A stretch of DNA of 41,231 nt from an uncultured Leptospirales bacterium (lineage in GTDB: Bacteria; Spirochaetota; UBA4802; UBA5550). Shown piece after piece: positions 1 through 41,231 of the stretch. The notes under the pieces are model-generated. The model was not told where the DNA came from. It did no database searches and saw only the letters and a list, made by a program, of their open reading frames with translations. The translations under genes were made by a program, and so were the position numbers. How positions within the stretch are numbered: position 1 is the first letter of the stretch; every line of letters starts with the position of its first letter. The stretch lies in assembly GCA_964625825.1 (NCBI GenBank), contig CAZVFJ010000003.1:1-41231 (forward strand), written 5' to 3'.

Positions 1-177
1 GCACAATTGGCGGTAAGGTACTCCAAGCTGGCGATAAACAAGGGTATGGAGACGGATATTAATACTGCAATAGTTTTTGAAAACCAGGTCTTTGCACTTT
101 GCTTTGCAACAGAGGATCAAAAAGAGGGTATGAATGCGTTTGTTGAAAAAAGAAGCCCTCATTTCAAAACAAAATAA
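1..177 (+). CDS. enoyl-CoA hydratase (crotonase family), C-terminal fragment; the gene starts upstream of the window
   Basis: Frame 1 is open from base 1 to TAA at 175-177. It translates to ...[48 protein letters not shown], a typical crotonase C-terminus (EGxxAFxEKRxPxF). It lies directly upstream of hbd, as in crt-hbd clusters. Confidence 0.7.
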
Positions 178-199
178 CAGAGATAAAGAGGAAACAAAA

Positions 200-1045
200 A
201 TGAAAATCACAGTACTCGGTTCAGGCACAATGGGCGCGGGGATCGTTCAGGTTCTTGCCCAGTTTGGGCATGATGTAATTATGCGCGATCTTGAAGAATC
301 ATTTCTTTCAAGAGGAATATCTATTATCACCAAAAATCTTGATAAACTTGTTCAGAAAGAAAAAATCACCGCTGATGAAAAAACAAAAATTCTCGGGAAA
401 ATAAAAACAACAACAAAAATTTCAGATGCAGCTGATTCGGATCTTGTAATAGAAGCAGCAGTTGAAAATATGGAAATCAAGAAAAAGATATTTAAAGAAC
501 TTGATGAAGTATGCAAAGAGTCAGCAATCCTTGCAACTAATACTTCATCACTTTCTATAACTGAAATAGCATCATCAACGAAAAGACCTGACAAGGTTAT
601 TGGGATGCATTTTTTTAATCCGGTTCCTATGATGAAACTTGTTGAAATTATCAGGGGGATAGCAACATCAGATGATGTTACTTCAGCTATAGTGAAGCTT
701 ACAAATGAAATAGGTAAAACTCCTGTAGAGGTTAAAGAAGCCCCCGGATTTGTTGTAAACAGGATACTTGTTCCGATGATAAATGAAGCAATTGGCATAC
801 TTGGTGATGGAATAGCATCTGCCGCTGATATTGATGAAGCAATGAAGCTCGGAGCTAACCATCCAATGGGGCCGCTTGCACTTTCAGATCTTATTGGCAA
901 TGACATCATACTGTCAGTTATGAATACTCTCTATAATGAATTTGGTGATCCGAAATACAGGCCTGCTCCACTTCTTAAAAAGATGGTACGCGGAGGGCTT
1001 CTCGGTGTTAAAAGTGGAAAAGGATTCTTCGATTATAAAAGGTAA
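200..1045 (+). CDS. hbd: 3-hydroxybutyryl-CoA dehydrogenase
   Basis: ATG at 200 is preceded by AAAGAGGA. Rossmann motif [16 protein letters not shown] is present, plus [15 protein letters not shown] and [15 protein letters not shown], typical of 3-hydroxyacyl-CoA dehydrogenases. The ORF-track start at 134 is probably an N-terminal over-extension. Confidence 0.9.
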
Positions 1046-1090
1046 GGAAGAGAAGCTATATATACCGGCAAAAAACGTTAAAGCAGCATA

Positions 1091-1134
1091 TTTCCTGCCC
1101 GAAACCAACCTCCGGGCAGGAAATTTTTTATTTT
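1091..1134 (+). terminator. intrinsic terminator after hbd
   Basis: An 11-bp perfect stem, TTTCCTGCCCG (1091-1101) with CGGGCAGGAAA (1113-1123), is followed by TTTTTTATTTT. It overlaps the stop codon of the convergent gene. Confidence 0.8.
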
Positions 1135-3362
1135 AAAATTTCTCGTACCAGTTCCCTGTTAATATCTCCAATATTCCGGCATCCTGTTAGTATCATTGCC
1201 TTTCTTAACTCTTCTCTTATATTATTCATGTAGAAGGTTGTACCTTCTGACTTCATGCCAACAGCCGCTATGGCAACGGGACGACCAATAAGGATGTAAT
1301 CAGCTCCGAGAGCCATTGCCTTGATAATATCAACGCCATCTCTGAATCCGCCATCGACCATGATTTTGATGGATTTTCCTACTGCTTTTACAATTTCATC
1401 AAGCACATCCATTGCCCCGGGCATCTGGTCCAGAACCCTTCCCCCGTGATTGGATACGATTATTGCGTCAGCGCCGGCCCTGACCGCCATCTCCGCGTCG
1501 TAGGGATTCATTATGCCTTTGAGTATAAACGGAAGTGTTGCAGCTGACTTGATTTCTTTCAGTTCATCAACACTTTTAGACCCGACCTCCTGATTTTTCA
1601 TTGCCATGGTTTTAAATACAATCGCATCTATATCTATACCGACAGCAATTGCTCCTGCTTTCTCGGCAGCTTTTATTCTCATTATTATTTCTTTGTTATC
1701 TTTTCTTGGTTTGAAAATCGGTATTCCCCATCCGCCTTCATCTTTAACAGCCTGGAGGCCGATCTTATATTTATCCGGTGTTGCTCCGTCACCAACAAAG
1801 GCGATTGTGCCTGCGTTTTTGCAGCCTTTAACAACAGCTATATTATATTCAAGTTCATCAATGGCTCCACCCATGTTTGTGACAGATCCGGTAATCGGCG
1901 CTGCCATTACAGGGAGAGATATTTTTTTGCCGAAAATTTCAGTAGAGGTATCGGGCTCGATTGATTCATGAATCAATCGTGTTACTACTCTGTACCTTTT
2001 AAGGGACTCAACATTGCGCCTGAACGATTCACCTGTGCCTATACCACCCATACCGGGCACGCCCGTGGGGCAGTCTTTTCCGTCGCAGGTTTTGCAGACA
2101 TAGCATATTTTTTTGAATTTTTCCCGCGCAGCCGCATTTATAGCTTTGAGTGTGATCTCAGAATCGGTTGTCGTGTCGATCTTCAAAAGCTCTTTGCATT
2201 TTGCTATGGAAGCTTCAGCTTCGGCAAGGGTATCCCCCACTGCGATGATATTGCCCGATTTCTCCACATTTGATGTGGGCATCACAACTATGTCGCCTTC
2301 TTTGATATTCAGAAATATCGCCTCAATGCCGGGAACTTTAAGGGCCTCCTCGAGCCCCGATATTTTTTTAACAGTCCCTGGTTTGCATATAATTGCGCGC
2401 TCTATGGAGACGCGGTTGAATACCGGTTCCAGGTTGCCCGGCTCCTGCCCAAGAGCAACTTCTATCACCGCTTTCATGAGATCAACTCCGCTTGAGAGAG
2501 GATATGTGTAAGCAGACATAAATCCTCCTGAAAGACGTGCGGCAAGTTCGCCGATCATTGCACCCTTCTTAGTGACCTTGATATCCCCTTTCGCCGCGCC
2601 GATGGTAATACCGAGCGCCTTAATTCCCTGTTTCATAACATCGATAGCGTCTTTAAGATTCGACTCGGGGAGAGCTGACGGCATGTTGTGCCCCATCTCA
2701 ACGAAGTTAGGTGGAAGGTCAATGATCCTGTCCGCGACACCAGTGATTGTGATTTCACCGTTATATACTATGGCGTCTATAGAAAGCTCGGGTCCCTCCA
2801 TAAACTGTTCAATGATTAGATCTCCGCTGGGAGATGCGTTTTTTGAAAATTTAAAAGCGTCAGCTATCTGGGTGGCGTTTTCGATTTTTATAACACCCCT
2901 CGCTCCCATGTTGTCTGAAGGTTTTAAAACAAGGGGGAATCCCAGAATTTTGCATGCCTTCTTCGCGTCAGAAAGAGACCAGACAGGCAGAAATGCGGGA
3001 GATGGCACATTATTCTCTTTAAATCTCATCCTCATCTTTAGTTTATTGGTTGCAGCCTCGGCGTCTTCGAACCTGATGCCGGGAAGATTGAGGGCGTTTG
3101 CTACAGCAGCGACTGTCTGTGACGCATCAGTACCTACAGTGAGCACGCCGCTAATGGGGGTAATTTCATTTTGCTGCTTAGCTATTCTCACTGAACCCTG
3201 AATATCTCTTGTGCTCATGACAATCGGTATATCAGCATGCTTCATGCCGATTGCGTCGGCATTGTAATCTGTAACAATTACCTGATATCCCATTTTTTTT
3301 GCAGTATCTATGGCAGGAGTCTGGAGAAGGCCCCCCCCGATAATCATAATTGTCTTTTTCAC
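1128..3362 (-). CDS. fusion protein: N-terminal ATP-grasp ligase-like domain plus C-terminal FMN-dependent alpha-hydroxy-acid dehydrogenase/oxidase-like domain
   Basis: Single 744-aa ORF. Residues 1 to about 395 look ATP-grasp-like (IMIIGGGLLQ, FPLVLKPSDNMGARGV, IIEQFMEGPELSID). A Cys cluster CYVCKTCDGKDC sits at aa 420-431. The C-terminal half is TIM-barrel FMN dehydrogenase-like with IIVSNHGGRVLD and VDGGFRDGVDIIKAMALGAD. Confidence 0.75.
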   Translation of the reverse strand: MKKTIMIIGGGLLQTPAIDTAKKMGYQVIVTDYNADAIGMKHADIPIVMSTRDIQGSVRIAKQQNEITPISGVLTVGTDASQTVAAVANALNLPGIRFEDAEAATNKLKMRMRFKENNVPSPAFLPVWSLSDAKKACKILGFPLVLKPSDNMGARGVIKIENATQIADAFKFSKNASPSGDLIIEQFMEGPELSIDAIVYNGEITITGVADRIIDLPPNFVEMGHNMPSALPESNLKDAIDVMKQGIKALGITIGAAKGDIKVTKKGAMIGELAARLSGGFMSAYTYPLSSGVDLMKAVIEVALGQEPGNLEPVFNRVSIERAIICKPGTVKKISGLEEALKVPGIEAIFLNIKEGDIVVMPTSNVEKSGNIIAVGDTLAEAEASIAKCKELLKIDTTTDSEITLKAINAAAREKFKKICYVCKTCDGKDCPTGVPGMGGIGTGESFRRNVESLKRYRVVTRLIHESIEPDTSTEIFGKKISLPVMAAPITGSVTNMGGAIDELEYNIAVVKGCKNAGTIAFVGDGATPDKYKIGLQAVKDEGGWGIPIFKPRKDNKEIIMRIKAAEKAGAIAVGIDIDAIVFKTMAMKNQEVGSKSVDELKEIKSAATLPFILKGIMNPYDAEMAVRAGADAIIVSNHGGRVLDQMPGAMDVLDEIVKAVGKSIKIMVDGGFRDGVDIIKAMALGADYILIGRPVAIAAVGMKSEGTTFYMNNIREELRKAMILTGCRNIGDINRELVREILK

Positions 3363-3603
3363 ATCCTTCCCCCTGAGAATTTTATGTCACATTAATATAT
3401 CGATCTTTCTATATAGTCAATAAAAATCTTTTCACTTTATATCATTTGTTTATAATAGATTTTGTTCATGATAAAGAAGTTCCATAGTCAGCTTTTATCC
3501 CCTCAAAAACCGCGTTGAAAAAGTCTTGAAAATATCTTTTCAATGCAATAATATGGCTGATTATATGAAATCAATTACAGGTAATGACCAATTCGGAGGA
3601 TAT

Positions 3604-4554
3604 ATGAACAGGAACCTCACCCTCGAGGCTACCAGGCTCACTGAGTTCTCTGCGCTTTATGCGAGCAGATATATGGGGAAGGGGGATGATGATTTATGTT
3701 ACAGGTCTTCTGATGAGGCTATGTGGAGACTTCTTGAACGGCTGGACATAGAAGGTGAGATTGTAATCGGAGCCGCGAACAGGGATCTCTATCTTTATGA
3801 CGGTAGAAAGGTCGGAACCGGCAATGGCGCCAAGGTTGATATTGCTGTTAAACCCCTGGAGGGGAAGAGAACATGTGCACTCGGCGGGTATAATTCTATT
3901 TCTGTTGTGGCCATAGGGGGCAAAAATTCATTTATGAAAGTCCCTCCATGTATGATGCATAAGATTGCCGTGGGGCCTGAGGCAAAAGGCGTTGTGGATA
4001 TAAACGAACCCCCTGACATTAATATAAAAAGGGTTGCAAGAGCAAAAGGGAAGTATATTGAGGATATTACTGTCTGTATTCTTGACAGGGAGATAAACTG
4101 GCAGCTCGTTGAGGATATAAGAAAAACAGGGGCAAGGATTAGTTTTATAACTGATGGTGATATCTCCGGTATAATATCTACTGCAATTGAAAATTCATCA
4201 ATAGATATAATGATGGGTGTTGGAGGAGCCAAAGAAGCTGTTATTGCGGCTGCGGGGCTCAAATGCCTTGATGGAGATATGCAGACAAAAGTATTTTATA
4301 ACGATTATTTTGAAAAGACTGTTGCCGAAAATCTCGGAAGGGGGAACCCTGATAAGATTTATAAAATTCGGGATCTTGTAAAAACGGATGACATTCTTAT
4401 AGCAATTACCGGTGTAACTGACGGCGTGCTCCTTCCCGGTGTTCAATATATTGCAGGAGGAGCGCGCACAAACTCCATTGTTATCAGGCAGAAAACTCAT
4501 ACTGTGAGATTTATAAACGCAATTCATAAATTTGACTATAAACCTATATTCTAA
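3604..4554 (+). CDS. glpX: fructose-1,6-bisphosphatase class II (GlpX type)
   Basis: ATG at 3604 is preceded by GGAGGA. N-terminus is LTLEATRLTEFSALYASRYMGKGD. VDIAVKPLEG and ITDGDISGII motifs are typical of GlpX. The ORF-track start at 3526 is likely an over-extension. Confidence 0.85.
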   Translation: MNRNLTLEATRLTEFSALYASRYMGKGDDDLCYRSSDEAMWRLLERLDIEGEIVIGAANRDLYLYDGRKVGTGNGAKVDIAVKPLEGKRTCALGGYNSISVVAIGGKNSFMKVPPCMMHKIAVGPEAKGVVDINEPPDINIKRVARAKGKYIEDITVCILDREINWQLVEDIRKTGARISFITDGDISGIISTAIENSSIDIMMGVGGAKEAVIAAAGLKCLDGDMQTKVFYNDYFEKTVAENLGRGNPDKIYKIRDLVKTDDILIAITGVTDGVLLPGVQYIAGGARTNSIVIRQKTHTVRFINAIHKFDYKPIF

Positions 4555-4772
4555 TGACTACTATGCCCGGTGAGCAACCTCTCATTGATATATCATTTTT
4601 TTTTAGAATCAATGAGGAGATATCTTCTCAAAAAAATCCCGATGACCTGTATAATTCCATTGTAAAAATATCAGTCGAGCTTGCTCAGTCTGAAGAAGCA
4701 TCCCTCCTCCTTTATAATAAAAGCGATGGAATGCTCTACTTGAAATCAACGACAGCCCAGGGAGAGCTATAA
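4554..4772 (+). CDS. short ORF resembling the N-terminal half of a GAF domain; possible gene remnant
   Basis: 72-aa ORF whose ATG overlaps the glpX stop (TAATG). The pattern ...DDLYNSIVKISVELAQSEEASLLLYNKSDGMLYL... resembles the first helix and strands of the GAF domain at 39726-40736. It ends prematurely in TAATAG. A different frame downstream reads KCLKTGFEGFLSMRERVLIN, weakly GAF-like. Confidence 0.3.
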   Translation: MTTMPGEQPLIDISFFFRINEEISSQKNPDDLYNSIVKISVELAQSEEASLLLYNKSDGMLYLKSTTAQGEL

Positions 4773-4881
4773 TAGATTTTTATAAAACAAAGTGCTTAAA
4801 AACCGGGTTTGAGGGATTCCTGAGTATGCGGGAAAGAGTTTTAATAAATTTTCATATTTTTGAAGTAATGGAAGGCTGACA

Positions 4882-5904
4882 ATGAAACTGTCTAAATATA
4901 TTTTCCTTATCACAGGTGCTCTTATCCTTGTACTTCTGTTCAGGTCATTCGGAATAGATGTAACGATAAATCATATAATTAAAATAGGGTGGGGGGGATT
5001 TGGCCTGATCTGTTTTATCTTTCTCTTCAGTAATATATTTCTCGCATATGCATGGCGTGTTTTAATTAACTACTCTGTAGAGAAGGGGAAATTCTATAAG
5101 TTCGTTCTTGCCAGGATTGCCGGTGATGCGACTTCATCCATAAATGCGCTTGGAGCAGCTGCCGGGGAGCCTTTAAAAGCTATGTATGTAAAAGATCTTG
5201 TCCCGTTTAGTATGGGACTTGCAACGGTTGTTCTCGACAGGCTGATCCATATCATATCTAATGTGCTTATGGTGCTCACCGGGATGTTTGCAGGCCTCTT
5301 TGTATTCAGAGAACAGTTTATGAGCAATCTTGCAGTTTTTCTCGGACTTTTGATTTTTTTCGTAGTAATACTGGTAGTTGCATTCAGGACGGTAAGATCT
5401 CAAAGCCGGGGGCTTATAGCCGGAATAGTGAACAGGCTCCCGTTATTCATAAGAAATCGGGTTATGACTGATTCAAGGATGGAGAAGATTGAAAAGATCG
5501 ATAGTGAAATATCTTTTATCTTCAGCAGCAGGGATAACCTGAATCATTTTTATATATCTCTGGCTCTGCACTATTTTGCAATTATAATTTCCTGTTCCCT
5601 TGAGATATATCTCATTGTTAAATTTATTGCACCTCTTGCGGGATTTACTTTCTCAGAAGCTCTCTTTGTGTATATTTTTGGATTTATTGCCACAAGCGCT
5701 TTATTTTTCGTTCCTGCCAATGTCGGTACAAGTGAAGGGTCATATTCAATAGCTCTCAAAATTCTCGGATATGATCCTGTTATAGGACTTTCTGTTGGGA
5801 TAATAAGAAGGTTCAGGACATTTGTATGGGCAGGAATCGGGGTTGCTCTCCTTTTTTATGCCGGTCTTATAAGGAAAGATGTAAAGATTGACGAAGATAA
5901 ATAA
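4882..5904 (+). CDS. polytopic membrane protein, UPF0104 / lysylphosphatidylglycerol-synthase TM-region-like family
   Basis: 340 aa with about 8 hydrophobic segments. The N-terminal organisation (KYIFLITGALILVLLFRSFG...GWGGFGLICFIFLFSNIFLAYAWRVLI) is typical of this flippase-like family. Confidence 0.6.
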   Translation: MKLSKYIFLITGALILVLLFRSFGIDVTINHIIKIGWGGFGLICFIFLFSNIFLAYAWRVLINYSVEKGKFYKFVLARIAGDATSSINALGAAAGEPLKAMYVKDLVPFSMGLATVVLDRLIHIISNVLMVLTGMFAGLFVFREQFMSNLAVFLGLLIFFVVILVVAFRTVRSQSRGLIAGIVNRLPLFIRNRVMTDSRMEKIEKIDSEISFIFSSRDNLNHFYISLALHYFAIIISCSLEIYLIVKFIAPLAGFTFSEALFVYIFGFIATSALFFVPANVGTSEGSYSIALKILGYDPVIGLSVGIIRRFRTFVWAGIGVALLFYAGLIRKDVKIDEDK

Positions 5905-5940
5905 AAGGTGCTCTATAATAATACAGCGGGGTGGCTGCGA

Positions 5941-6477
5941 ATGAAAAGGGAATTACTGGTAGTTGTTTTAATTATAGCTTTTGCGTCAGGGTGTGCAAAA
6001 AAAAATATTACAGGCGAAGTAGTTGAAATAATTCCGGACAACGGCTCTCCGGAAAAAGTAACTCTCCCTGAAAATAAAGAAAAGATTATTATAGAAAATA
6101 AAGAGATTATCAAAGGCAATAGTGTCGCAGAGAGTGGAATAGATAATATTGAAAATTATACAGGTACCTTTAACGTTGCGATGTCGGGCTATAAAGGAGA
6201 GGTCTTTATCGGTGTTGCAGATGGTGCATTTTTTGGGACAATTAGATTTTTTAACTGGGGCAATGGCACTCCTGAACCATTAAAAAATCTTAAGGTAAAC
6301 GATGACAGGATCTATTTTGTTAGATCCATTTTGACAAAAGAAGAGATAGAAAGATATGGCGGTACAGCCACCTTCACACAGGAGTTTTTCGGCATATTTT
6401 CAAAAGACAAACATCTGATCCGCGGGTACTACAGGTATGTAGGGACACAGGATAACTGGGAAGCAGTAAAAAAATAG
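5941..6477 (+). CDS. hypothetical lipoprotein
   Basis: ATG at 5941 gives MKRELLVVVLIIAFASGC, a signal peptide with lipobox FASG-C. I recognise no domain in the mature part. Confidence 0.6.
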   Translation: MKRELLVVVLIIAFASGCAKKNITGEVVEIIPDNGSPEKVTLPENKEKIIIENKEIIKGNSVAESGIDNIENYTGTFNVAMSGYKGEVFIGVADGAFFGTIRFFNWGNGTPEPLKNLKVNDDRIYFVRSILTKEEIERYGGTATFTQEFFGIFSKDKHLIRGYYRYVGTQDNWEAVKK

Positions 6478-6500
6478 GTCATTTCACCGGAATTTGAATA

Positions 6501-7724
6501 ATGACAAAGAGAGTTGCCATAGTAGGGGGAGGAGCTTCAGGGCTGACAGCTGCCCTTGTCGCATCTAAAAAGTGTAAAGTTGTTCTTTTTGAAAAGCAGA
6601 AAAAGATTGGCAGGAAGATACTTGTTACAGGGAACGGCCGGTGTAACATCTCTAATACCGGAATTGGCAGCAGCAGGTACCACGGCCATAATCCCGGCTT
6701 TGTAAATAAAGTCTTTGCTCAATTCGGCCTTAATGAAACAGAGGACTTTTTCAGATCAATTGGAGTTCCTTTCATCGAAGAGGAAGACGGAAAGCTTTTC
6801 CCTGCCTCGCTTCAGGCATCACTCATCCCGAAAGTTTTTGAATATGAACTTGGTGCGCACGGAGTTGACGTCAGGCTTCACAGGTGCATTGATAAAATTA
6901 TCTCTCTTAAAAAAGGTTTCAGGCTTGTAACTGCCGGAATGGAAGAGGAGGAGTTCGATTCAGTAATTCTTTCCTGCGGGAGCTGCGCATATCCTCAGAC
7001 CGGGGCATCGCGTGCGGGATACGAGTTGGCTCGTTCTTTCGGCCATATGATATATGAGCCTTTCCCCGTGATTACTCCGATTAATATCCCTCTTAAGGCA
7101 ATCCACAGGCTTCAGGGAATTAAGTGGGACTGTGGCGTAAAAGTTTATCTTAAGGGAAAGCTTCTTGCGGAGTCGTGCGATGAACTGCTTTTTACAGCTT
7201 ATGGAATTTCCGGTCCTGCATCATTGAAAATATCAAGATGGGTAAATAAGCATGTGCTTGATAATGAAATTCCGGAAATAGCAATAGATTTCTTTCCACA
7301 GATTTCAAAAAACGAACTCCGCGATATGATAAAGATACTGCTTGAAGATAAAAACAAAAAACTCGGGTTCAGCCTTCTCGGGATACTGAAGGATAGAATC
7401 CCGGAAGTAATTCTTTCTATTTCAGGGATCGATCCTGAAAAGAGAAATAGCACTGTATCAGAAAATAATATTGAAGTTATAGTAGAAGCTTTGAAAAAAT
7501 TTAAAATTGAGCCTGGTAAATGCCGCAGTTTTGATGAGGCTGTTGCGGCCGCAGGCGGAGTATCAGTAGATGAAATTGATCCAGCGACAATGGAATCTAA
7601 ACTTGTGAAGAATCTTTATATTACAGGGGAACTGCTTGACATTGATGGCGACAGCGGCGGGTTTAATCTTCAGTTCGCATGGAGTACAGGCGCAATAGCG
7701 GGATTAAGCCAGTTGTCAGAATAG
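6501..7724 (+). CDS. NAD(P)/FAD-dependent oxidoreductase, HI0933/YhiN (BaiN-like) family
   Basis: Dinucleotide-binding motif VAIVGGGASGLTAA, family-typical LVTGNGRCNISN, and C-terminal YITGELLDIDGDSGGFNLQFAWSTG. Confidence 0.8.
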   Translation: MTKRVAIVGGGASGLTAALVASKKCKVVLFEKQKKIGRKILVTGNGRCNISNTGIGSSRYHGHNPGFVNKVFAQFGLNETEDFFRSIGVPFIEEEDGKLFPASLQASLIPKVFEYELGAHGVDVRLHRCIDKIISLKKGFRLVTAGMEEEEFDSVILSCGSCAYPQTGASRAGYELARSFGHMIYEPFPVITPINIPLKAIHRLQGIKWDCGVKVYLKGKLLAESCDELLFTAYGISGPASLKISRWVNKHVLDNEIPEIAIDFFPQISKNELRDMIKILLEDKNKKLGFSLLGILKDRIPEVILSISGIDPEKRNSTVSENNIEVIVEALKKFKIEPGKCRSFDEAVAAAGGVSVDEIDPATMESKLVKNLYITGELLDIDGDSGGFNLQFAWSTGAIAGLSQLSE

Positions 7725-7985
7725 AGACATGAATCCTTCAATCATAGTTATCTGGGTACAGATTGCGTTGAGATTTTCTTCAGAATGAAAAATTCCTGTT
7801 ACGGTATAAGAAATAAATTTCCCGCCTGAACTTTCTTTGGCTACAACCTTCCCCCCGGGGATTGAATGTTCAGCAAGGATGCTCCTGATACTGTCAATTG
7901 TGTACGGCCTGTTTCTGAAAATAGACTTGAATATTACTTCTGTGGGATATATAATTTCTTTCTTCCTTGTATTACTTTCTATCAT
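7716..7985 (-). CDS. DUF493 / YbeD-family small protein
   Basis: 89 aa. IYPTEVIFKSIF and AKESSGGKFISYTVTGIFHSEENLNAI align by eye with E. coli YbeD (FPTPFTYKVMG ... [22 protein letters not shown]). The 3' end overlaps the convergent gene by 9 nt. Confidence 0.65.
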   Translation of the reverse strand: MIESNTRKKEIIYPTEVIFKSIFRNRPYTIDSIRSILAEHSIPGGKVVAKESSGGKFISYTVTGIFHSEENLNAICTQITMIEGFMSLF

Positions 7986-8207
7986 TGTGTTCCCTTCGGC
8001 TTTAATTGTATTTACAGCAATTAATTAAGCACTGTATTAGTCAATATTAATTCACCAAAAAAAAGTTTCAAAAATTTATAGTTTTCTGTTTTATCAGTTA
8101 TTAAGAAAAGTCATTAATAAAGATGGAGAATTAACATTCCTGAAGTAACAGCAGTTGAAAATATAGCAAAGACGAGTTTTAGAATCAGACCTTAGGCAGG
8201 TATTGCG

Positions 8208-9371
8208 CTAAACTGATCTGTTAATCATTATCCTCGGTACGCGCGGCGCGATTGACGTTGCAACTTCATAATTGATTGTCCCGATTTTTGCTGCAATTTC
8301 ATCAGCAGATATCTCCTCATCTCCCTGCTTCCCGATCAGCACAACCTCATCATGGACAGCGACGCCTTCAATTTCTGTTACGTCGATCATTGTGAGATCC
8401 ATGCAGATACGGCCGATTATTGGAGCGCGTTTTCCTCTTACAAGCATATCGCCGTTTGAAGACAGATGCCTGCTGATTCCATCAGCGTAGCCAGCGGGTA
8501 CTGTTGCTATTACAGTATTTTTATCTGTGATATATGTACTACCGTAACTGACCCTGAATTCCGGGGCAACCTTTTTCAGATGCACGATTCTCGATTTAAG
8601 TGACAACACCGGTTTAAGATTTAATATACTCCTGTCTACTTCATCAGATGGATAAAGTCCGTAGAGAATAATTCCGGGCCTTACCATGTCAAAGTGGGAT
8701 TCAGGCATTTCCATAATCGCGGCGCTGTTCGCTATGTGAAGGATCGGTTTTTTATCAAGGATAGATTTAAGTTCAACTGTGAGTTTTTTGAAAAAATTGA
8801 GCTGCTCGCCGGCGTGTGTTTTATTTTTTGTGTCGGAGTTTGCAAAGTGGGAGTATATCCCTTCAATTTCAATATTAGGGAGCTCGGAGATTTTTTTAAT
8901 TTTTGTTGAGAGAGGAGTTTCATCTTCTCGTGAGGTCAGGCCGTCAGCGATAAATCCTAGCCGCCCCATCCCTGTATCAATTTTTATGTGAACCTTCAGA
9001 TTTTTACCGCATCTCATTGCGGAAGCGGAGAAGAACTCCGCATCCTCCATTGAATTAATAGAGGCACGTATGTTAAGGTCAATATATTTTTCAGCTTCGT
9101 AAGACCGTGAATCATCGAAAAGGAGTACAGGCGAATCTATCCCGGCTTCACGGAGAACAGCAGCCTCATTCATCCTTGCGACAGCAAAGAAGTGGACTCC
9201 GGCAGCAAGAGACTCACGGACAATATCAATTACTCCATGCCCGTACGCGTCAGCCTTGACTACAGCCATTATTTCGGTATCCGATGAAATTACTTTTTTT
9301 ATCTCTGAAAGATTATTTCTGAAAGCTGCAAGGTCAATTTCAGCATATATGGGGGAATCTGTGTTATACAA
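8208..9371 (-). CDS. alr: alanine racemase
   Basis: PLP-lysine motif AVVKADAYGHG. The fold shows throughout (HIKIDTGMGRLGF, SHFANSD, GYADG). TTG start is preceded by AGGGAG. Confidence 0.9.
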   Translation of the reverse strand: MYNTDSPIYAEIDLAAFRNNLSEIKKVISSDTEIMAVVKADAYGHGVIDIVRESLAAGVHFFAVARMNEAAVLREAGIDSPVLLFDDSRSYEAEKYIDLNIRASINSMEDAEFFSASAMRCGKNLKVHIKIDTGMGRLGFIADGLTSREDETPLSTKIKKISELPNIEIEGIYSHFANSDTKNKTHAGEQLNFFKKLTVELKSILDKKPILHIANSAAIMEMPESHFDMVRPGIILYGLYPSDEVDRSILNLKPVLSLKSRIVHLKKVAPEFRVSYGSTYITDKNTVIATVPAGYADGISRHLSSNGDMLVRGKRAPIIGRICMDLTMIDVTEIEGVAVHDEVVLIGKQGDEEISADEIAAKIGTINYEVATSIAPRVPRIMINRSV

Positions 9372-9522
9372 GGAAATGGCTCCCTTCGATTAATTTTGTT
9401 ATTTATTTAATGGATTTCCGCACTCGCGGGAATGTCAATGACGGCTCTTTATAAAATATTATAACGTTCATCTCTTTACTGAAAATCACTTCTGTCAATA
9501 TTAAAATCCAAGATTTTAAAGG

Positions 9523-10425
9523 TCATTCCTCTGAAAAGAAAAGATTTATATAGGATTTTAGCGACTGGATATATTCAAGTTTAATCTGAGATTCAACAGC
9601 CCAGGATGAATCAGCATAAAGCCGAAGTGCGTGCCTGAAATACTGTTCCGCGTCAATGAGGTCCGGGGCTATCCTTTTTCGGTCTATGTATCCCCTGTTG
9701 TGCCTGTCAAAAAAAAGTTCTTTCTGCGCCCTGTGGAGAAAATCATCCCCTTTTCTATAAAGCCTATAGGCATCAACTTCGTAACGGTCATTATATGAAT
9801 CGATAATATTTACACACTCCGAAGCCCTGTAAAAGTCAAAAATTAGTTTACCGAAAACATTGAAATGATCAAGTAGTTCACGGTCATCCGTAAGTTGAGA
9901 AAGCTTTTTTAAAGCATGGTAAGCCCTTCGGAGAGAGAGAGTCACGCCGTCATAAATTTTTCTGTTGCCGTGCTCATCTCTTCTGTGAAAATTATATAAA
10001 GAATATTGAAAGTACCGGTACATCGCGTCTTTCGCAGATTCTTTTGCCTGTACAAATTTATTAATAAGATATTCACGCCTTGCCTCATCACGCAGGCCGC
10101 GTAGTTCTTCCTCTCTGGCTTTTTTCAGCGCGGCATCTCTTGCAGCAGCCGCAGCCTTTTTCAGGCTCTCCTGCTCATCAACTTCATCGGCCGCTTCGGC
10201 CTCTTTAAAACGGTAACTCATCAGCGTTGAGTAGGCAGTATTAAGAATGGTCATCTGCTCGTTGGCCCATTCTCTTTTGTCAGGATTTTTATCAGGATGG
10301 TACTTCATGGCCATTGCCCTGAAGGATCGCGTTACCTCCTCATCTGATGAGTTATTTGTAACGCTTAGAATATTATAGCACCTGTTGATGTCCATCTGTT
10401 CCGTTTTAAAATGAAAGTAATTCAT
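9523..10425 (-). CDS. J-domain (DnaJ-like) protein with an uncharacterised C-terminal region
   Basis: N-terminal J-domain CYNILSVTNNSSDEEVTRSFRAMAMKYHPDKNPD carries the HPD tripeptide. It is followed by a charged coiled region and about 170 aa that I do not recognise. No Gly/Phe or zinc-finger region of a true DnaJ is present. Confidence 0.75.
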   Translation of the reverse strand: MNYFHFKTEQMDINRCYNILSVTNNSSDEEVTRSFRAMAMKYHPDKNPDKREWANEQMTILNTAYSTLMSYRFKEAEAADEVDEQESLKKAAAAARDAALKKAREEELRGLRDEARREYLINKFVQAKESAKDAMYRYFQYSLYNFHRRDEHGNRKIYDGVTLSLRRAYHALKKLSQLTDDRELLDHFNVFGKLIFDFYRASECVNIIDSYNDRYEVDAYRLYRKGDDFLHRAQKELFFDRHNRGYIDRKRIAPDLIDAEQYFRHALRLYADSSWAVESQIKLEYIQSLKSYINLFFSEE

Positions 10426-10470
10426 GTTAAAAATAGAGCGGGTAAAATCAATAACAATTTAAAAGATTTC

Positions 10471-10516
10471 ATAGCGGCAAAAAAACCGGCATTTATTGCC
10501 GGTTTTTTGCCGCTAT
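10471..10516 (-). terminator. intrinsic terminator after the substrate-binding protein gene (hairpin is near-palindromic, potentially bidirectional)
   Basis: ATAGCGGCAAAAAAACCGGCA TTTAT TGCCGGTTTTTTGCCGCTAT. The inner stem ACCGGCA/TGCCGGT is flanked by A7/T6 runs and an outer GCGGC/GCCGC stem. It starts 12 nt beyond the stop at 10528. Confidence 0.8.
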
Positions 10517-10527
10517 GCTAATAAACT

Positions 10528-11517
10528 TTATTTTTTTATCATTTTACCGTCTTTAACAACACGGCTTGCTTTTTTAATAAGATCTTCAGGAATCGCGATT
10601 CCAAGCCTCTTTGCAACATCAAGGTTGATGAGGAGGTCTACATCAGACGGATCTGTCATGAAAAGAGTAGGAATAGTTTCAGGTTTTTCACCTTTTAGAA
10701 TACGGCTTATAAGTTTACCGGTTGCTTTACCCATCTTGTAGTAATCGAAGCCCCATGCCGCGAATACTTCATACTTTTCAGCTGAACTCGGATCAGCGGA
10801 CATTATAGGAAGCTTGTTCGTTTTGGCAACATCAGCAACCGCAGCAAGGGCTGAAATTACAGTATTGTCTGTGCTGAGATAGAAAGCGTCTACCCTTCCC
10901 GCAATAGACTGTGCAGCCTGTTTAACTTCTGAAGAGTTTGTAACTGTTGATTCAACAAATTCAATTCCCATCTCATCACATGCTTTTTTTGCCATCTTCG
11001 CAAGAGTAACAGCGTTTGCTTCATGGCTTGCATAAATATGTCCGAGCCTTTTTATATCTTTATATTTTTTAAGAAATGTTATCTGATCTTTAACAGGAGT
11101 CATATCAGATACTCCCGTTACATTTTTCTCCCCTGCTGTGAGAGACCTGACGAGTCCTGCGTCAACCGGGTCAGTTACGGCGGCATAGATTACTACAGCA
11201 TCCTTGATTGTATTTGTGAGTGCCTGGGCTGTGGGAGTCGCAATACCGACTGCAATATCCACTTTGTCAGCTTTGAATTTCTGCGCGATTGATGCAGCTG
11301 TGGAAATTTCACCATTTGCATTCTGAAGGTCATACGTGATGTTTGTATAGCCTTCCTCTTTAAGCTCATCCTGTATGCCTTTTTCAACTGAATCCAGCGC
11401 GGGATGTGACACTATTTTTGAAATCCCTATTTTTATGTTATCAGACTTGCTATCCTTACATCCGGCTGTAAATATCGCAATTGCCAGTATGATAAGGATA
11501 ATTGATACCTTTTTCAT
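10528..11517 (-). CDS. ABC transporter substrate-binding lipoprotein (ABC_sub_bind / BMP-like family)
   Basis: ATG at 11517 is preceded by GGAG and gives MKKVSIILIILAIAIFTAGC (lipobox FTAG-C). IGISKIVSHPALDSVEKGIQDELKEEGY is typical of this periplasmic binding family. No permease or ATPase genes are adjacent. Confidence 0.75.
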   Translation of the reverse strand: MKKVSIILIILAIAIFTAGCKDSKSDNIKIGISKIVSHPALDSVEKGIQDELKEEGYTNITYDLQNANGEISTAASIAQKFKADKVDIAVGIATPTAQALTNTIKDAVVIYAAVTDPVDAGLVRSLTAGEKNVTGVSDMTPVKDQITFLKKYKDIKRLGHIYASHEANAVTLAKMAKKACDEMGIEFVESTVTNSSEVKQAAQSIAGRVDAFYLSTDNTVISALAAVADVAKTNKLPIMSADPSSAEKYEVFAAWGFDYYKMGKATGKLISRILKGEKPETIPTLFMTDPSDVDLLINLDVAKRLGIAIPEDLIKKASRVVKDGKMIKK

Positions 11518-11643
11518 ATAACTCTCCTGCTTCATTTTTTATGGTAATAATAAACTGCTAATACATAACATTAGTCAAGAAATATGTTTGGCAATGCCGG
11601 ATTTTAGTTAAAATTTACAGGAAGTTAACCTCTAAATAATCAA

Positions 11644-11673
11644 TTGACACAGTGCCTGATAAAATTGTATCAT
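11644..11673 (+). promoter_or_regulatory. candidate sigma70-type promoter of the hem operon
   Basis: TTGACA (11644-11649), an 18-nt spacer, then TATCAT (11668-11673), about 40 nt upstream of the hemC ATG. Pattern match only. Confidence 0.3.
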
Positions 11674-11712
11674 TGATTGATTTTGGATTTTAAGTAACGG
11701 AAATTTAATATA

Positions 11713-12618
11713 ATGAAAAAGATAAGAATTGGCACAAGGGGGAGTGAACTGGCTCTCTGGCAGGCACATCATGTTGCCGGCCTCATTGGAACGGACCTCA
11801 CTGAACTTGTAATTATAAAGACAGAGGGTGACCGTATACAGAATTTTTCCTTTAACAAGATGGAAGGGAAGGGTTTTTTTACAAAAGAGATCGAAGAAGC
11901 TCTTCTTGAAAATAGAATTGATCTGGCAGTACACTCTCTCAAAGATCTTCCAACCGAGGATATCGAGGGCCTCAGGCTTGCTGCTATTCCGGTTCGTGCG
12001 GATTTTCATGATCTCCTTATTATGCAGGGCGATATTTATGAAAATAACGGCATTCTTAATATTAAAAGTGGCGCTCTTGTTGGGACAAGTTCCATGAGGA
12101 GAATGGCGCAGCTGAAGTCAATTGACCCGTCTCTCAGGGTGGAAGCTCTCCGTGGCAATGTAAACACAAGGCTCACTAAACTTAAAGGGCGTGAATATGA
12201 TGCGATAGTCATGGCAAAGGCGGCTGCCGAGAGAATTTCGCTCGACCTCTCCGGGTTTGTAGTCTATGAACTGGATGAAAGGATATTTTTGCCTGCTCCG
12301 GCCCAGGGTGCTCTCGGGCTTCAGATAAGGGCTGATGATGCATACACGGCCTCTATTGTGGAAAAGCTTACTCATGAAAATACAGAAAGAGTCGTAAGAG
12401 CAGAGCGCGCATTTCTGAAATGTTTTGGCGGAGGATGCCATGTTCCTCTTGGCGCTCTTGCGGAACTTGACGGTGAAGATATTCTTCTGAGAGGAGTGGT
12501 TGCTTCACCGGATGGAACTTTTGTGGCACGGGAATTCGCGACCGGCACAGACCCGGAAGCTGTGGGGGCGGAACTTGCCCGTTTGATCAAACTGAAAGGG
12601 GCTGACAAATATATATGA
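11713..12618 (+). CDS. hemC: hydroxymethylbilane synthase (porphobilinogen deaminase)
   Basis: IRIGTRGSELALWQA at the N-terminus. The dipyrromethane-cofactor Cys context GGCHVPLGA is present. Confidence 0.9.
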   Translation: MKKIRIGTRGSELALWQAHHVAGLIGTDLTELVIIKTEGDRIQNFSFNKMEGKGFFTKEIEEALLENRIDLAVHSLKDLPTEDIEGLRLAAIPVRADFHDLLIMQGDIYENNGILNIKSGALVGTSSMRRMAQLKSIDPSLRVEALRGNVNTRLTKLKGREYDAIVMAKAAAERISLDLSGFVVYELDERIFLPAPAQGALGLQIRADDAYTASIVEKLTHENTERVVRAERAFLKCFGGGCHVPLGALAELDGEDILLRGVVASPDGTFVAREFATGTDPEAVGAELARLIKLKGADKYI

Positions 12619-14105
12619 AAAATAAAGGATTCGTTTATCTTGTAGGAGCGGGGCCCGGAGACCCGGAACTTATTTCTGTAAAAGGAATGAGGGTACTTCG
12701 TGAGGCGGATTGTATAATATACGATTATCTGGCAGAGAAGAGTCTCCTGACCGGCTTGAAATGTGAGCTGATATACGTAGGGAAGCAGGGGAGTGACCAC
12801 ACTCTGAAGCAGGAAGAGATAAACAGCCTTATTGTGCAAAAAGCGGGTGAAGGCAAAACAATTGTCCGTCTTAAAGGGGGAGACCCGTTCATTTTCGGGC
12901 GCGGAGGCGAGGAGGCCGAGGAGCTCGTTGAGGCCGGGATTCCATTTGCTGTTATCCCGGGAATTTCATCTTTTTATTCAGCCCCGGCATACGCGGGTAT
13001 TCCACTAACACACAGGGATTTTTCCAGCGCTTTTGAAGTCGTGAGCGGGCACCGGAGGTCGGACACTGACAATACAGAGGATGTCAACTTCCCTGAGTAT
13101 GATCCTGAAAAAACATTCGTGTTTCTCATGGGAATGAAAAATCTTTCCCATATAAGGGAGAAACTTATAATTGAAAAAAATTTTCCTTCGGATATCCCGG
13201 TAGGAATAGTAACATGGGGTACAAGGCCGGAACAGCGGGTAGTGACGGCGCCTCTTTCTCGAATTACGGAGGAGATTGAAAGGGCTGGTCTTAAACCGCC
13301 GGCGATAATTATTATGGGGGGAGTTGTGTCGCTCCGGGAAAAGCTCCGCTGGTTCGATAACCAGCCGTTATTCGGCAAAAGAATTGTTGTTACCCGTACA
13401 AGGGAGCAGGCCTCAAGGCTCACCGGGAAGCTTGTGGCAATGGGGGCGAGGGTAATTGAATTTCCCACAATAGAAATTAAAAAAGAAGATGATCTGTCCG
13501 GGCTTCATAAAAGCTTCGGGAATCTCCATGAATATAATTGGATTATATTTACGTCACAGAATGCCGTGAATATTTTTTTTGATGAACTTTACAGTTCCGG
13601 GCGTGATGTGCGTTCACTCGGCACTGTGAGGATAGCTGTAATCGGCAAAGCGTCAGGTGATGAACTTAAAAAGTACGGGCTTATCCCTGATCTTGTCCCC
13701 GAAAAATTTGTAGCTGAATCACTCCTTGAAGAGATGGCTAAGCACGACATGAAGGGAAAGCGCGTGCTTATACCCTGTTCAGCAGGCGCGCGCATGCTCC
13801 TCCTGGAAGGGCTCATGGAACTCGGGGCTCACGTTGACAGGATTCATATTTACAGCGCGTCAAAACCGGAATTTATTGACGATAAACTTATTGAAGATGT
13901 AAAAAAAGCAGATATAGTAACATTCACAAGTTCTTCAACAGTAACAAATTTTTTTGATATAATACCGGAAATCGACGTACCGGTCGCAAGTATCGGGCCG
14001 ATAACAACTGAAACGCTTGTAAAGAAGGGGTACATCCCGGCTGTAACCGCCGGGGAGTACACAATCGACGGGCTGGTGAAAGCGCTTCTGGAGTATTACT
14101 CATAA
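12615..14105 (+). CDS. cobA/hemD: bifunctional uroporphyrinogen-III C-methyltransferase / uroporphyrinogen-III synthase
   Basis: N-terminal SUMT motifs VYLVGAGPGDPELISVKG and RLKGGDPFIFGRGGEE. The C-terminal half is HemD-like (RIVVTRTREQASRLTGKL...IFTSQNAV). The ATG overlaps the hemC stop (ATGA). Confidence 0.85.
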   Translation: MKNKGFVYLVGAGPGDPELISVKGMRVLREADCIIYDYLAEKSLLTGLKCELIYVGKQGSDHTLKQEEINSLIVQKAGEGKTIVRLKGGDPFIFGRGGEEAEELVEAGIPFAVIPGISSFYSAPAYAGIPLTHRDFSSAFEVVSGHRRSDTDNTEDVNFPEYDPEKTFVFLMGMKNLSHIREKLIIEKNFPSDIPVGIVTWGTRPEQRVVTAPLSRITEEIERAGLKPPAIIIMGGVVSLREKLRWFDNQPLFGKRIVVTRTREQASRLTGKLVAMGARVIEFPTIEIKKEDDLSGLHKSFGNLHEYNWIIFTSQNAVNIFFDELYSSGRDVRSLGTVRIAVIGKASGDELKKYGLIPDLVPEKFVAESLLEEMAKHDMKGKRVLIPCSAGARMLLLEGLMELGAHVDRIHIYSASKPEFIDDKLIEDVKKADIVTFTSSSTVTNFFDIIPEIDVPVASIGPITTETLVKKGYIPAVTAGEYTIDGLVKALLEYYS

Positions 14106-14132
14106 ATTTTTTAAATAATCCTTCCCGTTCGA

Positions 14133-14150
14133 GGGGAGGGCAGGGTGGGG
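14133..14150 (+). promoter_or_regulatory. canonical G-quadruplex-forming motif in the cobA/hemD-hemB intercistronic spacer, overlapping the hemB Shine-Dalgarno
   Basis: GGGGAGGGCAGGGTGGGG has four G-runs of at least 3 with loops of 1, 2 and 1 nt on the sense (mRNA) strand. Its last Gs are part of GGAGG (14149-14153), 6 nt before the ATG at 14160. An upstream C-rich arm CCTTCCC (14120-14126) can instead pair with GGGGAGG (14133-14139). Confidence 0.45.
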
Positions 14151-14159
14151 AGGAATAAT

Positions 14160-15128
14160 ATGATTCAGAGACCGAGACGACTCAGGACATCACAACTTAT
14201 AAGAGATCTTACTGCTGAAACTAGACCTGACAGTTCAAAGCTTATTATGCCGCATTTTGTCAGAGAAGGTGTCGCGATACGTGAGCCAATATCTTCAATG
14301 CCGGGAATTGAACGTGTTACAATGGATAACCTGCTTCATGATATAGAGTCAGACCTTAATCTCGGGATAAAATCAATTATACTTTTCGGCATACCCGATG
14401 ACAAAGACGCGGCCGGTTCTCAGGCTTACTCTGAAAATGGAATAGTGCAGAAGGCTGTGAGGAGGATAAAACGGGAGTTCAAAGACTCGGTTCTGATTAC
14501 AACAGATGTATGCCTATGCGAATTTACAGATCACGGGCACTGCGGGATTGTTGACCATGGTGTAATACTGAATGATCCTACACTTGTGCTTCTTGCCCGA
14601 ACTGCGCTCAGTCACGCCGAAGCAGGAGCGGACATTGTTGCTCCATCTGACATGATGGACGGTCGTGTTGACGCGATAAGAGAGATGCTTGACAGCTGCG
14701 GATACCCTCATACAGCAATTATGGCATACTCTGCCAAGTATTGTTCGGCCTTTTATGGGCCGTTCAGGGAGGCCGCGGGAAGCGCTCCGCAGTTTGGTGA
14801 CAGGCGGAGTTATCAGATGGATATACGCAACGCGCGTGAGGCCGAGAGAGAAATTCAGCTCGATATAGAGGAGGGGGCTGATATAATTATGGTAAAACCC
14901 GCTCTTTCTTATATGGATGTTATACTAAGGGCAGCGGAAATTAGCCCGGTCCCTGTGTGTGCCTATAATGTCAGCGGCGAATACTCAATGGTGAAAGCTG
15001 CCGCTGAAAAAGGGTATATAGATGAACAGAAAATAGTGACAGAGATTATGACATCATTTTTCAGGGCTGGGAGTGACATGGTGATTACATACCACGCGAG
15101 GGAGATACTGAAGAATAAGTGGTTTTAA
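14160..15128 (+). CDS. hemB: porphobilinogen synthase (delta-aminolevulinate dehydratase), Zn-type
   Basis: MIQRPRRLR N-terminus after GGAGG. Cys-rich metal site DVCLCEFTDHGHCG. Schiff-base lysine context IIMVKPA. The ORF-track GTG at 14145 is probably an over-extension. Confidence 0.9.
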   Translation: MIQRPRRLRTSQLIRDLTAETRPDSSKLIMPHFVREGVAIREPISSMPGIERVTMDNLLHDIESDLNLGIKSIILFGIPDDKDAAGSQAYSENGIVQKAVRRIKREFKDSVLITTDVCLCEFTDHGHCGIVDHGVILNDPTLVLLARTALSHAEAGADIVAPSDMMDGRVDAIREMLDSCGYPHTAIMAYSAKYCSAFYGPFREAAGSAPQFGDRRSYQMDIRNAREAEREIQLDIEEGADIIMVKPALSYMDVILRAAEISPVPVCAYNVSGEYSMVKAAAEKGYIDEQKIVTEIMTSFFRAGSDMVITYHAREILKNKWF

Positions 15129-15146
15129 TAAAAATACATTTTCATT

Positions 15147-15204
15147 TTCTGCCCCCTAAATCCCCCGGAGGGGGACTTGAAAGCGTGGGGGTGCGGGGAC
15201 AGAA
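15147..15204 (+). other. GC-rich structured intercistronic element between hemB and hemL
   Basis: Inner hairpin TCCCCC-GGA-GGGGGA (15161-15175). It is enclosed by TTCTGCCCCC (15147-15156) pairing with GGGGACAGAA (15195-15204) with one mismatch. Three G4-G5 runs are present. No U-tract follows. Confidence 0.4.
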
Positions 15205-15221
15205 AAAAACGGAGATAATGA

Positions 15222-16511
15222 ATGGCAATAGCAAAATCGGAAGAACTTTATAAACGTGCACTCTCACTACTTCCGGGAGGAGTCGATTCCCCTGTCAGGG
15301 CATTCAAATCTGTCGGGGGAACTCCGATTTTCCTTAAAGAGGGGAAGGGGGGCCAGATCACAGATGAAGACGGCAACCGGTATATCGACTATTGCATGTC
15401 ATGGGGGCCGATGATACTGGGACATGCCGACTCCGACGTGGTTGAGGCTGTGAGAGAAACAGCTATTTACGGGACGAGTTTCGGTACTCCGCACAGATCT
15501 GAGGTTGAACTTGCTGAAAAAGTTATCTCAATGGTTCCGTCTATTGAAAAGATAAGATTTGTATGCTCAGGTACAGAAGCTACGATGAGTGCAATAAGGC
15601 TTGCCCGTGGCTTCACAAACCGTGATAAAATTGTAAAGCTTGACGGATGCTATCACGGGCACGCTGATTATCTTCTTGTCGCGGCAGGTTCCGGGCTTGC
15701 GACATTTGGCACCCCGGATTCTGCAGGAGTCACTGAGGGGAATGCGAAGGATACCCTTGTTGTTCCATATAATGATTCAGCTTCTCTCGAAACTCTTTTT
15801 AAAAAGGAGGGTAAAAATATTGCCGCCCTCATTCTTGAACCTGTCCCGTGTAACTACGGGCTTATTCTTCCGGTAGAAGATTATCTTAAAAAGGTGAGGG
15901 AGCTCTGCACTGAGTATGGCATACTTCTGATATTCGATGAGGTTATAACCGGTTTCAGGCTCGGAAAAGGCGGTGCACAGGAGTTTTACGGGGTTAAGCC
16001 GGATCTTACTACCCTTGGCAAAATAATCGGCGGCGGCCTTCCTGTCGGTGCTTACGGCGGGAGAAGTGATATAATGGCAAAGATAGCTCCTGACGGACCT
16101 GTATATCAGGCAGGAACACTCTCCGGAAATCCTCTTGCCATGACTGCCGGAATTGTGTCTCTTAATAAAATTTCTGCTCCCGGCTTTCATGATAATCTCC
16201 GGAATAAATGTGAACTTTTCGCGGCAAAGATAAAACCCGCTCTTGACCGTCATTGTAACAAAGTACAGTTCAGGCATGTTGAATCTATTTTTTGCTTCTA
16301 CTTTACCGGTAATAAAAATATCACAACAGTAAATGATGTCCGTAACTCTGACATGAAACTTTTCGCCGCGTTTCATGGCGCAATGCTTAAAAAGGGAATA
16401 TACCTCTCTCCGTCCGGTTATGAGGTGGGATTCTTTTCATCAGCGCATACGGATGAAGACATTGAGAGAACAGCAGCAGCAGTTTACGAGTCGCTTGAGG
16501 AGATACTATAG
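15222..16511 (+). CDS. hemL: glutamate-1-semialdehyde 2,1-aminomutase
   Basis: Class-III aminotransferase fold. LLPGGVDSPVRAF at the N-terminus, LIFDEVITGFR, and PLP-lysine context TTLGKIIGGGLP. Confidence 0.9.
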   Translation: MAIAKSEELYKRALSLLPGGVDSPVRAFKSVGGTPIFLKEGKGGQITDEDGNRYIDYCMSWGPMILGHADSDVVEAVRETAIYGTSFGTPHRSEVELAEKVISMVPSIEKIRFVCSGTEATMSAIRLARGFTNRDKIVKLDGCYHGHADYLLVAAGSGLATFGTPDSAGVTEGNAKDTLVVPYNDSASLETLFKKEGKNIAALILEPVPCNYGLILPVEDYLKKVRELCTEYGILLIFDEVITGFRLGKGGAQEFYGVKPDLTTLGKIIGGGLPVGAYGGRSDIMAKIAPDGPVYQAGTLSGNPLAMTAGIVSLNKISAPGFHDNLRNKCELFAAKIKPALDRHCNKVQFRHVESIFCFYFTGNKNITTVNDVRNSDMKLFAAFHGAMLKKGIYLSPSGYEVGFFSSAHTDEDIERTAAAVYESLEEIL

Positions 16512-16550
16512 TAGCCAGGGATTGAAATTCTTTGTCCTGTATGAATAAGA

Positions 16551-16580
16551 AAGGCCACTCATTTCTGAGTGGCCTTTTTG
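16551..16580 (+). terminator. intrinsic terminator after hemL (could also stop the convergent tRNA transcript)
   Basis: 11-bp perfect stem AAGGCCACTCA / TGAGTGGCCTT with loop TTTC, running into TTTTT (16575-16579). Confidence 0.85.
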
Positions 16581-16585
16581 CTATG

Positions 16586-16658
16586 CATCCCCGAGGGGAT
16601 TCGAACCCCTGTTACCGGGATGAAAACCCGATGTCCTAGACCCCTAGACGACGGGGAC
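16586..16658 (-). tRNA. tRNA-Glu (anticodon UUC)
   Basis: Reverse complement is GTCCCCGTCGTCTAGGGGTCTAGGACATCGGGTTTTCATCCCGGTAACAGGGGTTCGAATCCCCTCGGGGATG. It folds as a cloverleaf with anticodon loop TTTTCAT and T-loop GGTTCGAATCC, and is near-identical in layout to E. coli tRNA-Glu. CCA is not encoded. Confidence 0.9.
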
Positions 16659-16681
16659 ATGCTATATGCTTACTTTATATG

Positions 16682-16754
16682 TGAGTCGCCGGGGAATTGA
16701 ACCCCGGACCCACTGCTTAAAAGGCAGTTGCTCTACCGACTGAGCTAGCGACTC
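16682..16754 (-). tRNA. tRNA-Lys (anticodon UUU)
   Basis: Reverse complement is GAGTCGCTAGCTCAGTCGGTAGAGCAACTGCCTTTTAAGCAGTGGGTCCGGGGTTCAATTCCCCGGCGACTCA. Acceptor stem is GAGTCGC/GCGACTC and the anticodon loop is CTTTTAA. CCA is not encoded. Confidence 0.9.
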
Positions 16755-16770
16755 AAATCAAAGTGATAAC

Positions 16771-16799
16771 CTTTTACAAAATGAGTTTTTGCCTGTCAA
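16771..16799 (-). promoter_or_regulatory. candidate promoter for the tRNA-Lys/tRNA-Glu pair
   Basis: On the minus strand: TTGACA, a 17-nt spacer, then TAAAAG, ending 16 nt before the tRNA-Lys 5' end. Pattern match only, and the -10 is weak. Confidence 0.3.
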
Positions 16800-16939
16800 T
16801 GATATTCTAAAAAAGCCAAATTTTTTTTAGCATTGGCACTATTTTTTTTACATATAATGTTGGCAAATAATAATTTACTCCATGGAAGAGTGATTGAGTA
16901 ATGTTTAATAAAACAGTAGACTCGAATCAAGTTTTAATA

Positions 16940-18229
<1,290 letters not shown>

Positions 18230-18363
18230 TTATACGGTTGTACACAAAATTCAATGATTAATTATATAATTATAATAAACAAGTATTTTTTCAATTTAAA
18301 AAAAGATAAAACCTGAATTCATGTTTTAAATATGAAAAGTATTTTCAATTTTACCTTTAAAAA

Positions 18364-19248
18364 TTAATCAAAAATTCCTGAAGGTGAATCTTCACAGTTG
18401 ATGCTGAATTGTACAGATATATCTGAAGCAGGAATTATTGTACCATAAACCGTTGAAGTGAGCCTGTTGATAATTTGTATCGATTCTATAGCGTCATCTA
18501 TTGATACGGGGGGAGGCTGAATTTTTTTCAGCATAAGGAATTCCATGCTGTATGTTTTGAGCATGGAGGCAAATTCTTCGGCCTGGGAGATGACTGATTC
18601 ATAATAATATTTTTTTATTGCAAGAGCATCGAGCGATTTATCTTCACGGCCATTAAGGAGCGTTGCAGCCCTGTCTGTCAAAGCCAGCATTTTTTTAAGT
18701 ACTGTTTCACTCTTCGGAAGGGAGTTGATGAGAATTTTCATGAAGTTCCCGCGATCACCGCAGGGAATAAATTTTCTTTTACGGAGGAGGGCCCTTGCTG
18801 CAAAGTAAAAATCAGGTAATGTTGAGGATTCCGGGTCTCCGATATACTGAAAGTCCAGGTCAAGATTGAGTTTTTTTATAAAGGATATAATTGAGGATAC
18901 GCGGCTTTCGGTATCAGGAAAAAATTTTCCTGCCGGTGTGATAAGATGTATTTCAGGAGATAATGATGTTATTGATCTGTTGAGAGTTTCGATTTCAGAA
19001 TGCTTTAGTCCCGTTAATGTTATAAGTTTTTCAATGTCAAGGCGAAATTCATCATCGGGATATATGGCAAGTTCATATATCGTACCGTCATTAAGTGTAC
19101 TGTCATCCAGAAATTTCAGCAGGTCATCAGGGCTCTCTATGCTGTATGATGTGCGGAGGAAATGAATAGTATCAGCATCAGGTGAGAATCCCCGGTCAAA
19201 GCGTGAGGCAGTTAAATGAGCAATGCGGTCAATTATTGTATTATTCAT
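18364..19248 (-). CDS. hypothetical protein (no recognisable domain)
   Basis: Long ORF divergent from sbcD. I prefer the ATG at 19248 (MNNTIIDRIAHL...), preceded by GGAGG 10 nt upstream. The ORF track starts at a TTG at 19287 that has no SD. Confidence 0.55.
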   Translation of the reverse strand: MNNTIIDRIAHLTASRFDRGFSPDADTIHFLRTSYSIESPDDLLKFLDDSTLNDGTIYELAIYPDDEFRLDIEKLITLTGLKHSEIETLNRSITSLSPEIHLITPAGKFFPDTESRVSSIISFIKKLNLDLDFQYIGDPESSTLPDFYFAARALLRKRKFIPCGDRGNFMKILINSLPKSETVLKKMLALTDRAATLLNGREDKSLDALAIKKYYYESVISQAEEFASMLKTYSMEFLMLKKIQPPPVSIDDAIESIQIINRLTSTVYGTIIPASDISVQFSINCEDSPSGIFD

Positions 19249-19478
19249 TCGGCCGGAACCTCCACAGAAAATTAATTTTTTATTCAATCCAATATAGCGG
19301 GTAAACAGTGTGAAGTCTCCCGGTTTTTATCAAACTAAAATTTTTCTTTTTTTTGCCGGTGTTGGATAAAATTTTGTTTTTAAGAGCCGGGCTTAGTTCG
19401 TAGTATTAATTGCTTGAAATCCCTGTATTGGATTTTAATCTAAAAAAGATAATTCAAAATTTTATACCGGAGTTGCAG

Positions 19479-20618
19479 ATGCGTTTTATTCACACTGCTG
19501 ACTGGCATCTCGGGAGGATCTTCCACGGGATGCACCTTACTGACGATCAGGCCTATTTACTTAAAAACCTTGAACTTCTCCTGAAGGATGAGAAGCCCGA
19601 TGCATATATTATTTCCGGCGATATTTACGACAGGTCTGTTCCTCCGCCCGAGGCAGTTGAGCTTTTAAGTCTACACCTTGAGAAGGTTTCCCGAGACCTG
19701 AATATCCCTGTGATAATAATCGCGGGGAACCATGACGGGGCTGAGAGGCTCGACTTCTGTTCAGGAATGATGAAAGGTGCGGGACTTTATATAAGCGGAA
19801 TATCCAGGAAAAATGTATCTCCTGTAATAATTGAAGATAAATATGGCCCTGTATACTTCTACCCCCTGCCATATACAGACCCTGAAAGAATGAAACTTAT
19901 TTTTGAACTGGACAACGCAGTTACACATAATGACTGCATCGCTATGTATGCTGAGAGGATAAGGGCAGCACATTCTGAAGGAGTGAGGGCTGTTGCCGTT
20001 GCACATGCCTTTGTTAATGGCGGGAGGTCAAGCGAATCCGAGAGGCCACTCACAGTCGGAGGAGCGGGAATAGTTGATTCGTCACTCTTCAGTGGATTTT
20101 GCTATACCGCACTGGGGCATCTTCACGGCGCACAGAGTATAAATGATACTGTGCGTTATTCAGGTTCTATCATGAAGTATTCAATATCCGAGGCTAATCA
20201 TCAGAAATCGGTCACTATTGTTGATATCGGAAGGGATGGCGGCTGCTCTTATTCGGCAATACCACTGCTCCCCAGGCACGACCTGAGGATCGTAGAGGGG
20301 ACTCTTGCTGAAATACTTAAAGGAGATGACCTCCTCAACAGAGATGACTATGTCGCAGTAAAGCTGACTGACCGCGAAGCTGTTTATGACGCGATGAACA
20401 GGCTGAGGGAGATCTATCCTAATATAGTCCATCTTGAAAGGATGGACTATATTCCAACGGGTGAGACCCTTGAGCCGCTGAAAAGGCTCAGGCTTGGAGA
20501 GACCGAACTTTTTGCTTCATTTTTCAGCGCTGTTACGGGTGAGGATATGAGCAGTGAACAGGATGAGGTCATCCGTAGTGTTATTGAAGATACTCTGAAA
20601 ACGGAGGACCTGATATGA
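19479..20618 (+). CDS. sbcD: exonuclease SbcCD, nuclease subunit D (Mre11-like)
   Basis: MRFIHTADWHLG after GGAG, then GDIYD and GNHD, the calcineurin-like phosphoesterase motifs. The ORF-track start at 19410 is likely an over-extension. Confidence 0.9.
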   Translation: MRFIHTADWHLGRIFHGMHLTDDQAYLLKNLELLLKDEKPDAYIISGDIYDRSVPPPEAVELLSLHLEKVSRDLNIPVIIIAGNHDGAERLDFCSGMMKGAGLYISGISRKNVSPVIIEDKYGPVYFYPLPYTDPERMKLIFELDNAVTHNDCIAMYAERIRAAHSEGVRAVAVAHAFVNGGRSSESERPLTVGGAGIVDSSLFSGFCYTALGHLHGAQSINDTVRYSGSIMKYSISEANHQKSVTIVDIGRDGGCSYSAIPLLPRHDLRIVEGTLAEILKGDDLLNRDDYVAVKLTDREAVYDAMNRLREIYPNIVHLERMDYIPTGETLEPLKRLRLGETELFASFFSAVTGEDMSSEQDEVIRSVIEDTLKTEDLI

Positions 20619-23600
20619 AGCCTGCAAAACTGATTATTCAGGCGATGGGGCCATACAGGGGTGAGGAATCTATAGATTTCACAATCCTCGGTGATAAAAA
20701 ATTTTTTCTTATTCACGGGCCGACAGGTTCTGGAAAGACGTCCATACTGGACGCAATAACATATTCTCTCTACGGAAGCACAAGCGGTGATGAGAGAAGC
20801 CTTGAGCAGATGAGAAGCCAGTGGGCTGATGCTGATACAGAATCTTATGTACAGTTTGATTTTTATATCGGGGGAAAGCTTTACAGGGTAAAGAGAAGGC
20901 CGGGGCAGGTCTTGAATAAAAAGAGGGGCACGGGGACAAGGAGTGTTGATGCAGAAGCAACACTCTGGTTTATTAGCGGGGAGCCTGAAGTTCTTGCTAC
21001 GGGTATTATAAAGGTTACAACCAGGGTTGAATCACTACTGGGTTTCAGCAGCGAGCAGTTCAGACAGGTTATTGTGCTCCCGCAGGGAAAGTTCAGAGAG
21101 CTTCTCTCTGCAAAGGCTGAAGGGCGGGAGGAAATTCTAAAAGTTCTTTTTAACACAGAAAAGTATACTCTGATTCAGAACATGATAAAGGAACGGGCTT
21201 CTGCGGTCAGACAGAGGCTGGAAAGTTTAAGGTTTGAGCGTGAAACAGTTTTAAAAGGGGAGGGTGTTCAGGGTATAAATGAGCTTAAAATTCTTTTTGA
21301 TGAGAGAAATGCTGAGGCCGAAAACCTTAAGACTGTTCTGAAAAAACTCCGGGCGGACGGGAAGAAAATTGATGCGGAGTATCAGAAGGCTTCATTGATT
21401 GAAGCACGCTTCCTGGAAAGGGATAGCGCGCTTGAAGCTCTCCGCCTCCTTGAGGCGGAGAAACCTGAGATAGAGCGCTACGAAAATATCATCAGTATAT
21501 GCCGAAGAGCAATAAGCCTTAAGGATTTTCATAAATCTTTTATTGATGAGAGAGAGAGGTATTCTCTAATTGAAAAAAAGTTTTATGCAGCGCGTGATGA
21601 AGAAGCCGGGTCCGGGAAAAGGAGAGCTTCATTAGAAGAGGCGCTTCATACTATTCCTGAAAAAGAGAGCCGACAGAAAATCCTTGAACAGGAAATATTC
21701 AGGCTTGAATCTGTAAGCGGAAGTTACGCGGAGCTTGAGAAGATCGGGAAGGATATAGAAATTTTTTCTGAGAAAAAGGAAGATTCTCAAAAATTATATA
21801 ATTCGCTGATTTTAAGAAAGGATGAGCTCCAGGGAGCAATAAAAATTTTTCAGAAGCAGATAGGCGAGGCTGAAATCGCAGGTGCATCAATTCCTGCACT
21901 GCAGAGTTCACTTGAAAAGATAATATCTGCCGGCAAAATAATTGCTGAGATTGAAAAAAATAGAATATCATTATCTGAACTTGAAAAAATTATAACCGGG
22001 CTCGAAAAATGTAAAGCATCTGCCCTGGAAAAACTGAATGAATCAGCAAATGCAAGGATCGTGATGGAAGATCAGTGGATTAAGGGGCAGGCTGCTCTGA
22101 TTGCCCGGGAGCTAGATGAGGGTAAGCCCTGCCCTGTTTGCGGCTCGCTCCACCATCCCGCTGCTGCAACAGGTGAAGGAGATATTCCTTCTATGAAAGA
22201 TATAGAAAAAGCCCGCAGACTGGAAAAGGAATCGGATGAAAAATTCAGGAATATTGAAAAGGATCTGATTAAAAAAAATACAGAGTTTGAATCCCTGAAA
22301 AATCTGAACGTAACAAAGGATGATATTCCGGAAGAGTTCCGTAATATGCGGAGAGATGAACTCGAGGAGATTTACAGAAAAGAATTTTCAACACTTAATT
22401 CCATAAAGGAAGTTTATAGCTCCGTTGATTCACAGAAAGATAAACTGGATGAAAGTGAAAACATTTTAAAGCAGGTGATTGCCGGTTTTGAAACAACAGC
22501 GGAAGAAATGAAGAATTATGAAATAAGTCTTGCCTCCATAAAAAGCAGATCTGACCAGATTAAGAAGAGCCTTCCCGAAGGTATATCAGACATCCAATCT
22601 CTCGGGAAAAAGCTTGATGAACTGAAGAAGGAAGCTATGAATATATCAGTTTATATAACTGAAACTGAAAAAGCCTATCATGGCGCTTCTGAAAGTTATA
22701 TTGCTTCAAAGACCCTGCTTGAAAGATCTGAAAAGGATTATAACGAAGCCGAAGACCGGCTGAAAAATAAAAGTCTGGAATTTAAAGTCAGGCTTTCTGA
22801 AGAAAAATTTTCATCGGAGGAGGAATTTGTTGAAGCTCTCAGGATATCCGGTTCGGTAATAGAGATTGAGGAGCGGGTTGAAAAGTATAGATCTCAATTG
22901 GTCTCCGCAAAAGACAGGGCGGGGAGAGCGTCAGCCGGGCTTGAAAAACTCGAACGCCCGGATCTTCTCAACCTGTCTGAAAAGATATCCGAACTGAATG
23001 GCGAAATTGAGAAAACTCTGGGAGGCTTGAATTTAATTGAATCTTTTTGCGAAAGGGTGCTCCGGATAATTCAGAGAATAAATGAACTCGAACTTTCTCT
23101 TGAGAATGAGGAGAAAAAGTATGGAATTATTCAGACTCTTTCAGAAACAGCCGGCGGGAGGAATAAATTCAGGCTGACGTTTCAGCGGTATGTGTTACAG
23201 TCATTCTTTGATGATGTTCTGATGATTGCATCAAACCGGCTTGAAAGGATGAGCCGTGGAAGATACAGGCTCATAAGCACGGGCAGAGTGGAAGACAGGA
23301 GAGGAATTGGCGGCCTTGACCTCGAGGTTTTTGATGAATACACAGGTTACAGCAGGCCGGTTGTGACGCTCTCCGGAGGAGAGGCGTTCCTGGCATCTTT
23401 ATCCCTTGCGCTGGGACTTGCCGATCTGGTTCAGCAGTATTCCGGCGGGATATTTCTTGATACGGTTTTTATTGATGAGGGGTTCGGCTCTCTGGATAGT
23501 GAGACTCTTGATCTTGCGATAAATACGCTTGTTGACCTTCAAAACAGCGGGAGGCTTGTGGGTATAATTTCGCATGTGAATGAGCTGAAAGAGAGGATTG

Positions 23601-23659
23601 ACGCAAGGCTTGAGGTTATTCCCGTGGCATATGGGAGTACAACTAAGTTTGTTGTTTAA
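20615..23659 (+). CDS. sbcC: exonuclease SbcCD, ATPase subunit C (Rad50-like)
   Basis: The ATG overlaps the sbcD stop (ATGA). Walker A GPTGSGKTS, long coiled coil, central zinc hook CPVCGS, signature LSGGE, and Walker B VFIDEGFGSLD. Confidence 0.9.
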   Translation: MKPAKLIIQAMGPYRGEESIDFTILGDKKFFLIHGPTGSGKTSILDAITYSLYGSTSGDERSLEQMRSQWADADTESYVQFDFYIGGKLYRVKRRPGQVLNKKRGTGTRSVDAEATLWFISGEPEVLATGIIKVTTRVESLLGFSSEQFRQVIVLPQGKFRELLSAKAEGREEILKVLFNTEKYTLIQNMIKERASAVRQRLESLRFERETVLKGEGVQGINELKILFDERNAEAENLKTVLKKLRADGKKIDAEYQKASLIEARFLERDSALEALRLLEAEKPEIERYENIISICRRAISLKDFHKSFIDERERYSLIEKKFYAARDEEAGSGKRRASLEEALHTIPEKESRQKILEQEIFRLESVSGSYAELEKIGKDIEIFSEKKEDSQKLYNSLILRKDELQGAIKIFQKQIGEAEIAGASIPALQSSLEKIISAGKIIAEIEKNRISLSELEKIITGLEKCKASALEKLNESANARIVMEDQWIKGQAALIARELDEGKPCPVCGSLHHPAAATGEGDIPSMKDIEKARRLEKESDEKFRNIEKDLIKKNTEFESLKNLNVTKDDIPEEFRNMRRDELEEIYRKEFSTLNSIKEVYSSVDSQKDKLDESENILKQVIAGFETTAEEMKNYEISLASIKSRSDQIKKSLPEGISDIQSLGKKLDELKKEAMNISVYITETEKAYHGASESYIASKTLLERSEKDYNEAEDRLKNKSLEFKVRLSEEKFSSEEEFVEALRISGSVIEIEERVEKYRSQLVSAKDRAGRASAGLEKLERPDLLNLSEKISELNGEIEKTLGGLNLIESFCERVLRIIQRINELELSLENEEKKYGIIQTLSETAGGRNKFRLTFQRYVLQSFFDDVLMIASNRLERMSRGRYRLISTGRVEDRRGIGGLDLEVFDEYTGYSRPVVTLSGGEAFLASLSLALGLADLVQQYSGGIFLDTVFIDEGFGSLDSETLDLAINTLVDLQNSGRLVGIISHVNELKERIDARLEVIPVAYGSTTKFVV

Positions 23660-23685
23660 AGGAGGGGATTATCTACACCGGAGTA

Positions 23686-24516
23686 TTGAGAGAGGAAAAC
23701 GGCGTTTCATGGATTGCAGGTGACGATGGAGAAGAATATTTTCGTGGCGGGCGTATCTGGAGCGGATATTTGAAACATTGGTGCGGGAGGAGGATACATG
23801 CCCGTCTGCTCGATAAATGTGAATATGAAAGCGGTAAACCGATTATTCTCATCTGGCCGGCTGAAGAGAAAAAACAGGGTGATTTTTTTGAGCTTTATTA
23901 TAATGAGCGTCTTGTGAAATATCCTGCATCGATATGCGGGCATAATGCGATTAATGTATCCGGGAAAATCTACAATTTTTCTCACCTGATAAATGAAAAT
24001 GAAATAATCACTCCCGAAGAATATTTTTACCGTCCGGCACTCGGTGAGTTTGCTCCCTCACCTGTTACGGGAAGATTTGATATTTCTGATCCGCTGCATC
24101 CATACTATGATAAGTTCGGAAGAATTTTTATGCGTGCAATTCATGTCCTGCGCGTGGATGATATTGATGCAGAGAGATTAACCTCTATCCTCATGAATAA
24201 AGTAGATCATATAGTTAACCTTACACCTGATCCCGCAAAACCGCAAAAAAATCCTGAGTTCCACTGGTATAAAAAAAACTGTACAACAAATATTGCCGAT
24301 GCTTTAAGCGAGTATGGATTAAACATCTCCGGGATCTTCCCCCGGGATCTCTTTGTAAGTGCCTGTTATTCATGCCTGAAAGAGTATGAAAAGGAGAAAG
24401 TTCAGATATTCACAATGCCGCAGCTTTTTGTTGATGAGGCTCCACGGGGCAGGATTACTCCAATGATAAATCCCGTGAATTATATTAAGGCTGTATTGCT
24501 GAAGTTTAAATACTGA
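23686..24516 (+). CDS. hypothetical protein; possible permuted papain-fold (NlpC/P60-LRAT-like) enzyme
   Basis: 276-aa ORF 27 nt after sbcC. There is no in-frame ATG in the first ~146 codons, so the start is a TTG at 23686. A strong GGAGG at 23661-23665 lies unusually far upstream. A His context (ICGHNAINVSGKIYNF) is followed about 110 aa later by a Cys context (YKKNCTTNIADAL), reminiscent of the H...NC order in LRAT/YiiX-type enzymes. This is unverified. Confidence 0.45.
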   Translation: MREENGVSWIAGDDGEEYFRGGRIWSGYLKHWCGRRIHARLLDKCEYESGKPIILIWPAEEKKQGDFFELYYNERLVKYPASICGHNAINVSGKIYNFSHLINENEIITPEEYFYRPALGEFAPSPVTGRFDISDPLHPYYDKFGRIFMRAIHVLRVDDIDAERLTSILMNKVDHIVNLTPDPAKPQKNPEFHWYKKNCTTNIADALSEYGLNISGIFPRDLFVSACYSCLKEYEKEKVQIFTMPQLFVDEAPRGRITPMINPVNYIKAVLLKFKY

Positions 24517-24527
24517 TTTGTAATAAA

Positions 24528-24554
24528 AAGCCGGTTCATACTTTGAACCGGCTT
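24528..24554. terminator. hairpin between convergent genes; U-tract only on the minus-strand transcript
   Basis: AAGCCGGTTCA TACTT TGAACCGGCTT, an 11-bp perfect stem. The minus-strand reading is followed by TTTTTATT, so it terminates the hydrolase gene. Confidence 0.75.
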
Positions 24555-24582
24555 AAAGATATAAGAAGTGATAAGAAAATGT

Positions 24583-26328
24583 TTAATTCTCCAATGGAAC
24601 GGTTAGTGATATCTGTGTTGCCTCTGTTTTCCCGTAATAATAAGTAATGTTAAACGGTGTCAGGCCGGGTTTTGAGTAGAGCGGATCACCTGTGTCAATA
24701 ACCATTGCAAGATGATGCCCTGCCGGGATATCATATCCGGTCGGGATGATAGGTACAGTTAATTCCATAGCTTCACCCGGTGTTGCATCCCAGAAAGTGT
24801 GGAATCCGTGTGTTATATATGTAGCTGTTCCCCATTTATCAACATCATAGAGGTAAATAATAACCTGTCCTTTGTTTTTTGTAAGTGAAAGTCTGAGTTT
24901 GGCCTCAGATCCTCCTCTTATCTTTTTATCAGTACTGAAAGCGGAAGATTCCCATGCTATTGATTCAATTCTGTTCAGAAGGTTGACATTTGTTATAACG
25001 CCTATCCCGAGCTGCTCAAGTATAGGGAAGATCGCAGCGCCGGCTGTTGACCCTGACAGGAGTCCTGAATACATACTGTTTGTAGTTGTTTTTGTATTTA
25101 TAGATGTTTTGAGGCTGCCGTTTGTAAAAAGAGTTCTCGGTCCGCAATAGAATGTCTCATCCGCTACAGTCGTTGGCGGCCATGTATAGTTACCATCTGA
25201 ATAACCGAGGCTGTCAGTGCTGTATTCAACCCTGTCGAGAGAGTTCTTAAGCTGAATGGTAACAACTGCACTTTTGTTCTCGTCTGTTATGATGCCGGTA
25301 TCAATTCCTTTAAGCCAGTAATCAAACCACTTGTCAACTTTATCAAAAACGTAGTTGTTGAGCCCCAGTAATCCTGTTGCTTCACCTGTGAAGTGTGTTC
25401 CAAGACTCAGGTCTACTCTTTTATGGTCCACTGTGAGGGCATTGAAGAAATCGAGAACACCGTCAGGTGAAAAGAGGTAATCCTCGGTCTGGTTTGCTAT
25501 ATAAATAGGTTTATTCTTTGCATTAATCGTGTCTATATAAGTAATTGGTGATCTCTGCCCGCACCACTCTTTCACCCACGAAATATTGGTGTTGGTTAAT
25601 GTTGCTTTAAAAATAGCAGGGATTTCATCACCCAGATTTGAGAGAAGTGAACCTGTTATGATAAGGAGGCTTCCCCATACAAGCTTGGGTGTTTCACCTG
25701 ACCACATATGTCTTTCGAGGTCTGTCCATGCTGATATTCCTACAGCTGTTTTGATTCTGTCATCATGAGCTACTGCATTAAGAGCTGCTCCACCGCCGAG
25801 AGAAATTCCGCAGACTCCTATATTTGAAGCATCGACCGGTGAATTGGCAATTAACCAGTCTACAATGGCGCTGAAATCCGTCCAGTCATCAGGGCTCCCA
25901 AGCTGAACTTCTCCACCCGACAGGCCCCAGCCCCTTTGCGAATAACTGAGAACAATATAGCCCTTTTTGGCAAAGTGAATAGCCTGAGCAATGTATTCAT
26001 GTTCTTCGCAAGCCCAGCTGTTCGGGAAAATAATTGCCGGAAATGTTTGACCGTCTTTTACAGCAACCGGGATAAGAATGTTTGCCGCGATTGTTGCAGC
26101 CTCAGTTGAGCCTTGAGAATTAATGTAAACACATTCCTTATATGTGTATTCATATGTTGTTGAATCTGAACTTTCAGCTTTAAGAGTCCCGTCAGTTCCC
26201 GGAATGGTTATGGATTTAGTCACTGATGAGCCGGGTGTACTGGTGCCTGTATCTGTCGCATCCATACATGAAAGCATAAAAGTTGTAAAGAGTGTGATAA
26301 TTAGGATAAAAAATTTTTTTTTATTCAT
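24583..26328 (-). CDS. alpha/beta hydrolase lipoprotein, CocE/NonD (X-Pro dipeptidyl-peptidase S15-like) family
   Basis: Signal peptide with lipobox MNKKKFFILIITLFTTFMLS-C. YSQRGWGLSGGE and the nucleophile elbow GVCGISLGGG are present. The large C-terminal beta-sandwich region is typical of CocE/NonD. Confidence 0.65.
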   Translation of the reverse strand: MNKKKFFILIITLFTTFMLSCMDATDTGTSTPGSSVTKSITIPGTDGTLKAESSDSTTYEYTYKECVYINSQGSTEAATIAANILIPVAVKDGQTFPAIIFPNSWACEEHEYIAQAIHFAKKGYIVLSYSQRGWGLSGGEVQLGSPDDWTDFSAIVDWLIANSPVDASNIGVCGISLGGGAALNAVAHDDRIKTAVGISAWTDLERHMWSGETPKLVWGSLLIITGSLLSNLGDEIPAIFKATLTNTNISWVKEWCGQRSPITYIDTINAKNKPIYIANQTEDYLFSPDGVLDFFNALTVDHKRVDLSLGTHFTGEATGLLGLNNYVFDKVDKWFDYWLKGIDTGIITDENKSAVVTIQLKNSLDRVEYSTDSLGYSDGNYTWPPTTVADETFYCGPRTLFTNGSLKTSINTKTTTNSMYSGLLSGSTAGAAIFPILEQLGIGVITNVNLLNRIESIAWESSAFSTDKKIRGGSEAKLRLSLTKNKGQVIIYLYDVDKWGTATYITHGFHTFWDATPGEAMELTVPIIPTGYDIPAGHHLAMVIDTGDPLYSKPGLTPFNITYYYGKTEATQISLTVPLEN

Positions 26329-26473
26329 GACATCTCCTCATCAAAATTATATATTAATTAGAAGATACCTTACTAGACTAATGTGTCAATAAAAAAACCG
26401 GATAGATGGTCGGTAATAAAAAAATTTTAATCCCGGTGTGATTTTATATTTAAAAGAGTGCTTCTGCTTAGGG

Positions 26474-26501
26474 AAAAATTGTTTTTTATTAAACAATTTT
26501 T
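26474..26501. repeat. 11-bp perfect inverted repeat between the TetR gene and the hydrolase gene
   Basis: AAAAATTGTTT (26474-26484), spacer TTTATT, AAACAATTTTT (26491-26501). It lies about 85 nt after the TetR stop and about 150 nt before the hydrolase ATG. Confidence 0.6.
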
Positions 26502-26586
26502 AAAAAATATTTAAAAAAAATAGTGATAGTCTGAATATTTAATTTTAATTATAGAACGATTATAAAAACTCCACGCTACCTTATTT

Positions 26587-27240
26587 TTAATTGTTTTCAA
26601 TAAAAATACCATAAGAGAAAGCATTTACAAATCTTTCTGAGAGGAGATCTATATCTATAGATTCTTTATCTTTTTTCGTTACTCCGTAATAATAAGCCAT
26701 TCGCATAAAAGCCCCCCCTATAAGGTTGGCGACAAGCTCTACGTCTGTATCGGGTTTAATTCGTTTTAGTTTAATTCCTACTATTAAATATTTTTTAGCA
26801 AGTTCGAGAATTTGAAAATTAAAATTGCTTATAAGTCTGTCGAAATTTTCACCAAGTCCCAGACCGATTTTCAACAGGATGCTGCAGTAATCAGGATTAT
26901 TTACAAAGAATTCAAAAGATCTTTTAATTTTGTATCCGAAAAATTTAATCCCGCTTTTATATTCCTCCGAATCCTCATCAGGGATGTCCGCAAGCTCGCT
27001 TTTCCATTTGATGAACAGATCTTCAAGAATAGTGGTGAAGATTTCATCCTTGCTTTTAAAGTACTGGTATACAGTGCCGCGAGCAACATTGGAAGCCTTC
27101 TGAATGTCAGATATCTGTGTCTGATAATATCCGTCAGCAGCAAACAGTTTTCTTGCACAGTTGAGTATTTGTTCTTTCCTCTCTTCAGGAGGCATTCTCT
27201 TTCTTGTTTTTACTTTTCCTGATTGGTTACTGTTTGCCAT
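26587..27240 (-). CDS. TetR/AcrR-family transcriptional regulator
   Basis: N-terminal HTH: RKEQILNCARKLFAADGYYQTQISDIQKASNVARGTVYQYFKSKDEIF. Confidence 0.85.
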   Translation of the reverse strand: MANSNQSGKVKTRKRMPPEERKEQILNCARKLFAADGYYQTQISDIQKASNVARGTVYQYFKSKDEIFTTILEDLFIKWKSELADIPDEDSEEYKSGIKFFGYKIKRSFEFFVNNPDYCSILLKIGLGLGENFDRLISNFNFQILELAKKYLIVGIKLKRIKPDTDVELVANLIGGAFMRMAYYYGVTKKDKESIDIDLLSERFVNAFSYGIFIENN

Positions 27241-27544
27241 TTTTCCGCCTTTATCTGTTGGTATAAATTTTGTCGATTAATAATAGAACAATTACGATAA
27301 TTTGTACTGTCTACTAATGTCAATGTATAAATCTTTATTTTAGGAGAGTGTTATTATCCAGACAAAAGGTAAAATATGCAATTATACCGTACGAAAGAAG
27401 CATTATTCTTCTGGTTTTCTTATAAAAAATTGATTTTTTTAAAAGTTTAAATATCCTAAAGGCCTTCCAAAATTTATTGACATCGGTTTTAACACTGCAT
27501 TAATGACTTTGTGAATCTATATAATTGATTACGGAGTATTTATA

Positions 27545-30190
27545 ATGCAGCTTCCCTCCACCTATGAACCTAAAGATGTAGAAAACAAGTGGTATGAGCA
27601 CTGGGAAAAGAAGGGCTATTTTCATGCAGATGTAAATGATGGTAGAGAGCCATTTTCAATAGTAATTCCCCCTCCTAATGTGACAGGAAATCTCCACATG
27701 GGCCATGCTCTTAATAACACGCTTCAGGATATTCTTGCCAGATGGCAGAGGATGAAAGGGAAGTCTGTCCTCTGGATGCCCGGTATGGACCATGCCGGTA
27801 TTGCCACACAGAATGTGGTTGAAAGGCTTCTTGCCTCTGAAGGGAAGAACAAGCATGATCTGGGGCGCGAGGCTTTTGAAAAGAGGGTATGGGATTGGAA
27901 GGCTCATTCCGGCGGACAGATACAGGGACAGCTCAGGAGCCTCGGATCGTCGTTAGACTGGCAGAGAGAGAGGTTTACTCTTGATGAGGGACTTTCACGC
28001 GCTGTGCGAAAGGTGTTTGTAACTCTGTATAATGAAGGGCTCATATACCAGGGATACAGAATAATCAACTGGTGCCCGCGTTGTGAAACAGCACTCTCGG
28101 ACATTGAAACTGAGTACAGGGAGCTTGACGGCAATCTCTGGCATATAAAATATCCCGTAAAGGGGAGCGATGAATTTATCGTTGTCGCAACAACCCGTCC
28201 GGAAACTATGCTTGGTGATACAGGCGTTGCGATCAATCCGGAGGATGAGAGAAACAGCCGCTTTGTCGGGAAAACTGTGATATTACCGTTAATGAACAGG
28301 GAAATTCCGGTATTCGCTGACAGTTATGTTGATAAGGAGTTTGGTTCAGGTTTTGTGAAGGTAACTCCTGCTCATGACCCGAATGACTTCGACATGGGGA
28401 AAAGGCATAATCTCGAAGAAGTAATTATTATGGATGAGCACGCTGTGATAAATGAAAACGGCGGTGTGTATAAAGGGCTCGACAGATATGAGGCACGCAA
28501 GAGAGTGGTTGCCGATCTTGAAAAACTCGGTCTCCTCGAAAAGGTAGAAAAGCATGTTCATTCTGTGGGGCACTGTTACAGGTGCAATACTGTCATAGAA
28601 CCTTATCTTTCAAAGCAGTGGTTTGTTAAGATTAAGCCCCTTGCCGATGAAGCTATTAAAGTCGTTGAAGATGGCAGGATACGTTTTGTTCCGGGGAACT
28701 GGGCAAAGACCTACTTTGAGTGGATGTATAACATAAGGGACTGGTGTATTTCAAGGCAGCTCTGGTGGGGACACAGGATCCCGGCTTTTTACTGTGCTGA
28801 TTGCGGAGAGATAACCGTTACTATGGAAGACCCGGTTGTCTGTTCAAAGTGCGGTTCAAAAAATATTAAACAGGATGAGGATGTTCTCGATACATGGTTC
28901 TCTTCGGCATTATGGCCGTTTTCCACAATGGGGTGGCCTGATAATACTCCGGAGCTTAAGAAGTATTACCCTACAAGCGTACTTATAACGGGATTTGACA
29001 TTATTTTTTTCTGGGTCGCAAGGATGATCATGACAGGCGTCAGATTTATGGACGAGATTCCTTTTAAGGATGTCTACATCCATGCCCTTGTTCGTGACGA
29101 GCATGGACAGAAGATGAGTAAATCCAAGGGAAATGTTATAGATCCTCTCATCATGATGGACAGATATGGTACTGACGCGTTCAGATTCACTCTCGCTGCT
29201 TTTGCGGCACAGGGCAGGGATATTATCCTTTCAGAGAAGAGAATTGAGGGCTACAGGGCGTTCTGCAACAAGATATGGAATGCAACCAGGTTTATCCTTA
29301 TGAATCTCGGGGAGGAGTTTAAACCTCAGATGCCCGATCCTTTGAAGCTCGAGGTTTCTGACAGGTGGATGCTTCACACTGCTAATATGGCTGTGAAAAA
29401 TGTAAATGATGCCCTTGGAGAGTACAGGTTCAACGAAGCAGCAAATTTATTATATGAATTCTGGTGGAACGAGTTCTGTGACTGGTACCTTGAACTTGTG
29501 AAACAGAGAATATATTCAAAAGATCCTGCTGCCGGGGAATCATCAGATGCGGCCAAACAGGTGTTATATTATGTACTTGGTACAGGGCTCAGGCTTCTCC
29601 ATCCATTTATGCCTTTTATTACAGAGGAGATATGGAGCATCATAAAGAGAGATGGTGACCCGGATATCATGATAGCAGAGTGGCCTGAATATAACGCATC
29701 AATGGCCTTTGAGGATGAGGCTCAGTATATAGAAACATTTAAAGAAATTATATATAAAATACGAAATATCCGGGGGGAGATGAATATACCTCCTGATAAG
29801 AAAGCGTCGGTTGTTTTTAAAACGGAAAGTGCAGGCTTGAAAAAAATTATAAATACGGAATCAATTCATATTCAGGCCCTTGCGAAAGTGGATTCGGTTA
29901 CTGTTGATGCTGATTATACGCCGGATAAGACAGATGCCTCGGCAGTCATGTCTGACCTGGAAATTTTTCTCCCGCTCAAAGGCCTTATCGATACTGATAA
30001 AGAGAGAGCAAGGCTCGAAAAAGAGATTGCGAAGATTGCCCAGGACCTTCAGAAGGTTGAGGGCAAACTTAACAATGAAAATTTTACAGGTAAAGCCCCG
30101 GCAGATATTATAGAAAAAGAGAAAGCAAAACAGAAAGAGTACAGGGCTATGCTTGAAAAGCTGAATGAGGGCCTTTCAAAGCTTGAATAA
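27545..30190 (+). CDS. valS: valine--tRNA ligase
   Basis: HIGH motif [19 protein letters not shown] motif KMSKSKGN, a CP1 editing-domain-sized insert, and a C-terminal coiled coil. Confidence 0.95.
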
Positions 30191-30223
30191 AATCTATATA
30201 AAAAATCTGTTTCGGGAGGAAAA

Positions 30224-30940
30224 ATGAAAAAATTTTTAACATTAACCGCTTTATTACTGATTCTTACAGTGCCCGTGTTTTCATCTGCGCTGGATGATCT
30301 TCAGATGAGACCTGTCACAGCAGACAGGATTAAATGGTTCCCTGTGCCGCAGGACAATCTGAATTATATGTTTCTTCAATCTATCGGGGACGACAGTTAT
30401 ATCGTAATAGGAGATTTTTCCGGTGTTGCAAAAATCATCGTTCTTATCACGGATAATAACAACGACAATACGATTGATTCAGTAGTTGAATACTTCCCTG
30501 AAACAAAAAATTTCAGGGTAAGCAAAATTTCTGAGTCAAGATTCTTTACAACCGATATTGCGAAACTTAAGAAAGATATTATTTCAGGGACAATTTATAA
30601 TAAAAACTATACTGATGAGATGAAATCCAATGACACTCTTGAGAGCCTTTTAAAAAGGGGCAATGGAAATGCCGTATCTGAGGATGTTTACGGGGTTAAT
30701 ATCAAACTTTTTGAAGTCGATGAAATTAATAAACATTCAGCTTCTTTTGCGTATGGTAAAAGCGCAGGCGGGTATTATCTCCAGTTCAAGACAGAGTATT
30801 ACAGAAAAGATTTTAAGACTGAAAAGAGACCGGTTCTTGGTTATTCTGTTTACTGCAGGGACAGTAACGATCCTGTGGTAAAGGAGGCTGTCGAAAATCT
30901 TTTTAAGATAAAGTCCCCAAAGGTCTTATCCATAAAATAG
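30224..30940 (+). CDS. hypothetical secreted protein
   Basis: Signal peptide MKKFLTLTALLLILTVPVFSSAL, with GGAGG upstream. I recognise no domain. Confidence 0.55.
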   Translation: MKKFLTLTALLLILTVPVFSSALDDLQMRPVTADRIKWFPVPQDNLNYMFLQSIGDDSYIVIGDFSGVAKIIVLITDNNNDNTIDSVVEYFPETKNFRVSKISESRFFTTDIAKLKKDIISGTIYNKNYTDEMKSNDTLESLLKRGNGNAVSEDVYGVNIKLFEVDEINKHSASFAYGKSAGGYYLQFKTEYYRKDFKTEKRPVLGYSVYCRDSNDPVVKEAVENLFKIKSPKVLSIK

Positions 30941-30953
30941 TACCACCGATGTA

Positions 30954-30978
30954 TCTCCCCCATGTGAAATGGGGGAGA
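30954..30978. terminator. GC-rich hairpin between convergent genes (no U-tract on either strand)
   Basis: TCTCCCCCA TGTGAAA TGGGGGAGA, a 9-bp perfect stem. Confidence 0.35.
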
Positions 30979-30995
30979 ACAAAATATTCTAAAAG

Positions 30996-31484
30996 CTAAA
31001 GCTTGCAGTTCAACTTCCCCATTTCAATAGCGTGCAGTCTTGCTTCTTTTCTCTGCTGAGCTTCGCAGTTTCTTCTCTTCTCATCATCTGTTTCAGGAAT
31101 AATTTGAGGTATCTTTCTCGGTTTTAAATTTTCATCAAGAGAAACGAATGTCATGTATGCTGACCCGGTATGACGAATTTCTCCAGTTACGACATTCTCA
31201 CTTTCAACGCGTACTCCTATTTCCATGGACTTTGTTCCTACAAAATTCACGCTGGCGATGACCCTGAGAAGATCTCCCACAAATACCGGATAGTGGAAGT
31301 CGAGCCTGTCAATAGAAGCTGTTACCACATTTCCCCCTGTATGCCTGACGCCGACAATGCCGGCCGTGTTATCTATAAGCTTCATAATAGTTCCGCCATG
31401 AACATTTCCCGCGAGGTTTGCGTCCTGCGGCATCATCTGCTGAACTACTGTAATGCTGCTTTCTTTTACTGTTTTACTTTCCAT
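30996..31484 (-). CDS. acyl-CoA thioesterase (hotdog fold, YciA/acyl-CoA hydrolase type)
   Basis: MPQDANLAGNVHGGTIMKLIDNTAGI is the family signature. GGAGG lies 8 nt upstream of the ATG. Confidence 0.85.
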   Translation of the reverse strand: MESKTVKESSITVVQQMMPQDANLAGNVHGGTIMKLIDNTAGIVGVRHTGGNVVTASIDRLDFHYPVFVGDLLRVIASVNFVGTKSMEIGVRVESENVVTGEIRHTGSAYMTFVSLDENLKPRKIPQIIPETDDEKRRNCEAQQRKEARLHAIEMGKLNCKL

Positions 31485-31532
31485 AATAATTTCCTCCGCA
31501 ATAATTAACTGTGATGAGCAGGATGTCTCGAA

Positions 31533-31570
31533 AACATTAGAATTTTAATTTTATATAAAATTCTAATGTT
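31533..31570. repeat. 15-bp perfect inverted repeat; candidate terminator of the A2M cluster or operator of the thioesterase gene
   Basis: AACATTAGAATTTTA (31533-31547), an 8-nt spacer, then TAAAATTCTAATGTT (31556-31570). It lies about 50-85 nt upstream of the thioesterase ATG and about 175 nt downstream of the penicillin-binding-fold module. Confidence 0.6.
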
Positions 31571-31743
31571 TAATAATATTTAGAGTTTTAGGAAGTGTCA
31601 AATTTTTTGATAAATTATTTAAGTTTTATTAATTAAGGTGTTTCTGGGGAAAAATTTTATATTTTATTTTTAAAAATTAATTGGTCCTGGAGTTGCTGAA
31701 AATTTTTGGCAATTTAATAGAATGTGAAGATGAATGTATGTTA

Positions 31744-32510
31744 TTATTGATAAATTTCTTTTTTTAAAAGCATGGCAGATATGTGAGCTGCGTCCGTCCC
31801 TTTTCCTTTTCTGACCAGGGTTATTATTCCTGTATCTCCCGATCCTCCAGTAAATATACCGTAAGAGAAATGTGAATTTGTCCCGGAGATTACTGTACCT
31901 GTCTTTCCCCAGATGCCGGATGGCAAAACTCTCAGTGATGGATTTTTAATAAGATCTTTTTCTGTTATCTTCGCGGTACCATTCAGAAATGTTTTATGAA
32001 GGGCCTCTGATATTACCTCCATCGCCTCTGACGGTATTCTGTTACTTCTATGCATGTTGTGAATATACATGGATATTTTAATTAAATCTCTGATGGAGAT
32101 ATCTATTCTGAAGTCAAGTCCTGGAAGAATTTCACACCACTCCTTTTCGTCTTTAATATGCCGTTTTCTTCTGTAAAATTTCTGAACCATCTTTTAAAAT
32201 CATCGCGGTCAATTTTATCGTGAAGAGATGCGAAGTAGAGATTGCATGAATTATATATTGCGCTGCTTATATTCATCTCGCCGTGACCTTTTTTTTCCCA
32301 GCAATACTCCGGCAAAGGAAAATTATTATGTATGCCGCATGTAAATTTATAATTAAAGAAAAGGTCTCTTCTTTCCTGTGCGAGGTAGAAAACTGTAAAA
32401 AGTTTAAACAGGGAACCGCATGGAATTCTTCTCTCCAGTAAACCGGGACCGGTTGATGTATACCGGATGTCACCATTATCTATGTTACATATTGAAAGGT
32501 CTGACTTTTT
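31744..32510 (-). pseudogene. penicillin-binding (transpeptidase/beta-lactamase-fold) module, split over three reading frames with no start codon or signal peptide of its own
   Basis: All three PBP motifs occur in order but in shifted frames. GSLFK (SxxK, 32403-32414) and NSCNLYF (SxN, 32241-32249) lie in the frame of ORF 32103..32315; that frame is open upstream to 32510 without ATG, GTG or TTG. GKTGT (KTG, 31897-31905) lies in ORF 31744..32190. Each downstream frame is -1 relative to the preceding one. Confidence 0.7.
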
Positions 32511-33697
32511 TCATCAGATGTAATATATTTTAAATTTGGGTAGTAGTGTTCCAGAATTTCGTATCGGGAGTAACCCTTAGATGCGAGCTCAATGGCTCCA
32601 TCTAAACTCATCCCTGTACAGTGCCCAAGCCCTGAACCTGTAAATATAAAAGTTATACCATCTCTGCGAATGGAGTAATTATTACTTTTAATGAAGTTCC
32701 AACCCTTTTTCCTGTTTATTTTTAAACGGAAATCCTCCGGAGCGATTATATTTTCGCCACTGTCAGTTTGAATAAATATAATTTCATTTTCAGTATTAAA
32801 TTTTATATCACGAAGAGTTTCTCTCCCGCCAGAAAAAATTAAGGCTGATAGTTCATCTGTTGCGATCCTCGCTTCCCATGTTGTATGAAGGGTTCGGCTC
32901 AACTTCAGATTTTCGGAATAAAGTATATCAACAGGGGGCTTGATTTTTCTCACTCCGGAGTTGAATACAGATTCAGAGAAGAGTTTTCCTCCGCTTGATG
33001 AATGAAAGAAGAGGCCGCAGTTAAGGTTTTTTATATCTATAAAGGGTCCGCTTATCGGATTCAGTCCGCTTCTTCCTTGATATGACTGGCAACAAGTGAG
33101 GTCGCAGAAGTCGCAATCTTTATGCTTTTTTTTTAGAGATTCTATTCGGCACCTTCCATGTATTGCAAGTGCAAGAGCGTAGAGTGCCTCGTGGTTTTTT
33201 TTATCCAGGTATCCGAATTCAGCACATGATGAATCGATAGCATATTGTTCAATATTCTCTGTTATATATATTTTAAGCGAGTTATTATAATGAATTAATT
33301 CAAGAGGGAGAGGATATGTTCTCTTATTTCCTTTAATTTCTGTCCGGAAAGAACCGTCTGTTGTGCTGGAATAAATAATACAATTTTTGAAATATAGCGG
33401 GCGGTTTTTTGCAGATATATTATAATGTCCGCCGGAATATATGATTTTAAGAGAAGAAGTATATAACTCCGAATCATCATACCTTATCACTGTACCGGAA
33501 GGGAACGTGAAGTTGAGCTCTCCTGCCCCGATATCACTCATCCGGCGCAGATGTTTTGAAAGAATATTTATTTTTATCGAACCGGTTTTTGTGTTCTGGG
33601 AGAATGTCTCCGTCCCTTGTGGGATAAGGGTAATTATTACTGTGATGATGAGGGGGATGAAAATCCCCCTCATGAAATTTTTAATCATTATTGACAT
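32480..33697 (-). CDS. SpoIID/LytB-domain protein (lytic-transglycosylase-type fold), membrane-anchored or secreted
   Basis: N-terminal hydrophobic segment IFIPLIITVIITLIP. SpoIID hallmarks: EALYALALAIHGRCRI, DFCDLTCCQSYQG, FFHSSSGGKLFSE, and GSGLGHCTGMSLDGAIELASKGYSRYEILEHYYPN. The start is uncertain (ATG at 33697, 33688 or 33673) and overlaps or abuts the A2M stop at 33681. Confidence 0.8.
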   Translation of the reverse strand: MSIMIKNFMRGIFIPLIITVIITLIPQGTETFSQNTKTGSIKINILSKHLRRMSDIGAGELNFTFPSGTVIRYDDSELYTSSLKIIYSGGHYNISAKNRPLYFKNCIIYSSTTDGSFRTEIKGNKRTYPLPLELIHYNNSLKIYITENIEQYAIDSSCAEFGYLDKKNHEALYALALAIHGRCRIESLKKKHKDCDFCDLTCCQSYQGRSGLNPISGPFIDIKNLNCGLFFHSSSGGKLFSESVFNSGVRKIKPPVDILYSENLKLSRTLHTTWEARIATDELSALIFSGGRETLRDIKFNTENEIIFIQTDSGENIIAPEDFRLKINRKKGWNFIKSNNYSIRRDGITFIFTGSGLGHCTGMSLDGAIELASKGYSRYEILEHYYPNLKYITSDEKSQTFQYVT

Positions 33698-36600
33698 CAA
33701 TTATCGCGGGCTGGCTCCATCCCTGGATTGAGTCCTCATACATGCAGCTTATTCTTGATGGCCTCATTATGAAACTCCCCGGAAGTTCGGCGCGTATTGT
33801 GTATGCAACCTCGTACTCTTTCCCTTTTTCAACATCAGTGAAAAAGAAAACCATCCGGTTGTCGCGCTTCTCAACGTGTGAGTACGGCTGGAATTCGTTG
33901 TATGCAGACTCGTTAACCACTTCAAATCCTGAAGGGAGAAAATCTTCAAGTATCAAAAACCCGAAACTGTCATCCGCCCTGAACTTAACGCGGACAAGGA
34001 GTTCATCCCCGACAGATATTTTCCCCTTTTCATCTGCGCTTTGTGGTACAAGGTATTCCTGCATCTTAATGTCCTTGATTCTGTTGAGGTAGAACATGTC
34101 TCTCCTCGCCGTGATTCCGTTTGAGAGTGAACGTATACTCCTTTTTTCTGATTTGATGAACGCGAAGAGCCCCTGCGGCTTGAAGTAGAGAGTGCCGCTG
34201 ACAGCCGCAGAGAATACAGATCCATCAGGAAGGTCTCCGTCAGCTTTCAGTTTATATGAATTATTTTTACTGTCACGTGAAAGAGAAAATGTTTTTGAAA
34301 GCTGGTCCAGATTTCTGTTCGCTTTGAGGTTATATGAAATATCGCCAAGCTTATTTCCATTCAGTGAAAATTTTGTTTTTCCCTCGGTGCTGAATTCTGT
34401 GCTTCTCCCTTTCAGATAGTCGCATAACGCCAGGATTATTGTGCCGCTTTCCTTTGTTGAGCTCCAGCATTCGCCGTTAAAGCTCCGGGCCAGCGCCCCA
34501 ACAGCCTGCGGTGCAAGGTCGGAGGTGTCTCCCGCAAGGGTAAGCGCGGAGAGGACATGGGCAGTAATCTCACTCCTTCCTCCGGGCCATAACCATTTCT
34601 GTTCCCTGGTTTCAGGCCAGTATATTCCAGCTGAATCTTTCCTGGCATTCCGGGATATTTTATTTTTTAGAATTCCGGTTGCCTCTGAAATTTCACGGAC
34701 TTCATAATCAGGGAGTTTATCCGCTCCCGAAAAAACTGAAACTGCCTTGAGAAGATTTGCAGCCTGGTATGAATTTATCTTTTCATCAAAAGCGATCCGT
34801 TTGAATGAAGCGTGCTCCCATCTCTGGTAGAGCGCGTTAATGTACACAAGGTAAGAAAGCTCATCATTGTTACTCTTCCCCTGATCTTCAAAGAATCTTG
34901 CAACTGCCGCAAGCCCCTGTTCCATAGTGCCGGCATTTACACCGTAACCGTTTTCTTTCAGGTAAAAAAGCGAGAAGAGCGCATAGCCTGTCAGGTACCC
35001 GTTACCCCTGTCTCCGTCCCACCAGCCCCATGTGCCGTCATAATTCTGTCCTGCTTCAATTTTTTTAATACCCTCCGGGATGTCATTTTTAATATCAGCC
35101 TTAAGCTTATCAGGGATAAAGTCAGAGTATTCCTTATTTTTGAGAAGAGCAAGTACCGCCAGTTTCGGGATAAACCTGTTTATTGTCTGTTCTATGCATC
35201 CGTACGGGTAGTCGTTGAGATATTCAGCGGCTTTGATCATCTGAAGTACGGGTGATGGTGTGAGAGTGACTGTAACCTCTTCCGGGACAAACTCAAAGTC
35301 TTCGGTCCCTTTTACAGGTTTGATTTCGATCTCTCCTCCTGTGGCTGCATTGCCTGAACCCGTGATGACGTATTTAATTCCTCTCTTTTCAACAGGGATA
35401 GTATGTTTAACAGTATCTCCCTTTTTGTCTTTTGTTAGGGCGGAATATTCAAGTGATATTAAATCCTTTCCCTCCGGTATATCCAGAGTATAAAATTTTC
35501 TCGTGGAGCCGTACCCTGTGAGACTCACAGGAAAATCTTTGTCAGGAGCAATACTTTTCCCGTCAGCCTTAAGCTCGGTGGTAATTTTTTCTATTCCTGA
35601 ATCTGTATTGTTATTTATTATCCCGATAATTCCGGCTCTGTCCCCTTCAATAAGAAACCTGGGTTTACCTATGCGGGCGATAAGGTCCTGCGTTGAGATA
35701 AATTTTTTCCTTGCCTCACCCATGCGTCCTGCGAGATCGTGGCCCCGCGCGGTGAGCCTCCATGTTGTGAGGTTGTCGGGAACCCTGAACGAGATCTCCG
35801 CTTCGCCATTTCTGTCAGTCTTAATCCCCGCCTCCCAGAATGCTGTGTCTTTAAAATCCTCCCTTACTTTCACCTGGGCATCCTTTCCTGCGCCAGCGAG
35901 CAAAGTAATAGGGTAGGAGTAAGTTGTGAGTACCCAGTTGGAAATTTTTGAGTAGAAATATCCGGAAATTTCAGGAGTCCTGTCTGAACGTACCATGAAG
36001 ATCGATTCGTCAACAGCAGCAAGAGAAATGTCAGCCGAAACAGGTGTGCCTTTAAGATCCCCGGCTTTCACCTTTATTTTGACAGTATCTCCGGGTGAAT
36101 ACTTCTCTTTGTCGGGAGTAAGTATCAGATTAAGCCTTACATCGTCTACAGGGAGAGTTACTTCTTTTTCCGCAATATGGAGGGCTCTGCCACGCTGCAT
36201 CGCGCATCGGACAAAGAGGTTCGGGGCGAGCTTTGTGTCTATGTTAAATTTTACAGGAATGATGTTTTTTGTCATCTTTATTACCTGGTATTCGTAAACA
36301 TCTCTGCCTTCCAGGGTAACGAGAACATAGGAATCAGTGAATCTGCTTTTTATCAGACATGTTATTTCACCGGCTTTGTCGAGTTCAGTTTTATTTACAG
36401 TAAGTTCCAGGTCTTTCAGCTTTGAGTCGGCATTTCCGCCTGCGTCGTTGTATATCCAGATTATCTTTGAACCTGTAATTACGTTGCCCCTGCTGTCTTT
36501 TCCTGACGCGGTGAGATCAAACTCCCCATATGCGGTAAAGTCGGAGGGGAGAGTGATTACAGTTTTTCCGGCTGAGTCAGTTGTTACTTTTCGTGTGAAG

Positions 36601-39047
36601 TACGGCCTGCTGTCATGAATGTAAACTCTCTGTACCGGCTTCCAGATATACTTCAGAAGATTTAATTCAATGGCTGTGCTCACAGGTTCTCCTGAATGTG
36701 TCAGGGCAGTGACTGTAACTCTCTTCTCACTCTTCGCGCCGAAAAAGTTTTCTTCCGGAGAGAGCTTTATGAAAAATTCACCGCGGCCTATTTTTACTGT
36801 TTTCTGCGATGTTATTGTTATGTTTGATTTGTCTGTAACAGTTGCTTCAAGTACAAGTTCTCTATCATAGGGATAGTTCCCTGAAGCGATCTTGAGGAGG
36901 GCTGTGCCGCCTGAATCTGTATACTTTTCACCTTCAAGCTTTAGCCTTGAGTATGATGAGCCTGAGCCGTATTCATCAGCCATAGGGTCTTCGTCAGTTG
37001 TAATATTTTTTTCGTAGAACCTGTATTTAACAAGCGCATTTGCCAACGGCGCGCCGAAGAAGTATTTTGATTCAATCTTAAACTCGGCCATTTCGCCATT
37101 TATAAAGAAATCCTTCGAGGGGAGTATCTCCACTTTAAATTCAGGTTTCCTGTACTGCTCAATATAGAAGGAGCCCGTACCGTACATGTCATCCTTTTTA
37201 AATCCCGCCCTGATTGTGAAATATCCGAGTTCGGCATCTGCCGGAATATCCGCGTTTCCGTGAACTGTGCCCCAGCCATCCAGTTCCATTGCTCCGGAAG
37301 CAATAACTTTTCCAGAGTATGATTTCTGTATGGAGTAGAAGAGTGTTCTGTTTTTTATCGGAGAGAATTTATCTTCCATTTTTTTAGCGAGAATTTTAAA
37401 AAAGACCTTGTCCCCTGTACGGTAAACCGGCCTGTCTGTATAAATGAAGAGTTTGTCCTTCTCACTCCTGTAGTAGTTTGATGCTCCGGCGCTGCATATG
37501 GCATAACTACCTTCGTCAGAGACAGCAAGAAGGAACATCTTATCGTCTGACTTTACAGAAGTTTGAAAGATCCCGTTATTACCTGTTCTGCCCTGCGCAA
37601 GAATTTTTACCGGGAGTTTTTCGATATCGATGCCCTCATTTTCATTAAGGGTTTTCTCTCCGGCTGTCTTCTTGAAATTGTGGTCATAGATTGCAACAGA
37701 TACATTTTTTGCCGGCATGTTTTGAACAAGGTCTGTTATATAGGCGCTTACGTTTTCCGGGGAGCGTTTTACAACAACACCAAGATTTGTAACAGTGAAA
37801 AATTTGCGTGAGAGAATATCCCCTTTCCCTTTAACTTCGATACAGTATCCCCCGGATGATAGAGGCTTGTTGATTTTCACAGAAAAGTACATCCATTCGT
37901 AAGGATTGAAGTCTTTTACAGATTCGTCCCATTCAGTTACAGTTTTGAATCCTGAATTATCCGGTGTCAGTAACTCCGGGTCCCGGTTCTTCGCGAGAAA
38001 AATTTCAAATGGAACTTTGTAGACCTTCACGTGAACTGAATCAAGTCGAAGAGTGCGAAGATTAAAGTCCACCTCGTTTCCTGGAGTGAATGTATACCTG
38101 TAAGAGTGTATATTTATCTCAGGAGATTTTGCCTCCATATTATAATTCAGGTTGGCGAGATTCCGGCCTTCGTTAACCCTGATGTTTTTCATTTTAATTC
38201 CCTGAAATCCCTGGTGCGACAGGGTCAGGGAGTAGTTCCCCGGTTTTACATCTTCAAGTATGAATGAACCATCACGGTATGTTACATTAGAGTAACTGTA
38301 TCTTCCCTCTGCCGTGACATTGATATTCACTGCCGGAGAGTTGAGCCCTTTTATCTCAACTTTACCTGATAGTGTGGCCGGCCTGTACATAACCATTTGC
38401 AGCCTGAAGTTCTCCGCTGCCTTTATGCCTGATAGTGATGCTGTCTCTGTAATGAATCCATTCCTGGAAAATGTTACGAGGTATGGCCCGGCTTTTAGCT
38501 TTTTGAAACTGTAATTTCCTTTACTATCGCTTCTGGTGAAAACAGGTTTTGCGCTGTCATTGCCGTTCTCTCCTTCGTAATAGCCATAAGAGGTTTTTAG
38601 GGAGATCTCCACATCAGTAATAGCTTTGCCGGAACTGTCTTTTACATTACCGGATATTATAGATTCTTTTGTCAGTTTGATGTCATTTTTAACCGAGGAT
38701 ATGCTTGATGTTTCAATATATGAAACATATCCGTCAGCTGATATTTCAATGTCGTATTTTATATACGGGATGAAGTCATTGATCCTGTAATAACCTTTCC
38801 AGTCGGTTTTTGTTTTATAGTACCCGACACCTCTGTTCGCATTTTTTATTTCCACTACCGCACCCTTTACAGGCTTCCCTGTTCCGGAGTCTGTGATGGT
38901 CCCTTCAATATATGCCTTCTGTTCAAGTTCTGAGTGTATTTTATAGGCGGTACCTTCATCGGAGTTTACAACCTCCGGCATGGCATCTGTTAAAAATATG
39001 ACGGAGAGCATCACGGTGCATAGACCCGCAATCCATGATTTTTTCAT
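33681..39047 (-). CDS. alpha-2-macroglobulin family protein, thioester-containing, secreted
   Basis: 1788 aa. Signal peptide MKKSWIAGLCTVMLSVIFLTDA. Three N-terminal CarboxypepD_reg-like repeats (GTITDSGTGKPVKGAVVEI..., ISGNVKDSSGKAITDVEISL..., LSGKVEIKGLNSPAVNINV...). A long array of MG-like beta-sandwich sequence follows. The thioester motif YPYGCIEQ has CIEQ at 35187-35198 (Cys 1284). Confidence 0.85.
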   Translation of the reverse strand: MKKSWIAGLCTVMLSVIFLTDAMPEVVNSDEGTAYKIHSELEQKAYIEGTITDSGTGKPVKGAVVEIKNANRGVGYYKTKTDWKGYYRINDFIPYIKYDIEISADGYVSYIETSSISSVKNDIKLTKESIISGNVKDSSGKAITDVEISLKTSYGYYEGENGNDSAKPVFTRSDSKGNYSFKKLKAGPYLVTFSRNGFITETASLSGIKAAENFRLQMVMYRPATLSGKVEIKGLNSPAVNINVTAEGRYSYSNVTYRDGSFILEDVKPGNYSLTLSHQGFQGIKMKNIRVNEGRNLANLNYNMEAKSPEINIHSYRYTFTPGNEVDFNLRTLRLDSVHVKVYKVPFEIFLAKNRDPELLTPDNSGFKTVTEWDESVKDFNPYEWMYFSVKINKPLSSGGYCIEVKGKGDILSRKFFTVTNLGVVVKRSPENVSAYITDLVQNMPAKNVSVAIYDHNFKKTAGEKTLNENEGIDIEKLPVKILAQGRTGNNGIFQTSVKSDDKMFLLAVSDEGSYAICSAGASNYYRSEKDKLFIYTDRPVYRTGDKVFFKILAKKMEDKFSPIKNRTLFYSIQKSYSGKVIASGAMELDGWGTVHGNADIPADAELGYFTIRAGFKKDDMYGTGSFYIEQYRKPEFKVEILPSKDFFINGEMAEFKIESKYFFGAPLANALVKYRFYEKNITTDEDPMADEYGSGSSYSRLKLEGEKYTDSGGTALLKIASGNYPYDRELVLEATVTDKSNITITSQKTVKIGRGEFFIKLSPEENFFGAKSEKRVTVTALTHSGEPVSTAIELNLLKYIWKPVQRVYIHDSRPYFTRKVTTDSAGKTVITLPSDFTAYGEFDLTASGKDSRGNVITGSKIIWIYNDAGGNADSKLKDLELTVNKTELDKAGEITCLIKSRFTDSYVLVTLEGRDVYEYQVIKMTKNIIPVKFNIDTKLAPNLFVRCAMQRGRALHIAEKEVTLPVDDVRLNLILTPDKEKYSPGDTVKIKVKAGDLKGTPVSADISLAAVDESIFMVRSDRTPEISGYFYSKISNWVLTTYSYPITLLAGAGKDAQVKVREDFKDTAFWEAGIKTDRNGEAEISFRVPDNLTTWRLTARGHDLAGRMGEARKKFISTQDLIARIGKPRFLIEGDRAGIIGIINNNTDSGIEKITTELKADGKSIAPDKDFPVSLTGYGSTRKFYTLDIPEGKDLISLEYSALTKDKKGDTVKHTIPVEKRGIKYVITGSGNAATGGEIEIKPVKGTEDFEFVPEEVTVTLTPSPVLQMIKAAEYLNDYPYGCIEQTINRFIPKLAVLALLKNKEYSDFIPDKLKADIKNDIPEGIKKIEAGQNYDGTWGWWDGDRGNGYLTGYALFSLFYLKENGYGVNAGTMEQGLAAVARFFEDQGKSNNDELSYLVYINALYQRWEHASFKRIAFDEKINSYQAANLLKAVSVFSGADKLPDYEVREISEATGILKNKISRNARKDSAGIYWPETREQKWLWPGGRSEITAHVLSALTLAGDTSDLAPQAVGALARSFNGECWSSTKESGTIILALCDYLKGRSTEFSTEGKTKFSLNGNKLGDISYNLKANRNLDQLSKTFSLSRDSKNNSYKLKADGDLPDGSVFSAAVSGTLYFKPQGLFAFIKSEKRSIRSLSNGITARRDMFYLNRIKDIKMQEYLVPQSADEKGKISVGDELLVRVKFRADDSFGFLILEDFLPSGFEVVNESAYNEFQPYSHVEKRDNRMVFFFTDVEKGKEYEVAYTIRAELPGSFIMRPSRISCMYEDSIQGWSQPAIIDVNND

Positions 39048-39649
39048 TTTTTATCCTCCCTGATTGTCACTGCCCTGAAACGGCTTATCCGGCAGTTTGT
39101 ATAATTATTATTTCTGTTTAACCTGCTGGTCGTTCTGAATTCAGCCGGGACAACAACAATCCCGGAGGTACTGTCACATTCAATAAATACTCCGAAATGG
39201 CTTATGTCAATACTATTTAGATTTTCTACCTGCTCAGGGTGTGACGCGATTGTAATGACAATATCCATTTCCTCAATCTCATATCGTTCCAGTGGCTTAT
39301 ACCTGGGATCATAAGAGAGAGCCCCTTTCAAATAATTCCTGAGCATAAGGGATATGTCTGTTTCGCTGTGGTCGAAAGCGCCGAAGCAACCGCGAATTTT
39401 TCCTTTTTGTATAAGGGTGATAAAGAGCCCTGTGCTGCCGTAAACAGGGGGGAGTGTTATATTAAGGGATTTCAACTCCCGCTCTTTCATTTCTATTGAG
39501 AGAGCAGTATATTTCATCCATTTCATTAAAATCGTTTTATCAGCGGATACTGAAAACTTCTCCCACTGGCGGAGAGGGTCTGTGCTGTTCCAGAAACAGA
39601 GGGTAAGGATAATAAAAACCGGTACTGTTTTACACAGAAATTTTTTCAT
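39044..39649 (-). CDS. AMMECR1-domain protein with N-terminal signal/lipoprotein-like sequence
   Basis: MKKFLCKTVPVFIILTLCFWNS is an export signal with a possible atypical lipobox LTL-C. AMMECR1 hallmarks: GLFITLIQKGKIRGCFGAF, DPRYKPLERYEIEEMDIVITIAS, ISHFGVFIE and SGIVVVPAE. The stop overlaps the A2M ATG (ATGA), with AGGGAGGA inside its 3' end. The ORF-track TTG start at 39667 is possible. Confidence 0.7.
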   Translation of the reverse strand: MKKFLCKTVPVFIILTLCFWNSTDPLRQWEKFSVSADKTILMKWMKYTALSIEMKERELKSLNITLPPVYGSTGLFITLIQKGKIRGCFGAFDHSETDISLMLRNYLKGALSYDPRYKPLERYEIEEMDIVITIASHPEQVENLNSIDISHFGVFIECDSTSGIVVVPAEFRTTSRLNRNNNYTNCRISRFRAVTIREDKK

Positions 39650-39725
39650 AAGTATAATATATTTCAAGCTGGAGTTTAGTCTATAAAATAATCAGCGGAC
39701 AGGCCTGTGCTTTAAGAATGCAGAT

Positions 39726-40712
39726 TTATTTTTTCAGGTACATCAGCCGGTCTGCTTCATTAATCAGTGAATCGATCTCTTTAACCTGGCCTTTTGTAAT
39801 GCCATGTGATATTGAAATCCGGATGTTCCCGTCCGGAGTTGAATAAAATGTACCTGTTAAATTTCTGTCAATCCGCTCAATAATATGAGATGTATTTTCA
39901 TGAGTGGTAACTTTTATTATAGTCAGAAATTCATCACCACCTATTCTGAAAAGGAGGTCATCGTTTCTGAATATATTTTTAAGTTTAGCAGAAATAGCAA
40001 CAAGCGCTTTGTCTCCTTCCCGATGGCCGTACATATCGTTTATAGTTTTGAAGTTATTTACATCCATGTATATCACAATAATCTCTTCTTCTAAGTCCGA
40101 TTGCCTTCTCGACGGGATACTTTCATGGGACCATTGAGATATATATTCATTCAGCATTTTTCTGTTAAAGAGACCTGTAAGGCTGTCGTGGCAGCTCAGT
40201 TCAATTACCTGCTGATATAAAGAGGAATTAGCAAGAGCGATAGCGGTAAAATCGGCAATAGTTTTCAGGACAAGATGGTCATCTTCAGAGAAAGTTTTTT
40301 TATTTTCAGTATTCACAATCTCAATAACACCATAAATTACCTCTTTGTGGATCATGGGTACCGCGATAATTGAGCGTGTTTTAAAATTGATGAGCCTGTC
40401 GACCCTGTTTGAAAAGCGCGGGTCAAAGCGGGCATCAGGGACAAAGATCGATTCTCCGGTTTTGGCAACAGTCCCGGCTATTCCCTCCCCGGGCTTAAGC
40501 CTGAATTGCCTGAGGCGTTCAATATCGTTCCCCTGGATATAAATAAAATATAGTTCGCCGGATGTGTGGTCAAGCCGGAGCAGGCTCCAGTGTTCAGGAT
40601 CAAAGAACTGCTTTATTTCGGACATCACACCGTCGATAACCTGATGTATTTCAAGTGACGAGGTAATTAGTTTGCCAATATTGGCATACATCTGTTTGGT
40701 TTCTGTATCCAT
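39726..40712 (-). CDS. GAF-domain diguanylate cyclase (GGDEF)
   Basis: N-terminal GAF (LKPGEGIAGTVAKTGESIFVPD). DSLTGLFNRK, then an intact RIGGDEF active site with an RNDD I-site (RxxD) at the canonical 5-residue spacing. The start is uncertain (ATG at 40712, or TTG at 40736 in the ORF track). Confidence 0.85.
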   Translation of the reverse strand: MDTETKQMYANIGKLITSSLEIHQVIDGVMSEIKQFFDPEHWSLLRLDHTSGELYFIYIQGNDIERLRQFRLKPGEGIAGTVAKTGESIFVPDARFDPRFSNRVDRLINFKTRSIIAVPMIHKEVIYGVIEIVNTENKKTFSEDDHLVLKTIADFTAIALANSSLYQQVIELSCHDSLTGLFNRKMLNEYISQWSHESIPSRRQSDLEEEIIVIYMDVNNFKTINDMYGHREGDKALVAISAKLKNIFRNDDLLFRIGGDEFLTIIKVTTHENTSHIIERIDRNLTGTFYSTPDGNIRISISHGITKGQVKEIDSLINEADRLMYLKK

Positions 40713-40823
40713 AGTCTTTAATTTTTTAATCTGCAAATTATTTAATAAGTTAAATAATGGGCAAGTATTTTTTAATTCAATTTATTCTTTGAGCGAGAAC
40801 ACTCCTCCCTCTGACAGGGAGTG

Positions 40824-41231
40824 TTAACTCCTCCATATATTTATCCTGTCCCCTTCTTTTACAAGAAGGTCCCTGAAGTCCGGGTGCGCGATACTTATTA
40901 AGGCCTCGGCTCTTTCCCGTACACTTTTTCCTTTGAGGTTAACTATCCCGTATTCAGTCACAATGTTAAATGCCTGAGATCTGGGGATAGTCACAACTGT
41001 CCCTTCGCTGAATGATGGTACTATCCTTGAATGTAGGGTACCGTTTTTATCCCTGTAAGTTGAATGAAGACAGATATAACTCTTGCCCTCTTCGGAATAG
41101 AAAGACCCGTAAGTGTAATCCCACTGCCCACCTGTCCCGGAAATCTGTTTACCTGCATTTGATTCAGATGATACCTGCCCGAAGAGGTCAACCTCAAGAG
41201 CATTGTTTATTGAAATCATTCGGTCATTGGC
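40824..41231 (-). CDS. acetyl-CoA hydrolase/transferase family protein (butyryl-CoA:acetate or 4-hydroxybutyrate CoA-transferase-like), C-terminal part; the gene continues beyond the window
   Basis: The frame is open to the window edge. INNALEVDLFGQV and SGTGGQWDY (compare SGxGGQxDF), then TEYGIVNLKGKSVRERAEALISIAHPDFR, typical of the family C-terminus. A hairpin AACACTCC(TC)CCT/AGGGAGTGTT lies at about 40799-40826. Confidence 0.8.
   Translation of the reverse strand, partial: ANDRMISINNALEVDLFGQVSSESNAGKQISGTGGQWDYTYGSFYSEEGKSYICLHSTYRDKNGTLHSRIVPSFSEGTVVTIPRSQAFNIVTEYGIVNLKGKSVRERAEALISIAHPDFRDLLVKEGDRINIWRS

Follow-up and report, generated by a model that had tools for sequence, protein, structure and literature searches.

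Described bacterial A2M loci and the cassette in the window

Two types of operon have been described for bacterial alpha-2-macroglobulins (A2Ms). In type I a thioester A2M is paired with PBP1C, interpreted as a protease trap combined with wall repair, and in type II the A2M has no thioester (PMC5764988). Type I is represented by E. coli yfhM (ECAM)-pbpC and the Salmonella A2M, and type II by the mag/yfa operons, E. coli yfaA-yfaT-yfaS-yfaQ-yfaP and P. aeruginosa magABCDEF. The literature consulted on bacterial A2Ms deals with few Proteobacteria and with these two locus types. The window analyzed here, a stretch of 41,231 nucleotides from an uncultured Leptospirales bacterium, contains on its minus strand three co-directional genes in the order AMMECR1-like gene, thioester A2M gene and SpoIID-transpeptidase fusion gene (gene 3), with overlapping coding regions at both junctions. 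A sequence-only reading of this DNA had described four abutting or overlapping genes; the strand, the coordinates, the order and the overlaps hold, while the number of genes becomes three. Its assignments to the AMMECR1, thioester A2M, SpoIID-type and PBP transpeptidase folds were borne out by HMM searches, profile comparison with the PDB and structure prediction. The cassette is probably one transcription unit, to judge from the sequence.

The cassette resembles a type I locus in that an A2M with thioester, bait region, TED and MG10 domain is immediately followed by a co-directional gene whose product, a bifunctional peptidoglycan enzyme anchored in the membrane, includes a penicillin-binding transpeptidase (TP) domain. 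It differs in that the enzyme has a SpoIID-type domain in place of GT51 and is without the PBP1C C-terminal domain, the TP is nearer to class B PBPs and YfaQ than to the TP of PBP1C, the A2M carries three extra N-terminal CarboxypepD_reg domains and is 23% identical to YfhM (over 877 aa, E 7e-24), and a gene for a putatively exported AMMECR1-like protein precedes the A2M. As had been proposed, the partner is without GT51: neither the cassette nor any of the 17 window ORFs scanned gave a match to this domain, and this result, together with a weak likeness of the TP half to the TP domain of E. coli PBP1C (PbpC; E 0.015), excludes a type I A2M-PBP1C locus. Like type II, the cassette comprises several genes, the A2M being accompanied by accessory proteins related to peptidoglycan, but its A2M keeps the thioester, and no Pfam match to DUF1175 (YfaT/MagC), DUF2138, DUF2135 or DUF2300 (YfaQ/MagE) was obtained in the cassette or its immediate neighbors, the scan covering window ORFs other than the eleven between 12.6 and 27.2 kb; on these two grounds a type II operon was rejected.

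We found no published description of the cassette in the literature searched, which has the two operon types above (PMC5764988); this agrees with the earlier suggestion of an operon type not previously described. All cassette members come from metagenome-assembled genomes (MAGs) of uncultured organisms. We infer that the cassette is a previously undescribed form of a known periplasmic defense module, the "A2M plus peptidoglycan enzyme" kind, and on balance we favor, with some reserve, the reading that the AMMECR1-like protein, the A2M and the SpoIID-TP fusion make up a three-gene periplasmic envelope cassette acting in defense and repair.

The A2M belongs to the thioester class

The A2M gene (33681-39047, minus strand) encodes 1788 aa, in which Pfam places three N-terminal CarboxypepD_reg domains followed by MG2, bait-region, A2M, TED (PF07678) and bMG10 domains (the matches include PF01835, PF07703, PF00207, PF17973 and PF11974). 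Its top PDB sequence matches are E. coli YfhM (5a42, 4ziq; E 9e-22) and Salmonella A2M (4u48). Translation places the GCIEQ thioester motif at residues 1283-1287 (35187-35201, minus strand), within YPYGCIEQT in residues 1279-1288; CxEQ is invariant in the A2M alignment and kept in every partner A2M examined. With CxEQ in the TED and with MG, bait and MG10 domains, this is an A2M of the thioester (type I) kind.

The length and the intact GCIEQ given in the sequence-only reading were both recovered, and the secretion that it proposed is predicted from a signal-like N-terminus. No canonical lipobox was seen in the window A2M. A lipobox with Asp directly after its Cys (...SC-D...) occurs in many orthologous A2Ms and also in E. 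coli YfhM; Asp at position +2 is a signal for inner-membrane retention. The A2M would be either secreted or membrane-tethered.

An AMMECR1-like protein with a signal-peptide-like N-terminus precedes the A2M

The first gene of the cassette (39044-39649, minus strand) encodes 201 aa from its ATG, or 207 aa from an alternative upstream TTG at 39667. The product matches Pfam PF01871 (E 2e-17, 63.5 bits against a cut-off of 25) and contains the signature RGC[FY]G, in which R86-G87-C88-x-G90 is invariant among 31 homologues. Its AF2 model (pLDDT 84) has as top PDB folds the AMMECR1 structures 1zq7, 1wsc and 1vaj (PH0010), with E values of 1e-10 to 3e-11, so that PF01871, the RGCxG signature and the fold are common to this protein and the AMMECR1 family. 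In contrast to that family, the cassette protein and every orthologue have an N-terminus that resembles a signal peptide: the segment reads MKKFLCKTVPVFIILTLCFW in the window protein, and a hydrophobic N-terminus follows basic residues in all of the 40+ orthologues (40+/40+). The earlier description of an exported AMMECR1-like protein fits these observations, export being a prediction from the N-terminus. To our knowledge, those AMMECR1 proteins that have been studied reside in the cytoplasm or the nucleus.

Membership in the AmmeMemoRadiSam system was considered and rejected, since TIGR04335 (AmmeMemoRadiSam system protein A) scores 51 bits against a cut-off of 99 and no Memo-like or radical SAM gene adjoins the AMMECR1-like gene, whose neighbors are a GGDEF gene and the A2M gene.

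At the junction with the A2M gene (39044-39061, minus strand), an SD-like element, AGGGAGGA (39061-39054), lies 6 nt upstream of the A2M ATG, and the AMMECR1 TGA overlaps this ATG as ATGA (39047-39044), just as the sequence-only reading had it. The SD-like element and the overlap mark the junction as one of predicted translational coupling. In the loci surveyed, the AMMECR1-like gene always lies next to an A2M gene, and only to those whose A2M bears the N-terminal triple CarboxypepD_reg extension. Because of this strict co-occurrence and the coupling, we speculate that the AMMECR1-like protein is probably an accessory factor of the A2M, for its maturation, stabilization or anchoring, and not of the cell-wall enzyme. 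The tie between an exported AMMECR1-like protein and a specific partner would make the function of the domain experimentally approachable.

Gene 3 encodes a SpoIID-transpeptidase fusion in relatives

About 80 homologues of gene 3 are single proteins of 640-705 aa carrying PF00905, and an intact fusion of 662 aa, P0002, served as the reference for the window gene. PF00905 scores are low, at 25-34 bits (cut-off 22.1) in three of the four relatives tested and 21.4 bits in the fourth, P0071. The P0002 model (pLDDT 87, pTM 0.86) matches both class B PBPs and the SpoIID structure 5i1t. Invariant in 29 fusion proteins are E160, S431-x-x-K434, S486-C-N488 and K605-T606. In relatives, gene 3 is thus predicted to encode a single membrane-anchored bifunctional peptidoglycan enzyme, a new architecture in which domains with predicted glycan-cleaving and cross-linking activities are joined. 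Since SpoIID and TP stand in one protein, the analogy with the bifunctional PBP1C is closer than the earlier reading held.

The SpoIID-like ORF of the window (32480-33700, with its ATG at 33697) starts ahead of the A2M stop (33683-33681), giving an overlap of 17-20 nt, in line with the start at or near the A2M stop noted before; four close relatives share a 19-nt overlap at this junction. The window ORF scores 55.4 bits with TIGR02669, below the curated cut-off of 83, and PF08486 (cut-off 23 bits) does not match the window protein and reaches 12 bits in relatives. The fusion-family profile, however, matches SpoIID 5i1t with E 2e-13 over 224 profile positions, and the modeled fusion fold matches the same structure with a Foldseek probability of 1.0 and a TM-score of 0.60. 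E160 lies in QYAxDSAxAE, with the spacing of the SpoIID motif EEYVxGVVxSE. Family profile and model together make a convincing case that the window ORF is SpoIID-like, its own scores being below cut-off. Those SpoIID enzymes that have been studied work on denuded glycans in the course of sporulation. The fusion shares with the SpoIID/LytB family (B. subtilis, B. anthracis and C. difficile SpoIID; 4rwr, 5i1t, 5txu), in addition to the catalytic-domain profile match, the Glu at the catalytic position and the motifs EAL..A...R, DxxxCQxY, ffhsssGG and G.GHG.G.S..GA..LA..GY.y.eIL.HYY. It differs from this family in occurring in non-sporulating diderm lineages, in being joined to a transpeptidase, in falling under the NCBIfam curated cut-off and escaping PF08486, and in that no partners of the SpoIIP or SpoIIM type were seen with it.

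The best matches of the TP domain, by sequence and by fold, are the class B PBPs 7rd0, 7rcz, 8yjx and 7kis; the TP family profile matches 7rd0 with E 3e-12 and also matches PBP2 and SpoVD. With class B PBPs (PBP2/MrdA, PBP3/FtsI, SpoVD) the fusion has SxxK, SxN, KTG and an N-terminal membrane anchor in common. It differs from them in that the SpoIID-like domain replaces the non-catalytic pedestal domain and in that the TP is short (~255 aa) and has a conserved Cys/His insert (C456, C468-W469, H474-G475), which it shares with YfaQ. Profile and model comparisons thus place the TP domain in the class B type, and the proposal that the transpeptidase half of PBP1C had been kept is unsupported as a statement of descent, the likeness to PBP1C being limited to the E of 0.015 given above.

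Gene 3 is disrupted in this genome

In the window, gene 3 is broken into three minus-strand pieces. Piece 1 (32480-33697) encodes 405 aa comprising the N-terminal membrane anchor and a complete SpoIID-like domain, 61% identical to P0002 residues 1-405. Piece 2 (32157-32486) carries the N-terminal part of the TP half in a shifted frame with no start codon, is 65% identical to P0002 407-516 and contains, by three-frame translation, SxxK (SLFK, 32414-32403) and SxN (SCN, 32249-32241). Piece 3 (31744-32157), in the third frame, carries the C-terminal part of the TP half, is 57% identical to P0002 ~523-654 and contains KTG (31905-31897), which falls inside a 148-aa ORF (31744-32190). DNA comparison with relatives locates the first lesion as a 7-nt deletion between ACATA repeats at 32483-32486 that creates a TAG (32482-32480) directly behind the SpoIID half. 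The second is a net loss of 19 nt at ~32157, where conserved TGG codons are 53 nt apart as against 72 nt in five relatives. SxxK/SxN and KTG consequently lie in two different frames downstream of the TAG, and the three motifs, which share one polypeptide in 29 relatives, do not do so here. The fourth gene of the sequence-only reading, which was to carry all three, therefore does not stand: since the three pieces are collinear with single proteins of ~660 aa, its third and fourth genes are one disrupted gene. From the sequence, the TP half is probably not made in this genome, and the product would be at most an anchored SpoIID-only protein.

The break appears very recent, because conservation is no lower in the remnants than in the intact part and the remnants have no internal stops. 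A minority variant or an assembly artifact is another possibility. If the break were such an artifact or variant, the full SpoIID-TP enzyme would be made. The undiminished 57-65% identity to P0002 and the open shifted frames would be expected if the gene were intact and its sequence in error, the second lesion can be decomposed into an in-frame difference of 18 nt in length and the loss of one base beside a short A run, and the source is a MAG contig. The first lesion, on the other hand, is a clean 7-nt loss between direct repeats, atypical of read errors, and all other long ORFs on the 41-kb contig are intact (for example those of 744, 1014, 881 and 1788 aa), and thus the assembly is not generally indel-prone. 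We regard an artifact or minority variant as a possibility with appreciable weight, yet the less probable one.

Proposed function of the cassette

By homology to YfhM/ECAM and Salmonella A2M, the A2M is predicted to trap proteases that reach the periplasm, cleavage of the bait being followed by covalent binding of the protease through the thioester. The N-terminal domain of the fusion, a predicted lytic transglycosylase fold of the SpoIID type with a catalytic Glu, would trim or clear damaged glycan strands, and the TP domain, with SxxK, SxN and KTG, would re-crosslink stem peptides. The fusion enzyme occupies the place held beside YfhM by the bifunctional PBP1C (GT51 plus TP). In the most likely working model, by analogy with these systems, the A2M neutralizes invading proteases while its partner clears damaged glycan and re-crosslinks the wall.

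The cassette might instead be a unit for housekeeping or developmental wall remodeling. The A2M would then regulate periplasmic peptidases of the cell itself, or the TP would anchor it to peptidoglycan. The partners are all peptidoglycan-related (SpoIID, TP and, in related loci, DUF1175/NlpC-P60-like and VanW), SpoIID and the SpoVD-like PBPs found among the PDB matches are developmental enzymes in Firmicutes, and MagC (DUF1175) of the type II complex is reported to bind peptidoglycan (Zouhir 2021, as cited in PMC10318531). The A2M nevertheless keeps the bait region, TED and thioester, and its characterized homologues trap proteases (PMC5764988); that this genome has lost the TP half also suggests an enzyme dispensable for growth. 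We consider such a remodeling unit unlikely and retain the defense and repair model.

The partnership recurs across phyla, with fused or separate enzymes

A survey of species-representative genomes found a thioester A2M directly upstream in 41 of 47 fusion loci and, among the fusion loci with an upstream A2M, an AMMECR1-like gene in 36 of 36. The order AMMECR1, A2M, fusion was kept in all five neighborhoods from relatives at 35-55% identity. The cassette-bearing loci come from Spirochaetota and Smithellaceae/Syntrophaceae, and dozens of species-level genomes have this gene order, more than expected by chance; the neighborhood is thus conserved in relatives. Six fusion paralogues have no A2M beside them, and the enzyme is therefore not obligatorily tied to the A2M.

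TP and SpoIID also occur as separate, adjacent genes beside a thioester A2M, in WOR-3 (L069) and in a deltaproteobacterial MAG (L075). More generally, thioester A2Ms beside separate TP and SpoIID genes, usually with a DUF1175 gene, were found in WOR-3, in other genomes of the Desulfobacterota type and in many metagenomic loci. These loci lend some credit to the four-gene reading of the window, in which separate SpoIID and PBP-fold genes come after the AMMECR1 and A2M genes, as does the stop of the window SpoIID ORF ahead of a 148-aa ORF that begins with ATG. Every relative in this lineage, however, has one protein of 640-705 aa; the SpoIID/TP junction is uninterrupted in all 52 fusion loci from other genomes (a single HSP across it); the window pieces are collinear with the fusion across three frames; neither SLFK nor SCN has a start codon upstream in its frame; the 148-aa ORF covers just the KTG third of the domain; and separate genes run TP then SpoIID, the reverse of the window order. 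For this lineage four separate genes are refuted, and we hold that arrangement to be highly improbable here.

A chance adjacency, or one confined to this genome, has a negligible likelihood and is refuted by the surveys, since only the six unlinked paralogues speak for it, against the co-occurrence in species-level genomes of two phyla, the overlapping stop and start codons, and the fusion or fission and reordering of the same modules in other phyla.

Among 35 well-flanked metagenomic thioester-A2M loci, picked by similarity to the window A2M and hence biased toward its relatives, 21 have a SpoIID and/or TP gene nearby, one has a PBP1C-like gene and 13 have none of the partners sought. In this sample, and in uncultured Spirochaetota, Desulfobacterota and WOR-3, the usual partner of a thioester A2M is SpoIID-type plus TP, fused or separate, with PBP1C rare. 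Gene content in these genomes points to the window arrangement as one variant of a wider, multi-phylum link between thioester A2Ms and SpoIID and transpeptidase genes, and the partnership would strengthen the view that A2Ms act with peptidoglycan enzymes.

The TP homology also suggests an origin for the enigmatic YfaQ/MagE protein. By hhalign (probability 90-93%, E 4e-7 to 1.4e-6), the N-terminal residues 39-166 of YfaQ show remote homology to the TP half, YfaQ GSLWK aligning with the SxxK of the fusion, and YfaQ carries the Pfam SpoIID domain PF08486 (27 bits against a cut-off of 23), which holds family-wide; hhalign found no significant similarity between the SpoIID half of the fusion and the YfaQ C-terminus. 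Unlike the fusion, YfaQ has lost SxN (reading SCG) and KTG (reading KTW), and its domains are in the reverse order, TP-like then SpoIID-like. A tentative and rather doubtful extension would make thioester A2M, SpoIID-type domain and PBP-type TP an ancient multi-phylum triad, YfaQ/MagE its degenerate fused descendant, and the exported AMMECR1-like protein a dedicated maturation or anchoring factor for CarboxypepD_reg-extended A2Ms; if true, this last role would for the first time give a concrete biochemical way into the function of the AMMECR1 domain. In related environmental thioester-A2M loci a YfaT-like DUF1175 gene lies upstream, as in type II.

Organization of the cassette and structure of the macroglobulin

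On the minus strand between 30996 and 40736, a gene for a GAF-GGDEF diguanylate cyclase (39726-40736), whose end lies 59-77 nt before the cassette, and a gene for a YciA-like 4HBT thioesterase (30996-31484), just downstream of it, bracket three closely packed reading units. The first encodes an AMMECR1-like protein (39044-39649; 201 aa from its ATG, identical to P0084 of the protein collection) and the second an alpha-2-macroglobulin (A2M; 33681-39047, 1788 aa). The third begins as a SpoIID-like ORF with an ATG at 33697, 17 nt before the A2M stop, within the 10-20 nt or so at which the sequence-only reading had placed this start. The A2M is composed of three N-terminal CarboxypepD_reg domains followed by MG2, bait-region, A2M, TED and bMG10 domains (Pfam), and its thioester stretch, YPYGCIEQT, is intact; length, domains and thioester all bear out the proposed 1788-aa A2M with an intact GCIEQ. 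The closest solved structures are those of E. coli YfhM (ECAM), to which the window A2M is 23% identical (E 7e-24), and of the Salmonella A2M.

The third gene is a single SpoIID-transpeptidase gene, interrupted in the window

Used as a query, the 406-aa SpoIID-like ORF retrieved about 80 protein clusters; essentially all are 640-705 aa long, and most carry a C-terminal PF00905 transpeptidase (TP) domain. The closest full-length relative, P0002 (662 aa), was found by tblastn to match the window in three collinear pieces on the minus strand, in three frames: residues 1-405 at 33697-32483 (61% identity), residues 407-516 at 32486-32157 (65%) and residues about 523-654 at 32157-31756 (57%). The SLFK and SCN motifs both lie in the second piece, with no start codon upstream of either, and KTG lies in the third, in a different frame from them. 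The SpoIID/TP junction is uninterrupted in 52 of 52 fusion loci from other genomes, and the syntenic locus L006, which shares the GGDEF, 4HBT and LeuRS neighbours, carries an intact 670-aa fusion gene. Given this collinearity and the unbroken relatives, what had been read as separate SpoIID and PBP-fold genes is one interrupted gene.

The window SpoIID-like ORF alone gives no Pfam match and scores 55 bits against TIGR02669 (cut-off 83); its assignment is drawn from a family profile and a structure model. A profile built from 29 family members aligns with C. difficile SpoIID (5i1t) across the catalytic domain (E 2e-13), with the characteristic motifs of the SpoIID family present in the match, and E160 (P0002 numbering) is invariant within QYAxDSAxAE, spaced as in the SpoIID motif EEYVxGVVxSE. 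The same profile matches class B PBPs (7rd0, E 3e-12; also PBP2, SpoVD and MrdA), and S431-x-x-K434, S486-C-N488 and K605-T606 are invariant across the 29 fusion proteins. The AlphaFold2 model of P0002 (pLDDT 87, pTM 0.86) has a helix at its N-terminus that could serve as a membrane anchor, and is matched by Foldseek to class B PBPs and to SpoIID 5i1t (TM 0.60 on target). Profile, invariant motifs and predicted fold thus support the earlier calls of a SpoIID-like and a PBP-fold domain.

Two lesions separate the three pieces. At the first, the window reads ...GTA ACA TAG ATA... versus ...GT[TA] ACA TAC AAC ATA... in relatives, corresponding to the loss of 7 nt between ACATA repeats and creating a TAG at 32482-32480. 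At the second, two conserved TGG codons are spaced 53 nt apart in the window versus 72 nt in five relatives. Because the frame-shifted second and third pieces are as similar to P0002 as the intact piece and contain no stops, the damage is of very recent date or else spurious. No other long ORF of the contig is broken, and read errors do not typically take the form of a 7-nt deletion between repeats; we therefore consider that the fusion gene has probably undergone a genuine, recent inactivation in this genome. Programmed frameshifting was rejected on the strength of the uninterrupted junction in all 52 relatives. With genuine inactivation, the TP half has most likely been lost here, and what remains of the cassette would be AMMECR1, A2M and an anchored protein with the SpoIID half alone.

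Conservation of the cassette

Five contigs encoding proteins 35-55% identical to the window SpoIID-like protein, including a 4.9-Mb chromosome and Smithella/Smithellaceae MAGs, were looked up, and all five have the order AMMECR1, A2M, fusion, with an A2M of about 1790-1845 aa. When the family alignment was run against a single genome for each GTDB species, 76 loci emerged, and the fusion was located by tblastn in 52 distinct loci. A thioester A2M lies directly upstream in 41 of the 47 fusion loci whose upstream DNA exceeds 3 kb, and an AMMECR1-like gene precedes the A2M in every A2M-fusion locus with enough DNA (36/36), so that the neighbourhood survey suggested by the sequence-only reading finds the cassette conserved. 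CxEQ is kept in every partner A2M of the fusion loci, and many of these proteins have a lipobox Cys followed by Asp. The cassette is solid and widely conserved, on purely computational evidence from uncultured organisms, and the window holds a damaged copy.

Six full-length fusion genes (33-37% identity to P0002) occur on their own in unrelated surroundings, the upstream 4-10 kb or so being free of A2M and AMMECR1 genes, and look like a paralogous, unlinked subgroup (L029, L041, L045, L046, L049 and L053; the match lies at about 10001-12000, or at 4525-6474 in L045).

The AMMECR1-like protein

The AMMECR1-like protein matches Pfam AMMECR1 with 63.5 bits (cut-off 25), the only significant PDB matches of its structure model (pLDDT 84) are the AMMECR1 structures 1zq7, 1wsc and 1vaj, and the R-G-C-x-G signature is invariant among its homologues. 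Its N-terminus has a basic stretch followed by a hydrophobic segment, and a signal-peptide-like N-terminus is present in every orthologue; the domain assignment of the proposed exported AMMECR1-like protein is thus upheld, with export predicted from the N-terminus. The AMMECR1 TGA overlaps the A2M ATG as ATGA (39047-39044), with AGGGAGGA six bases 5' of that ATG, inside the end of the AMMECR1-like gene, so that the overlap and Shine-Dalgarno-like stretch described before can be read directly in the sequence.

Among metagenome loci, an AMMECR1 gene is present in 5/5 with upstream DNA and an extended A2M, defined as one that aligns from about residue 1-50 and so includes the CarboxypepD_reg extension, versus 0/74 others. 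In two loci (L088 and L099) the order is VanW, AMMECR1, A2M, with SpoIID or TP absent within 6 kb. Since AMMECR1 is limited to extended A2Ms and occurs in these two loci without SpoIID/TP, it tracks the A2M rather than the cell-wall enzyme. Together with the predicted translational coupling, this restriction to A2Ms with extra N-terminal domains indicates that the AMMECR1-like protein is most likely an A2M accessory factor. VanW-domain genes lie directly 5' of the AMMECR1-like gene at L099:2646-4042, L088:4314-5738 and L004/L005:3013-4338, and VanW is likewise 5' of AMMECR1 in Smithella loci.

A2M, SpoIID and TP beyond the fusion lineage

The distant matches of the GTDB-species scan, in WOR-3, a Kryptonia-labelled bin ('bacterium JGI-2'), 'Deltaproteobacteria', Myxococcota and Elusimicrobia, also adjoin thioester A2Ms, which are about 1400-1550 aa long and have neither the N-terminal extension nor an AMMECR1 gene. 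The WOR-3 locus L069 has the order DUF4015, DUF1175, A2M, TP (298 aa; PF00905, E 5e-27), SpoIID (502 aa; PF08486, E 1e-20), then a 468-aa ORF. A deltaproteobacterial locus (L075) has TP (E 4e-42) and SpoIID (E 2e-17) genes 3 kb 3' of the A2M. Separate genes are ordered TP then SpoIID, and the Spirochaetota/Smithellaceae fusion SpoIID then TP; persistence of the linkage through fusion, fission and order inversion is strong evidence that the modules are functionally connected. In the WOR-3 locus (L069:3976-5467 and 12320-13726), the DUF4015 product encoded upstream is a putative glycosyl hydrolase, and the 468-aa ORF follows SpoIID.

A metagenome scan with the A2M alignment and the patterns [YF]PYGCxEQT and [NH]xDG[TGS]WGWW yielded 80 thioester-A2M loci, whose A2Ms mostly share about 25% identity with that of the window; these loci are the best matches to it among the first 600 pattern matches, a biased sample that gives no global frequencies. 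Loci were sorted by tblastn with E. coli PbpC, YfaQ/T/A/P and the WOR-3 and deltaproteobacterial genes as references, and partners were counted in the 35 of these best 80 whose flanks reach at least 1.5 kb upstream and 4 kb downstream. Of the 35, 19 carry SpoIID and TP as separate genes, and in nearly all of these 19 a YfaT-like DUF1175 gene precedes the A2M by about 0.5 kb; the fusion, SpoIID alone and a PBP1C-like GT51+TP gene occur in one locus each, and none of these partners was detected by tblastn in 13. The scan shows that A2M with SpoIID and TP is common among environmental bacteria. In all nine 'DUF1175 only' loci the DNA ends within 2.3 kb downstream. In about 30 of L094-L163 the thioester A2M is preceded, at a distance of about 0.5 kb, by a YfaT/MagC-like DUF1175 gene; apart from having a thioester A2M, these environmental loci resemble yfa/mag-type operons.

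Relation to known operon types and proposed role

The literature consulted recognises two A2M locus types: type I, a thioester A2M adjoining pbpC, read as protease trap plus peptidoglycan repair, and type II, a thioester-less A2M within the six-gene mag/yfa operon (PMC5764988, PMC3735191). MagC (DUF1175) is described as NlpC/P60-like and peptidoglycan-binding (Zouhir et al. 2021, as presented in PMC10318531).

Comparison with E. coli YfaQ ('tandem DUF2300', the MagE counterpart; L083:2149-3798, family alignment A3) points to a relationship with type II. YfaQ residues 312-374 match Pfam SpoIID (PF08486) with 27 bits against a cut-off of 23, the match on which its SpoIID nature rests and which is consistent throughout the family. 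Residues 39-166 align with the first half of the fusion TP domain (hhalign probability 90-93%, E 4e-7 to 1.4e-6), covering GSLWK versus GSLFK, a Cys-containing insert and SCGLYF versus SCNxYF; KTW stands in place of KTG. The SpoIID half of the fusion gave no significant hhalign match to YfaQ, by single sequence or family alignment (E 0.4-0.9), and the YfaQ profile, run against the PDB, matched SpoIID only marginally (E about 0.5). We suggest with moderate confidence that YfaQ/MagE is a degenerate TP-like plus SpoIID-like protein and, with the same confidence, that the cassette is the catalytically intact, thioester-bearing cousin. The sequence-only reading had the transpeptidase half of PBP1C retained; the TP half shows no specific relation to the PBP1C TP domain (E 0.015), which leaves such descent unsupported.

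The juxtaposition of an A2M with a peptidoglycan enzyme parallels YfhM-PBP1C. Judging from characterised homologues, the A2M would be exported and would trap proteases covalently once its bait is cleaved, and the fusion would be a membrane-anchored periplasmic enzyme whose SpoIID half may cleave glycan strands as a lytic transglycosylase and whose TP half may acylate or cross-link stem peptides as a serine transpeptidase. The parts, their motifs and their linkage are observed; a joint role in neutralising the protease and mending or tidying the wall is suggested by the YfhM-PBP1C parallel, and is the most economical model and one towards which we lean.

An A2M with a peptidoglycan-enzyme partner is already known as a kind of system. 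In the literature searched, we met no account of the SpoIID-TP fusion as a partner, of an exported AMMECR1 component or of how broadly A2M, SpoIID and TP are associated; there, the sole match for SpoIID and macroglobulin was unrelated cyanobacterial proteomics, AMMECR1 with bacterial macroglobulin was absent, DUF2300 appeared in an unrelated context only, and no description of YfaQ/MagE as degenerate TP-like plus SpoIID-like was encountered. The cassette thereby provides testable leads on YfaQ/MagE and AMMECR1.

Neighbouring genes

A promoter/terminator scan found no more sites than in shuffled sequence and no clear terminator 3' of the cassette. The GAF-GGDEF position upstream of the cassette is kept in L006, not in more distant relatives. 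The window 4HBT thioesterase has no signal peptide, and its gene has its own promoter-like site (TTGACA-17-TATTAT, 31601-31573). Spirochaetota and Smithella loci repeatedly have a YciA-like 4HBT acyl-CoA thioesterase gene just 3' of the cassette (L001:12309-12797, L006:12181-12669, L002:14260-14757, L004:15147-15608). Elsewhere in the window, the first ten other large ORFs (134-12618) are ordinary housekeeping genes, such as those for alanine racemase, GlpX, HemC and 3-hydroxyacyl-CoA dehydrogenase; two neighbouring tRNA genes lie on the minus strand at 16586-16754 (Rfam tRNA, 57 and 72 bits); and ORFs at 20.6-30.2 kb correspond, by synteny with L006, to SbcC, TetR, peptidase and LeuRS genes. 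A 744-aa fusion of ATP-grasp/L-amino-acid-ligase-like and FMN-dependent dehydrogenase domains is encoded on the minus strand at 1128-3362, and two relatives (L001:21098-end, L002:20237-end) have the same architecture some 10 kb away from the cassette, beside beta-oxidation genes.

Follow-up and report, generated by a model that had tools for sequence, protein, structure and literature searches.

A Type I α2-macroglobulin (A2M) gene, yfhM (encoding ECAM), forms an operon with pbpC (encoding PBP1C) in Escherichia coli and Salmonella (Budd et al. 2004, referred to in PMC4498604 and PMC5764988). The locus described here resembles that operon in that the gene directly after a thioester A2M gene encodes a bifunctional, membrane-anchored peptidoglycan enzyme with a C-terminal transpeptidase (TP), and the proposed logic, a protease trap joined to cell-wall repair, is alike. 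However, the N-terminal module of the second protein is SpoIID/LytB-like, unlike the GT51 glycan polymerase of PBP1C; the TP is of a compact class-B type; the two modules are split, and stand in the opposite order, in other phyla; and the TP half is dead in the window, i.e. the whole stretch of 41,231 nucleotides that was analysed, from a metagenomic contig of an uncultured Leptospirales bacterium (GCA_964625825.1, CAZVFJ010000003.1).

Each half of the fusion has relatives among well-known families. Over about 225-290 residues, the N-terminal module is similar in profile and in fold to SpoIID/LytB proteins (PF08486, TIGR02669; structures 4RWR, 5I1T and 5TXU): the KH..FCDL(T)[CH]CQ motif of the fusion family aligns with the KHK..C.DYKHCQ of SpoIID, and a C-terminal block, G.GHG.G.S..GA...A..GY.Y.EIL.HYY, is common to both, whereas the hosts of the fusion are non-sporulating (Spirochaetota), and two parts are peculiar to it, a further β-rich stretch of about 100 aa at the N-terminus and the fused TP domain. 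The closest solved structures to the TP module are class B PBPs (PF00905), such as PBP3 (7RD0) and SpoVD (7RCZ) of C. difficile and PBP2 and PBP3 of P. aeruginosa, with which it has the SxxK, SxN and KTG motifs in common; in contrast to these, the fusion has no pedestal/dimerisation domain, its place being taken by the SpoIID-like domain, and the copy in the window is not translatable. The lesions of this copy resemble those of pseudogenes formed by slipped-strand deletion, which have deletions of 3n+1 nt, flanking repeats of 2-6 nt, an early stop and a remnant beyond it; the stop in the window differs from the ordinary case in falling exactly at a domain boundary and leaving the whole upstream domain, and nothing else about it is unusual.

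The window was examined for the layout of this gene and its neighbours (Table 1). In the surviving SpoIID-like ORF, a hydrophobic N-terminal anchor precedes a SpoIID/LytB-like domain that is complete. As an earlier note on this DNA had it, the coding sequence runs through three frames: the TP lies beyond the TAG stop, in two frames, with no signal sequence and no ATG, GTG or TTG ahead of SxxK (the earliest start is a TTG at 32315), so that the TP cannot be translated in the window as one polypeptide with an export signal.

Table 1. Features of the A2M/SpoIID-TP locus in the window
Feature	Coordinates	Strand	Remarks
Type I A2M gene (CIEQ thioester)	33681..39047	minus	1788 aa; the first of the two genes
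SpoIID-like ORF, surviving	32480..33697	minus	405 aa from ATG 33697, 406 aa from TTG 33700; stop TAG 32482..32480
RNA hairpin, G/C-rich, 11-bp stem	33648..33673	minus	8 nt past the A2M stop codon, within SpoIID-TP codons 9-17
A6 tract	32506..32511	minus	frameshift site in the earlier note; by alignment not the lesion
Deletion junction 1 (ACATA/GAT)	32478..32485	minus	7 nt missing relative to relatives; codon-level comparison with L001, L006, L007 and L009
TP segment 1	32158..32480	minus	first -1 frame (open 32510..32103); SxxK (SLFK, 32414..32403) and SxN (SCN, 32249..32241); without its own start codon
Deletion junction 2 (GGC ATA/TT AAA)	32152..32162	minus	19 nt missing relative to relatives; break at about 32158/32157
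TP segment 2	31744..32157	minus	second -1 frame (open 32193..31744); KTG (KTGT, 31905..31894) and native C-terminus; stop 31746..31744

The SpoIID-TP gene shares its first 17 nt with the end of the A2M gene and occupies the slot directly downstream of a Type I A2M that pbpC holds in E. coli; the comparison with PBP1C drawn in the earlier note fits this position. The A2M translation contains the CxEQ thioester motif (...YGCIEQT...) and the Pfam domains MG2, bMG3, A2M_BRD, A2M, TED_complement and bMG10, so that the bait region, MG domains and TED of a Type I A2M are all present, and its identity to the A2M that precedes the intact fusion in loci L001 and L005-L009 is 76-79%. The position of the hairpin at the start of the SpoIID-TP gene is conserved in the closest orthologous loci, and the hairpin may modulate expression inside the A2M/SpoIID-TP operon. 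A scan of positions 31400-33800 for promoters and terminators found sites no more numerous than in shuffled sequence.

The identity of the N-terminal module was established with the family profile, which matched the SpoIID structures 5i1t (E=2e-12), 5txu (1e-11) and 4rwr (7e-8) in the PDB, and with an AF2 model of the orthologue P0004 (pLDDT 87.8), for which Foldseek returned 5i1t_A with a target-normalised TM score of 0.61 over 288 columns; TIGR02669 matched P0004 in part (2e-12). These family-profile and structure searches were needed because the window ORF alone scores only 14.3 bits against PF08486 (E=0.068), below the cut-off of 23, and thus Pfam on this ORF does not establish a SpoIID domain. 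The KH..C.D..HCQ motif aligns with 5i1t, and residues E161 (in AELG/AEFG; E160 in P0004), H193, C199, D200, C204 and Q205 are invariant or nearly so in the family and are kept in the window. E161 is a candidate counterpart of the catalytic glutamate of SpoIID, at a position outside the alignments returned, and the His/Cys motif is a putative metal site. The module has a lytic-transglycosylase fold, and a glycan-cleaving activity is predicted for it; no match to GT51 or another transglycosylase was found in it by Pfam, NCBIfam and PDB searches. The TP domain, compact at about 250 aa, matches PF00905 at 27.7 bits (cut-off 22.1), and Foldseek with the P0004 model returned class B PBPs at a probability of 1.0. 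Its SxxK, SxN and KTG motifs stand in order, do not vary among 33 homologues and can be read in the shifted frames of the window.

The comparison with orthologous loci that the earlier note had proposed was carried out, and its idea of an ancestral single exported SpoIID-TP fusion was upheld: an unbroken single-frame SpoIID-TP ORF of 640-730 aa is present in each of the 47 fused loci, which come from the genomes of 46 distinct species, uncultured Spirochaetota and Smithella/Syntrophaceae. A search with the repaired window protein found 98 other proteins, of which the majority are 640-730 aa long and span more than 90% of the query, and the repaired protein is 55-61% identical to the fused subfamily over 95-100% of its length. 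Of the 43 fused loci with a long enough upstream flank, 38, L001 among them, have a Type I A2M gene directly upstream. A second fusion that seemed broken (P0088, locus L083) was rejected, its break being an N10 scaffold gap with no frameshift. In WOR-3, Cloacimonadota, Myxococcota and other MAGs, separate genes for a TP (about 300 aa) and a SpoIID-like protein (about 340-400 aa) are found beside A2M, always with the TP gene first (20/20 split loci); the repaired window protein is about 25-30% identical to these. L054, the only split locus read from end to end, has overlapping TP and SpoIID-like genes, both with a start codon and a hydrophobic N-terminus of their own. The order SpoIID then TP as separate genes was found in no locus examined.

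The lesions had been taken for two -1 changes, the first of them at the A6 tract. Comparison with the relatives indicates instead multi-base deletions, since the window lacks exactly two residues at one junction and six at the other, and each lesion is therefore of 3n+1 nt (7 and 19 nt). The A6 run lies where the earlier note placed it, but the first frame change does not: the SpoIID frame reads ...SDEKSQTFQYVT up to its stop and aligns with ...SFQYVTYN... or ...SQSFQYVTFD... in 33/33 full-length homologues. The zero frame thus stays homologous for eight codons beyond A6, and the true junction lies at the TAG, 25-30 nt farther on; the alternative frame, KKSDLSICN, matches nothing in the homologue alignment. 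At the first junction, the relatives read ACA TA[C AAC ATA] GAT, the bracketed 7 nt being the part lost in the window; their ACATAC-A-ACATAC is the sort of direct repeat at which a deletion by slippage would be expected, and the deletion lies between the ACATA repeats. It takes out a Tyr-Asn/Phe-Asp pair that no homologue lacks and gives rise to the TAG stop, and the resulting 2-residue gap is unique to the window in a protein alignment of 33 full-length homologues. The second change does fall within the interval 32133-32170 that had been given for it, as a deletion of 19 nt. The relatives read GGN ATA [TCC ATG CGT CTC CCT GCT A]TT AAA, the bracketed 19 nt being lost in the window, with AT/ATA microhomology at the junction. 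Six residues (S-M-R-L-P-E-like) are removed, among them a Pro conserved in more than 90% of homologues; the segment is kept in all 33 aligned homologues except P0057, where three residues are missing at the downstream edge.

Apart from these two deletions, no further decay was detectable in the TP remnant. The N-terminal part of the window protein retains all 42 family-invariant residues, and the shifted TP part retains 37/37 family-invariant and 58/60 highly conserved residues, with no in-frame stops. The ratio of C-terminal to N-terminal identity to relatives is 1.00 for the window, and 1.02±0.05 for intact pairs. The conserved residues of the remnant and this normal ratio imply that inactivation was recent; with a nearest relative of no more than about 60% identity, divergence of a few per cent after the deletions would escape notice, and the 37 retained invariant residues bound amino-acid change since inactivation to roughly 8% at most. 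Two independent deletions without detectable substitutions are a somewhat unusual combination.

The best explanation of the locus is a very recent inactivation of the TP half that leaves a SpoIID-only product (probability about 0.7), which was also the best supported of the options offered earlier. The ancestral protein would have been a periplasmic peptidoglycan enzyme made up of an N-terminal membrane anchor, the SpoIID/LytB-like domain and the compact class-B-type TP, with its gene co-transcribed with the Type I A2M gene. Two independent small deletions would then have disabled the TP half, the one between the ACATA repeats placing a TAG at the domain boundary and the other falling within the TP domain. 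The remaining product would be a 405-aa anchored SpoIID-like protein with all conserved residues present, and the TP coding sequence would be an untranslatable remnant that has so far accumulated no other damage. The stand-alone SpoIID-like genes of about 340-400 aa beside A2M in other phyla make a SpoIID-only product plausible, and the truncated protein may well be functional.

An artefact of assembly or consensus, in which the organism has an intact fusion and the deletions come from sequencing, from assembly or from a minority haplotype picked by the assembler, is considered unlikely, and it is the most serious alternative. The undecayed state of the TP remnant and the intactness of every fused relative would be expected of it. 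The window is a metagenomic contig for which neither reads nor a second contig of the same species were found: a search of JGI metagenome contigs with an exact pattern across the first junction (a gap of 0-10 nt being allowed) gave no matches, and nothing was on record in exact-protein look-ups of the SpoIID ORF and its two downstream neighbours. The gap in L083, moreover, means that artefactual breaks occur in records of the SpoIID-TP family. However, neither deletion is in a homopolymer, both are flanked by a direct repeat or microhomology typical of replication slippage, there are no Ns at either junction, and the probability that a second random error would fall within the same 0.74 kb is about 0.02. 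The remaining coding sequence, about 36.5 kb, is free of frame errors: 26 other long ORFs on the contig are open, their frames kept through 40 homopolymer runs of at least 7 nt and 107 of at least 6 nt, and 16 of 20 of these ORFs scanned with Pfam have matches, most of them end to end against the models. The intactness of these ORFs had been put forward against generalised homopolymer error. That argument is sound, yet it has no bearing on the two lesions, which both lie outside homopolymers. The deletions are thus probably biological.

Switching of expression, or programmed -1 frameshifting, at the A6 tract, where slippage at GAA AAA AGT would restore the fusion, is very improbable. The tract precedes the stop by 25 nt, and the open stretch of the -1 frame begins within it, but it is the zero frame (SQTFQYVT) and not the -1 frame (KSDLSICN) that is homologous, so that slippage there would yield a non-native linker, and a second frame break would still be met 350 nt downstream. 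The real junctions (ACA TAG/AT and ATA/TT AAA) have no X XXY YYZ heptamer, and a frameshift is needed in none of the 47 fused loci. A run of six A is short for transcriptional slippage, which also counts against switching. With the first shift located elsewhere, the homopolymer switching suggested earlier is unsupported. Equally far-fetched is a natural two-gene arrangement, for which the separate modules beside A2M in WOR-3, Cloacimonadota, Myxococcota and other MAGs would be the precedent, since those split loci have the reverse order throughout, the TP of the window has neither start nor signal sequence and is itself spread over two frames, and the repaired protein is far closer to the fused subfamily than to the split genes.

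Beyond the probable recent loss of the TP half, the locus draws attention to a conserved gene partnership with bacterial A2M that appears to be undescribed. The SpoIID-TP architecture is unnamed in Pfam and NCBIfam, no paper describing the family was found, and searches of the literature for SpoIID together with macroglobulin, or for SpoIID in spirochaetes, returned nothing relevant. It is tentatively proposed that the trio of A2M, SpoIID-like protein and compact TP may be an undescribed, phylum-spanning alternative to the A2M-PBP1C 'trap and repair' system, in which SpoIID and TP are fused in that order in Spirochaetota and Syntrophia but are separate genes, TP first, in WOR-3, Cloacimonadota and Myxococcota, and the SpoIID-like module would replace GT51; the window would then hold a natural TP-null allele in which the SpoIID-like half is kept without the TP.

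If the TP half was indeed recently inactivated, the frame breaks are routine gene decay, and they illustrate that a stop at a domain boundary can pass for the end of a gene and that the homopolymer nearest to a frame break is not necessarily the lesion. What matters more for the family is that A2M has been linked independently to a SpoIID-like enzyme and a TP, by fusion in some phyla and by tight adjacency in others. This linkage supports, from new lineages, the old hypothesis that bacterial A2Ms act with peptidoglycan enzymes, and it shows that the partner of A2M need not be PBP1C.

Joining the three frame pieces of the locus (the SpoIID-like ORF and two segments of a penicillin-binding transpeptidase, or TP, module) gave a query that matched 98 other proteins in a search of a 5.8-billion-protein collection, the majority of them 640-730 aa long with >90% query coverage and the top matches 54-60% identical to it. 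Scanning GTDB at one genome per species yielded 78 loci. At 47 of them (46 distinct, L001 and L005 being two records of the same protein) the modules are fused, and in each the entire protein is a single ORF in a single frame (0/47 interrupted); thus, the earlier note was right to propose an ancestral SpoIID-TP fusion. The hosts of the fused loci are uncultured Spirochaetota, many labelled Leptospirales, and Smithella/Syntrophaceae. Synteny between L001 and the window is full (GGDEF, AMMECR1, α2-macroglobulin (A2M), fusion, 4HBT thioesterase, 238-aa gene, valS, TetR). On a JGI contig (L083, protein P0088) a copy of the fusion gene is split at 1134-1143, but it was ruled out as a mutated gene because the break is a scaffolding gap of 10 Ns.

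The intact family is a membrane-anchored protein of two domains. Its profile matches solved SpoIID structures (5i1t, 2e-12) at positions 169-392 and PBP transpeptidase domains (7rd0, 8e-12) at positions 420-525, and a confident AlphaFold model of the orthologue P0004 (pLDDT 87.8, pTM 0.87) matches class B PBP transpeptidase domains (probability 1.0) and SpoIID 5i1t (TM 0.61) in Foldseek. The family motif KH..FCDLT[CH]CQ can be aligned with KHK..C.DYKHCQ of SpoIID. With Pfam, the SpoIID domain is weak on the window ORF alone (E=0.068), and the TP piece exceeds the PF00905 cut-off (27.7 vs 22.1 bits). Searches of Pfam and NCBIfam found no family specific to the SpoIID-TP architecture.

Features of the interrupted fusion gene and associated loci
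Feature	Position	Strand	Remarks
AMMECR1-family gene	39044..39667	minus	directly 5' of A2M, 4-nt overlap in the window
A2M gene	33681..39047	minus	
SpoIID-like ORF, 405/406 aa	ATG 33697 (or TTG 33700) to TAG 32482..32480	minus	hydrophobic N-terminus
G/C-rich hairpin	33648..33673	minus	first ~17 codons of SpoIID-TP gene, 6-12 nt past A2M stop in the window and closest species
A6 run	32511..32506	minus	
TP segment 1	open 32510 to 32103	minus	-1 frame vs SpoIID ORF; ...YNSCN... = SxN
SxxK of TP segment 1	32414..32403	minus	...RRIPCGSLFK...
TP segment 2	open 32193 to 31744	minus	further -1 frame; ...WGKTGT..., KTG 31905..31894
Split loci (examples)	L054 3211-9786		L052, L054, L055, L057, L062, L065, L075, L080, L082

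Translation confirmed the frames and motifs described previously, and the lack of a start codon or signal peptide for the TP module, the earliest candidate start in the frame of segment 1 being TTG 32315, 3' of the SxxK. The breaks were mapped by aligning the repaired protein with 33 homologues. The SpoIID frame is homologous through its final codon (the window has ...SDEKSQTFQYVT and stop where homologues have ...SQSFQYVTFD... and ...RSYQYVTYN..., and >90% of sequences keep the Tyr of QYV), and the -1 frame from the A6 tract (KKSDLSICN) has no match in homologues. This rules out the A6 tract as the lesion, and the earlier placement of the first break there, with its phase-switch mechanism, does not hold. 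At junction 1, two residues (YN/FD) present in every homologue are missing, and comparison of the DNA (window CAA TAT GTA ACA TA- GAT AAT; relatives CAA TAT GTT ACA TAC AAC ATA CAT AAC) identifies a deletion of 7 nt between ACATA(C) direct repeats that produces the TAG. The second shift lies within the interval proposed earlier, where six residues (S-M-R-L-P-E-like) are absent from the window, among them a Pro kept in >90% of homologues; all homologues retain this segment except P0057, which has a 3-residue gap at the downstream edge. Here the DNA (window GGC ATA/TT AAA GAC; relative GGG ATA TCC ATG CGT CTC CCT GCT ATA AAG) shows a 19-nt deletion at ~32158/32157. Two single-base -1 changes, as first supposed, would require two additional in-frame deletions at identical spots and were rejected.

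All 37 residues that are invariant in the family survive in the shifted part, as do 58 of the 60 highly conserved ones (59-60/60 in intact homologues); the deleted Pro is one of the two that are gone. When identity to relatives is compared between the shifted and N-terminal parts, the ratio is 1.00, vs 1.02±0.05 in intact pairs. Thus, the damage is confined to the two deletions, and the survival of the 37 invariant residues limits amino-acid change since inactivation to roughly 8% or less. Ordinary recent decay is favoured on these sequence grounds over assembly error, which is less likely: the remainder of the contig is clean, with 26 other long ORFs open (Pfam matches in 16/20 scanned, mostly end to end) and 107 homopolymer runs of at least 6 nt within them free of frame error; a second random lesion in the same 0.74 kb has a probability of ~0.02; and the deletions have sizes (7 and 19 nt) and repeat or microhomology flanks that point to real mutations. 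No further contig of the same organism was found in a JGI metagenome pattern scan or by exact-protein look-ups. A natural split is ruled out, since none of the loci surveyed has a SpoIID gene with a separate TP gene after it.

Among WOR-3, Cloacimonadota, Myxococcota and further MAGs the components are separate genes that run A2M, then TP (~300 aa), then SpoIID-like (~340 aa), the reverse of the domain order of the spirochaete fusion. At L054, the one split locus examined along its whole length, the genes overlap; TP (PF00905, 146 bits) and SpoIID-like (PF08486, 75 bits) each have their own start codon and hydrophobic N-terminus. A2M lies upstream in 15/20 split loci. The start of the window's fusion gene overlaps the last 17 nt of a gene for a Type I A2M with a CIEQ thioester, a bait region and a TED, and 38/43 fused loci whose upstream flank is long enough share this arrangement. 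That the modules are fused in one clade and encoded by neighbouring genes in another is classic evidence of functional coupling. Three N-terminal CarboxypepD_reg-like domains (residues ~40-300) precede the macroglobulin domains of the window A2M; the split-type A2M of L054 is without this extension.

The hairpin has a 9-11 bp stem, a 3-5 nt loop and an energy of about -19 kcal/mol. It recurs at the equivalent site in the six closest species (L001, ~10024-10047; L006, L007, L008, L009, L017) with partly different stem sequences, and in another clade (L010, L011, L013, L047) a hairpin of 16-18 bp lies 40 nt past the A2M stop. The hairpin could act on transcripts between A2M and the fusion gene, attenuating or stabilising them. 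The AMMECR1-family gene, also upstream of A2M in the two relatives compared (43% and 58% fusion-protein identity), L001 (2728-3333, 4303-4578) and L004 (3933-4448), may be part of the operon. Elsewhere in the window, a 744-aa protein (1128..3362, minus strand) has ATP-grasp/L-amino-acid-ligase domains and, at its C-terminus, an FMN-dependent dehydrogenase domain, an architecture that recurs near the A2M locus of a distant relative with a complete genome (L004, 21098-21989), and one 496-aa ORF (12615..14105), in a hemC / hemD-cobA / hemB / hemL-like cluster, joins TP_methylase (tetrapyrrole methylase) to uroporphyrinogen-III synthase (HemD).

The locus is neither PBP1C, which has a GT51 domain that is absent here, nor a sporulation SpoIID; the fusion takes the position of pbpC, the partner of Type I A2M, and would work like it. 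By analogy with the E. coli pair yfhM-pbpC (PMC4498604, PMC5764988), A2M and the fusion enzyme would act in the periplasm, A2M as a protease trap and the enzyme in peptidoglycan remodelling or repair; the remodelling module would be a glycan-cleaving, SpoIID-like domain in place of a GT51 polymerase. A literature search of incomplete coverage found no paper tying SpoIID-like proteins to A2M. The conserved A2M / SpoIID-like / TP module is of modest interest as a variation on a known operon type, of which the organism of the window would now translate the SpoIID-like half alone, the TP half probably being a fresh pseudogene remnant.
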